Virus record (IMG/VR): IMGVR_UViG_3300040811_001959 | Length of the DNA: 64,000 nt | Reading direction: 5' to 3' (one strand) | DNA from: a virus | Taxonomy: Duplodnaviria; Caudoviricetes | In this document: positions 1 to 64,000 of the stretch, piece after piece | Layout: each line of letters opens with the position of its first letter | Numbering within the stretch: the first letter of the stretch is position 1 | Position numbers and translations under genes: made by a program | Notes under the pieces: generated by a model | What the model saw: only the letters and a program-made list of their open reading frames with translations | Told to the model about the DNA's origin: nothing | The model's database searches: none

Positions 1-771
1 TCTAATACAGGCACTGCGACTTAATACACCATGTGTAATGTAGGCCTTTACATCAATTGCACCTGCATCCATAATGGCTTTTGCAGCATTGCATAATGTA
101 CCTCCACTGTCTACGATATCATCTACTAGGATAGCATGCCGGCCTTCCACATCACCAATTAAATGCATTACTTCACTCTTACCAGCCGCAGGTCTACGCT
201 TGTCAACAATAGCAATGTTACCATGGAAAGCGTCTGCAAATTTACGAGCACGGACAGCACCGCCTGCGTCTGGACTTACAAACACATACTCACTACTGTC
301 TTTTTGATGTTCCTTGATATCTCTTGCAAAGATAATCCTACTGGTAAGATCGTCAACAGGAATATCAAAAAACCCTTGTATCTGTCCTGCATGTAAATCC
401 ATAGTCAGTACACGATCAGCACCTGCTGTAGTAAGTAGGTCAGCAACTAGCTTTGCTGTAATGGGTGTGCGGCTGGCACTCTTGCGGTCTTGTCTAGCAT
501 ATCCGAAATATGGAATGACTGCTGTAATGCGTTGTGCAGAACTACGTTTAGCCGCATCAATCATAACCATGAGTTCCATTAGGTTATCGTTGACCGGAGT
601 ACTTGTTGATTGGATTATAAAAACATCTTCTCCTCGGATATTTTCTAAGAATTCTACAGAAGTTTCTCCGTCTGAAAACCTGTCAATCTTAGCCGGTACA
701 AGTGTACTAAAACTATGCTCTGCAATTGCGTTTGCAAGAGGCTGATTTGAATTTCCTGCGATTAGTTTCAT
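1..771 (-). CDS. prs: Ribose-phosphate pyrophosphokinase (PRPP synthetase), 3' end runs off the window
   Basis: Manual translation from ATG at 771 (not in the ORF track): [13 protein letters not shown]...FSDGE...[10 protein letters not shown]...[16 protein letters not shown]...VSPDAGG...VDKRR...[12 protein letters not shown], which are the class I Prs motifs. Confidence 0.95.
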
Positions 772-823
772 TATTCTTTAGATTAAGGTTAAATTATTAT
801 AATACTGTAAAAAGTTATTTACG

Positions 824-1198
824 TCAACCTAATAATATATCAAGGATGTTTTGATTAGATATATCTGCGATCTTGGCACCGCAAGCTTCGGCTTCTTTTG
901 CAAGCAATTTATGTGCATTGTTGTTACAGATACTTACAAAAAAATCACAGGCCTTAAACCATCCTGCAAGTTCTTGATCAGTTTGATAACTTACAAAGAT
1001 TGTATCAGGTAGGTCGTTAAGTGCGGAATGGGCAAGCACAACACAAGTCGCTCTCGCAGGTAGTTCAAGTTCGCAAAATTCAGCAAGCTGTTCTTCTGCA
1101 CACCCTAGACTAACTGTAATTACTATTGGTCTACCGCAGTACAGTTTCGCAGGATTTTCTCTGTTCCATATCGTACGGTCAATTTCATTATCTTCCAT
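824..1198 (-). CDS. Hypothetical protein, weakly like a GT-B glycosyltransferase C-terminal half
   Basis: Likely start MEDNEID at 1198. CDFFVS...EAEACGAKI resembles the GT4 'E-A-x-A-C-G' motif. The track's longer ORF overlaps plus-strand genes. Confidence 0.45.
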   Translation of the reverse strand: MEDNEIDRTIWNRENPAKLYCGRPIVITVSLGCAEEQLAEFCELELPARATCVVLAHSALNDLPDTIFVSYQTDQELAGWFKACDFFVSICNNNAHKLLAKEAEACGAKIADISNQNILDILLG

Positions 1199-1307
1199 AA
1201 CAAAATATTTATGTTGATTTTTAATTATAGATATTTTATAATGATAAATAGTTTTGTGCATTTGCACAGTTACACACAAACATTTACACACATAGAAGGA
1301 GACACAA

Positions 1308-1481
1308 ATGAACATTGTAACATCAATTTTTGATTGGTTGAATGGCAGCGCCAGTGAGCGAGATCGCGAACTCAAATCTTTCGTAAAATCAGAATATAAA
1401 CATGATTGGGAATATGCTTTTAATACCCTAAAAGAAAGCCGACAGCTACCTCTTCTAGAGGATAGATGGAATGTTAGATAA
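1308..1481 (+). CDS. Small hypothetical protein (57 aa)
   Basis: AGGAGA RBS then MNIVTSIFDWLNG...; found manually. Confidence 0.6.
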   Translation: MNIVTSIFDWLNGSASERDRELKSFVKSEYKHDWEYAFNTLKESRQLPLLEDRWNVR

Positions 1482-1575
1482 GCTACGAGCATTAGGAAAA
1501 CGTTTGCTTGCAGCTATTGAAAAAAGCCAAATGCGTAGGGCTCGTCGTGAGATGGAGCAAGGCGGATGGAGCTAG
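1471..1575 (+). CDS. Small basic peptide (34 aa)
   Basis: MLDKLRALGKRLLAAIEKSQMRRARREMEQGGWS; GAGG RBS-like sequence upstream, overlaps both neighbours. Confidence 0.45.
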   Translation: MLDKLRALGKRLLAAIEKSQMRRARREMEQGGWS

Positions 1576-1784
1576 ATCAATTTGCTTTTAAAGAAATTGG
1601 TCATAACATACTTGGCCCCAATCGAAACAGTTGGGGCTATGTATATACAATTGCAATATTTGCAAGAGATGATATCATTATTAAAACTATTACACCGAGT
1701 AAAACAAAAATAATTAAAAGATTTAGTTGTTGGAATGACGCTGCAGATTATGTAGAACTGATAAATGCAGATAGACGTTATTAA
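1566..1784 (+). CDS. Hypothetical protein
   Basis: 72-aa ORF, overlapping-operon arrangement. Confidence 0.5.
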   Translation: MELDQFAFKEIGHNILGPNRNSWGYVYTIAIFARDDIIIKTITPSKTKIIKRFSCWNDAADYVELINADRRY

Positions 1785-2266
1785 TTTGCATCCACCCACT
1801 GGGCACTTTGGCCATCATCATAATATATTTTAAGCTTACCATCGGCAGAATTCCACCATAAATCTCCTTGACTAGGATTACTAGGGGAATTGTCTGACAC
1901 AATTGCCTGTGCTGAAGCGGTTTGTTGTTGTGGTAAATCAGTTGGTACAAATGCATTAGCAGTTTGATCCCAACTTAGTATTTTTCCTTGTCCATTATCT
2001 GCATCTAATGTAACCGAATTAGAATCAACATCAGTGATATCAAATATCGTTGATATTGAACTGCCTGTAGATAATCCTGCTACAGTATCATTAAGTAATT
2101 TTTCAGTTACAAGAAGGAAGCCTCCTTTAGATTCTTTGTTGAAAAGACGTAGACTATTATTATCGTTATCAAAATATACTTCCCCCCGAGAACCTACATA
2201 TTCTTCAAGGAAATCTGAACCTCGTGGAATAATCCTAATCCTATTTACAATCGGCGATGATGACAT
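1781..2266 (-). CDS. Putative virion structural protein (tail-fibre-like short motifs)
   Basis: GEVYFD...L, ILSWD, PSNPSQGDLWWNSADGKLKIYYDDG..QWVD motifs typical of phage fibre proteins; TAAATA late promoter at 2286-2291. Confidence 0.65.
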   Translation of the reverse strand: MSSSPIVNRIRIIPRGSDFLEEYVGSRGEVYFDNDNNSLRLFNKESKGGFLLVTEKLLNDTVAGLSTGSSISTIFDITDVDSNSVTLDADNGQGKILSWDQTANAFVPTDLPQQQTASAQAIVSDNSPSNPSQGDLWWNSADGKLKIYYDDGQSAQWVDAN

Positions 2267-2374
2267 AAAAAAATCCTCTTTAGAATATTTATCGTGTAAT
2301 GTTGGTAAATATATTTGACATTTGAAAGCAAATGTTATATATTAATTTTTTTTACACACACAGAGGAGTACAAC

Positions 2375-2674
2375 ATGACCAAAAATAATTATACCAACCA
2401 AACCTTTGACCAAATGAATGATATGATGAAAAACTTCATGCCCGTGGTAAAGCCTAATAAGAATGGATATGAAATCCGGACTAAAGTGCTAGAAATGGCA
2501 CAAAACCAAATGTGGCAAGACTACCATGCAAAATGGGGAGCTTGGGAAACTAAGATCTCTAAGGACGGAGACGAAATTGTTACAGAAGTAAAGATGCCCG
2601 AAGTACCTGGTGTAGAGTCAGTTTTATCAGCAGCAGAAAGAATGTATGCATTCGTCACTGGTAATAATAAATAA
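2375..2674 (+). CDS. Hypothetical phage protein
   Basis: GAGGAG RBS before ATG 2375; 99 aa. Confidence 0.75.
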   Translation: MTKNNYTNQTFDQMNDMMKNFMPVVKPNKNGYEIRTKVLEMAQNQMWQDYHAKWGAWETKISKDGDEIVTEVKMPEVPGVESVLSAAERMYAFVTGNNK

Positions 2675-2742
2675 GTTGTAACCAGAAGCCCTAAATAGGA
2701 AACGAGAGCATAGCTCGGGAAATATAAATTTAGCCAAAAAAG

Positions 2743-2803
2743 CCCCTAGCAATTGAATCTAACAGCTCGCTTGAGCGAGGCACTGTTTAACGGTTGTTAG
2801 GGG
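2743..2803. terminator. Complex stem-loop, probable bidirectional terminator or structured RNA
   Basis: CCCCTAGCAA/TTGTTAGGGG outer stem with inner AACAG/CTGTT and CTCGC-TTGA-GCGAG. A-run on the left, T-run on the right, between convergent genes. Confidence 0.6.
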
Positions 2804-2812
2804 TTAACCTTT

Positions 2813-2968
2813 TTAAATCTTCAAATATATATCTAATAGAATTGCAAAAAATATTTGTACAAAGAAAAGTATAAAAAGTGTACTGAGAAATTTTCTTGTA
2901 GCACATCCTTTACACACGTCTTTAATCAATCTAATATCGTCTTTTAATTTATCGTACAAAGGCGGCAT
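2813..2968 (-). CDS. Small membrane protein (51 aa)
   Basis: ATG overlaps the upstream TAA; one hydrophobic C-terminal helix. Confidence 0.4.
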   Translation of the reverse strand: MPPLYDKLKDDIRLIKDVCKGCATRKFLSTLFILFFVQIFFAILLDIYLKI

Positions 2969-3432
2969 TAGCTTATTATCACACCATGTGATGATAAAAT
3001 AATCCAAGTTTGATTTGTATATAACAAACTTACCGTATCTCCTACCGCATTAAAAGCGATATTAGTTGCTCCAGCAAAAGTTGCTGTTAAATTAACTGTA
3101 TTGTTCTGATAGTTCGTCATAGTGATTACTTTGTATTGACCGTTACTTCCATTTGCCAATGTTACTGTCAATTCACCTGAAGTAGATCCAGTTAGATGTG
3201 TAACGGTTTGAGTAATTGAGCAATCGGCTTTACTATCGCCTGCAGAATCAACTCCGTCGTTAAATGCGATAAAAGATTTAATATTTTTAAAAATATCTTG
3301 CACTGCAATATTAGTAGTCATCCTATTAATATTTCCTTCGCCGTCGTCATCTCGGGCCACGAGCACTAATAAATCATCAGCAGTAAGATTTGGACCTCTG
3401 TAGGGTAGTTCTGAAATTTTTTTATCTGCCAT
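2968..3432 (-). CDS. Putative virion structural protein
   Basis: MADKKISEL..., LANGSNGQYKVI...GDTVSLLYTNQTW, a beta-rich phage structural style. Confidence 0.6.
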   Translation of the reverse strand: MADKKISELPYRGPNLTADDLLVLVARDDDGEGNINRMTTNIAVQDIFKNIKSFIAFNDGVDSAGDSKADCSITQTVTHLTGSTSGELTVTLANGSNGQYKVITMTNYQNNTVNLTATFAGATNIAFNAVGDTVSLLYTNQTWIILSSHGVIIS

Positions 3433-3439
3433 ATTTTAC

Positions 3440-3595
3440 CTATAATGTTTCAATAAAATTTTCATCGTGCTGATGGGGTAAGCCTTTTGCACAAAAATCG
3501 CAATGATTAGAAACTGTATTATTTCTCTTAATATTACGAGCTTTTTTTATTTTCTTTTCTCTAAGTTTTTGTTTTTGCATTTTTTTCTTTGTCAT
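3440..3595 (-). CDS. Small basic protein with CxxC/HxH motif (51 aa)
   Basis: MTKKKMQKQKLREKK...HCDFCAKGLPHQH; AAGGA RBS and TAAATA at 3611-3616. Confidence 0.5.
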   Translation of the reverse strand: MTKKKMQKQKLREKKIKKARNIKRNNTVSNHCDFCAKGLPHQHDENFIETL

Positions 3596-3613
3596 TCTTT
3601 TCCTTTATTGTAT

Positions 3614-4339
3614 TTATTTAGGAGTATAGATAACGCCATTAATCATGTACTTAGAATCATACCAATCAAAGTCAGTGCTTGCATGAAGTAATGAACACGG
3701 AAATAAATGAATAGCTCCTATTTCCCATTCGCCTAATGTATCTACTTCAAGGCCATACAACTGCTCAGGTGAAATATGAGATATATGTGGATATTTAGGT
3801 AAAAAATTGCTTATCGGTTTTTTTAAATTATTTTTTAAGGATACTAAATGGGTAATACTTACAGATTTTAATTTTCCTGCAGGTCCTTCAGGAATCTCTA
3901 CTTTAAAATCAAATTTTGATTCTCTGCGATAAAATCGATTGTCTGGCATTAATTTATCAAAATAACATGTAGGTGATGCATTAGTCAAAGGTATTAGAAA
4001 TCTACATATTGGATTATGAATTTTTCTAAAACCACCATCACTGTCGCTATGGACACTATGAGTTGCTGCACCTAAATGTTGTAAGCTTGCATATAAGACA
4101 AGGTTAAAATTAGGAATATCAAATTTTTTTAATAATTTTTGGAAAATATTTTTAAAATTGAAATTGAAACTAAGTTGGTCAAATTCTATTTTATTTACTA
4201 ATTTATTATTATTGTCTGCCAAAGGAGGATAATGATTTTCTGTAAATAAATTTTTTGTTACTTTGGCAGGACAATAGGTAGCACAAAAATTTTCTAAATC
4301 TATTTTCTGAAAATCAGTAATGATTACACGGTTTAACAT
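3614..4339 (-). CDS. Putative 2OG-Fe(II)/cupin-fold oxygenase
   Basis: VHSD...FLIPL...GAIHLFPCSLLHAS gives an HxD...H pattern. Confidence 0.55.
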   Translation of the reverse strand: MLNRVIITDFQKIDLENFCATYCPAKVTKNLFTENHYPPLADNNNKLVNKIEFDQLSFNFNFKNIFQKLLKKFDIPNFNLVLYASLQHLGAATHSVHSDSDGGFRKIHNPICRFLIPLTNASPTCYFDKLMPDNRFYRRESKFDFKVEIPEGPAGKLKSVSITHLVSLKNNLKKPISNFLPKYPHISHISPEQLYGLEVDTLGEWEIGAIHLFPCSLLHASTDFDWYDSKYMINGVIYTPK

Positions 4340-5471
4340 AATCTATACCATATAAACTACCTACCAAACTTATGAAGTCTTGTTTTCGGTGTTGTTTAAT
4401 TAAATTGTAATAATCAAAAATTTTTTGTTTCATTTCAAGACTATTTTCATCTGCAAGAGCATTTTTTACAATAGGAAACCAACGTGCCTCAATTATATTT
4501 TTAATATCATTTAATATTAAAAATTTTAGGTGTTCTTGCAAAATTCCAGGGTTACTATAGCCTTTACTTGTAGAACTTTCATGTGTTGCTACATTGATAC
4601 AATAAGGATAATTATATTTTTTACAATATATTAAAAAATGTTTTAAACCTATTGCACTAAAACTGCTCAAGGTAAAATTTAGTGTAAATTTAAATTTATT
4701 TCTTTGTAAAGCAGCAAAATCATTTATTTTTTTTATATTTCTATCAACAATACACCATTTTGCTGGAAACCTTACAAATTCAAATACCTCATCTATTCCA
4801 TCAACACTAATAACAAAATTTACAGATTTAAATTTAATCATATTATTTAAATGATAATCTTTTATAAAAGTTCCATTTGAAACTAATTGTAAATTAACAT
4901 TTTTTAGGCAATCTGCATCAAAATTATCAAGATAACTCCAAAACTTTTTTGCTAGCATTGGCTCACCACCATACAATTCTAAAGTTTTATTTGATGTAGG
5001 ATTAGTTTTGATAAATTTTGTTAAAATGGCTTCTATTTCTTCTTTTTTAAAATAATTGGTTTTGCTTTTTTGTAAATTACGCATCAACGAAAATGACTGA
5101 ACATCTTCATTCCATTTTGTTGAATAATCTGGGCTGCACATGATACATTTTAAATTACAGATATTGCTTAATTTTATTTGTAGATGAGTTGGAAATTCAG
5201 TTGCTTCTTTATAAAATTTATTAGTAGTTATCTCATTTAGCCTTTTTGATTGTCCTATTTTTTTGTCTCTATTATAACACAACGTACAATCTTCTATTGG
5301 TATATTATCCAAGTTTTTTTTCCTAATAGCATCTAATGTATCAGCTTTCCAAAAATCTAAAAAATTATGATTAGGATAATTATACTGTTTGCTACTAACA
5401 CAGCATAATTTAAAATTATTTGGATTTAATTCAACTGAATAAAATGGAACAGGACAATAAGTTTTATTCAT
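4314..5471 (-). CDS. Radical SAM protein with N-terminal Twitch/SPASM-like Cys motif
   Basis: CNLKCIMC (CX3CX2C), YGGEP, SNGT; N-terminal YCPVPF...LCC...CTLCY. Confidence 0.9.
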   Translation of the reverse strand: MNKTYCPVPFYSVELNPNNFKLCCVSSKQYNYPNHNFLDFWKADTLDAIRKKNLDNIPIEDCTLCYNRDKKIGQSKRLNEITTNKFYKEATEFPTHLQIKLSNICNLKCIMCSPDYSTKWNEDVQSFSLMRNLQKSKTNYFKKEEIEAILTKFIKTNPTSNKTLELYGGEPMLAKKFWSYLDNFDADCLKNVNLQLVSNGTFIKDYHLNNMIKFKSVNFVISVDGIDEVFEFVRFPAKWCIVDRNIKKINDFAALQRNKFKFTLNFTLSSFSAIGLKHFLIYCKKYNYPYCINVATHESSTSKGYSNPGILQEHLKFLILNDIKNIIEARWFPIVKNALADENSLEMKQKIFDYYNLIKQHRKQDFISLVGSLYGIDYVKPCNHY

Positions 5472-6255
5472 CTAACTTACCACAAATTAAAAATCTAAAT
5501 ACATATTTTGAAGTAATCTTTGAATATCCTTGGGTACAATGTGCCTGATAAGGATTAAAAGTAACTAAATCTCCTAACTGCATTTGATAAATGTTTTCAA
5601 TATGTAATCCTGTCTCCATACCAGGAATGGCCAAAATATGATTCCAGCTATCGTCATCTCCTATCCAAGGATCGGTATTTTTTGGTAATGCATTAAAAAA
5701 TTTATCAAAAAAATCAAAATTATCATAATTGGTTTTTCCATAGAAATCTTCTTGAAATTCTACTCCGCCATAACTATATTCGTAATGTTCTTTGAAAGTT
5801 ATTAAAGTTGAAGAGATTGTGTCTGTTGATAATTCTTCTGTATCAAATGCTAATGGTATTACGCCTATTTTTAAAACACAAAATTCTCTTTCATCATTTG
5901 GATAAAAAGGAAAATGACCATCAATGTGAGGTCTTGTAGGTTCTGGAATAAAACAAACATTACAATTATCAATATGTATTGTTAATGGAAATTTATAATA
6001 ATCTAGTAATTTTTTCTTTAAATTTTCTATTAACTTTTGATTATTGTACAATCTTAATGTAGGAAATCTTCCTTTGATATCATTTTCACAATTTTTTGGC
6101 ATTGTTTGCCATATTTCGAGTAATTCTTTTGAAGAAAGAAAAGATTTTTGAAAAATATTAATTTTATTAGAATATTCTAGTAGGTATTTCTTATGTAAGT
6201 TAATATCATTTTTGCTGATATTGTGTTTTTGGGACCATTGATTGATTTTTTCCAT
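5464..6255 (-). CDS. Putative 2OG-Fe(II)-fold oxygenase
   Basis: RPHIDG...VIPL...GDLVTFNPYQAHCT; paralogous layout to 3614..4339. Confidence 0.55.
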   Translation of the reverse strand: MEKINQWSQKHNISKNDINLHKKYLLEYSNKINIFQKSFLSSKELLEIWQTMPKNCENDIKGRFPTLRLYNNQKLIENLKKKLLDYYKFPLTIHIDNCNVCFIPEPTRPHIDGHFPFYPNDEREFCVLKIGVIPLAFDTEELSTDTISSTLITFKEHYEYSYGGVEFQEDFYGKTNYDNFDFFDKFFNALPKNTDPWIGDDDSWNHILAIPGMETGLHIENIYQMQLGDLVTFNPYQAHCTQGYSKITSKYVFRFLICGKLDE

Positions 6256-7117
6256 TTAAAATACCTTTAAGAATTTTAATTACTTTGATTGGATCAATCT
6301 CTACAAATTCTACTGTATCAGATTGAAAATTATGATGCAACAAATGCCCTATTTGGGTAGGATTTGTTATTGTACTCCATAAAACTACACCAGGCGTAGG
6401 CGATATTTTGTTGCAAGCCATATGCTGTATACAACTATCTATAGATATAAATGAGCTGCAATTATTTACTAACTCTTGAATTGTTAATAAAGGTTCATCT
6501 TCAACCGTGCAAATTCTATCCAACGTGTCAATTCTTGGATCATACTTATCGTTTTTTACCTTTACACACATAAAAAAATAATCTGGAAAAGCATCATGGA
6601 TAGCTTTAATAAAATCATATTCTTTTCTATAATTTCTAAATACCATTATATCATGTCTATCCTCTCCGTTATTAGTATTTCCGCCTTTTAATTGAAATAT
6701 GATATACTTTTTTCCTATTTTTTTTGTAACCTGTTCATAAAATGTACGGGCTGTTTCATCTGTGTAAATTTCTACAAAATCTTGATAGTTTTCAATATCT
6801 AAATTCAAACCTTTTCTCCAACTAGTCAATATATGCTCATCTTCAAATAAGTAATCAGATCTGTAAGGTTCAAAATAAGTTATACTGGTAAAATAATTCT
6901 TCATTACCGTAACATTTGGCAAGGCCATACTTAGAGAAGATGCAACAAGTGGATGATTTATAAATAAATTAGGGTATGGTGAACTAATAGAAATTTTTGA
7001 TTCATGACGATTATAGAGATCTTTTATTAAATTGCTAAACAAAACACACTTGCCTACACCATTCTGTATCATGTACAAAGGTGTTTTATTTTCAGGAAAT
7101 ATTTGTGGAATAATCAT
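6206..7117 (-). CDS. Glycosyltransferase, GT9 (heptosyltransferase)-like
   Basis: NGVGKCVLFS...PYPNLFINHP...FISIDSCIQHMA...VVLW...GHLLH, a GT9-like pattern. Confidence 0.75.
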   Translation of the reverse strand: MIIPQIFPENKTPLYMIQNGVGKCVLFSNLIKDLYNRHESKISISSPYPNLFINHPLVASSLSMALPNVTVMKNYFTSITYFEPYRSDYLFEDEHILTSWRKGLNLDIENYQDFVEIYTDETARTFYEQVTKKIGKKYIIFQLKGGNTNNGEDRHDIMVFRNYRKEYDFIKAIHDAFPDYFFMCVKVKNDKYDPRIDTLDRICTVEDEPLLTIQELVNNCSSFISIDSCIQHMACNKISPTPGVVLWSTITNPTQIGHLLHHNFQSDTVEFVEIDPIKVIKILKGILNGKNQSMVPKTQYQQK

Positions 7118-7119
7118 AA

Positions 7120-7761
7120 CTATCTAAATTTTGGACCTCCGTACCAGCAAATAAAAGCTCTGCGTGTACCAGCTGTTATTTTATTCACTTTATGGATTGC
7201 AAATGTTGGAAATAAAAGCACACTACCTTGAAGCTTTACATTGTTCGGTTGTGCAATATTTAAATGTTCTTCTACAATGGTCTCACCTCCATCATAATCT
7301 TCTTCGTTTGATAACTGAATTATAAAAGTTAATTTTCTATCATGATGATGATTATCCCAATGATTTGTATCATCGTGTGTATCAAACCAATCATCAATAT
7401 CATATTGCATCAATTGTTTAGATAAGCAGCCATAACTTATATCTAGATGAAAACAATCTCTGTTAGCCATTAAAGCAATTTTATCTAATTTTGCATCTAA
7501 CCAATCAATCTCATTTTCCAAGAACATGTGTTTCCTAGACCTTTTTTCTCTAAAATATTTATACCACGGACTTTCTTCGTTATTTACTATTTCTATGAAA
7601 ACATCTTCATTTTTCCAATATGACCAAATTTTATCACATTCTTCTTTTGTAAAAATATTTTCTTTAAAATAGTAAGGTTGTCTACTACCGTTTGAATCAG
7701 AAAAAACTCTTTGCTTTGTTTCTTTTGAAGCTTTTGCTATGTCATTAGGTTCATATATCAT
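7120..7761 (-). CDS. 2OG-Fe(II) oxygenase (P4H/PKHD-like), intact active site
   Basis: THDD...RKLTFIIQLS...YDGGE...FPTFAIHKV..IT.GTR. Confidence 0.9.
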   Translation of the reverse strand: MIYEPNDIAKASKETKQRVFSDSNGSRQPYYFKENIFTKEECDKIWSYWKNEDVFIEIVNNEESPWYKYFREKRSRKHMFLENEIDWLDAKLDKIALMANRDCFHLDISYGCLSKQLMQYDIDDWFDTHDDTNHWDNHHHDRKLTFIIQLSNEEDYDGGETIVEEHLNIAQPNNVKLQGSVLLFPTFAIHKVNKITAGTRRAFICWYGGPKFR

Positions 7762-8384
7762 CTAAATTTTGGTCCAATAATATGAGAGATTAATATATAC
7801 TTCGTTCCTTTTGTAATAGGAGCAATCTTGTAAAAATAATAAGCAGGTAATATACATAAAGATCCCTGTGAAAGAAATTTTTGCGGAATAGGAACTGTGC
7901 TATGAAATTCAACAATTTCACCTCCTACAATATCTTCGTCATTTAAAAATAATAAAAGACTCAACTTATTATCGTAAGGTTTTTCATTGTTCCACCACTC
8001 GCAATCATGGTGCCAATTTATAAACTGGTCTTTTTCAAATTTACACAGATATAGGTTTTCTACATTCATAAGATCTAGCATAAAATTTTTATTGGCATCT
8101 GCGCCAACTTCGTTGAAAATTTTTTCTAAAAATTTATAATCTTCTGGGAAAAAATTTTTCTTTAGTGAGATAGAAAAGAAATTACCAAAATCGTTATTGA
8201 TATGATTATATCCGCCTTTTTCAAATTTGGTTATTATCTCTTTACAAGCGTTTTCACTAAAAAGTTTTTCATAAATTACAAATGGAGATTTTTTGTAATT
8301 TATAGGAGAATAATCAGTTACCTTGCCAAATATAGGAGGGTAAGGCGATCCTGGTTCTCTTGCATCTTGAATATTTACACCCAT
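7758..8384 (-). CDS. 2OG-Fe(II) oxygenase-like protein, distal His absent
   Basis: WHHD...KLSLLLFLND...GGE...LPAYYFYKIAPITKGTK, with Tyr where the distal His is expected. Confidence 0.8.
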   Translation of the reverse strand: MGVNIQDAREPGSPYPPIFGKVTDYSPINYKKSPFVIYEKLFSENACKEIITKFEKGGYNHINNDFGNFFSISLKKNFFPEDYKFLEKIFNEVGADANKNFMLDLMNVENLYLCKFEKDQFINWHHDCEWWNNEKPYDNKLSLLLFLNDEDIVGGEIVEFHSTVPIPQKFLSQGSLCILPAYYFYKIAPITKGTKYILISHIIGPKFR

Positions 8385-9718
8385 GACGGTCTCCGTATAT
8401 CTCCTTGAATATCAACAACTTTTTTTCCTGTTAATAGTTTTATAGCTCCAAACATAATTCCTAAATTATAGGCATACTCATTCCAGCAAGTTTGAGCAAA
8501 CTCTTTTCCAGTAAGAAACATACAGGACCCTTTGCATAATTGTAAAACAGGACAATGTGTACATTCGTTTCTCCAGGACCAATGCCTGCTAGATTTAATT
8601 CTAACGGCATCAAAATTGTCAAGATGACCAGCAAGGTGTTTGTTTTCCAAACCTACATTTTGGCATGTGAGTACATTACCTTTTAAATCTAGAGCTAGTT
8701 CATCGTCTTGATCCATTCCACATTTTTGCCCAAGAAACTCTGCATCTTTTTTATATAATAAAGAACCATACCATTCGTTAATTTTTTCTACAATACCTAC
8801 AACTTGTAATAATGGTTGCTTACCTTCTACTATCCCGTTGTATATTTTTTCTCTAAAATCATAAACATACTTTTGATCAAATTTTCCAGTTTTATCATTT
8901 AGTGCAGTTTTTAAATCGTAGGCTTCGACAACTCCTTCACAATTAATATTAACATCGGTTCCAAATTTATCTCTAAACCATTTTACAGTTTGATCGTAAT
9001 CATCATTTTCTTTTGTCCAAACAATTGAAAAAGCAAACCCAAGTTCTTGTTTTTTATCAGCTTCTATTAATTGTTTTACAAATTCAAACTTTTTAGGATT
9101 ATCTAATGGATCAGGCCCTCTAAGATGATATCCGGGTCCGTCATGTGACATTGCTAAATTAAATCTATATTTTTTAAAAAAATCAATTTTTTCTTGTGTT
9201 AACAAACTTCCATTTGTAACCATCGTAAATTCAATATCTTCATCACATTTTTCTTTTAAAAAAGGTACTAATTTTTTTATTTTTTTCCAATAAAGTAGCG
9301 GCTCGCCGCCCCAAAGTTCCACCATTGTACAAGATGATAAATCAATACTATTTTCTAAATTATGCATAAAAACATCTGTATCATTTTCATCTGTACGAGA
9401 TGCAGCAGGAACAAAAGATGCTTGACTACAATATTCACATTTATAATTACATTTTAATCCCAACTGAATTTTAATTCTACTTGGGTTTTTTAATTTTTTT
9501 CCAGGATTAAAAAAAGGATGAATAGGATTTACATTAGTTTGATGAGGATAATCTTTAGGACTATATACATACATTTCATTGATTTTTTCAATACCGATTG
9601 GATTTTTTTCATATAAATTTTGACCGTCGGCATTAGTAAGTAAACTTTTATATGGATAATAAAAAAATTCTTCCCCGTCGTCGCAAATTAGTGTATAAAC
9701 AAGATTTTTATTTTTCAT
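8375..9718 (-). CDS. Radical SAM/SPASM domain protein
   Basis: CNYKCEYC, WGGEP, VTNG, SHDG; SPASM CG...GNVLTC...CTHCPVLQLCKGSC...C. Confidence 0.93.
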   Translation of the reverse strand: MKNKNLVYTLICDDGEEFFYYPYKSLLTNADGQNLYEKNPIGIEKINEMYVYSPKDYPHQTNVNPIHPFFNPGKKLKNPSRIKIQLGLKCNYKCEYCSQASFVPAASRTDENDTDVFMHNLENSIDLSSCTMVELWGGEPLLYWKKIKKLVPFLKEKCDEDIEFTMVTNGSLLTQEKIDFFKKYRFNLAMSHDGPGYHLRGPDPLDNPKKFEFVKQLIEADKKQELGFAFSIVWTKENDDYDQTVKWFRDKFGTDVNINCEGVVEAYDLKTALNDKTGKFDQKYVYDFREKIYNGIVEGKQPLLQVVGIVEKINEWYGSLLYKKDAEFLGQKCGMDQDDELALDLKGNVLTCQNVGLENKHLAGHLDNFDAVRIKSSRHWSWRNECTHCPVLQLCKGSCMFLTGKEFAQTCWNEYAYNLGIMFGAIKLLTGKKVVDIQGDIRRPSWV

Positions 9719-9873
9719 TCTATAATCCTATAAACGTAAGAAATTCGAGAATCAACTGAATATGCATGAGTGCATATAATTTTCTTTGTACTAGTTAATG
9801 TTGACTCGTACTCTCTATTGTTTTTTTGCGTAAAATTAATTTTACATTTTTTATATTTTAGAAGCAAGCTCAT
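9715..9873 (-). CDS. Possible small hypothetical protein
   Basis: Fills the gap in the operon; the track's start (9951) overlaps the upstream gene by about 100 nt, so the later ATG was chosen. Confidence 0.3.
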   Translation of the reverse strand: MSLLLKYKKCKINFTQKNNREYESTLTSTKKIICTHAYSVDSRISYVYRIIE

Positions 9874-11500
9874 ATTTTTGTTGATATAATTGAATTGTAA
9901 GACTATTTGATAACAATTGTTCTTTAAACTGCTGGAATAAATCTTTGGCAATTAGATAATTTTCTTCACTACAAAAATCTAATACATCATTGTTTTGTAA
10001 TAATTCTTTTCTTTTTTCAATATCATAAAGTTTATTATGAAAAACAGGAACCAAAAAATCATATTCATTAATAAAATTAAAAAGTTTATTTTCGGTATGG
10101 TAATAGACATGAAAAAAACGCCAGTAATTTATTTTAAAAGACATTGTTTCGTCTATTCCTGTTGTAATTTCAGTAGAATTTGGATTATATATATTTTTAC
10201 AATCTTTCCAAAAATTAGCAGAATTATTAGTCCAAGTATATAATAAAGACAAATCTGAAATTTCTTTAAAAAAATTAGAGTAAGTTTCATTAAATTCTAA
10301 AGTTTTCAACATCAATGTTTCTTCATCTATACTAAAACAATCATCTTCCGTGTCGTTATCGCTTTCAATTAAAATATTAATTAGCGATTCTATCTGTTTT
10401 ACAATTAGATTTAAGGGATCAATAAAAATAGGTTCAATAATCGATGAAGCATTACCTAACGCTATGCAATTTTTGTTAAGAATTTTATCTATTGATCCTA
10501 TGTTTAAATCTATAATTTGATATTTCTCAATTTTCAAATTAAGATGATTTTCTAACTCTGACAGCGCATCTTCGTCACTGATATAATTTTGTGCATAAAC
10601 ATAAGAATACCTTGTGCAGTTTTGTAATGGAATTTGATATACATAACCTGCTGATAAAGGATAAAAATCTTTCCAAATTTTTTCTAATGCAATATCACTT
10701 TCATATGAAATTACTTTATTCACTTTATGCGTAGGAAATAACCAAAAATTATAAAAAGAAAAATTTGTAACAACATCTCTATGAATTCCTGTGCAATCTA
10801 TAACAAAATCACAGTCATAAACATCATTTGTTCCTTTAACTTGGATAATAGTTTCGTCTTCTTCTTGAATTAGTTGTTGGTAATAATCGTCTATTACCTC
10901 AACATCTTGCTGTAAAGCTAATCTTTTAATATATGGCAATAGTTTTTCACTTGTGTAGGTGATTGCAATTGATCTGTCTTTATTGTCAAATAAATTCATT
11001 AAACTAGCAATATCTAAATCTGGAATTTTATCTTCGGTAAAAAATGATGTAATTTCTGAAAAATTAATTTTTTTTTCGTCATTTAATAGTCTATTAAGAT
11101 AGGATCGTTTCCATGTCTTATTAAACTTCTCGACTTCATCATTTGGATCTATTTCATCTTGATCAGCGTTGTCTTCAGTTTTTTCTGGCCAATGAATTTC
11201 ATCAATTTTCATAAAATTCATAGAATTACTATGTACAAAAATTTCGTCTGTAGTATTCCAATTATTATACCTTGACCCAAAGTTAATAACTCCTTGGGTT
11301 TCTTGGAATAAGTCTTTTATGTCTAAATATTCAATTAAGTTTTTTGTAAGGTATAAAGTTCCTTCTTGTATATCATTACCTTCAAGAATAGGCTGATTTA
11401 TAATTTTAATTTCAAGAAATGGTAATTGCGTTTTTAATATATAAGCGGTTAACCAACCTTCAAGACCTGATCCAACAATAATGATCTTTTTTAATCTCAT
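9851..11500 (-). CDS. Flavin-dependent oxidoreductase, tryptophan-halogenase fold
   Basis: IVGSGLEG (GxGxxG), FVIDCTG, GNASSIIEP. Halogenase-specific Lys and WxWxIP appear replaced. Confidence 0.8.
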   Translation of the reverse strand: MRLKKIIIVGSGLEGWLTAYILKTQLPFLEIKIINQPILEGNDIQEGTLYLTKNLIEYLDIKDLFQETQGVINFGSRYNNWNTTDEIFVHSNSMNFMKIDEIHWPEKTEDNADQDEIDPNDEVEKFNKTWKRSYLNRLLNDEKKINFSEITSFFTEDKIPDLDIASLMNLFDNKDRSIAITYTSEKLLPYIKRLALQQDVEVIDDYYQQLIQEEDETIIQVKGTNDVYDCDFVIDCTGIHRDVVTNFSFYNFWLFPTHKVNKVISYESDIALEKIWKDFYPLSAGYVYQIPLQNCTRYSYVYAQNYISDEDALSELENHLNLKIEKYQIIDLNIGSIDKILNKNCIALGNASSIIEPIFIDPLNLIVKQIESLINILIESDNDTEDDCFSIDEETLMLKTLEFNETYSNFFKEISDLSLLYTWTNNSANFWKDCKNIYNPNSTEITTGIDETMSFKINYWRFFHVYYHTENKLFNFINEYDFLVPVFHNKLYDIEKRKELLQNNDVLDFCSEENYLIAKDLFQQFKEQLLSNSLTIQLYQQKYELASKI

Positions 11501-12198
11501 GCTTCCTCAATTTTTTGTATTATATCGTTGATATCCTTCAATGAATGTGATATCGGTACGTTTGATAATTTATTATGTAGATTCAAATTATTTTTCTTTA
11601 TATCAGTATTATCATTTTTTAAAAGTCTAGTCATATTAATTTTATTTCTTACCTTATTATAAAACATTACAAGGAAAATAGGATAGTATGTCATATTTTT
11701 ACAAAAAAAAGCTTCTTGCTGGAAAAATAAAAAATCACCAGGATTAACAACACATTTTGAAATATTTTTATTATCACTGGTATAATATATAGATTCTATA
11801 TTTAAAGGAACTAGACAAAAATTATCAGAATATTTTAAAAGTTTTGTTTTTCTAAACCTTTCCGGAGTAACTATATTTTTAATACCATTGTCAATATAAT
11901 CTAGACTTGTTGATAAATCAAGAAATTGGATATCTTCTAAATATATGTCAGTATTAATTTGCAAAATATTATTGTAAATGGTTCTAATGATATCAATTAT
12001 AGGATCAATACAAAAAATAATTGAATAACTATTTGTTTCTGTAATTTTTCTGACAATACCATTAGCAAGTAGTCGCACGTCATCTAATTCCTGTTGAATT
12101 CTATGTTTATTAAAATCATGAACTGACCTTATTATATCAAAAAAATATTTAAGACGTGTTACATCTTTTTTAGATAACAATTGTTTTTCATATAGCAT
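11497..12198 (-). CDS. Hypothetical protein (possible degenerate oxygenase fold)
   Basis: 233 aa, 4-nt overlap in the operon; VNPGDFLFF resembles a cupin/DSBH strand. Confidence 0.55.
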   Translation of the reverse strand: MLYEKQLLSKKDVTRLKYFFDIIRSVHDFNKHRIQQELDDVRLLANGIVRKITETNSYSIIFCIDPIIDIIRTIYNNILQINTDIYLEDIQFLDLSTSLDYIDNGIKNIVTPERFRKTKLLKYSDNFCLVPLNIESIYYTSDNKNISKCVVNPGDFLFFQQEAFFCKNMTYYPIFLVMFYNKVRNKINMTRLLKNDNTDIKKNNLNLHNKLSNVPISHSLKDINDIIQKIEEA

Positions 12199-13855
12199 TA
12201 TTACTTGCCCTTAATCGTTTGAATGGAACATGTTCTATATAAGTTTCAAAGTATTCTCCATTTTTTGATGTAATTTGTCCTACATTACCATAGTTCGGAG
12301 TCTCTAAAATTAATAAATTTAAAAATTCATCAAAAGTAAAATAGCCATTAAAGTAAAAATTTTCTTTTACATTAATTTCAAGATATAATGCTAACCTATC
12401 AAACACGTTGCTGCTTGAAAAATCAAAATCAAATGCAGTAATGTTACCAAGTTGAGCTGCTAAAATTATATAATCAATTACACTATTTGGGTCTTTGTCG
12501 TAGGAATTGCCAAAAGTAATTTCATTATTAAAATCTGTACTAAAACTAGGTACTTTATCATTAAAATTAGTTTTTAATGTATCTGGTGTATTATTAAAAA
12601 TTCCATAACCTTGCAAATTGTTATCCTGCAATAAATAAAAACTAAATTTCTTAAGATTTTTGTTAAAATTTTCCCATTTATGTTGAAGTGAATCAATGTA
12701 TTGATATAAATTTGCTGGATCGATTATGGAAGAATTAATCGTTGATACAATTGTATCTATATAAATATTAGCTGCCACTAACTCTTCGTTAAATATAGGA
12801 TTCAAACCTAATTTTTCTAAATTAAATTCTATATAATTAGAATGATTTAGATCATTAATTAAAAAATTATTTTGAAGTGTATTAATATTATTGACATTAT
12901 TGCTAAATGATATTTTTTTTGCATAATCTTGATATTTTAAAATTTTAACAAATTTATTATCTAAAAGCTGGTTATTATAGATTGCTGGTTCAAGAAAATC
13001 AATTTGTTCATCTTCATAACCAGAAAAAATTATTGTAGGATTTGTAGTAGTAAGTTCTTTATCACTTTCTATAAAATTATTAAAAAATAGATTATTTATA
13101 CCTGTATTAATCACCAAATCTACATTAAAAGATTGACTACTAGTCGTAATTTGTGTTATATTTTTTTTATTTTTTCCATCTAATACTGGTAGGATTTCAG
13201 TTGATCCATCTACTATATTATCAGTTATAATGTCTAACCCTAATTCTGATATTTTGTTATCTAGAAGAAGAGCAAGATTATCTAAATCATAACATCCTGG
13301 CATTCTAAACCATAAAGGACCTGCAGATCCTTCGGTTAGAAATTTGCCGGTGAGATGATATAAATTATCATTATTTTTATATAAATCATATGGAAAGATT
13401 GTAAGCACATCAAGGATATTTTTATTTTTTTGTAGTAGATATTCTATAAAAGCTTGATATTTTCTTTCTGTTGAATCAAATTTTAAAAAATCATATTTTG
13501 TACAATAATAGTTTAATAAACTAAATTGTAACTGTGTCATCCTAGCTGGTAATATTATCTCATTTTCTATTATACCTTCAAAAGAAATTCCATGCCCGAC
13601 TGTGCTCTTTGTTTGTGTAAAAATCTCTGCAACGCTTATATTACAATGTTTAAAAAACAACGAAGGAAAGGAATATTGTTCAGCTACAGGTAGATATTGA
13701 TTTGAAATTATTTGTGTTCTGAAACTTTCATTATTAGTAAATAATATTGGATTACTTTGCGGATTATTTATCTTCAAGGATAATGCAATCACCTTTGCAG
13801 CAAATGTATTTCCTAATACTGCAATATTTTTTATTGCCATTTTGATCCTATACAA
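12188..13855 (-). CDS. Degenerate tryptophan-halogenase-fold protein
   Basis: IKNIAVLGNTFAA (broken GxGxxG), TKSTVGHGISF, VDLVINTG; size and layout similar to 9851..11500. Confidence 0.55.
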   Translation of the reverse strand: MYRIKMAIKNIAVLGNTFAAKVIALSLKINNPQSNPILFTNNESFRTQIISNQYLPVAEQYSFPSLFFKHCNISVAEIFTQTKSTVGHGISFEGIIENEIILPARMTQLQFSLLNYYCTKYDFLKFDSTERKYQAFIEYLLQKNKNILDVLTIFPYDLYKNNDNLYHLTGKFLTEGSAGPLWFRMPGCYDLDNLALLLDNKISELGLDIITDNIVDGSTEILPVLDGKNKKNITQITTSSQSFNVDLVINTGINNLFFNNFIESDKELTTTNPTIIFSGYEDEQIDFLEPAIYNNQLLDNKFVKILKYQDYAKKISFSNNVNNINTLQNNFLINDLNHSNYIEFNLEKLGLNPIFNEELVAANIYIDTIVSTINSSIIDPANLYQYIDSLQHKWENFNKNLKKFSFYLLQDNNLQGYGIFNNTPDTLKTNFNDKVPSFSTDFNNEITFGNSYDKDPNSVIDYIILAAQLGNITAFDFDFSSSNVFDRLALYLEINVKENFYFNGYFTFDEFLNLLILETPNYGNVGQITSKNGEYFETYIEHVPFKRLRASNNAI

Positions 13856-14379
13856 AATGCAAACAAGTATTTTAATTGTGGTACAGAAACAGTATCAATT
13901 ATATATTTTTGAAAGCTGTTAAATACTACAATGGCACCAGTTTTTTGATAAAAAATCTTATCAATCTCACTTTGACTTCCATTAGGTGCGATTAGTTTAA
14001 TTTTTCCACCAGCAATATCTGGATCAAAAGGAGGATTTAAATTTATGATAGCTACAAGTTTTCTATCATAATAATTCTGCACCCAATGGTTTAATTCCAT
14101 TCGTTCTGAAAATGATCCGTCTTTTGAATATGATTCTAATCTAATTGCATCGATGCTATTAATTGAATAACCAAAATTATTATTATTTGCTTTTTGGAAA
14201 TAATAATAAATTGCATCTTCTATATCAGAAATGTAACCACCACCGTACCATTTGACATCTACATTTTTACCTTTACCACTAGATAGATTACTTTTAACTT
14301 GTAAATTTTCAATAATATTTAGAAATTCTGGTACTACATTTTCAACAGCACCAGGAAAGGTTATATGATCGTAAAGCAT
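13831..14379 (-). CDS. 2OG-Fe(II) oxygenase-fold protein lacking HxD/H
   Basis: YDRKLVAIINL...GGKI...GAIVVFNSF...IGSKW frame; metal ligands not present. Confidence 0.7.
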   Translation of the reverse strand: MLYDHITFPGAVENVVPEFLNIIENLQVKSNLSSGKGKNVDVKWYGGGYISDIEDAIYYYFQKANNNNFGYSINSIDAIRLESYSKDGSFSERMELNHWVQNYYDRKLVAIINLNPPFDPDIAGGKIKLIAPNGSQSEIDKIFYQKTGAIVVFNSFQKYIIDTVSVPQLKYLFAFCIGSKWQ

Positions 14380-14384
14380 AATAT

Positions 14385-14972
14385 TTATTTCAATTTAGGA
14401 CCTACAATATCGAATGTAAGAACTTGCATAGCTCCTTGTAATAATGGATTTATTTTTATAGGTACAAAAGATGGATAAATTAACAAATTACCTTGCTCAT
14501 TATAATATTTAGGTAGTGATATGCCATATAAAGGGTCTACTAAGAATTGCCCACCTTCATATTTTTGTTTATCACTTAGAAAAACATAACCAGTTAGTTT
14601 TTGGTCACAGGACTCATTTGAAAAAAAATCTAATCTTGAATGGTATCCGTACTCACAACCTTGCTGGAAGGTTATTAATCTTGGATCGTTTTCAAATCCC
14701 CAAATTTCATATCCATAATTTCTAGTATTGCAATCAAAAATATATTTTAATATTTTTTCTTCTAAATGCAGTTGATTTTCAATTGTGTAAGACTCAAAGT
14801 TTTGTTTAGGTGTTCTCGGATTTGTAACTGGATTGGGTTCTATGTTGACAATATCATTGTCGATTTGCAATTCGCAAATTTCAGCGCATTCGTCGCTATA
14901 GAATATTTTAGGATATATAGTAAAACATTCTTTTTTAAGAAGAGAAGAATAGTCATATTCCATTATATTCAT
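14385..14972 (-). CDS. 2OG-Fe(II) oxygenase-fold protein, degenerate triad
   Basis: GYHSR...KLTGYVFLS..YEGGQF...GNLLIYPSF...GPKLK; Asp and distal His missing. Confidence 0.75.
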   Translation of the reverse strand: MNIMEYDYSSLLKKECFTIYPKIFYSDECAEICELQIDNDIVNIEPNPVTNPRTPKQNFESYTIENQLHLEEKILKYIFDCNTRNYGYEIWGFENDPRLITFQQGCEYGYHSRLDFFSNESCDQKLTGYVFLSDKQKYEGGQFLVDPLYGISLPKYYNEQGNLLIYPSFVPIKINPLLQGAMQVLTFDIVGPKLK

Positions 14973-14987
14973 TATAACTCTTTATGT

Positions 14988-15695
14988 TTATAGGTTTTCT
15001 ATTTTTTCTAATAAAATCGGAATTTGTTCAATGTAAATTAAACCCTTTAATTTATTTCCGTCTTTTTCTAGAATATTTATTAGGTCTGGTAAAATATTTT
15101 CTGCCTCTTGAGCAAATTGATCTAGCAAAACTTTTTCATCGTCAGTAATATCATTGTCATTTTCTATCAAACTTTCAATATCAAGCCCTTTATCTATATA
15201 ATCTATTATAATCTCTTGTAAAGATTTTAATTTTTCTACGCTAAGTTGATCTATAATAAATCCATCGGAGTCTTTTCCTAAATTAAATGAACATTTACAT
15301 TTACCACACCAACATTTACAAGCACATTTGCATTTACATTGGCACTTGCATGCACATTTGCATTTACATTGGCACTTGCATGCACAAAGGCACTTGCACT
15401 TACACTTGCACTTGCATTTGCATTTGCACTGGCACTTGCATTTGCAATTGCAGTTGGTTGTATATTCTATCCTTAGTGTACCTTCTGATCCTGCTACATT
15501 ATTCCGTATTTGATAAATTTTGTTAATAGCAGCGCCGGTAAATGGACCATTGCTAGGAGTTGGAACTAGAGACACTCCATTTAATAACCAACTTGGACTC
15601 ACAAAAGAAGCAGGAATAGTTGTAGGATCTACATTACTAATATCAATTTTATCTGCCGGATCACCTACAACGGTATTTCCAATTTTTAATGCCAT
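14988..15695 (-). CDS. Poly-(Cys-X) repeat protein, putative virion/tail-tip protein or RiPP-like substrate
   Basis: About 81-aa N-terminal domain, a 54-aa tract with 27 Cys (25 consecutive CX, mostly CK), then an acidic C-terminal domain; TAAATA promoter at 15714-15719. Confidence 0.8.
   Translation of the reverse strand: MALKIGNTVVGDPADKIDISNVDPTTIPASFVSPSWLLNGVSLVPTPSNGPFTGAAINKIYQIRNNVAGSEGTLRIEYTTNCNCKCKCQCKCKCKCKCKCKCLCACKCQCKCKCACKCQCKCKCACKCWCGKCKCSFNLGKDSDGFIIDQLSVEKLKSLQEIIIDYIDKGLDIESLIENDNDITDDEKVLLDQFAQEAENILPDLINILEKDGNKLKGLIYIEQIPILLEKIENL
15291..15452 (-). repeat. Low-complexity TGY-NNN (Cys-X) coding repeat with a 30-nt tandem duplication
   Basis: tgtgcatgcaagtgccaatgtaaatgcaaa occurs twice (CACKCQCKCK). 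Synonymous TGT/TGC and AAA/AAG variation points to selection on the protein. Confidence 0.9.
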
Positions 15696-15713
15696 TATAA
15701 CCTCTGTTTGAAT

Positions 15714-15719
15714 TATTTA
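15714..15719 (-). promoter_or_regulatory. T4-type late promoter core (TAAATA) heading the Cys-repeat/modification operon
   Basis: The same hexamer lies about 5-30 nt upstream of at least 12 structural or late genes in this window. Confidence 0.7.
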
Positions 15720-15729
15720 TCTTTATGAT

Positions 15730-16326
15730 TTATGAGACCGTGATATAACTATTCACTGGATAGCTACATTGACAAGAATCCTCGACAGTAGTATCGTCGT
15801 AATAAGCTCCACTTCCACGATTATATGAACATACCATAGCACAATAGTAATTTGCAGTACCTATACAACAGCAAACTAAACAATTATTAACTATTGCAAA
15901 ACAAATTTGATTTGTGTATCCGCCTAATGTCCATCTGACGCCGGCTGTAACATCAAAGCATGTAAGGGTTCCTTGTGTAGCAGGTATATTACTACTGGGT
16001 TGCACATATGATCCGTAAGACGTAGTATTTGCACACATAAAAAAATCGCTGCCTTTACCAACATAAACATTAGTCACTGTATCAGCCCATGAGTCAAAAT
16101 CTCCACAAAAAATATCTAACAAAGTATATGTTCCTTGTGGATTTGAAAAAAAAGTTAAATCAGTTTCGGGATCTAATCCTAACACCCGTTGGCATGCCGC
16201 AATGCTTGGATTACAAACTATCAATTGTCCTGTTGTATGTTGCTTTCCTGGTGCTTGTGCGTTCCTTTCCGCTTGGGTGAGTCCTGCTTCTAAAATTATT
16301 ATCTTATCTCTAATTCTAAATGCCAA
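15730..16326 (-). CDS. Cys-rich putative virion protein
   Basis: 198 aa, 14 Cys including CLVCCC and CQC; MAFRI N-terminus like its neighbours. Confidence 0.7.
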   Translation of the reverse strand: MAFRIRDKIIILEAGLTQAERNAQAPGKQHTTGQLIVCNPSIAACQRVLGLDPETDLTFFSNPQGTYTLLDIFCGDFDSWADTVTNVYVGKGSDFFMCANTTSYGSYVQPSSNIPATQGTLTCFDVTAGVRWTLGGYTNQICFAIVNNCLVCCCIGTANYYCAMVCSYNRGSGAYYDDTTVEDSCQCSYPVNSYITVS

Positions 16327-16327
16327 T

Positions 16328-16771
16328 TTAATCTCCTATATAAACATACTTCACACTAGAATCTCCGTTGTAGTCACAAAATTTAATTAAATTTGCACAG
16401 CCTACCATATATGAATCATATACACACCTACTATAGTAATAAGGATTTTGGACAGTATTATAATATGGTGGTCCTGTGTGTTTAGGAGTCCGGGTATCAC
16501 AATACCTATGGCTATTTGCAACAGAAGAATGCGACCCTAATAAGAACGCTCTCCTGGATAGTCCGCATTTATCAATCGCAGTTCCTGTTGTGCTCCTAGT
16601 CCCTGAGGCTAAATAGGCAATAACTTTTGGACAGCGTAACCATACTTGATTATCGGTAAATGATGTGTTAGAATTCATTCCTTGCCCATACGGAACAATG
16701 GTATCTTTAAAATCTATTGATGTTGTTAAACCTACTGCATCTACAAGGACGCCGTTAATATAAAAAGCCAT
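16328..16771 (-). CDS. Putative virion protein
   Basis: 147 aa, MAFYING N-terminus, 6 Cys, Tyr-rich; AGGAGA RBS. Confidence 0.65.
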   Translation of the reverse strand: MAFYINGVLVDAVGLTTSIDFKDTIVPYGQGMNSNTSFTDNQVWLRCPKVIAYLASGTRSTTGTAIDKCGLSRRAFLLGSHSSVANSHRYCDTRTPKHTGPPYYNTVQNPYYYSRCVYDSYMVGCANLIKFCDYNGDSSVKYVYIGD

Positions 16772-17964
16772 TATGGTATTACCTTAAGTTTCAAACTACC
16801 AACATTTGAAAATGATTTAAAGCCAATTTTGATTTCTACATCGTCACCTACTTCTAAATCAAGCGCTCTATATAAAAATCTACCCCTACCGTTTTTTACA
16901 TTACATTTACGTTTACTCAAATAGCCTGCATTGGCCGAAACGTAAAAGTCAATATCTTTTTGAATTATATAGTGATCTGAAATTGTACCTTCTTTATCGC
17001 TTAAATTAGTAGGTGTTAAAATTTTAAGATCAGTCGTATTTAGATCCTCCAAGCAAAGTTTACTATCTATATGTTCATATGTAATTTTATCAGCATCTTC
17101 CGTAAGCAGAACTTCTTCATTATCATATAGACTTACATTGACTAAAATGACATCATCTTTAGATATTTCAAGAGGAGCGTGTAATTGAATTTTAGGTAAA
17201 GGAAGCTCTGCATAACTAGTAAGTAAAGGAAAAACATAAGCAAAGTTTGCCCCGCCGATTTCATTTGTACCTAATTTAAAATCAAAATGAAATTCTCCGT
17301 GACATCTAACGTAATAACTACATTCTGTAAAATCATCGTCTTTATCTAGTATGAAAATAGAAAAAAGTCTTTTCCTAAATTCGCCGCTAGTCCAGAAAGA
17401 TGCGCCCTCTGGTGTTGTCCTTATTAATTTTGGAGCTGTTACATAAGAACTATTAAGTTCATGCCTAACAAAAGGCGACTTTGTTATTACAGAATCAAAT
17501 AGGATATTTTTAGGATAAAACCAATTCATACCGTCAAAATTAAAATCAAACGCCCATAAGGCGCAATCGGACCATTCAACAAAAGTATTTTTATCAAATC
17601 CAACATTTTTATCAAACCCTCTATCATAGGTTGTTGTTCTTGTCAGTATTGAAATGTTACCATCTTGATCAAAAGCTCTGCGAATTTGTGCTCCGCCAAA
17701 ATACCTAAAATATTTTGACTGCACTGATGGTTCATAGAAAATTGAACCAGAAACCACCGACTCTAAGAAATTTGCATCCATATCAATATTATGATCTTGT
17801 AAGAACGAAACTCCATCTTTATTATCTATGAATAGTATGTTTTCTGGCAATTCATCATAGATTTCTTCATGAAAGGCTTTAATTGTAATTGTATTGGTAT
17901 CTACTTCTATTTTAAGAAATAAATTATCTAATAAATCATTTGTGGCCCTAAAATATTGTCGCAT
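16771..17964 (-). CDS. Hypothetical protein with C-terminal Ig-like beta domain; candidate chaperone for the Cys-rich tail proteins
   Basis: 397 aa, translationally coupled to the tail-fibre gene; ends AGYLSKRKCNVKNGRGRF...LEVGDDVEIKIGFK. Confidence 0.65.
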   Translation of the reverse strand: MRQYFRATNDLLDNLFLKIEVDTNTITIKAFHEEIYDELPENILFIDNKDGVSFLQDHNIDMDANFLESVVSGSIFYEPSVQSKYFRYFGGAQIRRAFDQDGNISILTRTTTYDRGFDKNVGFDKNTFVEWSDCALWAFDFNFDGMNWFYPKNILFDSVITKSPFVRHELNSSYVTAPKLIRTTPEGASFWTSGEFRKRLFSIFILDKDDDFTECSYYVRCHGEFHFDFKLGTNEIGGANFAYVFPLLTSYAELPLPKIQLHAPLEISKDDVILVNVSLYDNEEVLLTEDADKITYEHIDSKLCLEDLNTTDLKILTPTNLSDKEGTISDHYIIQKDIDFYVSANAGYLSKRKCNVKNGRGRFLYRALDLEVGDDVEIKIGFKSFSNVGSLKLKVIP

Positions 17965-20900
17965 TATTTTTCCAATCTTTTTTCTAATTCACTAACTTTT
18001 TTAGATAATTCTTTAACAGCCTCTAATAATACAACTGTAAATTTTTGATAATCAACCTTTAAAAATCCTGTATCGCCTCTTTCAACAACTAATTCTGGAT
18101 AATATTCCTGTATCTGTTGCGCCTTAACACCAATCTCTTCTTTATCATTTTTATATAAAAACTTTTCTTTTGCCAGACCGTTCCATTTAAATTTAATGGT
18201 ATCAATGTTTGAAATTGTATCTAAAACGTTTTCAAGACCACCAGTAATGGTTTTAAGTCTTACATCTGATGTATATTCTGTGGTTATATCTCCAGTTGCA
18301 AGTATATTACCTGTTTCGCATTCTAAAAATATATTATCAACTGCTGTAGTGCTTCTTCCTACAATAGTTTTTGCAGTATCAGTACCAAAGTAGAAGCCAT
18401 ATCCATCTTCTGACTCTCTGGTTAACTGTTGCGCTTGTAATTTTGTAGTTGATACATAGGTGTCAAGATTAATGGTAACATCACCAGTTACACTACTATT
18501 AGTATTGATATTATCTCCACCAATAAATTGTATAGTTTGTCCACCTGCAACTGCTCTTACAGTAGAATCGTCTCCTGTAATTTTCCAAACACCACTACCA
18601 TCACCTACAGCAGTGTTTGAAAATTCTACTGTTTTATTGATAGCATTGAAAACTATACCTATACCAGCTCCGGCAATCCATGTAAGAGTATCATAACCTT
18701 CTGCGATTAAATCGTCTTGTGCTTCGGCTTGCCATGTACGAAAAGTGCTATGGGTAAGTGAAATTTTAACTTCTTTGTTTCCTAGATCAACAAAATCAAA
18801 ACCGCTATCTTCATCAAATTGCAATCTAACAAAATCATTTGCTGACTTTATAGGAGTATTAGTATTGTCAATTACATCAACATGGGTTCCTGAAAAAATA
18901 GTGAGCGATCCATCGCTTGCACTTTCGGTATAGACATTGTCATTACCAATAATTTTTAAGGTATCACCTGATCCAATTTCTCTTGAGATATTATCGGTAC
19001 CGGTGTAATTAAAACTGAATGTAACACCGGCTATTGCATTATCAATATATAATTGCGTAATTGAATCTGAAGATAATAATAGAGATTCAGCTGATAGAGA
19101 TTTACCAATAATGCCGTATTCTGTTTGCGTAAGAGTCAAGCTTCCATCTGCATCTAAATAATAATCTTCATTGGTAACTAATCCTGCTTGTTGATCTGCA
19201 ATTTTACCGTTAGTATACACCGGACCTATTTGCCCTGCTCCTGTGCTAGTTTTTACTATACCTATAAATTTACCAGCATTCGATTCAATTGTTGTATAGG
19301 CGGTGTCATATAAAGTACTTTGGCCTGGCCCTGAAGTGTTGCCTCTGTAGGAAATTATAATTTTATTTTTTACAGTGTCGGTAGTAATATCATTGTACCA
19401 ACTAGGATTAAAATAAATATCTTCTGGATCTAAGAAAAGGAATGTTCCTGCTGGATTAATTACGCCTGTTTGTATTTTTCCTCTACCATTGGTAGTGTCT
19501 CGGAACGCAATACAAACTCTTTTAGAATTAGATTCATATGCTGCTGATAAGTAAAGTACGTTATACTCAGCAAATGTGTACGGTAATTTCAAATCAAAAC
19601 CTGTACCAACTATGGTACCAGTTCTATATGTTCCATAATTGCTGTTATCTATGTCACGATATACGACTACAAGCCTATCATTTTCAGGAGTAGTAATGAT
19701 ATCATTATAATCACCATTATTGGCAACCACTGTTGCATCACCGATATTAACTGTAATTGTAGTAACTGTGTTAAATGATGCTGAAACCAACATTACATTA
19801 CCATTAGATCTATGATAAGCTATAATGCTTTGATTCGTGTTAGGATCATATGCCGCTCTAATATTATTGATAATGTTAGTGTCAAATATTTGTTCTGTGC
19901 CTAAACTTAGAGCACCATTTATTATTGTGCCTACAACAATTTTTCCTTGACTATTATCATTAGTATCTTCGTAGTGCAACAAAACTGATTCATCGGTTGT
20001 GTTATAAACCGCATATACCGAACCTGCTATAGCCGAATTTGGAAGATTTATAGGAGAGCGTAGATTAATTTCTGTTCCTGCAATTTCTGCTAATCTAACC
20101 TCATTGTTATACACGATTACTACAAAATCTAATTCAACATGATAGGCAACAGCGACATCAAAGACTGAGCTTGAAACCTGTTTAGGAGTTCCATAATCAA
20201 TTGTATTGTCAGCTTTTATTTGTCCTACCACAACTTTAGTATCAGACTCTGTTATATCCTTGTATACAACTATAACTTTATCTTTTCCATTAAACACAGA
20301 ATCAACATCATTAATATCATTTGCAGTAAACGTATGATCAGTATGGGTTATACTCAAGTTTTCAGTGTAAACTGCAGATACTTTTTCTATTTTACCATCG
20401 GCTCTCAGTGCAACGGTCGTACCACCACGGATGAACTCATGAAATTCAAATTGAGCATCGGCATCTTCTATACCATAACCGGATAATGTAGTTGGAGTAT
20501 TGTAAATTTTTTCCCAGGATGTTTCTGGAAATATTTGCAAATGATCTGAGTTGAGCCCTTTTCCTATTAAACCAAAGTCAGTTTTTGTTGTTGTGAAACT
20601 AGCATCTGAATTTAAATAATAGATTTGATCAAAGGTAAGTGATGTCTGATGCCTATCTACTGCTCCTCTTAGGTTAATTTTTCCAGACTGACCTGCAGGT
20701 ATGTCATCATCTGCAACGCCTATAAAACGGTTAGCATTACCATATAAATTAGACTCTGCAGAAAATAAAGTAATTTCTCCTTTATTATTGTCAACTTTGT
20801 CTCCATAAGCAATGACTGTTTTATTAGTTGTGGTATCAAAAACTGATGCCACAGCAGTGAGAGGATAACCTTGCCCGTCTGCGAAGATAAAATCAGGTTC

Positions 20901-23168
20901 AAATTCTATTGTGTTGGTAGCAGGTCTAACAATGCCTACTTTTGTGATGCCAATTTTTACAGGATCAGTTGTATTTCTTTCATATGAAATGATTACTTTT
21001 TGATTTTGATTATCAAATGATGCTGAAATTTTTGAAGTAAATCCAGTATCAAACACCACAGGAGTACCAAAATTAATATAACTACCTACAAGATATCCTG
21101 TTACCGCAGTACCTCTGCCGCTGTTACCTCCATCTGAATAACATATTACACAATGATCTGTAAAGCTATCCCATACCACTGATATATCGCTGATAGGATT
21201 ACTACTCGAAAAAATGTAATGAGGCCCTACCTGGAAACTTGTTCCTAATGCGTTCGTCCAAATTAAATTTGCATACCCTTGTCCTGTAGCTCCGTCTTGA
21301 TAAGCAAGGAGTGTGAAATCATTTGATACTGTGCCGTCACCGGGTACATTTGTAATAGAATCTATCCAGTTCATAGTTTCTGCAGGATTTACACTAAATC
21401 CTGCAAGATAAACTAAATTAATAGTTGTACCAGTAGTAGTTAATAATCTTACCTGACCTCTATTAGACTCACCCTTAAATGCTAATACTGTTACATTTGC
21501 TAGAGCATCATAACTAATTGAGTGATATAATCCTTGGAAACCATTTGAAGTTTCAACAGCAGTTCCAATAGATAGGGTATTGTTAGATGTAATTATATCT
21601 GCTGCAACAGCAAAGCCTTTGTTAGAATCGTTTACATCAGTATAGGCGAATATCAATTGATTATTAGGAATAAAATTAATAGCAGTATATGCTATTTCAT
21701 CATTAAGGATTTTATAAGATGGTCCGAAATTAATATTGTTACCTGTAATTTCTCCAATACGCACAAAACCATATCCGTCTTGGTTTTTCCATATCACAGC
21801 AATTTTATTATTATCGGAGCTGTAAGCAACATCTATAATCGATGCTTCTTCGCCAATGTCTGTAAAAACTATAGGTAATGTATTAGTAGCTGCATTTAAC
21901 GTGTCGCCACCGACAAATTCAGTTACTGGTTCTACGTTCCCATTTGAATTAACAACTACTACATCACCTTTGTTGACCGTAACTTCAGAAGTGAAGAACT
22001 TTTGGTTATCGCCTAGAGTTTCTTGAAAACTATATAAACCATTACCATCTGCTGTCAAGACTAATCCAGGTAAGACGCTAGAATCTGTATCAACATCTTC
22101 TAAAGCAGATAGTAACCCTGCTTGAAATGACTTAAAATAAAATGTTCCATTGCCTGCAGAGGTTAAGACATCGTTTGCATTAGATGTTGCTGTAACATCT
22201 TGTAGGGTTGCCAGAGTAAGAGCCGAGCTTGCACCCCAATAAAAAGAGTTGCTCGATGCAGCATATAAAACTTGTCCAGCACTTGGATTATTTGTAATCT
22301 GTAATAAATCAGTCACATTACCACTAAATGCATCAGTGATGCCATAACCAACTAATGTAGTTGGTATGTTTAATAAACTGCTAAACTCTTTATCAAATGT
22401 TGCATTGGTTATTGCATTATCAACATAAGTTTTAGTTGTAAAGTTTGCATTATTGGTAAGTTGTGTAATATTGTCTGCTGGTTGTAATGCGCTATCTGCA
22501 AGACTTCCTTGGGTAGAAGTAGCAGCATCTGTGATACCATATCCTGCAAGTGTTGTTGGTTTATTTAAAAGATTATTAAATTGTCCATTGAATGCAGTTG
22601 ATGCTAACTGATAAGGCGTTAGATCAGGTCCTTGTATCCGTATGTTACCATCTGCATCACTATAGGTTGCAATATTTCTTTCGCCTGAAATCTTAATACT
22701 GTCGGTAAGCGGTATAGAAATTATATTGCTATCATCTGCAGCAATTTTTAAATAGATGTCTTCTAATTTAACACTTACAGTAATGTCATTTGCTGAGTCT
22801 CTAATGAAAGAGATACCATATCCTTCATTTAGCTCAACATCAGTTGGCAATGATTGATCAACAATAGCAGCATAACTGGCAACTACATCAACACTATCGG
22901 GTAATGAACTCTTAACAGATAATCTGGTATTATATCCTAAAATTAATTTTTCGCCAGTTGACACAACTCGCAAACTTGTCCGACTAGGTAACACGACATC
23001 TTTTATATAATATCCGTTGTCAATAACCACGTCAACATTTACCATTAAGTTTGTGACATTAGTTAAACTTAATCCAAGTAATGTATATCTTGCAAATGCT
23101 GTTGATTCTAAGATTTGCGTATCATCTAAACCAATATTTTTTACAATTTTATTACCTATTACTGCCAT
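17964..23168 (-). CDS. Long tail fibre/spike protein with C-terminal intramolecular chaperone (peptidase S74-like)
   Basis: 1734 aa; SDVRLK...IGVKAQQIQEYYPELV...VDYQKF..LLEAVKEL; three PTTLxGYGIxDA repeats; two internally duplicated beta-rich domains. Confidence 0.9.
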   Translation of the reverse strand: MAVIGNKIVKNIGLDDTQILESTAFARYTLLGLSLTNVTNLMVNVDVVIDNGYYIKDVVLPSRTSLRVVSTGEKLILGYNTRLSVKSSLPDSVDVVASYAAIVDQSLPTDVELNEGYGISFIRDSANDITVSVKLEDIYLKIAADDSNIISIPLTDSIKISGERNIATYSDADGNIRIQGPDLTPYQLASTAFNGQFNNLLNKPTTLAGYGITDAATSTQGSLADSALQPADNITQLTNNANFTTKTYVDNAITNATFDKEFSSLLNIPTTLVGYGITDAFSGNVTDLLQITNNPSAGQVLYAASSNSFYWGASSALTLATLQDVTATSNANDVLTSAGNGTFYFKSFQAGLLSALEDVDTDSSVLPGLVLTADGNGLYSFQETLGDNQKFFTSEVTVNKGDVVVVNSNGNVEPVTEFVGGDTLNAATNTLPIVFTDIGEEASIIDVAYSSDNNKIAVIWKNQDGYGFVRIGEITGNNINFGPSYKILNDEIAYTAINFIPNNQLIFAYTDVNDSNKGFAVAADIITSNNTLSIGTAVETSNGFQGLYHSISYDALANVTVLAFKGESNRGQVRLLTTTGTTINLVYLAGFSVNPAETMNWIDSITNVPGDGTVSNDFTLLAYQDGATGQGYANLIWTNALGTSFQVGPHYIFSSSNPISDISVVWDSFTDHCVICYSDGGNSGRGTAVTGYLVGSYINFGTPVVFDTGFTSKISASFDNQNQKVIISYERNTTDPVKIGITKVGIVRPATNTIEFEPDFIFADGQGYPLTAVASVFDTTTNKTVIAYGDKVDNNKGEITLFSAESNLYGNANRFIGVADDDIPAGQSGKINLRGAVDRHQTSLTFDQIYYLNSDASFTTTKTDFGLIGKGLNSDHLQIFPETSWEKIYNTPTTLSGYGIEDADAQFEFHEFIRGGTTVALRADGKIEKVSAVYTENLSITHTDHTFTANDINDVDSVFNGKDKVIVVYKDITESDTKVVVGQIKADNTIDYGTPKQVSSSVFDVAVAYHVELDFVVIVYNNEVRLAEIAGTEINLRSPINLPNSAIAGSVYAVYNTTDESVLLHYEDTNDNSQGKIVVGTIINGALSLGTEQIFDTNIINNIRAAYDPNTNQSIIAYHRSNGNVMLVSASFNTVTTITVNIGDATVVANNGDYNDIITTPENDRLVVVYRDIDNSNYGTYRTGTIVGTGFDLKLPYTFAEYNVLYLSAAYESNSKRVCIAFRDTTNGRGKIQTGVINPAGTFLFLDPEDIYFNPSWYNDITTDTVKNKIIISYRGNTSGPGQSTLYDTAYTTIESNAGKFIGIVKTSTGAGQIGPVYTNGKIADQQAGLVTNEDYYLDADGSLTLTQTEYGIIGKSLSAESLLLSSDSITQLYIDNAIAGVTFSFNYTGTDNISREIGSGDTLKIIGNDNVYTESASDGSLTIFSGTHVDVIDNTNTPIKSANDFVRLQFDEDSGFDFVDLGNKEVKISLTHSTFRTWQAEAQDDLIAEGYDTLTWIAGAGIGIVFNAINKTVEFSNTAVGDGSGVWKITGDDSTVRAVAGGQTIQFIGGDNINTNSSVTGDVTINLDTYVSTTKLQAQQLTRESEDGYGFYFGTDTAKTIVGRSTTAVDNIFLECETGNILATGDITTEYTSDVRLKTITGGLENVLDTISNIDTIKFKWNGLAKEKFLYKNDKEEIGVKAQQIQEYYPELVVERGDTGFLKVDYQKFTVVLLEAVKELSKKVSELEKRLEK

Positions 23169-23195
23169 TTATAATCCTAATAGTTATATTTATTG

Positions 23196-24767
23196 TTACC
23201 CAAAAATTAATATTTGCAGTAAAATATCATCTTCGGCAAATTCAATTGCATTTTCTGCTTGGTTAATTCTTAAATAACCTCCTTTGAATCCTGCATAAGA
23301 ATTTGGGGTATCTATTAAAGCCCTAAAATTAGTAACACCGTCTACATTACTGCCAACAATTTGTGTGTTAAGTTTGTTGACCAATTGCTGGTAAGAAATA
23401 GATTGTAGAGTTTCATTTGCTGCATCACGATACATAAACTGATCCGCGGCATCTAAATCTGGTACTAAATTAGTTTCTGTTGTACCATCAAGGTTTGCAA
23501 TTATTTTATCATTCAAACCTAAAGTTACAAATGGACCAGTTTCGCTTGAGATCCTTTCAATACCACCATCTGGAGTGAAATCATTTGGTAAATCTGCTCT
23601 AATTAGTTCTGGATTAAATTTACGTAATTCAAATGTATTAGGAGCGGTTTCGATTGCACCTAAGAAGGTTGTCTGTAGGGCATTAGTTTCTGATTCAGTT
23701 GCAGTGCTTTGGTTAATTACTGCATCAACCGTTAAAGTAACTGCTATATTGGTTTTACCTGAACCTGTCGCATCTCCTGTTAAATTGATATTTTGATTTT
23801 CTTGCAGGTATGTATTTTCATCAATGGTAATGACAGCATCTTTTCTTACTAAGAAACCGTCTACAGTGAAATCAGATTCTTGTAATGAATCTCCATTTAA
23901 TAAAAGTTGAAATTTGGTAGGCGTATTATAAGGATTCTGCTGAAATTGTGTTTTTTCTAGGACCACATAGGTAGAAGAATCGTAAACTACAATATCGCCT
24001 TTATAATAACCTTCATAACTAGTTGGATCAAACTCTCCTACCCAATCAAAACCTTGGACGAGTAATTGCCAATCTGCATTAATTGCTCCTGTTTGATTTA
24101 CAGGTCTATTTGTAGTGGATGGAGCAATCACTACATAAGTCGTGCCATGGAATACTACGACATCACTTGTTTCATAAAGGGTGCCTGCTTGCCATTTACC
24201 CTTAGGATCTAATCTACCATCCAGTCTTTCAAACTTATCAGGATCAGTGCTTGGATTTTGTCCTACTGCTACAGTTTCAATTGCTAGCCAAATAGTGCTT
24301 TCATAGCTAATAATATCGCCAGGATCTAAATCTTGTGTGCTATTAAAATTAGGAATATAATTACCAAAACCTTTAGCTAGTACTTCCCAATATCCACTAC
24401 CTGTATATAGATCAACATTAGGGTTAGCCCTACCAATTGGAACTGTCTGTAAGGCTATAAAAGTATTAGGACCATATTGAACGATTTGATTTTTATAATA
24501 TATACGATCGGAAAGACCTGTTTGATCTTCGGACCAGGCCCCTAAAAAACTTACCCCTTCTGTTATTTGTAAAAAACTTGCTTGTCCGTTAGGAGTAGGC
24601 GGACGGTTGCCGTTGTCACTATCGTCAACTGTTACAGTTTCGACTTTTACAACATATAAAGATCCGGCAAATGTTACCGCGTCAAAAAATTCTAATTGCT
24701 GTCCATTGTAAGATTCAAAGTCGCCTTTGAAGACCATCCTTACACGGCCAAGATTTAAAGTTGCCAT
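23196..24767 (-). CDS. Tail-fibre-associated protein with carbohydrate-binding-like repeats
   Basis: MATLNLGRVRMVFKG; repeated G.W....Y...D.V.(Y/F).G..Y.....W units. Confidence 0.8.
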   Translation of the reverse strand: MATLNLGRVRMVFKGDFESYNGQQLEFFDAVTFAGSLYVVKVETVTVDDSDNGNRPPTPNGQASFLQITEGVSFLGAWSEDQTGLSDRIYYKNQIVQYGPNTFIALQTVPIGRANPNVDLYTGSGYWEVLAKGFGNYIPNFNSTQDLDPGDIISYESTIWLAIETVAVGQNPSTDPDKFERLDGRLDPKGKWQAGTLYETSDVVVFHGTTYVVIAPSTTNRPVNQTGAINADWQLLVQGFDWVGEFDPTSYEGYYKGDIVVYDSSTYVVLEKTQFQQNPYNTPTKFQLLLNGDSLQESDFTVDGFLVRKDAVITIDENTYLQENQNINLTGDATGSGKTNIAVTLTVDAVINQSTATESETNALQTTFLGAIETAPNTFELRKFNPELIRADLPNDFTPDGGIERISSETGPFVTLGLNDKIIANLDGTTETNLVPDLDAADQFMYRDAANETLQSISYQQLVNKLNTQIVGSNVDGVTNFRALIDTPNSYAGFKGGYLRINQAENAIEFAEDDILLQILIFG

Positions 24768-24770
24768 ATT

Positions 24771-26030
24771 TTATAATCCGTCTGTGAAGACAAATTCTCC
24801 ATTGTTATTAATAAATGCATTATCAGCAGAAAAATTGTCAACATGGGTCAAAATCAGATCGCCATCGTTGTCAATACTAAGATCAATGATTACTCCTAAT
24901 AAATTACCACTTCCTCCGCCGGTTCCTTGTTGATCTGTGCCAGGTACCCACTCATAACCATTCCATTTTAAGACATCACCTACTGCAACAGAACTATCAT
25001 ATGCAACATCAAATAAATCATTCAATCCACGTGCTGTGCTATCTGTATCTGGTACAAACTCATAACCGTTCCAGGTTAATGTATCTCCTACTTGGATTGA
25101 ACTGTCATAGGTCACATCAAATAAATCATTCAATCCACGTGCAGTGCTATCTGTATCAGGAACCCATTGTGTACCGTTCCAGGTTAATGTATCTCCTATT
25201 TGTATGTCAAATGTACTGTACGCAACGTCTGTTAATTGATTTAGAGTTGTGGCACCACCTCCGGTTCCTCCGCCGGTGTTGGTAATTTTTATTTGCTGGT
25301 AAGGAGAACCATTAGGATCAAGCTCTATTGCGATGCCTGTCCCTGCGACAAACTCTACAGTATCTAAACCTGTAGCAACAAGATCCTGTTGCCCTGCTGA
25401 TTTCCAATACTTAAACGTTGAGTTCATCTGGACTTTAACAATACCAGATCCTAGATCAACTACATCAAAGCCACTATCAGTATCAAACCTGATTGCTGTA
25501 ACGTCGGTTGTATTACTAATGAGTGTATTATTTGTATCAACTACGCCAACTGAAAGAGCGTTAGGTTTATCTGTTAAGTCATCCCAGCTACCACTAAACA
25601 ATGTAGGTAGATTTGTTAAGTCATTATAATCACCACTAAACAGAGTTGGTTTATCTGTTAAGTCATCCCAGCTACCAGTAAATGCATCAGTGATACCATA
25701 CCCTGCCAGGGTTGTAGGTTTATTTGTAAGATTATTAAAATCTCCATCAAATATAATTTGATTTACAAATTCTAGACCTGTTGCATCTTGTTTGACTTTA
25801 ACAAAATATCCAGCTGATCCTACATAGGTGCTAGGAGTATCTGTTAATTGTCTGAAAACTGTTGCTCCACCACCGCCACCTGCACCAAGAGGTATACCTC
25901 CTGGCGTTACTCCGTCTGATAACCGTAAATCGCCAGTATCTTCATTGTAAAAAATTGTTCCATATTCGCCAACGAAAAGATTTAAGTCAACTTTGACTAA
26001 ACCGGCTTTGATTTTACGAGTAAAATTCAT
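24771..26030 (-). CDS. Virion structural/tail-fibre protein
   Basis: GDLRLSDGVTPGG, NKPTTLAGYGITDA, three 36-aa LxDLxDV...GD.L.WNG..WVP repeats. Confidence 0.8.
   Translation of the reverse strand: MNFTRKIKAGLVKVDLNLFVGEYGTIFYNEDTGDLRLSDGVTPGGIPLGAGGGGGATVFRQLTDTPSTYVGSAGYFVKVKQDATGLEFVNQIIFDGDFNNLTNKPTTLAGYGITDAFTGSWDDLTDKPTLFSGDYNDLTNLPTLFSGSWDDLTDKPNALSVGVVDTNNTLISNTTDVTAIRFDTDSGFDVVDLGSGIVKVQMNSTFKYWKSAGQQDLVATGLDTVEFVAGTGIAIELDPNGSPYQQIKITNTGGGTGGGATTLNQLTDVAYSTFDIQIGDTLTWNGTQWVPDTDSTARGLNDLFDVTYDSSIQVGDTLTWNGYEFVPDTDSTARGLNDLFDVAYDSSVAVGDVLKWNGYEWVPGTDQQGTGGGSGNLLGVIIDLSIDNDGDLILTHVDNFSADNAFINNNGEFVFTDGL
24940..25245 (-). repeat. 108-nt (36-aa) tandem repeat, about 3 copies
   Basis: aaataaatcattcaatccacgtgc at 25011 and 25119. 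Confidence 0.85.
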
Positions 26031-26263
26031 TAGGCTATTTCATCTTCCTCTGGTTCGTCTAAGAGTTGTGCAGACACTACAGTTGGTTTACCTTGCTCTG
26101 CTTTTTTTAATTCTAATTCTTGTTGTAGCGGACTAACTAATACAGGTGGCTTATCGTCAGCTTGTGGTTCATCCTGTGCTCCTGGCATATCAATTTCAGG
26201 ATCACCGTCGCCGTTTATTTTAATGTTAATGGGTACATTAATTGTAAATTCTCTTGCTCTCAT
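26030..26263 (-). CDS. Small acidic protein, candidate head-internal protein
   Basis: MRAREF N-terminus; TAAATA at 26280-26285. Confidence 0.65.
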   Translation of the reverse strand: MRAREFTINVPINIKINGDGDPEIDMPGAQDEPQADDKPPVLVSPLQQELELKKAEQGKPTVVSAQLLDEPEEDEIA

Positions 26264-26282
26264 ACTTTACCTTTTTTAATAT

Positions 26283-27626
26283 TTATCTGTGTTCCTGCCA
26301 GGTAAGACTTCCTACAGCGTGATCATTGTTTGAGGTAGCAATTGCTGCTAGTACATAAACATCGCTGGTACCATCTAAAAATCTTCCTATTTGTTGCGAA
26401 AAGTCTACTTGACCAGAAGATATGCTCGCGGTTCCGCCTTTATTTCCACCAACAAATATACCTGTGTCTATTATTATTCCGCCTGTTAAACCAGTTCCAG
26501 TTATATCATATTCTACACTGCTGTCGGATCCTGCACTTGTCCATACTGCACCCGTTAATGTAGGATTCATAATCAATGCATATTTATAAGCAACTTGTTC
26601 TAATCCTAATAGATCATATTTAGTAGGTATCACTACACTATCTAAATTCGAAGATTTTAATCTTATAGAAATTAAAGGTCTATAAACAGTTTGTGATAAA
26701 CTTTTACCCTCTAAAGATGTGCTAGCAGATCTTGTAAAACTCTTATTTAAGTATCCTCCTTCGCTTATAACAGTGGCACAAATAGCTTTCATAGTACCAC
26801 TAGCAGCGGTTGAAGTTATTTCATATCTGCATGGAAGGGTGGCGGTTGTCATATATACCTTATCAAATATATTAGCATGATGAAATATATGGCAAGTTAC
26901 AAATTGTCCATTTAACACAAAACCTGCCCTTACAGAACCAACTCCTAACCATTCTACATCACACCACCATATTTGTGTTTTTGAAACATCTATTTCTATT
27001 CCTGTTAAATTATATTGTCCACCTTCTCCATTTAATCTATCAACATTCCAGGAAGATTGTGCAACCCTTTCACTGGTATCATCTACAACTCCGCTAGTGT
27101 TTTTCCTTATAACTAGATAGAGTTCATTATCCGACTGCTCAAAATATATACCATTTTCACTGCCAAAATACCCTACCCGTTGGCGTAACCCTACAATTGG
27201 AGCTTCCATTACAAAAGTACTCATAATTAAAAGACTCTTACCAGGTTGATATGCGAAGACCCTTTTAGTTTCTCTTATACTTTCGTCACCTGCGCCTGAT
27301 ACAGTCATATCAATTGTGCTTTCGTTTAGGACATGAGTTGATGTTGCTGCACCTGTATCCTGTTGGTCCCATAAAAATGCATCGTCCCTATACCGCATAG
27401 CACCGTCAAATAATGTATAAGGAGAGCTTACCCTTAATCTACCAAACGCATCTGAACTAGAACTTATATTTCCTGCTCCATTATAGCTGACACCTCCGAT
27501 ATTATTAACCCTTAGGACAGGCTCCCCGGAAGGACTATATTCCATTGCGTAATGCAAATTAAGAAGATGCGATTCATCTGGATGATCGTAATTTGTTGTA
27601 TTATTTGATAATCTGCTATAAGCCAT
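26283..27626 (-). CDS. Putative virion structural protein
   Basis: DAFGRLRVSSPYTLFD...YQPGKS...WLGVGSVR; beta-rich, 447 aa; start coupled to the upstream stop. Confidence 0.7.
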   Translation of the reverse strand: MAYSRLSNNTTNYDHPDESHLLNLHYAMEYSPSGEPVLRVNNIGGVSYNGAGNISSSSDAFGRLRVSSPYTLFDGAMRYRDDAFLWDQQDTGAATSTHVLNESTIDMTVSGAGDESIRETKRVFAYQPGKSLLIMSTFVMEAPIVGLRQRVGYFGSENGIYFEQSDNELYLVIRKNTSGVVDDTSERVAQSSWNVDRLNGEGGQYNLTGIEIDVSKTQIWWCDVEWLGVGSVRAGFVLNGQFVTCHIFHHANIFDKVYMTTATLPCRYEITSTAASGTMKAICATVISEGGYLNKSFTRSASTSLEGKSLSQTVYRPLISIRLKSSNLDSVVIPTKYDLLGLEQVAYKYALIMNPTLTGAVWTSAGSDSSVEYDITGTGLTGGIIIDTGIFVGGNKGGTASISSGQVDFSQQIGRFLDGTSDVYVLAAIATSNNDHAVGSLTWQEHR

Positions 27627-27847
27627 TATGCCCACGGTCTCCCTGGTAATAGTCCACCTGCATTTGGATTAGTATCTACAGGATCAGTATTATCTGCTGG
27701 ATTATAAGTTTTTGGCAATTGTGTCAAATCATAATTAGCATTTGGATATCTACCGGGCATTGCTGCCCGCTTTGCACTTGCAAGATCGAGTTTTGCTATT
27801 TGTCTATCCTTTTTTAATGGTATAGTTGAAATGCCGTTTGCTGCCAT
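27626..27847 (-). CDS. Hypothetical protein
   Basis: MAANGISTL-type start coupled to the upstream TAA. Confidence 0.65.
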   Translation of the reverse strand: MAANGISTIPLKKDRQIAKLDLASAKRAAMPGRYPNANYDLTQLPKTYNPADNTDPVDTNPNAGGLLPGRPWA

Positions 27848-28131
27848 TATGACCACCCCCTAGGATCTTTTACCCTTAAATCATCAACATGTTTTGGTCC
27901 ATTTAATCCTCCGCCTGCACCAGTTGTTACGCTGTCTATACCAGTAACAATTTCGTTAGGACTGTTTGAATAATATTGTGGTCCTCTATTTGCCAATACT
28001 GCTGCTATTTGCTCAAATCTTCTTAATTCTTCATTATCTCTAGACGGTGATTCGATATTGCCTTCTTTCGGGTCCTTGTCAAATGCGTCAATTAAATCAA
28101 GCACAGCTCTAATCATATCAGTTGTTTTCAT
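27847..28131 (-). CDS. Hypothetical protein
   Basis: 94 aa, coupled in the late operon. Confidence 0.7.
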   Translation of the reverse strand: MKTTDMIRAVLDLIDAFDKDPKEGNIESPSRDNEELRRFEQIAAVLANRGPQYYSNSPNEIVTGIDSVTTGAGGGLNGPKHVDDLRVKDPRGWS

Positions 28132-28139
28132 TCTTTTTC

Positions 28140-29609
28140 CTAATAATTTATATCGTCGTAGTCTGGGCTATCGTCAGTCCACTTGAGCTTTATTACTTCT
28201 TCTTTTTCCATATCCTTAAATCGTCTATAGAACATTTCAATTTCTCCTTCTAGCTCCTGTCCAGTAGGTAGACTGTCTACATCATACCATTTAGAAAATT
28301 CTTTTTCTTTAGTGTCAGGATATTTTTTCATATATTCTTGTTTCAGCGGAGCAGGTATTTTAAATTGTATCTTATTGGCTCCACCGAATAAATTTACCAT
28401 ATCGTAACCGCCTGACATTAAATTTATCTCTTCCGGAAAGTCTTCATACTGTTGCTCGTTAAAGTCAACTCCATACTTGGTAGCATTTATAAGCGCCATT
28501 TTAGATTGCTTACCCCATTGATCAAAGCCAGTGCCCTTTGCGATTGTCAACTTTGTGTTTACCATATTTTGCGCTACAACACAGGCTCCCCAGATGCGTA
28601 TGCCTACCGCCCATGCATTCTTGCCATCTATGTCTTCGTGTAGTGTAAAGAAAGTTCCAAATACTACATGAGGATTAGATACTTCACTAAGCGGTACATC
28701 CCACTCCATAGGCTTTGCCCCATACTCTTTGTTGTAAACCATGTCAACAACTTTAAATGCGCCTGTATGGAAGAACACTGCTTGTATAGGTTCATATGGA
28801 TGTATAATTTCTTGCCCTTTCCTATCTACCACACCATCGTATCCCATATCTCTAAATAACTTATTCCACTTGTTCGTATCTTTTGGCGGTGAAGGTTTGT
28901 CAAATAATTTAAAACGCACTACTTCATCATTGTAGTTAGGAGGAGCATCGCCTTCGTCCTGTGCTTTCTGCTCCATGCGTTTCAATTCCATTGTATACTG
29001 TTTAATAGGAATAAGGTTACTGTCATTTACAGATCCGGAAAGGGCAAAAAATGCCATGCGTGTAGCATTCCAAAACATACCTCCTGGAGTCCGTATTCGT
29101 GCTGCTGACTTAGCACTATCTAATAATCCTTTGGCCATTTCCCAACTCAGCACTTGACTGTGACCTTTAGAGTGGAAATGGTCTACAAGTTTTTTTGCTA
29201 CTATTTCTAAATCTTTGTCTATTTGATCACTGCCATATTTTTCAAGATCAAGCATGTTACCTGTTGCTCGGATGATATATACAGCAGGCTGTTCACCAGC
29301 AAACGGAACAGTAAAAACCCGCCTACTAGGATCTGCACCATCTCGCCACATTTCAGGTAGCGGATAAGTGTATATTCCATTAGGTGTATTGTACTTGCTT
29401 TTTGGATTTATTCCTATCTTAAAGCCACTGGTATTCCTACCTTTAGCAACAGATGTCTTACTTGTTATGCCTCTCCCTACATCCATCGTATAACTGATAT
29501 AGATATCAGGATCATCTTTGTATTTTTCCAGTGCATCATACAAACTAACTTTAGGATTTTGTTCTGGATTGCGTCTTGCTTCGTCTATTTTAAATTCTCT
29601 AAATCTCAT
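28140..29609 (-). CDS. Putative head-internal/ejection protein
   Basis: 489 aa; MRFREFKIDE-A N-terminus resembles the T4 capsid-targeting sequence. Confidence 0.6.
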   Translation of the reverse strand: MRFREFKIDEARRNPEQNPKVSLYDALEKYKDDPDIYISYTMDVGRGITSKTSVAKGRNTSGFKIGINPKSKYNTPNGIYTYPLPEMWRDGADPSRRVFTVPFAGEQPAVYIIRATGNMLDLEKYGSDQIDKDLEIVAKKLVDHFHSKGHSQVLSWEMAKGLLDSAKSAARIRTPGGMFWNATRMAFFALSGSVNDSNLIPIKQYTMELKRMEQKAQDEGDAPPNYNDEVVRFKLFDKPSPPKDTNKWNKLFRDMGYDGVVDRKGQEIIHPYEPIQAVFFHTGAFKVVDMVYNKEYGAKPMEWDVPLSEVSNPHVVFGTFFTLHEDIDGKNAWAVGIRIWGACVVAQNMVNTKLTIAKGTGFDQWGKQSKMALINATKYGVDFNEQQYEDFPEEINLMSGGYDMVNLFGGANKIQFKIPAPLKQEYMKKYPDTKEKEFSKWYDVDSLPTGQELEGEIEMFYRRFKDMEKEEVIKLKWTDDSPDYDDINY

Positions 29610-29615
29610 AGCTTC

Positions 29616-30536
29616 TCACATTAATATAATTTGGCCTTTAATGCTGTCTTCGAAAGCAGGAAACAATTCGTCATTTAATTGGTCTTGCAAGTCTTCTATA
29701 TAACCTTCTAGGATACTTTTATCCATATCAGTCAACTCTTGCTCGTTACGTGGGTTAGGTGCTTTCGTTACATTTTCAATATCAAGTGCATCAGGTGCTC
29801 GTAATTGTACTGCTCCTCTGTTGAGATACTGTGCCCACATTTCATATATACCTTCGTATCTGTCTCTCACAACACCTTTCCTTGCGCTACCTGTAGTCAT
29901 TATCTTTTGCAATCCGTAGTCAGCCCATTTAGCTTGCTTGTCATCTAACATCTTGTTAGGATTCTTAGGATTGTGCTGTAGGTCAACACCAAAGTTACCA
30001 AATATACTATGTAGTCCTTCAAACACTGCGGTTACAATCGCAGAGTAAGCAGGATTTTCTTCTCCTTGTGTCATCCTACTGCCGTGTCCTAATCTGTGTA
30101 ACAACATCCATCCGCTAACAGCAATCCAATTGTCAGCTGCATTGCCTAGGAAGAACACAACAGTTTTATCTTTGTGCTGCGGAGTCCTAGTCATTGTTTT
30201 GGGATCTACAATGCCCATTTCAACCAACTGATCAAAGCCTTCTTCAAACTCTTGGAATAGGTCGTCTACAGTTACAACGCCTCTTTCTACGATTTCCGGA
30301 TTGTATGTGGCTTCTCCTGATACAGGAATTAGGATGTAATCATTCTTAGTTTTGCTCCAGCTCTTATAAACTTTTTGTTTCCATTGCGGATTAAAGATTT
30401 TTTTCTTTTCTCCTGCTTTCCAAGGCTCTTCATAATCATCTCCCCATTCTTCTTCATGATCATAATCCCAGTCGCCCATTGGTTGGAAATCGCTAATAGG
30501 AGCTTCCTTAATCCTTTTAAATTCTTTGAATCTCAC
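29616..30536 (-). CDS. Putative head-internal/ejection protein
   Basis: 306 aa, GTG start, MRFKEFKRIKE-A N-terminus; TAAATA at 30567-30572. HRLGH and YEMWAQY could be a metalloprotease-like motif. Confidence 0.6.
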   Translation of the reverse strand: MRFKEFKRIKEAPISDFQPMGDWDYDHEEEWGDDYEEPWKAGEKKKIFNPQWKQKVYKSWSKTKNDYILIPVSGEATYNPEIVERGVVTVDDLFQEFEEGFDQLVEMGIVDPKTMTRTPQHKDKTVVFFLGNAADNWIAVSGWMLLHRLGHGSRMTQGEENPAYSAIVTAVFEGLHSIFGNFGVDLQHNPKNPNKMLDDKQAKWADYGLQKIMTTGSARKGVVRDRYEGIYEMWAQYLNRGAVQLRAPDALDIENVTKAPNPRNEQELTDMDKSILEGYIEDLQDQLNDELFPAFEDSIKGQIILM

Positions 30537-30585
30537 AGCTTGTCCTTTTATTATTTCTTGTTTACATATTTATGTAAATAGCTGT

Positions 30586-31779
30586 ATGATAGATAAAAAG
30601 CCGTTTCATGATACAATAGAAGCATTAAAGCAACAAGGTAGATATCGTGTGTTTAACGATATTGTACGAGAACGAGGAGACTTCCCCCGTGCTATCTGGT
30701 ATGGACCGTACGCTATTAAAACAGTTGTAAACTGGTGTAGCAACGACTATCTTGGCATGGGGCAGAACAAAGTTGTAATAGATGCTATGCACACTGCACT
30801 TGATCAAACAGGCAGTGGTAGTGGAGGAACTCGTAACATTGGAGGCACTAGCCACTATCATGTTGCGTTAGAAAAACAACTAGCCATGCTCCATCGGAAG
30901 GAACGGGGGCTATTGTTTACGTCCGCCTACGTTGCAAATGAATGGACGTTGATCGCCTTAAGCAAAATCATACCCGACCTAGTATTCCTAAGTGATAGCA
31001 AGAATCACGCATCCCTTATACAAGGGATCCGGCATAGTGGGGCTCCCAAACGGATTTGGCAGCATAATGATATGGGCGATTTAGAACGTGCATTGCAAGA
31101 AACAGAAGGCACGCCTTGTATCGTGTTTGAATCCGTGTATAGCATGGATGGAGATGTTTCGCCAATGCACGACATTTGCAACCTCGCCGATCGTTACGGA
31201 GCTATAACTTACATAGACGAAGTGCATGCTGTTGGACTATATGGCACAACAGGTGCAGGTAAGCTAGAAGAATTAGGTTTACAAGATCGTGTTGATATCG
31301 TAAATGGTACATTAGGTAAAGCATTTGGAATGCAAGGAGGTTATATTGCTGCAGATGAAATTATTTGTGATGCTGTGCGCTCTATTGCTAGTGGTTTCAT
31401 ATTTACAACTAGCCACAGTCCTGTGATGTGTGCAGGAGCTTTAACCAGTATAAAATATGTCATGGATCATAACGATCTAAGGATAAAGCATCAAGCACAA
31501 TCACAAAAACTTAAACAACATTTGCAGGCATTAGGCTTTGAAATACATCCTGCAGCTAGTACACATATCGTACCTGTAATAATAGGAGATGCTGTAAAAT
31601 GTAAAGCAATGAGCGATGTTCTCCTAAATGATTATAGCATTTATGTACAACCTATAAACTTTCCTACAGTTGAAGAAGGAACGGAGCGTTTGCGGTTTAC
31701 TCCTACACCTCTCCATACTGATAACATGATTAACGAACTGGTAACCGCTTTGACACAGGTATTTAATGAACATTCGTAA
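30586..31779 (+). CDS. hemA: 5-aminolevulinate synthase (PLP-dependent, Shemin pathway)
   Basis: WCSNDYLGM, SGGTRNIGG, FTSAYVAN, NHASLIQG, FESVYSMDGD, DEVHAVGLYG, GTLGKAFG, VQPINFPTV. Start taken as MIDKKP. Confidence 0.95.
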   Translation: MIDKKPFHDTIEALKQQGRYRVFNDIVRERGDFPRAIWYGPYAIKTVVNWCSNDYLGMGQNKVVIDAMHTALDQTGSGSGGTRNIGGTSHYHVALEKQLAMLHRKERGLLFTSAYVANEWTLIALSKIIPDLVFLSDSKNHASLIQGIRHSGAPKRIWQHNDMGDLERALQETEGTPCIVFESVYSMDGDVSPMHDICNLADRYGAITYIDEVHAVGLYGTTGAGKLEELGLQDRVDIVNGTLGKAFGMQGGYIAADEIICDAVRSIASGFIFTTSHSPVMCAGALTSIKYVMDHNDLRIKHQAQSQKLKQHLQALGFEIHPAASTHIVPVIIGDAVKCKAMSDVLLNDYSIYVQPINFPTVEEGTERLRFTPTPLHTDNMINELVTALTQVFNEHS

Positions 31780-32182
31780 AGCACTTTGGTTTTCAGCAGG
31801 AATGTTTTTCCTAGCTGTTGCATTTGTTGGAGTATATTTGCCAGGATTACCGTGGAGTACTCCTGCTGTAATTGCAGCATTTTGTTTTAGTAAGAGCAGC
31901 GACAGGATGCATCGCTGGTTGTATAATCATAAACTGTTTGGGCCATTCCTTACTGGCTGGCAAGAGAAAAGGATATTCCCTACCAAGTTCAAATACTTTA
32001 TGGTGATTACAATGTGCAGCAGTTTGATCCTAATGTGGTTTACAACTGGTAATCTAACTGCAATCTATTGGACTGCAGGCTTTATGGCACTGGTAGTGAT
32101 ATGGGGCTGGAGATATCCAGGCAGCGAAGCAGAATGGCTACGCAGGAAAGATGCAGGTGAAAAGATAGCGTGGATCCGCTAG
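31766..32182 (+). CDS. ybaN: DUF454/YbaN family inner membrane protein
   Basis: GVYLPGLPWSTP..IAAFCFSKSS.R.H.WLYNHKLFGP.L..W....P.K.K. Confidence 0.88.
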   Translation: MNIRKALWFSAGMFFLAVAFVGVYLPGLPWSTPAVIAAFCFSKSSDRMHRWLYNHKLFGPFLTGWQEKRIFPTKFKYFMVITMCSSLILMWFTTGNLTAIYWTAGFMALVVIWGWRYPGSEAEWLRRKDAGEKIAWIR

Positions 32183-32709
32183 AGATATTTTTCCCAAACT
32201 GGATGTTTTATATCAAACTCTAATTGCTTACGCTTTGCAACCAATTCCCAATAGTCAGGCTTAAACGGTAATTGCTTAGGCCTTTCTACCCTATTGCCTT
32301 TACGCTCGTTACAGCAGTGACACGCTACAACAATATTTTCCCAATTCGTCCTGCCACCTTTGCTTAGAGGAATAACATGGTCCATTGTACATTGGCTATG
32401 GGCTAGTCTTTGTTCGCAATACTGACAGGTGTACAAATCTCTGATACAGATATTAGTTTTTGAAAATCTCGGTTTACGTTTTGTCCTTAGTCGTTCTTTC
32501 AACATTATTACAGCAGGCACACGGGTTTCCCAACTTGGGCTCCTAACTACCCAATCATCATACCATTCTAATACTGTGCATTTATCTAAGAACAAATAAG
32601 TTATAGCATCCTTCCACTGTATTGCGCTCAGTGGAAGGTAGTTAAGTGGGAGTCCGTCTGTGCTTAAAACTAGAACGTCGGTCATATCATGTTTCGATAG
32701 GTTTCTCAA
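32179..32709 (-). CDS. HNH endonuclease
   Basis: RDLYTCQYC...TMDHVIPLSKGGRTNWENIVVACHCCNERKGN. Confidence 0.92.
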   Translation of the reverse strand: MRNLSKHDMTDVLVLSTDGLPLNYLPLSAIQWKDAITYLFLDKCTVLEWYDDWVVRSPSWETRVPAVIMLKERLRTKRKPRFSKTNICIRDLYTCQYCEQRLAHSQCTMDHVIPLSKGGRTNWENIVVACHCCNERKGNRVERPKQLPFKPDYWELVAKRKQLEFDIKHPVWEKYL

Positions 32710-33124
32710 ATTGTGCTGGTTTTAGATTTGTACCACTGCCAATAATGCAAGCGGCTATACCCATAGGATTAGATAACATCTCGTCGGGTAACTTAAAAAC
32801 AATGCTGTAGGATCCTGTATTAGGGTTCATAAACATTGCCGTTTCGCCTGTTACAACCCGTGGAGGTAATTGACCTTTTGGATCCATAGGAACTTGCATA
32901 ATGCTTTTGTTACTGTGGATAAAAGGAATTTCCTGGTAAGGTGCCAACTTTGCCATAATAGCTGGTAAAGTTCCGCAATCCATTGCCATTGGCATCTTGT
33001 GTAATTGTAACTGTGGTGGTACCACAGGTTGTGGTTTTTGTGTGCTCGGCTCTTCGGCGTGTAAGGATACTGTTGTGAGCAATATCGCCAACCCGCTGAA
33101 AAGCGATATTAGGGTTAGCTTCAT
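32687..33124 (-). CDS. Hypothetical exported protein
   Basis: Signal-peptide-like N-terminus; two Cys; TAAATA at 33145-33150. Confidence 0.7.
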   Translation of the reverse strand: MKLTLISLFSGLAILLTTVSLHAEEPSTQKPQPVVPPQLQLHKMPMAMDCGTLPAIMAKLAPYQEIPFIHSNKSIMQVPMDPKGQLPPRVVTGETAMFMNPNTGSYSIVFKLPDEMLSNPMGIAACIIGSGTNLKPAQFEKPIET

Positions 33125-33155
33125 TTTATACTCCTATAAACATATATTTATTATA

Positions 33156-33710
33156 CTAGAAGTATTGGTCAAACATCTGCGATCCACATGCTTCAAATGC
33201 AGCATGCCAAATACGATCATCTGTTGTTTTAAAAATAATATCAGCCGATGCGTTAGAAATTAACCAACTATTTTCAGGTCGATATGGCCATTTACCTGTG
33301 AGTTCTGCCTGCAGTTGTTGCGGTGCCCAAGTGGATAACCCTCCAAATAGTTTCCAATAACGTGGTTGATCTACTCGGGCAATTTTTTCCAACATCATAT
33401 TATCACTGCTAATTCTAAGATTGTTGCCTGCATCGACAGTGTTTACACTGGTCCAATCATTACTATGCAATAAAATTAATGCATTTGAATTAACTGGGCC
33501 ACCATGGTAGATAGGAACATTACTTCCTGTAAATTGAACATTTTTTTCCTCGCATACATCTTTAACAAAAAATTTGCTAGGCTTATTTACAATAACACCA
33601 ATTGATCCTTGATCTTTCCTATCTTGATAAAGATAAATTACAGATTTATAAAACAAAGAATCTCTTGGACAATTTGGATGAGCAATTAAAAATTTACCTT
33701 CTAATGACAT
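33156..33710 (-). CDS. yqgE: YqgE/AlgH (DUF179) family protein
   Basis: GKFLIAHP...FYKSVIYL...GSIGVIVNKP...YHGGPV...GLSTWAPQQLQAEL...W. Confidence 0.88.
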   Translation of the reverse strand: MSLEGKFLIAHPNCPRDSLFYKSVIYLYQDRKDQGSIGVIVNKPSKFFVKDVCEEKNVQFTGSNVPIYHGGPVNSNALILLHSNDWTSVNTVDAGNNLRISSDNMMLEKIARVDQPRYWKLFGGLSTWAPQQLQAELTGKWPYRPENSWLISNASADIIFKTTDDRIWHAAFEACGSQMFDQYF

Positions 33711-33712
33711 AA

Positions 33713-34564
33713 TTATACAATTTGTAGTTGATCTAGTTGAGCTATTGTATCTTCAGCATTGACATTAGCTTTGTTGTTGCCAAGACCTAAATAAAAAGAT
33801 TTACCAGTAGATGGATCTGGTAAACCTGCCCAAGTTTTAGATAATCGTTTTAAAAATTTTTCGCTTGTTATTTGTCCATCTAAAAACTTATCTAAATTAT
33901 GTTCTTTTTTTAGATGGAATAATGCAATTTTATCCTGTGTAGCTTCGTTAAACACTGTTGTTTTAGGATCAAGACCCATTTGACGTACAAGGCTTCGAAG
34001 TGTTTTGTATATATATTGATACCTACCGGAAGCAGAGCCGCCATGTGATCTTATCCTTTTCCGCATGTCTTGGAAAAGTTCTGTAAGTGTCATTGAAATG
34101 ATTTGTGGACGTCTCTTACCAGGATATATCGCATCGTAATTGCCAGACGACTCAGGTTTAGCAATAATATCTAAAATTTCTTTTTCTTTATTAAATGATG
34201 TGGCAAGGGGTTTTTCAATTGTCTCAGGATCACGCTTAGGGGATGCTACCATTGCAGATAGCTTATTAGGTTGCACAGTCTTCTTACCATTCCATCCCAT
34301 CATCGCCAGGATGGTTTTCCTGCCTGCATCTCCGTCTGGTTTCAGCCCTGCGTCTTTTTGGAATTTTTTTACAGCCATTGCTGTCTTAGAACCGTAAATC
34401 CCATCTACAGGGCCTGCAGCATAATTATTATCATTTAACCATTGTTGCAGTTCTTTAACCTGTTCTCGTCTGCCTCTACGTGCCAGTCCGCCCTTCATCT
34501 TAGGATCAAGATACATAAATGTTGTAGTATCTTTATCTAGATTAATTTCAAATAAATTCATCAT
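33713..34564 (-). CDS. Peptidoglycan-binding domain plus lysozyme-like muralytic enzyme
   Basis: VKELQQWL...GPVDGIYGSKTAMAVKKFQ...DGDAGRKT; ESSGNYD...ASGRYQY...QDKIA...WAGLP. Confidence 0.85.
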   Translation of the reverse strand: MMNLFEINLDKDTTTFMYLDPKMKGGLARRGRREQVKELQQWLNDNNYAAGPVDGIYGSKTAMAVKKFQKDAGLKPDGDAGRKTILAMMGWNGKKTVQPNKLSAMVASPKRDPETIEKPLATSFNKEKEILDIIAKPESSGNYDAIYPGKRRPQIISMTLTELFQDMRKRIRSHGGSASGRYQYIYKTLRSLVRQMGLDPKTTVFNEATQDKIALFHLKKEHNLDKFLDGQITSEKFLKRLSKTWAGLPDPSTGKSFYLGLGNNKANVNAEDTIAQLDQLQIV

Positions 34565-34607
34565 CTATCCTTATAATTTTTATATATTTATAGGATATAA
34601 ATTATTA

Positions 34608-34640
34608 TTGACAAAAAAATTTAAATAGTATAAACTTAGC
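34608..34640 (+). promoter_or_regulatory. sigma70-type promoter
   Basis: TTGACA followed by a TATAAA-type -10 upstream of 34664. Confidence 0.55.
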
Positions 34641-34663
34641 TAAATCCCAACAAAAGGAGTAAT

Positions 34664-34876
34664 ATGATTGAAGCTGTCGTAATTTATCTAATCATACAAT
34701 TAGCGATCTATGAAGTAGATCCTAATCCAGCACCAAAAGGGTACACAAAGTATGATCCGTGCTTCCGTTGTGGCGACGACTGGGAATTTTATCCAGCACA
34801 TCAAAGCGGTGACGGTGTTGATGTTGACTGGGATGCAAAAACACTAAGACCACAACATATTACATTTACAGATTGA
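34664..34876 (+). CDS. Hypothetical protein
   Basis: AGGAG RBS; 70 aa. Confidence 0.65.
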   Translation: MIEAVVIYLIIQLAIYEVDPNPAPKGYTKYDPCFRCGDDWEFYPAHQSGDGVDVDWDAKTLRPQHITFTD

Positions 34877-34877
34877 T

Positions 34878-35069
34878 ATGGAAGAATGGATATTTCAATT
34901 GCTTGCTTATGGAATAGGCACACTAACTGGATTGTTAATCACACGGCATCAGATTAATGATGCCGTGCATCTTATGTTAGATAATCTTGTTGATAATGGA
35001 TTTTTACGTCATAGGAAAGATGATGCGGGTAATGTTGTAATATTAAAATATCATGATACAAGGTCTTAA
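34878..35069 (+). CDS. Small membrane protein
   Basis: N-terminal hydrophobic helix; 63 aa. Confidence 0.6.
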   Translation: MEEWIFQLLAYGIGTLTGLLITRHQINDAVHLMLDNLVDNGFLRHRKDDAGNVVILKYHDTRS

Positions 35070-35311
35070 CTAGACCAATCGGGTAATGGTCCGCCATATT
35101 TTTTGCCCCTAATTTTTTTACCAGCAACTTTGCTCCTGCCTTTGCCAGTGTAGTTATGGCGCATATTACCTGATCTAGATCTATATCCTTGGCTCTTACA
35201 ACTTGCTAATGCACTTGCACCAAGAGAACTATTAGGTCTACTACTTGTACATAATTCACGACTAGCTTGCCATTCTTGGACTAAGTCGTCGTCTAATTCT
35301 AATATTAACAT
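35066..35311 (-). CDS. Small basic hypothetical protein
   Basis: 81 aa; TAAATA at 35317-35322. Confidence 0.65.
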   Translation of the reverse strand: MLILELDDDLVQEWQASRELCTSSRPNSSLGASALASCKSQGYRSRSGNMRHNYTGKGRSKVAGKKIRGKKYGGPLPDWSS

Positions 35312-35519
35312 TAAAATATTTATCGAAATATTTTAATGTTATTCATAATTTTATAAATAATAGTAATCAACATGTTTAAAATACTTTTAGGATTTTTATT
35401 AGGATGCTTCGTAACATTTAATTATGTTATGCCCAACGAAAAATATAAACAACTATTTGAATATTCCAACCAACTTGTCCTTGAATTTATCCAGTCTCTC
35501 GAAGAGGAAATAAGTAAAA

Positions 35520-35783
35520 ATGTTAACAATCAATGATATCCAAGCCGGCAAATCCTATGCTTGTAAATTTAAAATAAAAACTTTGCTCGATAAAAGTGGA
35601 GAGCCAACTGAAGTAATATCAGAAAATAATGAGATTAAAGATTACGAATCTTTTGGGGTTATTCAACAAAGAGATTTAGAAAACAAACTATTAGCCATTA
35701 TAGATCAAAAAACCAATATAAAATTTATAGTCGATTTTGATTCAGTTTGGGATGTAGACACTGTTGAATGGATCCAAGACTAA
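35520..35783 (+). CDS. Hypothetical protein
   Basis: GAGG RBS; 87 aa. Confidence 0.7.
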   Translation: MLTINDIQAGKSYACKFKIKTLLDKSGEPTEVISENNEIKDYESFGVIQQRDLENKLLAIIDQKTNIKFIVDFDSVWDVDTVEWIQD

Positions 35784-35790
35784 TTTTAAC

Positions 35791-35892
35791 GACCCCGGCG
35801 ATCGGTCCACAATTCCTTCCGGTTAAAGGCTTATTGTTCTACGGCCGCCGATAGCCATTACCCCACCCCCTGGGAAACTGGGGGGCCTCTCC
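35791..35892 (+). ncRNA. Candidate structured non-coding RNA (family not recognised)
   Basis: GC-rich intergenic island with hairpins GACC..GGTC, CTACGG..CCGATAG and CCCCCTGG-GAAA-CTGGGGGG (GNRA loop, G-U pairs on + strand). Confidence 0.4.
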
Positions 35893-35958
35893 AACTTTTC
35901 AGTTGACTTTTTTAATATTGTATATATAATTATAACTTAACGCTAACAAAGAGGAACT

Positions 35959-36072
35959 ATGTGGAAAACAATTAGAAAGGGTATTACCTTTGAAAGAGTT
36001 TTTTATACCTATCTTATCTTTGCTTGGTTTGCAGGCCTAATAGCATTTGCGAGTCTGCGTTTCTATCATTAA
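35959..36072 (+). CDS. Small membrane peptide (37 aa)
   Basis: GAGGA RBS and TTGACT...TATAAT promoter upstream; MWKTIRKG...FAWFAGLIAFASL. Confidence 0.55.
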   Translation: MWKTIRKGITFERVFYTYLIFAWFAGLIAFASLRFYH

Positions 36073-36078
36073 TTTTGA

Positions 36079-36153
36079 GTCCCGGTAGTTAAATGGATAT
36101 AACAGTAGACTTCTAATCTTCTATTCTAGGTTCAATTCCTGGTCGGGACACCA
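36079..36153 (+). tRNA. tRNA-Arg(TCT)
   Basis: GTCCCGG/TCGGGAC acceptor, CTTCTAA anticodon loop, GGTTCAATTCC T-arm, encoded CCA. Confidence 0.9.
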
Positions 36154-36205
36154 TAAAAAAATAGTTGACATAATAAACAGCTATGTTATACTTTTAGAAC
36201 ATTAA

Positions 36206-36292
36206 GCGACTGTGGTGAAACAGGTAAACACACTGGACTTAAAATCCAGCGGCAGTGATGCTTTGCCGGTTCGATTCCGGCCAGTCGCACCA
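36206..36292 (+). tRNA. tRNA-Leu(TAA)
   Basis: CTGGA-CTTAAAA-TCCAG anticodon arm, long variable arm, GGTTCGATTCC, CCA; TTGACA/TATACT promoter at 36165-36192. Confidence 0.93.
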
Positions 36293-36314
36293 CCATTATT
36301 ACTTAAACATTTAC

Positions 36315-36752
36315 ATGAAAAATTTACATAAATGCATAGCGCCAGTATGTGCGATGCCAGCTTGCACTACTCTAGTTGGTTACCATAAACAGCTTATTGA
36401 TAAAAATGGTAATGTAAGTTATAAATTCAGAGCATTTTGTTCTTACCATACAACACATGTCGTTGGTAAAAAAGCAATGAAAGCTTTCAAAATGCGTAAA
36501 GGCGGTTGTGAAAATGTTGACGGAAGATGTGGGTTTGTTTGCGATGCTCCTAATCAACCGTGGCATGTACTAGAGATAGATCACTGGGACGGAGATCGCT
36601 ATAATGTAGAAGAAGATAATCTAGTGGTCCTATGTCCTTGCTGTCATAAGAAAAAAACTTATTTAGTTGGTGACCATCTTAAGAAAAAATACGAAAAAGG
36701 TTCAAATAGTTTATACGATCCTAAAATAAACGAATTTTTTATTATTGAGTAA
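36315..36752 (+). CDS. HNH-motif Cys-rich protein (putative endonuclease)
   Basis: CENVDGRCGFVC...LEIDHWDGDRYN...NLVVLCPCCHKKKT. Start moved downstream of the tRNA. Confidence 0.75.
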   Translation: MKNLHKCIAPVCAMPACTTLVGYHKQLIDKNGNVSYKFRAFCSYHTTHVVGKKAMKAFKMRKGGCENVDGRCGFVCDAPNQPWHVLEIDHWDGDRYNVEEDNLVVLCPCCHKKKTYLVGDHLKKKYEKGSNSLYDPKINEFFIIE

Positions 36753-36756
36753 GAAA

Positions 36757-36885
36757 ATGAAAACACCACCACGTAATTGGGTAGCTCAACAATGTAGGGA
36801 TTTAAAAGGTCCATTCCGTCCTACTGTAGAGTGTGACCGTTCTAAGTATACCCGCAAGCAAAAACATAAAGAGAGATATGCTTAG
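36757..36885 (+). CDS. Small basic peptide (42 aa)
   Basis: MKTPPRNWVAQ...KYTRKQKHK; found manually. Confidence 0.55.
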   Translation: MKTPPRNWVAQQCRDLKGPFRPTVECDRSKYTRKQKHKERYA

Positions 36886-36990
36886 ATTCCTGCGAGGGTT
36901 ATTTTACGCCAGTTTTTCCTTGACATTTATTATTGTTAGTATTATACTAATTGCTTTACTACTAGAAGTTTACATCTTTGAGGAGGTACT

Positions 36991-37296
36991 ATGTCCCTGT
37001 CAACAGTGATTAAAGAAGCAAACATTTATCGTAAATTTTGCAGACAAATGCCTATCGATCCTAGACATGTAAGCGTTAAAGATTCTATTGATCTTTTCCG
37101 CTATATTGATCGAGAACTTAGTCCAGAACACTTGTATCAAGACGGAGAACGTTCTCCTAAAGAAGCTCAACGTCAAGCCGCAAAATTACGCAAGGCTGCA
37201 CAGGTATTGCTAGACCGCGGCTATAAAGCTCCAATTAACCTAGATTGCCTAAGGATTGATTATGCGAATAGATTTTCAAAAGGCGTATGCATCTAA
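36991..37296 (+). CDS. Hypothetical protein
   Basis: GAGGAGG RBS; TTGACA...TATACT promoter near 36920. Confidence 0.75.
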   Translation: MSLSTVIKEANIYRKFCRQMPIDPRHVSVKDSIDLFRYIDRELSPEHLYQDGERSPKEAQRQAAKLRKAAQVLLDRGYKAPINLDCLRIDYANRFSKGVCI

Positions 37297-37582
37297 ATCC
37301 TACTATGATGATGACGGGAAACAATGGCTAGTACAGTTTGGTAATGACTACCAACTCAGCATCATCCGTCATCGTGGTAGTATGGGATACCGTGAAGGAT
37401 TATTTGAAATCGGTGTCTTCGGTGACTGTGACAGCATGGCGGAACTACCAGGTATCACAGCAGAAGGTGATACTGTAAAAGGATTTCTCACACCCGAAGA
37501 AGTTTCTTGTATAATCTTAAAAATGCAATTCCTTACTGACTCACAGCCTCTTTCAGTATTTGGTTTAAGAAATGAAACTTGA
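37256..37582 (+). CDS. Hypothetical phage protein
   Basis: FGNDYQLSII...SMG...GLFEIGV...VKGFLT; start uncertain. Confidence 0.7.
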   Translation: MIMRIDFQKAYASKSYYDDDGKQWLVQFGNDYQLSIIRHRGSMGYREGLFEIGVFGDCDSMAELPGITAEGDTVKGFLTPEEVSCIILKMQFLTDSQPLSVFGLRNET

Positions 37583-38150
37583 AATATTTGAAAATAATAT
37601 TTTAGATATTACTACAAATTTTACTGTACAACAAAAACATTTTTATGATAATATTATTATACTAGTTGACAATTTTTATCAATATCCGCACCATGTAAGG
37701 AATTTTGCAACTAAATTACCTTACTTAAAAGAGACCGATATATCTTATACTGCAGAAGTTATAGTTCCAAATAATATTTTTATTATAGTAGAAGAATTAA
37801 TTAAGGAACATTACCCTCATTTAAGTAAAATAGTTAAGCCTTCAGACACAATAAGATTTAGATTTGTTGACTGTCATAATGAAGAACAAGTAAAAGAAGA
37901 ATGGCATACAGATGGAAAGGGAATAGCAGGTATAATTTTCTTAAATGAAAGACAGAATTCTGGTGGCACAAGTTTCAAGTGTGGCGATACAATTTTAAAT
38001 GTTGAAGGAAGATGGAATAGGCTTATTTTGTTTCCAATGACTTTAGCACACAAACCTTGGTTTGATGACGGAGTATTTGCAGATAGCTATAGAATAACAC
38101 AATTGTTAGCATATAGAATTCGATTAAATAAAATTCTTGAAAATAAATAA
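37572..38150 (+). CDS. 2OG-Fe(II) oxygenase-like protein
   Basis: DNFYQYP..VR.FA, WHTD...AGIIFLN...GGTSF...WNRLILF...HKP...R.TQ; AT-rich insert. Confidence 0.8.
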   Translation: MKLEIFENNILDITTNFTVQQKHFYDNIIILVDNFYQYPHHVRNFATKLPYLKETDISYTAEVIVPNNIFIIVEELIKEHYPHLSKIVKPSDTIRFRFVDCHNEEQVKEEWHTDGKGIAGIIFLNERQNSGGTSFKCGDTILNVEGRWNRLILFPMTLAHKPWFDDGVFADSYRITQLLAYRIRLNKILENK

Positions 38151-38160
38151 ATTTGAAATT

Positions 38161-38237
38161 GGACCTCTAGCTCAATAGGTTAGAGCACACGACTCATAAT
38201 CGTTAGGTTCTCGGTTCAAGTCCGAGGGGGTCCACCA
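38161..38237 (+). tRNA. tRNA-Ile2(CAT), lysidine type (could be scored as Met)
   Basis: GGACCTC acceptor, GACTCATAATC anticodon arm resembling E. coli ileX, encoded CCA. Confidence 0.85.
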
Positions 38238-38264
38238 ACACCATTACACCCCAGGAGAATTATA

Positions 38265-38447
38265 ATGGATTTTAATCACTTTGTATTAATGTTAGCTACT
38301 GCATTTGCTTTCGGTATCTTTGGATATGTTCTAGGTGAGCAAGAACGAGAACGGCAAGCAATCGAACGAGGCTTTGCAATCCACTGTCCATTAGATGGTA
38401 AATTTGGTTGGATAGACGAATGCAAAGAAGAACTTGACATACCTTAA
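38265..38447 (+). CDS. Small membrane protein
   Basis: AGGAGA RBS; TM helix then HCP..G.F.W..EC. Confidence 0.65.
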   Translation: MDFNHFVLMLATAFAFGIFGYVLGEQERERQAIERGFAIHCPLDGKFGWIDECKEELDIP

Positions 38448-38461
38448 TTACATGCTATAAT
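38434..38461 (+). promoter_or_regulatory. Consensus sigma70 promoter for the tRNA-like gene
   Basis: TTGACA, about 16 nt, TG-C-TATAAT. Confidence 0.8.
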
Positions 38462-38478
38462 AAAGTTATATTGAAAAT

Positions 38479-38565
38479 GCGGGGCGTTCCTTCCAGCTGT
38501 CTTATAAGCAGTCAGCCAAACAGGGAGGCGGTGCTATAGAGGTTCAACTCCTCCGCCCCGTACCA
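38479..38565 (+). tRNA. Non-canonical tRNA-like gene, UAU anticodon (Ile), no canonical D-arm
   Basis: 8-bp GCGGGGCG/CGCCCCGT stem plus A-CCA; 4-bp T-stem GAGG-TTCAACT-CCTC; GCTGT-CTTATAA-GCAGT arm; CCTTCC pairs with GGGAGG in a long variable region. Confidence 0.7.
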
Positions 38566-38587
38566 CTCAACCCTAATCACCCATCTT

Positions 38588-39271
38588 ATGATATCTAAAC
38601 GTGTACGAGATCGTTTTGTAGCACAACACGGGGAACCAGCTAACCTAGATGAATTAGGACGAGCCCTTGTCGCCCATATCAACAACCTTGGTGAAAGCTC
38701 AAAGGGCCGTGATAAGGGTCAGCGGGTGCTGGGCTTAGTTTGGAATATTAGCTCAGGCGAGCAGTGCAACAGCCACAACGCACCAGTGGGGGTACCATGT
38801 AGCTGGCATGAACCTGAGAGGTTTCCTGCGTTTTATGGTAAGGTATGGCTGAGACTAGCCAAGCCTCCTGGATGGTCTGTTACTGATTACTTTGAGGGTA
38901 CTTGTTGTCACTTAGGATCAGGTGGGGGCGGGTCATATGAAGGCCCATGGGACCAGCTATATGCAACCTGGCATCAGCAGCATAGGCGTTGGCGTACAAG
39001 GATAAAGTTAGACTATCCTGAACCCATCCTTTACAGTTGGACTTTTACTATCTGGCTGCAGGATTGGCCTCTAATCGAAAAGCATTACAGTAAGTTAGAC
39101 ATGCTTGACATGATCAAAGGAGTTAGGGTAGATTACCTTAAACGTAATCATATGTTTACCTATGAAGCAGAAGGCATAGATGCTGCTGATGGCAAATATA
39201 TACAGCAGTATGCCGAGATTGACTACTCTTTTTGTAGAGATAACCTTTTAAACGAGATTTTTAATGACTGA
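38588..39271 (+). CDS. Hypothetical protein
   Basis: 227-aa ORF; SHNAP.G and HLGSGGGG motifs. Confidence 0.75.
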   Translation: MISKRVRDRFVAQHGEPANLDELGRALVAHINNLGESSKGRDKGQRVLGLVWNISSGEQCNSHNAPVGVPCSWHEPERFPAFYGKVWLRLAKPPGWSVTDYFEGTCCHLGSGGGGSYEGPWDQLYATWHQQHRRWRTRIKLDYPEPILYSWTFTIWLQDWPLIEKHYSKLDMLDMIKGVRVDYLKRNHMFTYEAEGIDAADGKYIQQYAEIDYSFCRDNLLNEIFND

Positions 39272-39428
39272 AGAAACTATCCAAGAACTTGAATATATCC
39301 TACGTGAACAGCAGAGTATGCTCAACGAGTTTGCTACTAATATCGCACAGGTAAGTAGGCAGCTTAGAGAAGTAACTGACCTATTAGACGAGGTAAAATA
39401 TGCGAGTGAACATCAGGCGACCGCCTAA
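39264..39428 (+). CDS. Small coiled-coil protein (54 aa)
   Basis: MTEETIQELEYILREQQ...; overlaps both neighbours. Confidence 0.55.
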   Translation: MTEETIQELEYILREQQSMLNEFATNIAQVSRQLREVTDLLDEVKYASEHQATA

Positions 39429-39801
39429 GAATCCAGAACGCAATCAACGTGTAGATGTACTAGTTGAACCCCATGACGTATGGAGCTTAGACTGGACACT
39501 TGCACAGATAATACACCCTGCCCTTATGATGTTGAAGCAACAAAAGAATGGGGCTCCTTGGGTTGACCCTATGGATGTACCAGAGGAGCTGAGACCCACA
39601 CCCGAAGAGCTGGCAAACTACGAAGAGGATGCACGTACTGACGAACTGTGGTTTGACCGTTTTGACTACATCTTAGATGAAATGATCTGGGCATTTGACC
39701 AGATAAAGCAAGATGTGAATATCCATTCTAAGTCGGATGCTGCAAGGATCAATAACGCTCTGCGTTTGTTTGGTAAATATTACCAGAGTTTATGGTGGTA
39801 A
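39400..39801 (+). CDS. Hypothetical phage protein
   Basis: HDVWSLDWTLAQII.P.L..LK....GAP...LDEMIWAF...LFGKYYQSLW. Confidence 0.8.
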   Translation: MRVNIRRPPKNPERNQRVDVLVEPHDVWSLDWTLAQIIHPALMMLKQQKNGAPWVDPMDVPEELRPTPEELANYEEDARTDELWFDRFDYILDEMIWAFDQIKQDVNIHSKSDAARINNALRLFGKYYQSLWW

Positions 39802-39834
39802 TATATTAAGAATTAAATTAACAATTTATAATAA

Positions 39835-40278
39835 ATGGATATGACTAGAACAGAAACAAAAGATCGATTCCATCGGATGGCGAGTGAACTTATGCAGAAT
39901 ATGGATTTCACTCGCATCCATCATACCATGCAGGTGCTAGACTGGCGGTATCAAGGAGAACGGCAGTCTGAGGGTGATATCCGTATTTTTTGCCGCAGAC
40001 TACTACACGAAACAATTGAACGTGTATTAGATTCGCCTACAGGAGAAGCATTCCTAAGCACAGGTGGTTTTGAAATCTCCATTTATCACCCAGACCATTT
40101 AGACGAAGAACGTGCTGGTACATTAGATGTCAAGTTTGTAGTCGAACATGACATGATGATCTTTGACCAGACTAAACAATCAAAAACAAATATACAAGAA
40201 CAGATTGATGAAATCCTAACAAGATTAGACATACTTGAAGACGAAGTTAATCGTTATATTGTAGACTACAGGGAATAA
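39835..40278 (+). CDS. Hypothetical protein
   Basis: 147-aa ORF. Confidence 0.7.
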   Translation: MDMTRTETKDRFHRMASELMQNMDFTRIHHTMQVLDWRYQGERQSEGDIRIFCRRLLHETIERVLDSPTGEAFLSTGGFEISIYHPDHLDEERAGTLDVKFVVEHDMMIFDQTKQSKTNIQEQIDEILTRLDILEDEVNRYIVDYRE

Positions 40279-40347
40279 TATGACACGTTATTTAAATTGG
40301 TTCATTGCGGCTATCGTTGTGTTAGCACTTCTTGACCAGGTAGGAAT

Positions 40348-40545
40348 ATGAAATATTTTGTAGTTTGGGCACAGGATTTTGGTTTAGAATATCTCCAGTA
40401 TAAGACTGCACAGGAAGCATTTGGTTTCCTTGAAACACTATTACTGGATGGCGTAGATGCGGACAAGATTATGATCTTCCATGGCGACACGGTTGGTTAT
40501 ACGGTTGAAGAACACAAACATTATACAATTAAAGGAGACGAATGA
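40348..40545 (+). CDS. Hypothetical protein
   Basis: AGGA RBS; 65 aa. Confidence 0.6.
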   Translation: MKYFVVWAQDFGLEYLQYKTAQEAFGFLETLLLDGVDADKIMIFHGDTVGYTVEEHKHYTIKGDE

Positions 40546-40787
40546 AAGGTAGAACAGCACAACGTATTAGACGTAAGGCAGCAGTTGAAAGACTAGAATA
40601 CCAGCACACTCATTACAGTGATAAGGTAAGAGAGATTAAAGAAGCTCTCAAGACGGCTCGTAATCACAAAGATAAGCAGGAAGAACAATTGCAGGAAGAT
40701 CTATTAAGGATCGCAGAAGACAAGTTAGCTAAGTGCAAGACCACGCTGGACAACACAACGAGACTGTTAAAGGCAACTGCTGCATAA
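40542..40787 (+). CDS. Coiled-coil hypothetical protein
   Basis: AGGAG RBS; 81 aa. Confidence 0.65.
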   Translation: MKGRTAQRIRRKAAVERLEYQHTHYSDKVREIKEALKTARNHKDKQEEQLQEDLLRIAEDKLAKCKTTLDNTTRLLKATAA

Positions 40788-40810
40788 ATATTCTAAACAA
40801 GGATTAGAAT

Positions 40811-41872
40811 ATGCAGGATATAAGACATTACATCAATGTCATAGACCAACTGAACGAAGAGGTGCGCTGGCAAAAAAGCCTCTTCGATCATCTCTTCGTA
40901 GATGATATCAAAATATACGACTTCAATCCTGACTCAGGATATAACGAAGAAAAACGATACCCCTACCTTATACAACCAAATCATAAAAAATTCTGGACGC
41001 CTGTGGTTCCTAGCATGATGGAAAGACTTGAAATGACCCGGCGTATGGCAGGTTGTCATGTGTTAGGTGTAGATAAGCTCAAGCAATTGATTGCTATACA
41101 AGGTCGAAGGCAAAAGCAAATATCTGTGTTTACATCAGATGTAGAAGGCTTTATCTCAGCGTCAGGTATTTGGGGCGGAGGCGGCTTAGTAGCAATCTTA
41201 ACAGGTGATGTATCAGTAGGTGCCGCAGCAGATATCATGTCAGTAGTGGACAAAGGCGGACGTAGATTGATAGACCTTGGTCCTGAGCCAGACTTCCAAG
41301 GAGAATTTCCTTACGATATCTATGACGAAAGACCTTACAATCTACTATGGAATGCGCTGGTAGATATGCGTACTCCTATCATAGCAGAGCTTAAATCAAC
41401 GGGTGTAGAACCTCCTGTACCCCCAGACATCAGACGTAATACACTAGGCAGCCGTATGCTGGTAGACAGCGATAGTTTTACAGGCGAACAAAAAGCTCGT
41501 GCCATTAAACAGTACATTGACGGTGTTGAACGTGTGATTGCACAACATAAACCAGTGTTCCAGGAGATGTTCTTCCAGCACGTAGAACGGCAGAGTACCG
41601 CATGGGAAGACCTTGTGGAAGACTATGATGAATTAGTAATGGGCAACTTTCGGATTGAAAAACTATATGTTATCGCAGAATACATCGATGCAGATGATGG
41701 AAAGCGAGACGGATGGCCAAGAGATTATTTTCCTGAGGAAGGAGTATTCTGCAGTGAACCACGTCGGCAATGCATCGCATTAGATTTTCCAGTAGAATTT
41801 ACTACTGAACACGATCTCAGAGATCGTCTCGAACGAGAAATGGTAAACCGTAATCACAGGAGGGCACAATGA
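40811..41872 (+). CDS. Late protein, candidate head-internal protein
   Basis: TAAATA at 40785-40790; MQDIRHYINVIDQLNEE N-terminus. Confidence 0.65.
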   Translation: MQDIRHYINVIDQLNEEVRWQKSLFDHLFVDDIKIYDFNPDSGYNEEKRYPYLIQPNHKKFWTPVVPSMMERLEMTRRMAGCHVLGVDKLKQLIAIQGRRQKQISVFTSDVEGFISASGIWGGGGLVAILTGDVSVGAAADIMSVVDKGGRRLIDLGPEPDFQGEFPYDIYDERPYNLLWNALVDMRTPIIAELKSTGVEPPVPPDIRRNTLGSRMLVDSDSFTGEQKARAIKQYIDGVERVIAQHKPVFQEMFFQHVERQSTAWEDLVEDYDELVMGNFRIEKLYVIAEYIDADDGKRDGWPRDYFPEEGVFCSEPRRQCIALDFPVEFTTEHDLRDRLEREMVNRNHRRAQ

Positions 41873-42018
41873 CGGAACAACAGGAACAACGTAAACGACA
41901 GCATGACGAATATCTAAAGCGAATACAAGAAGCTAGAGAACGTGGAGATCGTGCTACAGAAGCCCAGCTACAACAAGAACTCAACTACATGGACGATGCT
42001 GCCTACAATAACCGTTAG
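41869..42018 (+). CDS. Small helical protein (49 aa)
   Basis: AGGAGG RBS; MTEQQEQRKRQ... Confidence 0.55.
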   Translation: MTEQQEQRKRQHDEYLKRIQEARERGDRATEAQLQQELNYMDDAAYNNR

Positions 42019-42788
42019 ATACCTAATCTAGTCATGTTTTGCTGATATGCATCTTTATGTAGTTGATACATGTCTTCTAGGAATGCATAAAGGTGTGTGA
42101 CCATTGGCAACTGATTTTCTTTTAGCATATGTTCACAGTTAGCGATATATTGATGTACATAGTATTTTGCTGCATAAGGATGTACTCCCCAAGATTCTAA
42201 ATGTCCAAAAGTTCCTTTAGTAATTGTCCCCTGTTGTGTAATATCCTGCACAGCCTGTTTAAATGCCTGCTTGATATGGTCTTCAATACTGGCACGATCA
42301 AGCTCTTCATCACTAAGATCATCGGGTATATCAAAAGCCGCCTTGATGCGTTCTGCTGTAGCCATGTATTGATTTAATTCAGTGATACTGTTCTCTACAT
42401 AACCCTGTGAAATAACATATTGTGTTTTTAATTCTGCCAATTTTATATCATCTAATTCCGATCGATCGGTCCGAGCTTCGAGCCGACGGATTTTTACAGC
42501 AGATTTCTGTAGATCGTAGAATGCCTGTACACTGGCTTCAGCACGTTGATTGGCTTGGCTATAGGCCTGTTTATACCAAATTACCGGCGAGTCTCCGGCC
42601 ATCTGTAGATTGCCTATCTGCCTTTCATTTAGTGTTTGTGGTTTGCCTATGGTGCGTTTGATGCGTTCTAGCTGGTTCACGTGTGGGCTTAATTGTTGCT
42701 CATAATATTCGAGTCTGCGTTCTACTTCAGCTACCTGATAAGTTTCTGCGGCCTTAATTTGTAAACCGTAATCTTTATCCTGGTCCAT
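42015..42788 (-). CDS. Coiled-coil hypothetical protein downstream of a tail-fibre-like gene
   Basis: Helical heptads, ...EDHIKQAFKQAVQDI...; start uncertain (42788 or 42824). Confidence 0.7.
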   Translation of the reverse strand: MDQDKDYGLQIKAAETYQVAEVERRLEYYEQQLSPHVNQLERIKRTIGKPQTLNERQIGNLQMAGDSPVIWYKQAYSQANQRAEASVQAFYDLQKSAVKIRRLEARTDRSELDDIKLAELKTQYVISQGYVENSITELNQYMATAERIKAAFDIPDDLSDEELDRASIEDHIKQAFKQAVQDITQQGTITKGTFGHLESWGVHPYAAKYYVHQYIANCEHMLKENQLPMVTHLYAFLEDMYQLHKDAYQQNMTRLGI

Positions 42789-44256
42789 GTCCGTTGTCTC
42801 CGTTCGAAAAAGTGGTGCTGCCAAAATTTACTGCGGCTGCACTACTACTTAAACTCAGTTTACGCCACACATAGTTAGATCTGGATCCTGCACCGTGCAA
42901 AACTATGTCACTAAAATCACTGCTGCTCACTCCCGAATCGGACACGGTCAACGACATAAAGTTGGTGTTCATTGCACCTGAACTCCAGGTATACCGTTTT
43001 ACATAATCTCTTGGTGTGTAAGGATAATTTCCATAGTTACCAGTGATGTATGCGTAGGTACTGTTGCCCGCCGACTGCATCACATACATGACCTCACCTA
43101 GGCTGCCGGATCCTACCACTGAATTCTGTGTCACATGTGAAATACGCATGGTGTCTGATCGTCGTGCGGTTGACCAATCGCCAGCACCTGCCAACGAAGT
43201 ATCCACGCCATTTGATACATTAAACACATGCCGTCGTCCGAAGGTCAGCATCTGTCCCCAGGTTAAGCTGGTAGAATCAGTACTGAAACTCTTGTATGAA
43301 ATAGGTCGTGTGTTACCGGTTGGTCCTGGCGAATTGGATGGATTCCACCATCCGCCGGTCATGATACACACTTCTGAATTACCTGATGCTGCACCAAGAT
43401 AGTGAACAGCCGCCGAGTTACCCCAGCTGATAGCATTTGAATTGCGAGAGAGATCCTTGTAGGCTACATCAGTATATCCGCCATAGCCGTTGTAACCACC
43501 TGACATCATCACCTGCCAGTTGGTACAGCCTGCTCCGTTCCCGCCAGTCGTGGAAGGTAAGGTGCCAAAGCTGGCTTCATTGGTACCTGAGTTCCATGCA
43601 CGGCGTGTAAACGAAGCTGTATATCCCCCTGAAGTGCCGCCACCTGCCAATACCATGTAAGCGGTTGATTTACACAGATAAGGCATTGTATAATTAAACC
43701 AACTGCCTAAACTCCAGTAATACGAATAGTAGTTTGCATGGGCAGCATAGAAACCAGGTCTGTTGTAGTTATGGAAGCTGGCAAAGTATCTGCGAATGCT
43801 GCTGTAGTAAAAAGTTCCACCTCTTGTTACCATGCCCATGTCAGCACCTGCACCATACTGCCAGGTAGTCACCGAGAGATACTGGAGTTGTGCGTTTGAT
43901 AAACTTGAGAAATCATTCCAATCCGCCACTGTCCAGTCTGAGCCTATGTCTGCGCTGATACGATTGTTGGCAAGGTTAACATCGTTACTCTCCGTGTAGG
44001 TATTCACAGTTGGTCGGAACTTTAGACCAAGCGAGGCAATATAGCCTATCTTCCCTGCGGTGTTGGCTAGGCCAGTTGCTTGGCTGCTAACTCCATAGAA
44101 ATCGCTGAATCGAATCGTTCCCGAACTGGGAGGACCAGCACCTGCAGGAGTGTATGCACCACCTGCGTAGTATTCTGATAAACCAATAGGATTCGAACCT
44201 CCTAGTTCTGATTGTATGTTCGCAGCGGATATCTGTCCTGAACTCTGTAGTGCCAT
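42775..44256 (-). CDS. Tail-fibre/virion surface protein
   Basis: MALQSSGQISAANIQSELGGSNPIGLSEYY N-terminus typical of phage fibre proteins; Gly/Ser/Tyr-rich repeats; TAAATA at 44262-44267. Confidence 0.8.
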   Translation of the reverse strand: MALQSSGQISAANIQSELGGSNPIGLSEYYAGGAYTPAGAGPPSSGTIRFSDFYGVSSQATGLANTAGKIGYIASLGLKFRPTVNTYTESNDVNLANNRISADIGSDWTVADWNDFSSLSNAQLQYLSVTTWQYGAGADMGMVTRGGTFYYSSIRRYFASFHNYNRPGFYAAHANYYSYYWSLGSWFNYTMPYLCKSTAYMVLAGGGTSGGYTASFTRRAWNSGTNEASFGTLPSTTGGNGAGCTNWQVMMSGGYNGYGGYTDVAYKDLSRNSNAISWGNSAAVHYLGAASGNSEVCIMTGGWWNPSNSPGPTGNTRPISYKSFSTDSTSLTWGQMLTFGRRHVFNVSNGVDTSLAGAGDWSTARRSDTMRISHVTQNSVVGSGSLGEVMYVMQSAGNSTYAYITGNYGNYPYTPRDYVKRYTWSSGAMNTNFMSLTVSDSGVSSSDFSDIVLHGAGSRSNYVWRKLSLSSSAAAVNFGSTTFSNGDNGHGPG

Positions 44257-44298
44257 ATACATATTTAGTGTCAGATAAATATATTAAAGGAGAGCAAC

Positions 44299-44568
44299 AT
44301 GGAAGATCAAATCCCTGAGTATGAATTAGATCCAGACACACAGGCACTCTTGCAGACAGTACTAGAACTGGCACTGATGAGCGCTAACCTACAGCTTGAT
44401 CCTAAGAACACACAGTCAGTAATGGACATAGTGTTCACCACCGCACATAGGTTTGGTATAGAGTTCGCCACGATCACACAGGAACCAAACACAGACCAAG
44501 CCGGAATAAACCTACAAGACTTACCTTTCGACATCCAAGTTACATTCATAGACAATATATCAGAATAG
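44299..44568 (+). CDS. Hypothetical protein
   Basis: AGGAG RBS; TAAATA at 44276-44281. Confidence 0.7.
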   Translation: MEDQIPEYELDPDTQALLQTVLELALMSANLQLDPKNTQSVMDIVFTTAHRFGIEFATITQEPNTDQAGINLQDLPFDIQVTFIDNISE

Positions 44569-44747
44569 GTCACCGCTGCTAGTCAAGTGCTAGCCAGTGG
44601 TCACCGCTGCTACGGTCTAGTGTTACACAGCGAACACTAATGGTCACCGCTGTTAAGGTCTAGTACACAACAGGATAGACCAATGGTCACCGCTGTTAAG
44701 GTCTAGTACTACACAGATACGGATAATGGTCACCGCTGTTAAGGTCT
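44568..44747 (+). repeat. Direct-repeat array: 5 x GGTCACCGCTG, four at a 43-bp period
   Basis: Copies at 44568, 44599, 44642, 44685, 44728; core ATGGTCACCGCTGTTAAGGTCTAG separated by 19-nt variable segments. Confidence 0.9.
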
Positions 44748-44770
44748 GCTAAATACCGAAAGGAGACACT

Positions 44771-44944
44771 ATGTACATAATACACATACCAGACAACCAA
44801 CAGATAGAACCAAAGCTTAGATCTACCTATAGTGCTGCATGTAAAGAGAAACAGAGCTTAGACCAGTTAGTAGGTAAACCCAGTGCAGTAATAGATCAAA
44901 TCGCAACTGTAAGATTTACAAACCAGGATACGAAAGATGAATAG
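44771..44944 (+). CDS. Small hypothetical protein (57 aa)
   Basis: TAAATA at 44750 and AAAGGAGA RBS. Confidence 0.55.
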   Translation: MYIIHIPDNQQIEPKLRSTYSAACKEKQSLDQLVGKPSAVIDQIATVRFTNQDTKDE

Positions 44945-45345
44945 AGAAACATATACATATGCATGCAGCATTTGTAGCATTAACTTCATATGCTATATGT
45001 GATTGGTACTGTGAATAGTACCACGTGCAGTCGTTGAGACACAACCGTAGAGTCAGTGAAACCAGTCGAGAGACTGTCGACTACTGTAATAGACTCGAGT
45101 TTGCAAAGTGATCGAGTCGGTTTGCAAAGTGATGCATTGTGATGCATTATGGAGACAGAGTATTTAAACTATGCCTGTCACCACCATTCTCCACCTTTTT
45201 TCACCATTCTCAACCGTGCCTCTTTTTTCGTAAGAAAATTCACATTTAAATTACAACAAAAGTTAGCAGATACTAACTTTTTTGGTTAGTAGATACTAAA
45301 TTTGCATATAACTATATGTGCATATATGCATATGTGCATATACAA

Positions 45346-45455
45346 ATATTTGTATATTTTTACATTTGTATATTTAAATATTTGTTTATTTAGATATTTG
45401 TATATTTTTACATTTATATATTTAAATATTTGCATATTTAGATATTTATATATGC
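45346..45455. repeat. AT-rich tandem repeat (2 x 48 bp built from 16-bp units)
   Basis: ATATTTGTATATTTTTACATTTGTATATTTAAATATTTGTTTATTTAG at 45346 and 45394. Confidence 0.85.
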
Positions 45456-45497
45456 AAATCCTCACCTGTTTTCACCCCTACCCCAAATTCCACCATA

Positions 45498-45674
45498 AAC
45501 TGAATATTATGTTTTCCAAATCTGGTTGGAACTGAATATTATGTTTTCCTAATTTGCCCTAGCACGGTTCTTGCATACCGTTGGAACTGAATATTATGTT
45601 TTCCTAATTGGGTTGGAACTGAATATTATGTTTTCCAAATCTCCGTCAGATTGAAACTGAATATTATGTTTTCC
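45498..45674 (+). repeat. Five identical 20-bp iteron-like repeats AACTGAATATTATGTTTTCC
   Basis: Copies at 45498, 45530, 45585, 45617, 45655. Confidence 0.92.
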
Positions 45675-45727
45675 TAATCCAGGCGGAGGGGTGGTGAGAT
45701 GGACCTTGAAAAAAGATCCGTAATGAT

Positions 45728-45755
45728 CACAGTGACTTAGCAGTAAGTCACTGAT
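45728..45755. other. 11-6-11 inverted-repeat site A
   Basis: CACAGTGACTT-AGCAGT-AAGTCACTGAT. Confidence 0.7.
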
Positions 45756-45775
45756 ATTGCACGGGATCATTTCCG

Positions 45776-45820
45776 TTGCAATTCTCACCCCGTGCTAGTA
45801 TACTATATGGACAGTGAGCG
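45776..45820 (+). promoter_or_regulatory. Early promoter cassette P1
   Basis: TTGCAA-17-TATACT...ACAGTGAGCG. Confidence 0.75.
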
Positions 45821-45860
45821 AAGGGCTTGCTTTTATACGCAACACAAACGGAGATACTTG

Positions 45861-46352
45861 ATGTCCAAGCAAAGAACATTCTTAAGAGACGTGATCATTC
45901 CTACTCTTCCAGAACTGTTTCCTACAGAAGAGTCCCGTGAATATGCAATGAAAAATCCGCATATATATAATGTAGAACATCTCGTAGAAATATGCCTAGC
46001 CAAGGTTGGCGGCTACGAGTTTGTAGATGAAGAAGGATATGACTTTACAGACTATTCAGACTCAAAGACTACCAGTATAAATGAGAAAACTCTTGTGCTT
46101 ACGATATGCTCAGTAGAAAATAAGATCGGTAGTCTCCGTATTTGTGCCTACAATCCAATCGCAGATCGCATTGACTTTTTCTACATGACACAGAGTCAAT
46201 TGAGGGCGACTGAGGTTGCTTGTTGGGGGAAGAACAGTCATAAGACTCGTATACTTGCTAGATGGAACGCAGGTCGAGACAATTATAATTCTTTTGAAAA
46301 GTTCCGTGTAGACTCATTTGAAACTCTTGCAAAGAAAGGGACACTGAAATGA
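45861..46352 (+). CDS. Hypothetical early protein, possible PD-(D/E)xK nuclease fold
   Basis: GGAG RBS; EHLVE...GYDFTDYSDSKT pattern is weakly nuclease-like. Confidence 0.6.
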   Translation: MSKQRTFLRDVIIPTLPELFPTEESREYAMKNPHIYNVEHLVEICLAKVGGYEFVDEEGYDFTDYSDSKTTSINEKTLVLTICSVENKIGSLRICAYNPIADRIDFFYMTQSQLRATEVACWGKNSHKTRILARWNAGRDNYNSFEKFRVDSFETLAKKGTLK

Positions 46353-46534
46353 TTCCGAATACAGTAAAGAATGACATACTGAATAAGCAGGAACAGGAGC
46401 TAGAACGGAATGCTCAGATCGCACGGATTAAGATCGTAGAACAAAAGATACGAGATTGGGACGTTCCCGGTTTGGGATTTGCGGGACTGAGGAGACTTGA
46501 ACGACAATTGCAAGACCTAAAAGGCTCGGTTTGA
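46349..46534 (+). CDS. Small early protein
   Basis: 61 aa; 4-nt overlap. Confidence 0.55.
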   Translation: MIPNTVKNDILNKQEQELERNAQIARIKIVEQKIRDWDVPGLGFAGLRRLERQLQDLKGSV

Positions 46535-46579
46535 GGAGACGACGAACAGCATCCACCGAGGGGCGATTTACCTAACAAT

Positions 46580-46607
46580 ATCAGTAGGTTAGTGCTAAGT
46601 CACTGTG
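46580..46607. other. 11-6-11 site B (degenerate)
   Basis: ATCAGTAGGTT-AGTGCT-AAGTCACTGTG. Confidence 0.55.
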
Positions 46608-46627
46608 ATCACAAGGGATCTTTTTTG

Positions 46628-46680
46628 TTGACTTTCCCAGTTCGATCAACTATACTATTAAGACAGTGAGCGAACAGCTC
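46628..46680 (+). promoter_or_regulatory. Early promoter cassette P2
   Basis: TTGACT-17-TATACT-ATTAAGACAGTGAGCGAACAGCTC. Confidence 0.85.
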
Positions 46681-46709
46681 CAATTGCAAACTCCACACTA
46701 GGAGACTCC

Positions 46710-46940
46710 ATGAACAGTTTCACCCGCTCAGCCCATCCATACTACACAGACCGAGACTTCTGCGACAAGCTCACACTATACCGGACAGCCTGGAGTACGG
46801 TACACGAGACCTATGTAGGACTCCGTGCGGTATGGCGTGATCCTAACAATGTTCCTGTCATCTCAGCCCATGTGCTAGGCACTCCGGACGAAGAGACACA
46901 TCTGTTCCGTCCAACTGAGTTGATCAACTACGTCCTCTAA
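46710..46940 (+). CDS. Early hypothetical protein
   Basis: TAGGAGA RBS; 76 aa. Confidence 0.75.
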   Translation: MNSFTRSAHPYYTDRDFCDKLTLYRTAWSTVHETYVGLRAVWRDPNNVPVISAHVLGTPDEETHLFRPTELINYVL

Positions 46941-46958
46941 AAAAAATAAAAAAAATGG

Positions 46959-47011
46959 TTGACTTCCGAAAGGGAGTCAGCTATACTATTAATACAGTGA
47001 GTGAACGGCTC
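46959..47011 (+). promoter_or_regulatory. Early promoter cassette P3 with spacer stem-loop
   Basis: A-tract, TTGACT-17-TATACT; GACTTCC-GAAA-GGGAGTC hairpin. Confidence 0.85.
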
Positions 47012-47043
47012 ACGCTTCCAATAACTCCTGCTACGGAGATCCA

Positions 47044-47364
47044 ATGTCAGAACTATCCAATACAGTTTACTCATTCTGCTCAGATCCCAGTCACGGTTGG
47101 CTAGCAGTTCCGCAGGCTGATCTCGCCCGTGTAGGTCTTTCCGCTGCAGACCTGTCAACATTCAGCTTTTGGGACTCAGAATACTTCTACTTAGAAGAGG
47201 ACATGGACTATGCGATCTTCTGTCGTGCCTTTGAGCGCACCGTAGGACACGCTCCAAACGTGAGATTTATTCCCTCAACAAGAGGCAATCACCCAATCCG
47301 CCGCAAGAACCGCAACATTATTGGTTGTACAGACAGTTCAAAACTCATCTCTCTAATGGTATAA
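47044..47364 (+). CDS. Early hypothetical protein
   Basis: GGAG RBS; SDPSHGWLAVP...YLEEDMD. Confidence 0.8.
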   Translation: MSELSNTVYSFCSDPSHGWLAVPQADLARVGLSAADLSTFSFWDSEYFYLEEDMDYAIFCRAFERTVGHAPNVRFIPSTRGNHPIRRKNRNIIGCTDSSKLISLMV

Positions 47365-47365
47365 A

Positions 47366-47524
47366 ATGGAAGTAGAAGCAATCGTAAGGATCACGTTGAA
47401 GGAAGGATATGACCTTTCAACCCCAGATCGCGTCATAGAAGTGCTTAATGAAATGGATTATGAGTTTACACACGAGGCGATCGAAGACACTGAAATCGTA
47501 GACATCAATTGGGAGATTGACTGA
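47366..47524 (+). CDS. Small acidic protein (52 aa)
   Basis: MEVEAIVRITLKEG...; found manually. Confidence 0.55.
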   Translation: MEVEAIVRITLKEGYDLSTPDRVIEVLNEMDYEFTHEAIEDTEIVDINWEID

Positions 47525-47703
47525 TGACATATCGGGAAGCAGATCAGCGACTAACCGCAATCCTAGACCGGCGGGTTAAAGAGTGTACAGAAAACGAAGA
47601 CTTACAGAACAGTCATTCGTATAAGCTAGGTGTGTTAATGAGTATGATGTCTTGTGTACTAACCGACAGTCAATTACGGAAGTTTGAACAAGGAGTGCTC
47701 TAA
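47524..47703 (+). CDS. Small protein (59 aa)
   Basis: TGATG coupling; MTYREADQRL... Confidence 0.55.
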   Translation: MTYREADQRLTAILDRRVKECTENEDLQNSHSYKLGVLMSMMSCVLTDSQLRKFEQGVL

Positions 47704-47720
47704 AAAAGATCCTTAACAAG

Positions 47721-47748
47721 ATCAGTGACTTACAGCTAAGTCACTGAT
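47721..47748. other. 11-6-11 site C (perfect palindromic arms)
   Basis: ATCAGTGACTT-ACAGCT-AAGTCACTGAT. Confidence 0.8.
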
Positions 47749-47768
47749 CCTACAGGGAATCATTTTTG

Positions 47769-47821
47769 TTGATTTTTTTGCCCCAATCAACTATACTATT
47801 TAGACACTGAGCGACAAGCTC
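47769..47821 (+). promoter_or_regulatory. Early promoter cassette P4
   Basis: TTGATT-17-TATACT...ACACTGAGCGACAAGCTC. Confidence 0.8.
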
Positions 47822-47850
47822 CAATTGCAAACTCCACGCACGGAGACAGT

Positions 47851-48036
47851 ATGAAAGCAGTCATTAAGTTCCGCCCAAAAGCAGAGAAGCGCTCACGAAA
47901 CTTGGATGCCGATCTGCGTACAGGTCAGGTCTACCTACTAGAGGGCAGGACTGTTGAGGAGACTATGAAGTCAGCTCGTCTAAACAATCGTCGCTACGAA
48001 ATGATCGGAGGCAAGAAATTTTTGGTAGTCAGCTAA
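47851..48036 (+). CDS. Small basic early protein
   Basis: GGAG RBS; 61 aa. Confidence 0.7.
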   Translation: MKAVIKFRPKAEKRSRNLDADLRTGQVYLLEGRTVEETMKSARLNNRRYEMIGGKKFLVVS

Positions 48037-48044
48037 AAAAAAGG

Positions 48045-48097
48045 TTGACGGCAGGGCCTCGCCCTGCTATACTATTAAGACAGTGAGCGAACAGCTC
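48045..48097 (+). promoter_or_regulatory. Early promoter cassette P5
   Basis: TTGACG-GCAGGGCCTCGCCCTGC-TATACT; palindromic spacer. Confidence 0.85.
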
Positions 48098-48127
48098 TTC
48101 CTTCCAAAACTCCAACCGGGAGATCCA

Positions 48128-48334
48128 ATGTCAGATACACGAAAAGCCACTAACCGACTGCTAGAACTAGTAGGCGACGGACTGCTAGATCAGTATCAGG
48201 TAATCCTAGCCTGCGTAAAGTATATGAGCGAGGACGATGTTGCAGACATGTGTCACCTAAACGAGTTTTTTGAGCAGGAGGACGAGGACCTGCTGGACGA
48301 CTTCAACTATGCGGGCAGTCGTCATCATTATTAA
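48128..48334 (+). CDS. Early hypothetical protein
   Basis: GGGAG RBS before ATG 48128. Confidence 0.75.
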   Translation: MSDTRKATNRLLELVGDGLLDQYQVILACVKYMSEDDVADMCHLNEFFEQEDEDLLDDFNYAGSRHHY

Positions 48335-48343
48335 AAAAAAAGG

Positions 48344-48396
48344 TTGACACGAGGCGTTCGGCCTGCTATACTATTAAGACAGTGAGCGACAAGCTT
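48344..48396 (+). promoter_or_regulatory. Early promoter cassette P6
   Basis: TTGACA-17-TATACT...ACAGTGAGCGACAAGCT. Confidence 0.85.
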
Positions 48397-48427
48397 GCAT
48401 TTTTCCAATCTACGCTAAGAGGGCACA

Positions 48428-48805
48428 ATGGCAACAAGAGCAAGAATTGCATACCGCTACACAGACGGATCATATGTTTCTGCTTATCATCATTGGGACG
48501 GCTATTTAGACGGCTTAGGTCTTCTGTTAACAGAACACTATACAGATCCTAAACTAATTGAGAAATGCATACAGAAAGGCAACGCTTCTACATGGACTCC
48601 AGAGCCTGAGAACAATAATTACTATCACAACGAGCGTTGTATGACACATGCCGACACAAAGGCACTAATGGAAGACGCTTGGAACATGGATGAGGAATAT
48701 CTTTACGTATACTCAGAAAAACTGCAAGGTTGGAGTGTACGATTCCGCAACGGAGATACGACACGGATCTCAGCTGAAAGTATTTTGTCAGCAAGAGAAA
48801 AATAA
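48428..48805 (+). CDS. Early hypothetical protein
   Basis: MATRARI...Y.HWDGY...LG..L..HY motif. Confidence 0.8.
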   Translation: MATRARIAYRYTDGSYVSAYHHWDGYLDGLGLLLTEHYTDPKLIEKCIQKGNASTWTPEPENNNYYHNERCMTHADTKALMEDAWNMDEEYLYVYSEKLQGWSVRFRNGDTTRISAESILSAREK

Positions 48806-48808
48806 AGG

Positions 48809-48861
48809 TTGACGGCAGGGCCTCGCCCTGCTATACTATTAAAACATTGAGCGAGTCAGCT
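48809..48861 (+). promoter_or_regulatory. Early promoter cassette P7
   Basis: Spacer identical to P5. Confidence 0.85.
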
Positions 48862-48892
48862 CACTTTTCCAAACTTGCACTAAGGACACACA

Positions 48893-49897
48893 ATGACACA
48901 GGTCAAAATTGTCGAAGGAACTTACAACGTTCGTGGAACTGATACATCTGTTGCAGGTATGATCTTTACGCTTGTAGAGGACTTCAAGCTTGGTGTTAAT
49001 GGCGGATATATTACAATTGACGGCAGCAAGACAGTAGGCTTTCCTGATCGTAACCTTAAGATCAAAATGGTAGGACCTCACTGTAGAGAACTGCTTGACG
49101 AAACTGTTTCTGTTAACAGTCGCAAAGAAACTGATGAGGAGACTATCGAAAGACTGCGAGAGCGATTTGACATGTTAGAGGACATGACACGAGCATGCAA
49201 GAAGGGCGATGTACGTGCAATGATCGTGTCAGGTCCTCCGGGAGTAGGCAAGTCACACGGTGTTGAGAAAGTACTTGCAAAGCATGATATGATCACAACG
49301 CTTGCGAATACTGCTCCTAAATACGTAATCGTAAAAGGTGCAATGTCGCCTTTAGGTCTATACATGAAACTGTACAACTATTCTGCTAAAGATAATGTTG
49401 TAGTTTTTGATGACTGTGACAGCATCTTCCAGGATGAACTTAGTCTTAACATCTTAAAAGCTGCATTAGATAGCAAGAAGACACGTAAGATCTTTTGGAA
49501 TACCGACAGTCGTGCGCTTCGTTCGGAAGGTATTCCAGATCAGTTCGAGTTTAAAGGCTCTGCAGTATTCATTACTAATCTAAAGTTTGAGAAAGTCAAA
49601 GGCAAATTGCGTGAGCATTTAGAAGCATTAGAGTCACGCTGTCACTACATCGACCTAACTATCGATACAGATAGAGAGAAGATGTTACGTATCAAGCAGA
49701 TCGTATCAGACGGCATGCTCGACGAATATGCATTTGAAGACGACACTGCAGAGGAGATACTAGACTTCGTGTCAATTAATAAAGATCGCTTGAGAGAACT
49801 CAGTCTTCGGACTGTGCTTAAGATTGCAGATCTTGCAAAAGCTTTTCCAACCAAATGGGAAGCTATGGCAGAGAATACGGTGATGCGTCGAGCCTAA
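48893..49897 (+). CDS. P-loop (AAA+-like) ATPase
   Basis: Walker A GPPGVGKS, Walker B VVFDDCD, FITN sensor, LESR Arg finger. Confidence 0.88.
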   Translation: MTQVKIVEGTYNVRGTDTSVAGMIFTLVEDFKLGVNGGYITIDGSKTVGFPDRNLKIKMVGPHCRELLDETVSVNSRKETDEETIERLRERFDMLEDMTRACKKGDVRAMIVSGPPGVGKSHGVEKVLAKHDMITTLANTAPKYVIVKGAMSPLGLYMKLYNYSAKDNVVVFDDCDSIFQDELSLNILKAALDSKKTRKIFWNTDSRALRSEGIPDQFEFKGSAVFITNLKFEKVKGKLREHLEALESRCHYIDLTIDTDREKMLRIKQIVSDGMLDEYAFEDDTAEEILDFVSINKDRLRELSLRTVLKIADLAKAFPTKWEAMAENTVMRRA

Positions 49898-49972
49898 GCC
49901 CTCGGGCTCCGCATTGCACGGGCGGCAGTGCCCCTCAGCTGTCGCCCCAGAACAAAAAAAATAAAAAAAAGG

Positions 49973-50025
49973 TTGACGCGAGCACAAGGCTTTGCTATAC
50001 TATTAATACAGTGAGCGACAAGCTC
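49973..50025 (+). promoter_or_regulatory. Early promoter cassette P8
   Basis: A-tract, TTGACG-17-TATACT...ACAGTGAGCGACAAGCTC. Confidence 0.85.
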
Positions 50026-50057
50026 ATCCTTCCAATAACTCCACATAGGAGATCACA

Positions 50058-50333
50058 ATGGCAGCAAGACGCAAGACAATCGACTTAGACACTTTCGTCA
50101 ACTGGTGCAACGACAGGCTCGCCAAGAGCAATTTCCAAGAACAAGACAGCACAGAAGGTGTTGGCTATCGCAAGGGCATTATGACAGCCGTTGAGGAGGC
50201 GCTGTTCAGTGCCAATCGCTACCAAGGCTATCGCGCCATCCGTCCACACGAAGCAGAAGTGAAGGACGGCTGGGGATACGACGATGCGACTGGTGAGTGG
50301 AACGATGACACTCGTCGTGTGTATTTCATCTAA
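50058..50333 (+). CDS. Early hypothetical protein
   Basis: TAGGAGA RBS; 91 aa. Confidence 0.75.
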   Translation: MAARRKTIDLDTFVNWCNDRLAKSNFQEQDSTEGVGYRKGIMTAVEEALFSANRYQGYRAIRPHEAEVKDGWGYDDATGEWNDDTRRVYFI

Positions 50334-50352
50334 TCTAAAACTAAGGAGAATT

Positions 50353-50511
50353 ATGATCGAAGACAACCGTACCAGCAAAGATATCCGCAAGGAGATCAAG
50401 CAATTGAAAAAGCTTGTGAAGGTAAAGCAGGAACTGTTAGGCATCGTGCTGATGCAGGAAGAGCTAAGCCAGATCAAACTACAGAAGACTTTTGACGACG
50501 CCGGTAACTAA
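50353..50511 (+). CDS. Small coiled-coil protein
   Basis: TAAGGAG RBS. Confidence 0.65.
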   Translation: MIEDNRTSKDIRKEIKQLKKLVKVKQELLGIVLMQEELSQIKLQKTFDDAGN

Positions 50512-50535
50512 TTAATTTAATCTAAGGAGCACGAC

Positions 50536-50718
50536 ATGGCACAGGTAACCAAGCGAGTACAATCACTTTCACAGACAGTACAAGAAGTAGAAGAAGACAT
50601 CTGCTGGCTGCAGCGACATGCAGTGAACGGCATCGTACCGCAGAAGGTACAGAAAGAACTGCAGGACCTGCAGCGGACACGAGCTAGCCTGATTGAACGA
50701 CAAACAGAGCTGGCGTAA
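50536..50718 (+). CDS. Small coiled-coil protein
   Basis: TAAGGAG RBS. Confidence 0.65.
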   Translation: MAQVTKRVQSLSQTVQEVEEDICWLQRHAVNGIVPQKVQKELQDLQRTRASLIERQTELA

Positions 50719-50807
50719 ACGGTTCCTTATAAGGCAAGGGTTTGGTTTGGTAGAGCCTGGAGTGACCCTTGCCGCCTCCACCACTACACTTCACGACGAG
50801 AATCACA

Positions 50808-51038
50808 ATGACAACGATCCAGAAACGATACAATAAACTAAGACAGATGTCAATCCAGGAATTAGAAACAGAACGATCCAGCCTGTATGACGCGATGGCA
50901 GAAGAAGAAGCAGATCCCTACGGAGGATGGGGTAGCTATCACCACGACAGCCTAAGCCTAGATGTGTCAATTGTAGAAGAGGTGCTGGACGAAAAAAAGA
51001 AAGCCAACAAGATCAATGACTTAGCGTTAACCTGCTGA
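50808..51038 (+). CDS. Early hypothetical protein
   Basis: Start MTTIQKR; 76 aa. Confidence 0.6.
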   Translation: MTTIQKRYNKLRQMSIQELETERSSLYDAMAEEEADPYGGWGSYHHDSLSLDVSIVEEVLDEKKKANKINDLALTC

Positions 51039-51039
51039 T
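51012..51039. other. 11-6-11 site D (degenerate)
   Basis: ATCAATGACTT-AGCGTT-AACCTGCTGAT. Confidence 0.55.
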
Positions 51040-51059
51040 ATCGCAAGAGATCTTTTCTG

Positions 51060-51100
51060 TTGATTTTTTGGACCGGATCAGATATACTATATGCATAGTG
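51060..51100 (+). promoter_or_regulatory. Early promoter cassette P9
   Basis: TTGATT-17-TATACT. Confidence 0.7.
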
Positions 51101-51131
51101 AATGATACCACAACGCCAACTAGGAGCGAAC

Positions 51132-51326
51132 ATGACACGAGAGCAGATCCAACAAGCAACACAGGCATTCCTTGCAAACGGCGGAGAGATCCAGAAGATG
51201 CCAGAGCGCAAATCCTACACCTGGGCTGACATCAGCAACATGCTGGAGCGGATACTAGATCAGGTAGACGGCATTGATGACGAAGTTGAAGCCGGAGGAT
51301 ATGACGAAGCTGCCGTAGGAATTTGA
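51132..51326 (+). CDS. Early hypothetical protein
   Basis: TAGGAG RBS; IQQATQAFLANGGEIQK.P. Confidence 0.7.
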   Translation: MTREQIQQATQAFLANGGEIQKMPERKSYTWADISNMLERILDQVDGIDDEVEAGGYDEAAVGI

Positions 51327-51345
51327 AAATAATTTAAAAAAATGG

Positions 51346-51398
51346 TTGACTTCTCCGCAGGAGTCAACTATACTGTATAGACACTGAGCGAACAGCTC
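51346..51398 (+). promoter_or_regulatory. Early promoter cassette P10
   Basis: GTTGAC...GTCAAC inverted repeat spanning -35 and spacer; TATACT. Confidence 0.85.
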
Positions 51399-51428
51399 CA
51401 CTCCACTCACTCCACACTAGGAGATCAC

Positions 51429-51656
51429 ATGCCACAGTCAGTCTACCACATCCAATTACAAGAGATCCAAGAAGAGATTGATATGCTGAACGAAGCCTGC
51501 ACTAGGCCTGAAGAAGACGAGTTCCAGATCATGCGTTGGAGAGATCGCATCTTTGATCTGGAGCAGGAGCAGATCTTAATTGAGCAGCGACATGCAGAGC
51601 TGGATCAGATGGACGACGACTACGCCTTGTTTGAAGACTTCATCGAATTCGTTTAA
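51429..51656 (+). CDS. Acidic early protein
   Basis: TAGGAGA RBS. Confidence 0.7.
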   Translation: MPQSVYHIQLQEIQEEIDMLNEACTRPEEDEFQIMRWRDRIFDLEQEQILIEQRHAELDQMDDDYALFEDFIEFV

Positions 51657-51675
51657 TCACTACCAAGGAGACACC

Positions 51676-51894
51676 ATGAGTGTAGCAGCCAACATGAACT
51701 TCATCTGGGGCGCCATTGCCAACAAGAGCCGCACAATGATCCAAACAGATCAGGGTCCGATGCGGATCTTCTCCATCCGCACCAAGGCAGGAGTGGATAT
51801 GGAGATCATGGCCGTCAACAATCAATCCAACAACCACACCTTCATCACAGTCACTCCAGACAATTCGGGTGACATCAGATCACGACTTTTTTAA
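51676..51894 (+). CDS. Early hypothetical protein
   Basis: AAGGAGA RBS. Confidence 0.7.
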   Translation: MSVAANMNFIWGAIANKSRTMIQTDQGPMRIFSIRTKAGVDMEIMAVNNQSNNHTFITVTPDNSGDIRSRLF

Positions 51895-51902
51895 AAAAAT
51901 AG

Positions 51903-51956
51903 TTGACTTATCCAAGCTCGTTTGCTATACTATATAGACAGTGAGCGAACGAGCTC
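51903..51956 (+). promoter_or_regulatory. Early promoter cassette P11
   Basis: TTGACT-17-TATACT...ACAGTGAGCGAACGAGCTC. Confidence 0.85.
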
Positions 51957-51987
51957 CATTTCCAATAACTCCAACAGAGAGTTCCAA

Positions 51988-52206
51988 ATGTTGCAAGCAA
52001 TCCGATCAGCTTCAGGCCTAATCTCAGTCCTATTCTTCTTCATCGCAGTAGGCAGTGACAATTGGCCCGCCACACTCTGTGCCGCAGCCATAGCGTTCTT
52101 GTTCGCAGTCGTAGAATATGAAGAAGCAAAAGAACTGGGCTTCTTCAACAGACCCACGGCGCAAAAGAAAATTTCCCTACAAAATCAACAGGTTGCACGT
52201 AAATAA
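51988..52206 (+). CDS. Small two-helix membrane protein
   Basis: Two hydrophobic segments. Confidence 0.65.
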   Translation: MLQAIRSASGLISVLFFFIAVGSDNWPATLCAAAIAFLFAVVEYEEAKELGFFNRPTAQKKISLQNQQVARK

Positions 52207-52211
52207 CTGAA
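52184..52211. other. 11-6-11 site E (most degenerate)
   Basis: ATCAACAGGTT-GCACGT-AAATAACTGAA, at the same distance from the promoter as sites A-D. Confidence 0.4.
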
Positions 52212-52231
52212 ATTGCATAGGATCTTTTTTG

Positions 52232-52290
52232 TTGCTTTTTTTATGCTAGTAAACTATACTATTAAAACAGTGCAGCAAAGCTTGCTGCGT
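52232..52290 (+). promoter_or_regulatory. Early promoter cassette P12
   Basis: TTGCTT-17-TATACT...ACAGTGCAGCAAAGCTTGCTGC hairpin. Confidence 0.7.
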
Positions 52291-52316
52291 TTTTTAAATT
52301 GCATTAGGAGTTTACT

Positions 52317-52568
52317 ATGCAAACTATTAAAGTACTTGTAAGCGGCACAAAAAGCTTTATGCAACATGCAATTGCACTGACAACTGGCTATACAGTTAAA
52401 AGTTACTTGCATGAAGAAAGTATGAGTGAGGATGACGAATGGACAGAGTTTGCAGTATATGTGTTAGAGGGAACAAGAGAAGACATTGATGAAGTAGACA
52501 CGCAACTGCAACAAATTGCAGCAATTGTTGATGAAGAACTATACGGAGGAGAACTAGGCGAAATTTAA
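52317..52568 (+). CDS. Acidic early protein
   Basis: TAGGAG RBS. Confidence 0.7.
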   Translation: MQTIKVLVSGTKSFMQHAIALTTGYTVKSYLHEESMSEDDEWTEFAVYVLEGTREDIDEVDTQLQQIAAIVDEELYGGELGEI

Positions 52569-52580
52569 TGTAACACAAAC

Positions 52581-52829
52581 ATGCAGCATTATGCTGCATG
52601 TTTTTTGCATACAACAAACGGAGAGATTAACGTGCAACAAACAAAACACAAACCTCTGGACGTTCCTGGCTCACCTTATTGGTGCGGCAAGAAGGATAAG
52701 CAAGACGGATTAAAGTCACGTCCACATTACTATCCCAGCATGCTGGCAGGCAGTATGAAACGCTGGGGCACTGACCGTATGATGCAGATGGAGATAGAAG
52801 AGTATGAGCTTGGATACAACGAAAACTAA
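52581..52829 (+). CDS. Hypothetical protein
   Basis: GSPYWCGKKD...PHYYP; start uncertain. Confidence 0.5.
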   Translation: MQHYAACFLHTTNGEINVQQTKHKPLDVPGSPYWCGKKDKQDGLKSRPHYYPSMLAGSMKRWGTDRMMQMEIEEYELGYNEN

Positions 52830-52998
52830 TAACCTATATCGTGTACGCTATGCACACGGTACCAACGAATATGTGGACGAGATCATAGCACCCACAGAGC
52901 GGCATGCAGCCCAGATCATCATACACTACATGCACACCAACAACTGGACTACAGGACGGGTGCTGGGTGTACAACTACTAAAGCGAGCATACTCATGA
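52804..52998 (+). CDS. Hypothetical protein
   Basis: 64 aa. Confidence 0.5.
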   Translation: MSLDTTKTNNLYRVRYAHGTNEYVDEIIAPTERHAAQIIIHYMHTNNWTTGRVLGVQLLKRAYS

Positions 52999-53180
52999 AC
53001 ATATACTCTGCAGTAGAACGATTGGAAAGATTGATGTGGGAGAAGACAAGGATTGAAAGAGAGATAGTAGAAATGAATATCATAATCGATCGTCTCTCGG
53101 AATCCGAGAAAGAAAATTTTTTCGGTCGGGAGGAGAAAAAAAATTTCCTCGAGGGGTCGGGGCTTATAAATTATAATTAA
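52995..53180 (+). CDS. Hypothetical protein
   Basis: 61 aa; 4-nt overlap. Confidence 0.5.
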   Translation: MNIYSAVERLERLMWEKTRIEREIVEMNIIIDRLSESEKENFFGREEKKNFLEGSGLINYN

Positions 53181-53332
53181 TGATAACAGCTACTTAGCTT
53201 AATGACCCCATATGTGCAAAACCACCACCCTGAAACTGTAAGTACTCCACCATGAAAAATTTGCGCCCGCAGATTTTTTTCACGCAGGAACCCCTTTGGG
53301 CTGCAAGCCTCCGTACCCCTCATCCGGGTGTT

Positions 53333-53740
53333 TCACGGTAATAACTGTATGGGAATTTGATTCACGGTGGAATGCACCAGTGTCGCTGCTAACACAAAGT
53401 GTCGACTCATCATCTGGAACGGTTCTCTGTCAATCCTCGCATAAGCTGACTCGCCAATCTGTCTATAGTACTCCGTTGTTATTCCACGGTGCTGCCTGTA
53501 TGTGGGCCACGCTCCTGAGACTAGCAGTGCACAATCCGCAACCGTTTTACAGTCTAGGTCTGTTTCAGCGGTTAGATATTGTTCTGCGAAAGTCTTCTCC
53601 TGCGTGACAGCAGGTTTATCACAGTATTCTGCCATTACGGCTGTTGTATACTGCTGCAGTTCCCATGGTAAGCATAATCCTTGCTGGTCTACGACTTCTT
53701 TAACTAATTGTTCAAATATGGTTAAGTAAACTGCTTGCAT
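53333..53740 (-). CDS. Hypothetical protein
   Basis: 135 aa; TAAATA at 53745-53750. Confidence 0.7.
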   Translation of the reverse strand: MQAVYLTIFEQLVKEVVDQQGLCLPWELQQYTTAVMAEYCDKPAVTQEKTFAEQYLTAETDLDCKTVADCALLVSGAWPTYRQHRGITTEYYRQIGESAYARIDREPFQMMSRHFVLAATLVHSTVNQIPIQLLP

Positions 53741-53918
53741 ACTATATTTATAGTCGGAGGAACGAATATAAAATTGCCTAAAATTAGCGATCGGGGCGTA
53801 TGATGTATAATGATGTGTCGTTTTAACTGTTAAGAGGAGGTAATGACAAAAATGCGGAAATCGCCTGCGGGCTTACCGCTTTACGCTTCGCGCTCTAGAT
53901 CTTACCACTAAATACCTT

Positions 53919-54512
53919 ATGTCACGTATAATCGCATTTGGATGTTCAAACACATTTGGTCAAGGTTCTCCTGATTGCGTTACTGCTAGGCGTGGGGATC
54001 AACCTAGTCGCTACGCTTGGCCGGCAGTGCTCGGAAGACTGTTAAATAGACCTGTGGTTAATCTTGCAGTGCCTGGTGCTAGCAATTTAGAAATACTACA
54101 TCAAATAACTCGAACAGAATTTAAACCTGGCGATCTTGTATATGTGTTTTGGTCTTATCTTGATAGATGGTCAATCATTCGTGAATCAGACGTCGTCCAG
54201 ATAGGTCCTTGGTTTCAAGAATTTCCAAAGCGGAAAAACATGATCGAAACATGGTACAAGTACTTCCACGATGATTACCATGCACAATTCATGTATCGAA
54301 TAATTGTAGAAGAAGCTAGGAGATTAATTTCTAAAACAGTAACCACGTGTACATTCTTAGAGCCTGGTCCTTCGGGCATACAGTTTGGATTTCCCATGTT
54401 ACCGATAGATTTAGATCAACTACGAGAGCGATTTCCTGTTGGGCTAGATAACGTACATGTAGGAACAGAAGCACACAGGTATATAGCTGCACAGTTAAAA
54501 GAACGGTTATAA
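53919..54512 (+). CDS. SGNH/GDSL-like hydrolase or acyltransferase
   Basis: AFGCSNT (block I), NLAVPGASN (block II), DNVHVG (DxxH). Confidence 0.7.
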   Translation: MSRIIAFGCSNTFGQGSPDCVTARRGDQPSRYAWPAVLGRLLNRPVVNLAVPGASNLEILHQITRTEFKPGDLVYVFWSYLDRWSIIRESDVVQIGPWFQEFPKRKNMIETWYKYFHDDYHAQFMYRIIVEEARRLISKTVTTCTFLEPGPSGIQFGFPMLPIDLDQLRERFPVGLDNVHVGTEAHRYIAAQLKERL

Positions 54513-55021
54513 TGTTTTATTCCGTTATAGATTTTTTCTCCTACGATACTATACAAAAAATTACCGCAGATATAAACTGTTATTCCAGTAGAGATTACTC
54601 GGGTTGGTCGGAACGTTATAATTACACTGTGCGCACCGATCGTTGTTGTTTGTATTATTCAGATTGGGTATGGAGACTGTTAAGGAAAAAAATATCAAGT
54701 ACTCATCTATTACCTGTGGATTGGATTTTCCGTCCTTGGAGGATACACAAATTTTCAGCAGGAGGTTTTTATTCTTGGCACACGGATAATGTAATAGCCA
54801 ATAAGGAAACACACAGTGTCCGAACAAGGACAATAGTTATTAATTTAGATACAGAATATGATTTTAAATTAGAAACCGTTAAGGGTGATTATGATTTAAA
54901 ACCTGGAACGGGTATACAGATGCCAGTTGAAGACTACTATGCAATTAACATAGGTCGAAATGAAAGGTTAGAACACCGTGTTCTAACCACATGGGGAATG
55001 CGATCTAAGCTGTTTAGTTAG
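54512..55021 (+). CDS. 2OG-Fe(II) oxygenase-like protein
   Basis: GGFYSWHTD...RTRTIVINL. Confidence 0.65.
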   Translation: MFYSVIDFFSYDTIQKITADINCYSSRDYSGWSERYNYTVRTDRCCLYYSDWVWRLLRKKISSTHLLPVDWIFRPWRIHKFSAGGFYSWHTDNVIANKETHSVRTRTIVINLDTEYDFKLETVKGDYDLKPGTGIQMPVEDYYAINIGRNERLEHRVLTTWGMRSKLFS

Positions 55022-55520
55022 GTCGTTCTTGTTTTGGAGGAAGCAATCTTGTAGAGTCAATGTCATACAGTTCAAACATATCTCCGCCTTGGGATTTATT
55101 CGTACCTAAACCACCTGACTGATCGCCTAGATCTCCTATGCCTTCGTCATCCTCGGATGTTTGATTAAAGTTTCCTTCTACCCAAACTCCATTGCGTGCC
55201 TTCTGCATTGCTGCTTCTAGCTGTGCATGCTGTTCTTCTGTGTACGGTAATGAGTAAGCTCTAGGTTCAGTATCGTTGTCGTGTATTACCCACATGAATA
55301 ATCTATCGTCGGAATTAGCATAACTCAAGAGTACAAACTTTGATTGTAGATAACGTGTGGTAGGATATCCCAGTATGCTGCCATAAAAAGTATATAATCC
55401 AATCGCACAAGCAAGTGAAACAGGAATTATATAATAAAGATGTATGCTGCTTCTAGTGCTGATAATAGCGTATAGGATCAGCAGCACAACAACTATTGCA
55501 ATCAATAATAAATAGGTCAT
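55014..55520 (-). CDS. Two-TM membrane protein, third gene of the MotA-like trio
   Basis: Two N-terminal TM helices; YGSILGYPT...PRAYSLPY. Confidence 0.75.
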   Translation of the reverse strand: MTYLLLIAIVVVLLILYAIISTRSSIHLYYIIPVSLACAIGLYTFYGSILGYPTTRYLQSKFVLLSYANSDDRLFMWVIHDNDTEPRAYSLPYTEEQHAQLEAAMQKARNGVWVEGNFNQTSEDDEGIGDLGDQSGGLGTNKSQGGDMFELYDIDSTRLLPPKQERPN

Positions 55521-56176
55521 TAAAAGCCTCCTGAACGACTACCGCTTGATGTTGTTGTTGTGCCTACCTGTGCTTGCACTAATCGTTTAGGTAGTCTGTT
55601 TATTTTAGTAGCAGTGCCTTCTGCATCAAGTGTAAATCTAACAAATGTTTCTTCTTGTCCTTTTGCATCTAGAGTTTTACCATCTGAAAATATAATTTGG
55701 AACGGGTTTAATCTTAAAACTTCTATTTTTACTTCTGCAGGAATACGAGTTCCATATTGTTCAGAACCTATGCCTGGAGTAGTATAATAATGGGCATTGA
55801 CTACATAGTCGCCTGGTTGCAGTGCTCTAAGGGTAACTATTTCTCTGTTAAGATAGATCTTTTCTACCTCGCCATTTGGTAAAGTATAATAATCATTTCT
55901 TACACCTAAATCGTCCTTGTCTAGGTGTGCATGGCCTGCAACAGGGTTTATGTAGCTGACTTTGCCGTTAGGAGTCTCTACCCAAAGGTCAATATCTCCT
56001 TCGTGATCGTCCTGCCAGCTCATTACAATCATAATCTCTGCTTTGTATTCTATTTCAGATGTTTTGGCAGGATTATTAATCAGCAAGAAGCTGATTAGGA
56101 ACAGCATCACAAAACCAAGTATTAAATTGAATAATAAATCTATAAATGCAAGATTTGATACGTAACGTCTATCCAT
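55520..56176 (-). CDS. ExbD/MotB-like single-pass partner protein
   Basis: LAFIDLLFNLILGFVMLFL TM helix with a conserved Asp; periplasmic DIDLWV...LDKDDLG domain. Confidence 0.7.
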   Translation of the reverse strand: MDRRYVSNLAFIDLLFNLILGFVMLFLISFLLINNPAKTSEIEYKAEIMIVMSWQDDHEGDIDLWVETPNGKVSYINPVAGHAHLDKDDLGVRNDYYTLPNGEVEKIYLNREIVTLRALQPGDYVVNAHYYTTPGIGSEQYGTRIPAEVKIEVLRLNPFQIIFSDGKTLDAKGQEETFVRFTLDAEGTATKINRLPKRLVQAQVGTTTTSSGSRSGGF

Positions 56177-56645
56177 CTACGTGCTCATCCACTAACACCA
56201 GTTGTAACTTTAACAGCACACTCGCAATTAAGCCAACCAGTGTAGTCCATAGAGCAGTTCCCATTCCTGTAGCCATCATACCCAGTGCTTCCTGTACACT
56301 TGCGGTATCTTCTACATTTAAATCTATAAACACTGTGGTTAGCATGTAGATAAATCCTACCACAGTTCCTATCATTCCTAAGCTCAGCATGGTCTCACCG
56401 GCGAACCATTCTGGATTGGTGCTAAAAGTGTATCTGTCTTTATCACGGTCAAATCGGTGTAATCTGTAGCCTAGTCTCAGAGAGAATAAGAAATATAATC
56501 CTATAATAACCCAGCTAATCTTAGTAATGTCACTTTTGTATAGGCTGTCCAGGAATCCAAACGTCCAGCTGAGATACATTACTAATACACTTACACAGAA
56601 TACCGTATACCATTTAAGTCTAGTTTGTACATGTTCGTTCATCAT
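56169..56645 (-). CDS. MotA/TolQ/ExbB proton-channel family protein
   Basis: LSLGMIGTVVGF...GMGTALWTTLVGL signature; four hydrophobic helices. Confidence 0.88.
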   Translation of the reverse strand: MMNEHVQTRLKWYTVFCVSVLVMYLSWTFGFLDSLYKSDITKISWVIIGLYFLFSLRLGYRLHRFDRDKDRYTFSTNPEWFAGETMLSLGMIGTVVGFIYMLTTVFIDLNVEDTASVQEALGMMATGMGTALWTTLVGLIASVLLKLQLVLVDEHVDG

Positions 56646-58285
56646 TTATTTATCTCACCCCATTGTTTAAAAGTGTAACACTTGGTATCTACTGTATGTA
56701 TATAATCTGATCTGTCCTGTGTGCGGATGCGACCTTGACCATATACGATGTCATAATCTCTATATGCTACTGGTCTTTGCACTGTAACGTCTATGTATTC
56801 GCCATAGCCTGTGCCTAGTGTTAAGAATGTTACCCAGCGTCCGTTAGTACCACGGAATGCACGACCGTTAGCTACAATACCTGCAAACTCTACACGGTCA
56901 AGCCACTGCTGTCGTACACCAAGCCCGTCCGGAAATCCCTTGTGCCACCAGCCCGGTTCTGCAGGCACTTTCACCCTGTGTGCTTCACAGTTGTATACCC
57001 AGCGCCTATAACTACCTTGACAGTGCTTTAGACATGCTGCCCAGAACTTGCGTTTGTTATGTGCTTTCTGATATGCCAGTGCCCAGATAAGCCGGCCTAG
57101 GTTAACAGCATGCGCCCTGCACAATCCAAAGCCACTTAGCTCTTGCAGTGCTGTAATAGCTTCTTGCTTGCGTGGATGATCTCCTATCCGTTGCATAAAT
57201 TCAAGTATCCTTGAATCGTTCTTCTTTGCAAACGCACGGCGATACATGTCTGCTTCGTAGTTGTCTACATCTATTATATCACTGATAATCTCAATAGCAT
57301 CATCCTCAAACACTATTGTGTCCTGTACTGCTTCTCTGCTCCAGTCGTGGAACATAGCAGCCTTCTGCCTACCTGATAGTGCTACTGGACGTATCAGTGC
57401 AGTAGCAAACACACAATCCTCCACGCTCTGCGGTTGTAGCGCACGGAATAACCTACGCATCGCAGGAGACTCGCCTTGTGTAACACCCAGCACATCTCCC
57501 CTGCACAACAGTTCACTAGTAGCAGGATCCGTGCGTGGATAGTCTGCAAGTGCTGTATCTGGATCTATTTCTAGCAGTTGCGACAGTCCACGATTAGCTA
57601 GGATATCTACCTTAAGGTGCTCTAGGTCTTCTACTTCATATTTGTCCAGCAGTATTTGATTATCTGCTGATATAAGACTTTTGGGTAGCTGGCGTGTAAA
57701 CATTACTACACCGCCACAGTGCTTGCTTATACAACGCTTCTTGCCCAAGAGCTTGCGTTCTATACGTTTGGCTTCCTTAGGATCCACACCCGCAGATTCA
57801 TACGTAAATCCACGCTTTAAAGCTCCTGTAGCACCCAAACGCTTTGCTGCTTCTCTACGTGCGCTCTTTTCTTTATATGTAACGTAGTTGCTTAAACGTG
57901 CAGTCTTACCAGGCCATTTTTTAAATATCCGCTGCATAACTTCATTCTGCCTGTGATGCTCAAAGTCTATGTCAACATCAGGCAAGTCATCACGCATTGG
58001 ATTCATAAAACGTGCAACTGGTATACGCCACAGTACAGGATCAACATCTGTAATACCAAGTAGGTAACAGATGAGGCTAGAGCCTGCGCTGCCACGTGTC
58101 ATGTGGGTAAGATCGTCTGTGAGATCTATTATATCACATATTTGGAGGAAGTAATCTGTGAAGCGTTGATTGAGGATTAGTTCGAATTCTTCTACTAGCC
58201 TTAGCTTGTATTCTTCGCCTTCGGGTACGGGTCTTTTAAAGCGACCCATGAGCCTTTCTATATTATCTAAATCTGTGTTTGCCAT
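56642..58285 (-). CDS. dnaE: Compact DNA polymerase III alpha-like (family C) polymerase lacking the PHP domain
   Basis: RGSAGSSLICYLLGITDVDP, PDVDIDF, SKHCGGVV, KVDIL, GVTQGES, FGLCRAHA, C-terminal OB-like region; 547 aa. Confidence 0.88.
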   Translation of the reverse strand: MANTDLDNIERLMGRFKRPVPEGEEYKLRLVEEFELILNQRFTDYFLQICDIIDLTDDLTHMTRGSAGSSLICYLLGITDVDPVLWRIPVARFMNPMRDDLPDVDIDFEHHRQNEVMQRIFKKWPGKTARLSNYVTYKEKSARREAAKRLGATGALKRGFTYESAGVDPKEAKRIERKLLGKKRCISKHCGGVVMFTRQLPKSLISADNQILLDKYEVEDLEHLKVDILANRGLSQLLEIDPDTALADYPRTDPATSELLCRGDVLGVTQGESPAMRRLFRALQPQSVEDCVFATALIRPVALSGRQKAAMFHDWSREAVQDTIVFEDDAIEIISDIIDVDNYEADMYRRAFAKKNDSRILEFMQRIGDHPRKQEAITALQELSGFGLCRAHAVNLGRLIWALAYQKAHNKRKFWAACLKHCQGSYRRWVYNCEAHRVKVPAEPGWWHKGFPDGLGVRQQWLDRVEFAGIVANGRAFRGTNGRWVTFLTLGTGYGEYIDVTVQRPVAYRDYDIVYGQGRIRTQDRSDYIHTVDTKCYTFKQWGEINK

Positions 58286-58350
58286 TGTGCCTTTCTTTGC
58301 CTCTATGGCAAATATTTACTTCCTAGTAGGTGTAAGGCACAATGATCTGA

Positions 58351-59184
58351 TTAGCCTACAAAGGCTTTCTCTACTACATAATCTCCAGGAGTTCCTGTAT
58401 TACCTTCTGCAAATCTATTTGCGTCAAGTATACGTTTTAAGTCTTCATTAAACTCCATACTACCGCAAAGCATTACACGATCTTGTTGAGGATCCATTTC
58501 TCCTAGTAATACCTTATCATTGATAAGTTCTGTAATACGTTTCTGATATCCAATATACAATTCATCTCTAGTTACAATAGGAAATAAATTTAGATCGTAT
58601 CCTGTTAGGTCTGCCCTATATGCTTTAAGCTCGTCTTGCTCTCTTACACTCCATGCTACATTAACTTCTGCGAAAACATTGAAAATATCCTTCTGTCTTA
58701 CTAAGCTCATAAAAGGTGCAATACCTGTTCCTGTTGCAAGTAACCAAAGCCTGCGACCTGGCTTTAGGTTTTCTAATAACAGGGTGCCTGTTGCCTTAGC
58801 GCCTACTTCAACTGTATCACCAGGCTGAATATTTTTTAGCCTTGAAGTAAGTGCTCCGTCAGGCACCTTGATCGAATAAAATTCTAAATGATTATCTTCA
58901 GGAGAACTGGTAATTGAATACGCTCTGCGTACCTTATCACCAAGCCCGATCATTACAAACTCACCTGCTTTAAATGTGTAGTCTACTGGTTTGTCTGTAA
59001 CAAATCTAAACAGTGTATCAGTATAGTGCTGTACTTCTCTAACCATTACAACATGTTTATCGTTTTTTGGTTTTTCCGCAACTTGTTCTGCTTGCAGTAT
59101 TAATAGTTCTGCTTGCCATTCTGCTTCTGATAAAGCATGCCATCCTCTACAAAAATCTGGACTTCGTCCGCATCCACACGCCAT
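58351..59184 (-). CDS. fpr: Ferredoxin(flavodoxin)-NADP+ reductase with N-terminal CDGSH-like Cys/His extension
   Basis: RAYSITS, LATGTGIAPF, MLCGS, VEKAFV; N-terminus CGCGRSPDFCRGWH. Confidence 0.9.
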   Translation of the reverse strand: MACGCGRSPDFCRGWHALSEAEWQAELLILQAEQVAEKPKNDKHVVMVREVQHYTDTLFRFVTDKPVDYTFKAGEFVMIGLGDKVRRAYSITSSPEDNHLEFYSIKVPDGALTSRLKNIQPGDTVEVGAKATGTLLLENLKPGRRLWLLATGTGIAPFMSLVRQKDIFNVFAEVNVAWSVREQDELKAYRADLTGYDLNLFPIVTRDELYIGYQKRITELINDKVLLGEMDPQQDRVMLCGSMEFNEDLKRILDANRFAEGNTGTPGDYVVEKAFVG

Positions 59185-59193
59185 AGTTCTCCT

Positions 59194-60621
59194 TTAGTCT
59201 GTTTCAGTGTTTAGGTTATTTAAGAATTCTTTAAGTTTAGTACTGTCAGTTTTGGCTTTGATCTTACCTACTGTATCTCCTTCTGCAGGATCCTCTCTCA
59301 CGGTTTCCTGTTGTGTTTGTGCAGTCCTTTTGATCTGGTCAAACACTGTGCTCTTACGTTTGTTAAATTCTTGATAGTCTTCGTCCTCGTTCATATCACG
59401 TATACGCAAATTATCAATATCAAATTCTAGATCTACTTTACTACCAACACCACTCGAGTTACGTGTTTTCATTAGCTGTATTTGATATCTACCACGCTCT
59501 CGCATTGCCCTACTTGTAAAGATACCTATCACATTATCTGCAGTTTGTATCTTACTAAGTCCGCCTGATATGTGTGAATGATCAAACTCTATCTCTTCCA
59601 CGCTTGCTCTATTCAGCTGGCTAGCTGTAACAAACAGTGTGTTAGTTTCCATTGCTAGGTTACGTAGTTCCTCACTTACATATTTGTCCTTAACAAACAA
59701 GTTTTCTGCTGATATACGTTTAGCAATAGGCATCATTAGATCTAAATAATCAACAAGTATCACTTCAATCTTACGTCCTGTCTTAACCTCAAACTCTTTA
59801 ATGTAACTACGTAGATCATTTGCAGTCTTACCACTTGGCATATACTTAACTTGGAAAGCACCGGACTTTTTACCTATCATCTTTACTTTCATTTCTACAT
59901 CGTCTATGCTTTTAAATATCTCTCTGCTGGGTATGTCTGTAACCATACTGTCAAGCCTCATGCTTACAATATTCTCACTAAGCTCAAATGTCAAGTACAG
60001 TACATTAAGTCCTGCCAGCGCCCAATTCACTCCTAGATTAGCTAAGAACAAACTCTTACCAGCACCACTACCTCCTGCGAATATATTAAGCTCTCCCCTG
60101 TTAAATCCACCAAACAGTCGCTTATCTAGCGTAGCCCAGCCTGTGCTAACCTGTCCATTACGACTTTTTATTTCTTCTAATCTTGCACGGGGGTCTCTCC
60201 AATAGTCTGTTCCTAGATCTTTCTGTAATCCTATTTGTACTGCTCTCTTAACTAGATCTTCAACAGGTCCATATTCTCCTTTCTCTAGTAAGTCTGCTGA
60301 TTTGAGGATTGCATCTTCTAGTGCTTTATGTCTACTAAATGTTTCAAACTCCTGCAACAACCAATCATAATGTTGTTCTTGTAGTGTACCTGGATTTTTT
60401 AAATCGCATTTAGCGGCAGCATTAATCATGTCAAACGTAGGCAATGCGTTATGCTCTGCTACATAATCCTTTAGGAATTCTGCAGCAGGTTGCAAACGCC
60501 TATCAAACGTCTTTGGTTCAAATACACCTTGACATCTTACATAACTTTCGGCATCTGTAAGGAACATCTCAAGATATACTTTTTGTATATCATAACCGTA
60601 GTCTACATTTTGTCTTGACAT
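59194..60621 (-). CDS. Replicative DNA helicase (T4 gp41/DnaB-like)
   Basis: GELNIFAGGSGAGKS, LVDYLDL, TASQLNR, KIQTADNV, LMKTRN. Confidence 0.95.
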   Translation of the reverse strand: MSRQNVDYGYDIQKVYLEMFLTDAESYVRCQGVFEPKTFDRRLQPAAEFLKDYVAEHNALPTFDMINAAAKCDLKNPGTLQEQHYDWLLQEFETFSRHKALEDAILKSADLLEKGEYGPVEDLVKRAVQIGLQKDLGTDYWRDPRARLEEIKSRNGQVSTGWATLDKRLFGGFNRGELNIFAGGSGAGKSLFLANLGVNWALAGLNVLYLTFELSENIVSMRLDSMVTDIPSREIFKSIDDVEMKVKMIGKKSGAFQVKYMPSGKTANDLRSYIKEFEVKTGRKIEVILVDYLDLMMPIAKRISAENLFVKDKYVSEELRNLAMETNTLFVTASQLNRASVEEIEFDHSHISGGLSKIQTADNVIGIFTSRAMRERGRYQIQLMKTRNSSGVGSKVDLEFDIDNLRIRDMNEDEDYQEFNKRKSTVFDQIKRTAQTQQETVREDPAEGDTVGKIKAKTDSTKLKEFLNNLNTETD

Positions 60622-61020
60622 TTATTTTTTGGTTGGCATTGTAAAAAGTGCATTTACTGCATTTTCAGTTGGCTTACGTGCAAACACACACCATTGTAAT
60701 ACTTCTTCATCTGGATAGTTTTCTGCTACATAATCTTGGAAGCTCTTGCCTGTTGTATACACATCATCTACTACAAGCACAGGATCATTTAAGTTTTGAG
60801 TACTGTACTTATCTAGTGCTTTGCCTAGTGCTACGCCACCTCTGGGTATACCTATAGCGGCTCGCCAGTTACGAGGCTCATACTCTCTAATAATATGTGC
60901 AAGGGCTACCCATTCGTCTGGTGATATAGCATCACATTCGATCTTCCAGGTAAGTGGCAAGCCTGCATGGCTAATAAAATTTATTTTTTGGAATAAGTCT
61001 ATGTTAATGTTTTTATTCAT
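60622..61020 (-). CDS. Type I phosphoribosyltransferase (OPRT-like, short)
   Basis: GIPRGG, VLVVDDVYTTGKS PRPP-binding loop. Confidence 0.85.
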   Translation of the reverse strand: MNKNINIDLFQKINFISHAGLPLTWKIECDAISPDEWVALAHIIREYEPRNWRAAIGIPRGGVALGKALDKYSTQNLNDPVLVVDDVYTTGKSFQDYVAENYPDEEVLQWCVFARKPTENAVNALFTMPTKK

Positions 61021-62540
61021 GAAAATACCTTTACATTGTATAGTTTACTAAATTCTTGTGCATCTGTCAATGTGTTTACTATCGGTTTGCCTTTTATATT
61101 GAGACTAGTGTTTAACAACATAGGACAGCCTGTTAGTTCGTACCATCTTTCCAACAACGCTCTAAAACCTGGGTGATCTTGCTTTGTAACTGTTTGAACT
61201 CTGCTGGTTCCGTCTGCGTGGACAATTGCAGGGTATCTTTCAGGATAGCGACAACGTGCGGTGTACTGCATATAACGTCCGAAGGGCGGCTCAAATAAAC
61301 TGGATGCGTGTTCTGCAAGGACTGCAGGTGCGAAGGGACGGAACTTCTGTCTACGTTTAATGGCATTGACTTTATCTTTAATATCCATACGCTGAGGGTC
61401 AGCAAGAAGGCTGCGAGCGCCAAGGCTACGAGGACCGAACTCGGCTCTTCCTGACGCAACCCCTGCAATACCTGTTTGCATAAGTTCTGTAATGATTTCA
61501 TCTACTGGATATTCTCCTTCTATATCATAACCCAGATACGGTCCAGGCCATTCTATATGTGTGCCTCTATGTGCAAGCACTGCTCCTATGCAACTGCCTG
61601 CATCGCCCGGATTAGGCATTATCCAAATGTTACCTTCACCATTCCAGTGTTCAACTATCTTGCTGTTAGCACTGCAATTCAATGCACAACCACCCATAAA
61701 CACTAGGTTACTGCTAGCATATGTCCTAGCTACAGCCTTACTTATCTTAGTTAATATATGCTCATATGCCCATTGCGTTCCTGCTGCTACGTCATACGCC
61801 CATTGTGTAAATTCTTGTTTATCGTCTAAGATATTAAATGCAATCTTAGTAGGTTCCCACCACATGCATCCCCTATGTAGATTGTGCTTTAGCTGGAAGT
61901 TAGGAAGGCGATTAAAAAAGTTTAAATGGTTAGGAAATTGTTCCCAAAAATCGTTTAATATTGTTTCTCCATACTTACCTGCATCTCCATATGCTGCCAT
62001 ACCCATAAGTATGTATTCTTCCTCATTTGGTTTAAGACCTATGCGCTGTGTCATTGCACTATACCAAATACCTATGCTGTTAGGATAGTTCCATGTCCGT
62101 TTACAGGTTAGTTTATCATACTCACCTTCCCACACACTTAGTGTATTCCATTCTCCTATTGCATCTATGACTAGAATTGTTGCATGATCAAATCCACTAG
62201 TATAATATCCCGCTGCTGTATGTGAACGATGATGACCTACTGTTGATATAGGCGATGTTATACCATATTGTGTCAAATATTTTTTTATGCGATTCTTATT
62301 GAATAAATCTTTTTGTCCTGCATACCATTGTCTTGTAGTTTTTAGAAAAGGTTTTTCATACCAAACAATCCTATCAGGCTGCCCCCATTGTAGTGCATAA
62401 TTAATAATACTAGGATTTAAGTGTGCATCATTTTTTTTATGGCTAAATCTTTCTGCATGACTTGCAAATTTTATTTTGTCGTTGTTATGCACACTAATTG
62501 CAGCGTCATGACTATTAGCACTAATTCCCCATGTAATCAT
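61017..62540 (-). CDS. Carbamoyltransferase (CmcH/NodU/TobZ family)
   Basis: HDAA, HHRSHTAAGY, DAIGE, EYILMGMAAYG, GGCALN, PGDAGS.IG, GRAEFGPRSLG, RPFAP, LLNTSLN. Confidence 0.93.
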   Translation of the reverse strand: MITWGISANSHDAAISVHNNDKIKFASHAERFSHKKNDAHLNPSIINYALQWGQPDRIVWYEKPFLKTTRQWYAGQKDLFNKNRIKKYLTQYGITSPISTVGHHRSHTAAGYYTSGFDHATILVIDAIGEWNTLSVWEGEYDKLTCKRTWNYPNSIGIWYSAMTQRIGLKPNEEEYILMGMAAYGDAGKYGETILNDFWEQFPNHLNFFNRLPNFQLKHNLHRGCMWWEPTKIAFNILDDKQEFTQWAYDVAAGTQWAYEHILTKISKAVARTYASSNLVFMGGCALNCSANSKIVEHWNGEGNIWIMPNPGDAGSCIGAVLAHRGTHIEWPGPYLGYDIEGEYPVDEIITELMQTGIAGVASGRAEFGPRSLGARSLLADPQRMDIKDKVNAIKRRQKFRPFAPAVLAEHASSLFEPPFGRYMQYTARCRYPERYPAIVHADGTSRVQTVTKQDHPGFRALLERWYELTGCPMLLNTSLNIKGKPIVNTLTDAQEFSKLYNVKVFS

Positions 62541-62675
62541 TTAATCATATATAAAAGGATCGTCTTCTCTTAATTTTTTTAATTTTTTCCGGTATTTTAT
62601 TTCATCTTTAATCCAGTAATAAGGATAAGATATCCAATACCAAATAATGCTTAATTTTTCTTTTAACCAAACCAT
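62541..62675 (-). CDS. Small peptide (44 aa)
   Basis: MVWLKEKLS...KKLREDDPFIYD; fills the primase-carbamoyltransferase gap. Confidence 0.55.
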   Translation of the reverse strand: MVWLKEKLSIIWYWISYPYYWIKDEIKYRKKLKKLREDDPFIYD

Positions 62676-63643
62676 TTTTTTGCCCTTAAATTTATTTTTA
62701 AATTAGATGTTTCTATTGCGGTGATAATACTGTATAAAGTTAACATCCTACCGTATTTATGTACAGCGTCACCTATGTCATTTATATCTTTACTCCACAT
62801 AGGAAAACTTACACTCCAGCCTAGATCTATTGCTTGGTTGATTAATTTTTTTCCAGCAGGATCTCTGTCCGGTATTATAATTTTTTCAGTTTCTAATGAA
62901 TTTAATAATAATGCCTGACCAGTTGATATTTCAGATCCTAAAATACTAGTAGCGCCAATAAGTAGTGCATCAATAGGGCCTTCGCAAACTAGTGTAAGTT
63001 TATAATTTTCTTTTTGCTGGTCTAGCCCAAAAACATATCCAGGCTGTGAATTGGTTATATATTTTGGTTTTTTATTTTGTGTTGTACGTGCTGTATAACC
63101 AACAATTTCATTTTCATAATAAAAAGGAATAATTAATCTATCTCTATATCCTATTTTACTAGACCAATAAAAATTTGTATCATTAAAATCTAATCCTCTA
63201 TTTACAATATATTCTATAATTGGAATTAAATTTTTATCAACACTAATAGAATCGTTAATACAAACAACATTATCTGGTAGTTTTATTTTTTTAAATGCTG
63301 GTACTTTGATATCATGCAGTTTTGATTTTTTATTATCAATTTGTTTTAATAAATCTAAGGCGAGTTGATTAATTGTAGTATCAGGAACGCCAATCCAACT
63401 TAAAAAATTTTTAAATTTTAAAGAAAGATTACGTCCAGCTTGCCAGCTACATTTAAAACCACAATTAAAGCAGTGATAAGTTACACCTTCGTCGCCATTT
63501 ATAATTAAACCGCCGCGACCTCTTGTATCCTGTGCGTGTCCATTATAATGACAACACGGGGCATTAAAACTTATCCAACCACTAGGTGTAATTTTTTTCT
63601 TTGCTGGTATGTGTACAGATACAATATTAGATACAATGCTCAT
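62663..63643 (-). CDS. DNA primase (T4 gp61-like)
   Basis: Zn finger NAPCCH...HCFNCG; TOPRIM VCEGPIDA...PDRD. Confidence 0.92.
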   Translation of the reverse strand: MSIVSNIVSVHIPAKKKITPSGWISFNAPCCHYNGHAQDTRGRGGLIINGDEGVTYHCFNCGFKCSWQAGRNLSLKFKNFLSWIGVPDTTINQLALDLLKQIDNKKSKLHDIKVPAFKKIKLPDNVVCINDSISVDKNLIPIIEYIVNRGLDFNDTNFYWSSKIGYRDRLIIPFYYENEIVGYTARTTQNKKPKYITNSQPGYVFGLDQQKENYKLTLVCEGPIDALLIGATSILGSEISTGQALLLNSLETEKIIIPDRDPAGKKLINQAIDLGWSVSFPMWSKDINDIGDAVHKYGRMLTLYSIITAIETSNLKINLRAKKWFG

Positions 63644-63679
63644 ATTTTAATTATAGCAAAGTAACTATCGTTTGTCAAG

Positions 63680-64000
63680 TTAATGATTTAGTTTTACACT
63701 ATTAACAGAACCATCAGTCCACGATGTTATTAAACATCTAACCCATACAAAATTACCAGTAAAGTTATACATTTTACTACTGGTTTCATTTACAAGATAT
63801 TCAACATAATTCGATATTGTATTTGTAGTCACATCTGTTATGTTAACTGTAAACCAATCTTCGTCTGCAGGATCGGTAGCTAGTGATGCTTGTATTTCTA
63901 CTTTACCTAAGAATCCTGTGAGCACAACTTGTACGGTATGGAAGCCATCTGCACGACCATAATAACCATCGCCTTTAAATTTTTCACTTGTAATAGTTTG
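63680..64000 (-). CDS. Hypothetical protein, 5' end outside the window
   Basis: Frame stays open to the window edge: ...KGDGYYGRADGFHTVQ...GNFVWVR. Confidence 0.7.
   Translation of the reverse strand, partial: QTITSEKFKGDGYYGRADGFHTVQVVLTGFLGKVEIQASLATDPADEDWFTVNITDVTTNTISNYVEYLVNETSSKMYNFTGNFVWVRCLITSWTDGSVNSVKLNH

Follow-up and report, generated by a model that had tools for sequence, protein, structure and literature searches.

A conserved upstream box, doubled into palindromes, separates two classes of early promoters in an uncultured giant phage

Class I activator sites, for example those of CRP, are located at -61.5 or -71.5. IHF sites are found upstream of phage early promoters other than that of Mu, such as lambda pL, and in the lambda H' site an A/T run lies about 9 bp from the IHF core. 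In E. coli, IHF sites also occur inside palindromic repeats, the RIB/RIP (BIME-1) elements, at the 3' ends of transcription units. At the early promoter of phage Mu, IHF bound upstream counteracts the repression exerted by H-NS (PMC8501957). The consensus sequence of IHF is WATCARNNNNTTR (WATCAR-N4-TTR), which belongs to a 35-bp asymmetric site with a flanking A-tract (PMC8421141). A further kind of early promoter element, the PeSL (promoter-early stem-loop) cassette, is known from the T4-like phages RB49/phi1, T4/PST and KVP40/nt-1 (PMC2839356, PMC4122927); it is a composite terminator/promoter of hyperplastic regions, in which a stem-loop is placed just 5' of a sigma70-like early promoter (PMC4122927).

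The DNA analysed here (the window) is a stretch of 64,000 nucleotides from an uncultured marine giant phage of the Caudoviricetes (IMG/VR record IMGVR_UViG_3300040811_001959). Within 6.5 kb it contains 12 promoters of the form TTGNNN-17-TATACT, five of which (P1, P2, P4, P9 and P12) are preceded by an inverted repeat of 28 bp. The original prediction, which placed these repeats at 45728, 46580, 47721, 51012 and 52184, was right in all five cases. It also divided them as 11-6-11; the 28-bp inverted repeat stands, but this division is arbitrary, the symmetry comprising 12 bp in each arm around a 4-bp centre (12-4-12). The double box of P4 (47721..47748), described as a perfect repeat, is indeed perfect in the 12-4-12 form, ATCAGTGACTTA-cagc-TAAGTCACTGAT. 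The others, which like P4 are given no strand, are those of P1 (45728..45755; CACAGTGACTTA-gcag-TAAGTCACTGAT), P2 (46580..46607; ATCAGTAGGTTA-gtgc-TAAGTCACTGTG), P9 (51012..51039; ATCAATGACTTA-gcgt-TAACCTGCTGAT) and P12 (52184..52211; ATCAACAGGTTG-cacg-TAAATAACTGAA), the last being the most degenerate of the five. P2, P9 and P12 are poor palindromes (7/12, 7/12 and 5/12 complementary arm positions, respectively). The arms vary mostly in the N4 positions, without compensation between arms, and the five 6-bp centres (AGCAGT, AGTGCT, ACAGCT, AGCGTT and GCACGT) are all unlike one another. In four of the five sites the symmetry reaches outwards as far as a left-hand A-run and a right-hand T-run, forming an extended palindrome of about 64-68 bp, for instance at approximately 45708-45775 in P1 and at 47702-47768 in P4 (A6-GATCC ... 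GGAATC-A-T5); only in P1 and P4 does it include GATCC/GGATC. The boxes of P9 and P12 overlap the 3' ends of the upstream ORFs (stop codons at 51036-51038, TGA, and 52204-52206). The 28-mer pattern, with three mismatches or fewer, matches twice in the window and never in 100 shuffles, and a looser half-site scan of the window recovers exactly the five promoter-linked sites plus three weak, unrelated matches.

The distance to the promoter is fixed, as had been claimed: exactly 20 nt separate each site from the TTG of its -35 hexamer (5/5), and the linkers differ in sequence among the five sites and contain no indels. The -35 positions of these sigma70-type early promoters, all on the plus strand, are 45776 (P1, 45776..45804, TTGCAA-17-TATACT), 46628 (P2, 46628..46656, TTGACT-17-TATACT), 47769 (P4, 47769..47797, TTGATT-17-TATACT), 51060 (P9, 51060..51088, TTGATT-17-TATACT) and 52232 (P12, 52232..52260, TTGCTT-17-TATACT). 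P12 heads a longer series of small genes, and P9 precedes a 64-aa gene (51132-51326) with a SutA RNAP-binding domain, an early gene which hints at a gammaproteobacterial host. The linkers of all five carry GG(G)ATC or GGAATC and a T-run before the -35. The repeat is absent from each of the seven A-tract promoters (46959, 48045, 48344, 48809, 49973, 51346 and 51903), again as predicted. The -35 begins with TTGAC in all seven of these and in one of the five box promoters (Fisher p = 0.01), and four of the five promoters of the box class have weaker -35 hexamers than those of the A-tract (UP-element) class.

The boxes are kept in relatives. With respect to the two closest ones, L079 and L080, the P4 box is identical in all three phages although its flanks are only about 89-91% identical. 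In P1 the right arm is invariant and the left arm variable, with the homology starting at the left A-run. In L080 the P2 box differs only by having CGGG instead of TAGG as the left-arm N4, while L079 lacks the entire P1 gene, the P2 box and the P2 promoter. The P9 orthologues differ in R5 (A/G), N4 and the 4-bp centre, and overall the arm differences among the three phages concern mainly N4 and R5 (A/G). Across about 150 related loci a more general pattern is found, consisting of one arm, TAAGTCAYTGAT, followed by GGAATC and a T-run, 19-21 or 30 nt before the -35. On the top strand this module of about 31 bp reads (GC)TAAGTCAYTGAT, 7-8 nt, GGAATC or GGGATC, and T-run; it always has the same orientation and stands in front of unrelated genes in different lineages. 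Among 921 unique promoters of these loci, YAA-N4-YTGAT occurs upstream of the -35 in 12 cases at offsets 19-20 and in 6 at offset 30, against 0-1 cases at any other offset between 0 and 65 and about 0.06 expected per offset. The peaks persist when N4 is not GTCA (6 + 3 cases, eight different N4). The distances from box to -35 seen in relatives are 20/21, 30, 40, 43/44 and 54 nt; the 21-nt cases have 16-bp spacers, so that the distance to the -10 is kept, and in the 30-nt class GGAATC and the T-run shift along with the box. In 1.5 Mb of related loci, 33 unique exact matches to the core ATCAATGACTTA were counted, compared with 0-2 for each of 20 scrambled versions; a 357-kb relative rated complete has its four exact copies all within 8 kb of the early region. 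Only 8 of 73 unique arm contexts have an inverted partner 4 nt away, and in one relative (L088) the two arms point to two divergent promoters. The box hardly changes between phages whose AAA proteins share only 41-70% identity.

It is important to note that the original prediction offered, as one of two readings, operators of a dimeric activator defining a second promoter class. The promoter class holds in outline, since the boxes are tied to promoters, follow the helical phase and are conserved in relatives; there is no need for an obligate symmetric dimer, as the relatives mostly carry a single oriented arm. From the observed sequence, spacing, orientation, conservation and non-compensatory variation of the boxes, each arm would be a protein-binding box acting at the DNA level within an oriented upstream promoter module. 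By hexamer geometry, its 12-bp core would be centred near -61.5 (-71.5 in some relatives), on a constant face of the helix with respect to RNA polymerase. Read on the bottom strand, this core is ATCAR-N4-TTR, the IHF consensus. With moderate confidence, the module, which this lineage has in doubled form, may be regarded as the site of a bending protein similar to IHF. Given the match to the consensus, the binder is most likely the host IHF or a protein that reads DNA in the same way. Such a protein would introduce a DNA bend directly 5' of the -35 and modulate the second class of early promoters, most likely by activation or by relief of silencing, as in the early promoter of phage Mu. In this lineage the module is doubled head-to-head, which gives the palindrome of about 64-68 bp. 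Of the two copies, the one distal to the promoter has no promoter of its own; it may take a second protein on the same face, with the two bend centres about 31 bp (about three helical turns) apart; alternatively, it may be the relic of a divergent-promoter layout like that of the relative mentioned above.

ATCAR-N4-TTR fits exactly in seven of the ten arms, with TGAC, TAGG or CAGG as N4 and the leading W not kept; the three arms that miss the consensus are P1 left, P2 right and P12 right. The arms of relatives are mostly single and keep one orientation, as expected for an asymmetric, single-copy IHF site, and an A/T run is found on the IHF-correct side in the proximal module of all five sites and in the distal module of four, 13-14 bp from the core. 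The likeness to the IHF sites of Mu Pe and other phage early promoters includes the ATCAR-N4-TTR core, an asymmetric oriented site adjoining a sigma70 early promoter, helical phasing, and the A/T run on the ATCA side. There are also differences. At 13-14 bp instead of about 9 bp, the A/T run is at or beyond the edge of the 35-bp IHF footprint and would instead suit the C-terminal domain of the RNA polymerase alpha subunit (alpha-CTD); N4 is much constrained in the family, with TGAC predominating and positions 6-10 seldom varying; positions 1 and 2 (A, T), usually constant in IHF sites, often vary; and nothing in the IHF consensus corresponds to the conserved GGAATC. In addition, the arrangement in head-to-head pairs in this phage and the reiteration at many promoters of one phage set these boxes apart from IHF sites. 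The motif ATCARNNNNTTR by itself is weak (21 matches expected in the window, 30 observed), and the box was set against several known consensus sequences before IHF fitted, which carries a multiple-comparison cost. Six related phage contigs yielded no HU/IHF gene (PF00216). The RIB/RIP (BIME-1) elements of E. coli resemble the present ones in that a core of the IHF type is embedded in a larger intergenic element which is palindromic, reiterated and located at gene ends, but they are chromosomal, flanked by REP sequences and unphased to promoters.

The main rival to an IHF-like binder, which we consider possible but unlikely, is that the boxes are operators of another sequence-specific factor, either of the host or of the phage (which would make it early or bring it in with the virion), that binds the 12-14 bp core at the class-I-like positions -61.5/-71.5, contacts alpha-CTD on GGAATC and the T-run, and turns this subclass of early promoters on or off. 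In this sense, the core is conserved past the IHF consensus (TGAC in N4, then GC), GGAATC and the T-run sit at the position of alpha-CTD and travel with the box in the 30-nt class, and the orientation of the box is strict and its phasing helical. The restriction of exact copies to the early region in the relative rated complete is unlike a general architectural site, and the palindromic pairs of this lineage would fit a dimer. On the contrary, the presence of very different N4 (TGAC versus NAGG, TAAC and ACAC) at the same promoter position fits poorly with base-specific reading. The near-constancy of the box despite a divergent AAA protein is also unusual, since operators specific to a phage tend to change along with the protein that binds them. 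None of the 10 early proteins encoded downstream of the five box promoters showed a DNA-binding domain, and no candidate gene for such a factor was found. Class I CRP sites share with the boxes the core position, the steps of one helical turn and an A/T-rich stretch before the -35 for alpha-CTD; the boxes lack TGTGA-N6-TCACA, however, GTGA and TCAC being 12 bp apart in the palindrome, and their unit is a single box of 12-14 bp. It is likewise doubtful that the box is read, instead of by IHF, by a dedicated factor of the clade (an early product or a virion component) which recognises a 12-14 bp word at -61.5/-71.5 and thereby defines two early classes, with the doubled box of this lineage also insulating transcription units from one another.

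An RNA-level explanation, by which the palindromes would be PeSL stem-loops that terminate or insulate the upstream unit before the next early promoter, seems improbable. The P4 palindrome can form a long hairpin between an A-run and a U-run, similar to a bidirectional terminator (-26 kcal/mol, z -4.4), P1 also folds better than its shuffles (z -5.6), and the boxes are located at the ends of the preceding ORFs or overlap them. Nevertheless, P2, P9 and P12 fold like shuffles (z +1.1, -0.2 and +0.3), the arm changes are not compensated, the T-run begins about 14 nt past the main stem, and most relatives have one arm alone. As folding exceeds that of shuffles in only two of the five repeats and a canonical terminator is called at none of the five boxes, the element is probably not an RNA hairpin. 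The resemblance to PeSL cassettes lies in other respects, namely arrays of strong sigma70-like early promoters, small unknown genes, the hyperplastic region of a large T4-like phage, an inverted repeat directly 5' of the promoter, and indels or replacements that end in or at the cassettes. PeSL stem-loops, however, are short, G+C-rich terminators of variable sequence, while the repeat described here has a conserved sequence, often no hairpin, a single arm in relatives and an exact spacing to the -35.

The PeSL model also bears on the mosaicism of the early region, where gain, loss and replacement of cassettes are seen in comparison with L079 and L080 and in metatranscriptome contigs. The breakpoints relative to L079/L080 are 45821/46700, 45848/46359, 47531/47704, 48034-48116, 50728/50777, 51319/51338 and 51901/51973. 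Since most of them lie within repeated promoter/leader sequences, the mosaicism is explained by homologous exchange between repeated promoter cassettes, as in that model. In the other reading of the original prediction, its leading one, the cassettes are exchanged by a tyrosine recombinase (the XerCD of the host or one of the phage) that acts on the repeats; such recombinases are blocked from exchange between unlike sites by heterology in the crossover region. The 28-bp length and inverted repeat, drawable as 11-6-11, are all that the boxes share with dif/pdif: they have 4-bp instead of 6-bp centres, unlike between copies, they lack the conserved inner ATAA/TTAT of dif, and they match E. coli dif (PMC3025954) at only 3-6 of 28 positions in either orientation (chance, about 7). 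Although the early region is mosaic among relatives and two breakpoints coincide with the left-hand outer boundary of the extended palindrome (for P1, in L079 and L080; for P4, in L080), Xer-type exchange is largely refuted and very improbable, as none falls in any repeat centre (window versus L079 and L080), no tyrosine recombinase (PF00589) was found in the 30 window ORFs scanned against Pfam or in five related IMG/VR contigs (two of them rated 100% and 93% complete), P2, P9 and P12 have poorly symmetric arms, and the exact -35 spacing and the single arms of relatives serve no role in recombination.

The regulation of uncultured marine giant phages is almost unknown. The present analysis defines a conserved and precisely placed cis-element which separates two classes of early promoters in a phage family recorded in numerous metagenomes of estuarine and marine origin, and removes the tempting but very probably wrong notion of Xer-type cassette exchange. 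If a phage factor binds the box, the latter is a direct handle to find it, for example by DNA-affinity capture, and a dedicated factor of the clade would mean two separately controlled early classes in widespread, uncultured aquatic T4-like giant phages. If IHF is the binder, part of the early programme would be tied to a host nucleoid protein that tracks the growth state, as in Mu.

The early region of this phage is read rightward, is flanked by an origin-like non-coding stretch and by replication genes, and contains twelve TTGNNN-17-TATACT promoters, each followed by a conserved leader. Five of them (P1, P2, P4, P9 and P12) are preceded by an inverted repeat. These repeats start at 45728, 46580, 47721, 51012 and 52184, as in the original prediction, and the fixed distance claimed for them is exact: each 28-bp site ends 20 nt before the TTG of the -35. 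The predicted 11-6-11 geometry holds as an inverted repeat but not in its split, the symmetry being 12-4-12. Between box and -35, the five linkers share only GG(G/A)ATC and a T-run, with no insertion or deletion. The seven remaining promoters (46959, 48045, 48344, 48809, 49973, 51346 and 51903) lack the repeat, as had also been noticed, and instead carry A8-GG directly 5′ of TTGAC. The suggestion that the boxes mark a second promoter class is retained. The -35 hexamers of the box promoters (TTGCAA, TTGACT, TTGATT, TTGATT and TTGCTT) are poorer, TTGAC being present in seven of seven A-tract promoters (Fisher p = 0.01), which is consistent with reliance on an upstream factor. As a separate observation, the 17-bp spacers of the A-tract promoters (46959-46987, 48045-48073, 48809-48837 and others) are G+C-rich inverted repeats of mutually unrelated sequence, such as GCAGGGC-ctc-GCCCTGC, and the box promoters have GTTGAT(T) paired with (A)ATCAAC immediately 5′ of the -10; these spacer repeats may be terminator hairpins embedded in promoters.

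The DNA of the window is from a large aquatic phage that is uncultured. It carries genes for tail fibres, a family-B DNA polymerase, a DnaB-like helicase, a primase, a cyanomyovirus/HMO-2011-type virion protein and an AAA protein of phrog_1250, a family occurring in T4-like phages. Among GenBank phages, neither the DNA of the region (near-mode search) nor the P4 module (distant-mode search) found a match, so no cultured relative offers support. About 150 related loci, taken from IMG/VR and from JGI metagenomes (longest contig 357 kb), served for comparison. The nearest relatives, IMGVR_UViG_3300021335_001867 / Ga0213859_10000139 (L001, L002, L004 and L079) and Ga0222719_10000012 (L080), are 78-98% identical to the window over the alignable parts. 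The gene driven by P9 (51132-51326, plus strand, 64 aa) encodes a SutA RNA polymerase-binding domain (PF20661, E 1.3e-8, 34.5 bits, cut-off 29.3); this early protein may bind the host RNA polymerase, and the domain hints at a gammaproteobacterial host. Elsewhere, at 4314-13855, where G+C is very low (25-29%), a tryptophan-halogenase-like protein is encoded together with two radical-SAM proteins, and a Nol-type carbamoyltransferase lies at 61017-62540 (minus strand), all auxiliary genes uncommon in phages.

The comparison within the family defines the unit. In 1.5 Mb of related loci, 33 unique exact copies of the arm sequence ATCAATGACTTA (on the top strand, TAAGTCATTGAT) were counted, and scrambled versions gave 0-2. 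Some of these copies lie in phages with an AAA protein that shares no more than 41-70% identity with that of the window. Most copies are single arms: of 73 unique contexts, just 8 gave an inverted partner at 4 nt, and a few more gave one at 10 nt. Upstream of the -35 in 921 unique promoters, YAA-N4-YTGAT occurs 12 times at offsets 19-20 and six times at 30, against 0-1 cases at each remaining offset up to 65; the peaks remain, with eight different N4, after excluding the common GTCA. Cases at 21 nt have a -35/-10 spacer of 16, so the distance to the -10 is preserved, and longer distances of 40, 43/44 and 54 also exist. In the 30-nt class, GGAATC and the T-run travel with the box while a separate A-rich stretch adjoins the -35; the T-run thus belongs to the module. 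At about 690-900 of the related locus L088, a 12-4-12 repeat (ATCAAGAGGTTA-gccc-TAAGTCATTGAG) lies between two divergent promoters and gives one arm to each, 19 nt away on the minus strand and 43 nt on the plus. On this family-wide evidence the unit is an oriented upstream promoter module, of which the palindrome in the lineage of the window is the doubled form. All four exact copies in a 357-kb relative rated complete fall within 8 kb of its early region, and across the family the genes downstream of the module encode small, mutually unrelated proteins.

Other features of these sequences were considered. GATC is 2.4-fold over-represented at 45700-53700 (71 observed, 29.9 expected by base composition) and not in the rest of the window. 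Several copies flank the boxes, but as a conserved (Dam) feature GATC was rejected, since most relatives have GGAATC there. In some relatives the upstream gene ends at the TAA of TAAGTCATTGAT, yet a special role as a stop was discarded, the three frames being equally used (14, 10 and 14 of 69). Some TAAGTCATTGAT copies stand beside short 'tagtgtag'-type repeat arrays (minus strand in L034 at ~2288 and ~14744, L027 at ~16205, L109 at ~14414-14504 and L011 at ~15740), in some cases as inverted pairs about 38 nt apart. The arrays resemble iteron-like repeats upstream of P1 (45498-45678), and the box may have a second role in an origin-like region. In L024 (~1270-1350) and L083 (~1-81), tRNA-like 3′ ends (...GGTTCAAATCCC...CCA and ...GGTTCGAGTCC...CCA) lie directly upstream of ATCTTTTT-type promoters, indicating tRNA genes interleaved with early promoter cassettes. 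In 596 Gb of bacterial genomes, the 24-bp palindrome core has six matches, about four being estimated by chance; they fall in unrelated taxa, several resemble ordinary terminators, and they indicate neither a host nor an operator family. A 4.6-kb Propionivibrio MAG contig (L162), from an unrelated bacterial bin, carries at 2131-2160 the complete 12-4-12 repeat in exact form (ATCAGTGACTTA-aata-TAAGTCACTGAT), which may be a related element, a terminator or a chance match. In the literature, the 12-mers gave only chance primer matches.

With moderate confidence, the best mechanism would be the binding of this upstream module by an IHF-type bending protein. From the outside inward the arm reads ATCAR-N4-TTR, which is the IHF consensus WATCARNNNNTTR (PMC8421141) minus its leading W. 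The fit is exact in seven of ten arms, with three kinds of N4, and orthologous arms of the window, L079 and L080 differ mostly in N4 or by an A/G switch at the fifth position. As a bare pattern it is weak (30 matches in the window, 21 expected), and the weight of the evidence accordingly falls on position and conservation. The domain PF00216 (HU/IHF) was not found in six related phage contigs, which leaves a phage-encoded IHF unsupported; if the binder is IHF, it would be the host's own. If the -10 occupies -12 to -7 and the spacer is 17 bp, the core nearer the promoter would span -67 to -56 (centre -61.5), and the 30-nt class and the palindrome would be centred at -71.5 and -69.5. IHF bound as at lambda H′ would put the bend centre near -54, with a footprint up to -35; another IHF, bound to the distal arm, would have its centre about 31 bp, or roughly three turns, further upstream. 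The boxes of CRP, FNR, LexA, Fur, Fis, PhoB and LuxR/HapR, the MatP matS site, the DnaA box and the MotA box were all rejected by spacing or letters.

A serious rival, possible although less than probable, is a dedicated factor that binds at a class-I-like position, the alpha-CTD occupying the T-run. Several features fit IHF poorly: TGAC dominates N4 in the family, positions 6-10 seldom vary and positions 1-2 are looser than is usual in IHF sites; GGAATC has no counterpart in an IHF site; and the A/T run lies 13-14 bp from the core, compared with about 9 bp in lambda H′. Against such a factor, diverse N4 are tolerated at the same promoter position, the box is almost invariant across widely diverged phages, and no DNA-binding domain is recognisable in the early proteins encoded downstream of the five box promoters.

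That the boxes are terminator or insulator hairpins of the PeSL (promoter-early stem-loop) type is unlikely overall and plausible for P1 and P4 only. The P4 palindrome is perfect and that of P1 nearly so; both fold as RNA better than every shuffle (z -5.6 for P1, -4.4 for P4). Symmetry extends outward in four of the five sites (A-run left, T-run right) into a palindrome of some 64-68 bp, containing GATCC/GGATC in P1 and P4 only. However, P2, P9 and P12, in which just 7, 7 and 5 of the 12 arm positions are complementary, fold no better than shuffles (z +1.1, -0.2 and +0.3), and no terminator-like site was called at any of the five boxes. The arms vary independently (TAGG opposite TGAC in P2, TGAC opposite CAGG in P9) while ATCA(A/G) and TT(A/G) are retained in both, as two protein half-sites would, rather than a stem.

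The prediction's other proposal, site-specific recombination at dif/Xer-like sites, is rejected as very improbable: identity to E. coli dif is 3-6 of 28, at or below chance, the five centres are unlike one another, five relatives (two at least 93% complete) and the 30 window ORFs scanned yielded no tyrosine recombinase, and no gene-content end against L079 or L080 falls in a centre. Some of these ends lie in repeated promoter/leader sequences (45821/46700, 48034-48116 and 51901/51973) and some where genes start (45848/46359); others coincide with the left outer border of the extended palindrome, for P1 in both L079 and L080 and for P4 in L080 (47704). Salt-marsh metatranscriptomes, available as contigs and hence giving no transcript starts or ends, contain related strains. 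Their contigs continue across the P2 and P9 boxes; two lose their match at 47703, just 5′ of the P4 palindrome, a hint only, as DNA carry-over or repeat breaks are possible. Their joints link promoter cassettes, such as one from 47057 to 47869 that all four runs (X1, X2, X3 and X5) contain. In that variant, 25 other letters take the place of 811 nt comprising the three P3 genes and the P4 box with its promoter, a natural cassette turnover between gene starts. The only joint to touch a box is of low depth and ends at 46587, within the P2 left arm and outside its centre; no joint falls in a centre. A relic devoid of function takes what these readings leave.

In T4-like phages, recombination between repeated promoter/stem-loop units, the PeSL cassettes, shuffles early genes (PMC4122927; PMC2839356). 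The breakpoint pattern of the early region is the one described for PeSL; in contrast to those stem-loops, the boxes are conserved in sequence, often form no hairpin and keep an exact spacing to the -35. The module is related to two known kinds, IHF-assisted phage early promoters and PeSL-like cassettes, and is widespread in an uncultured phage family.
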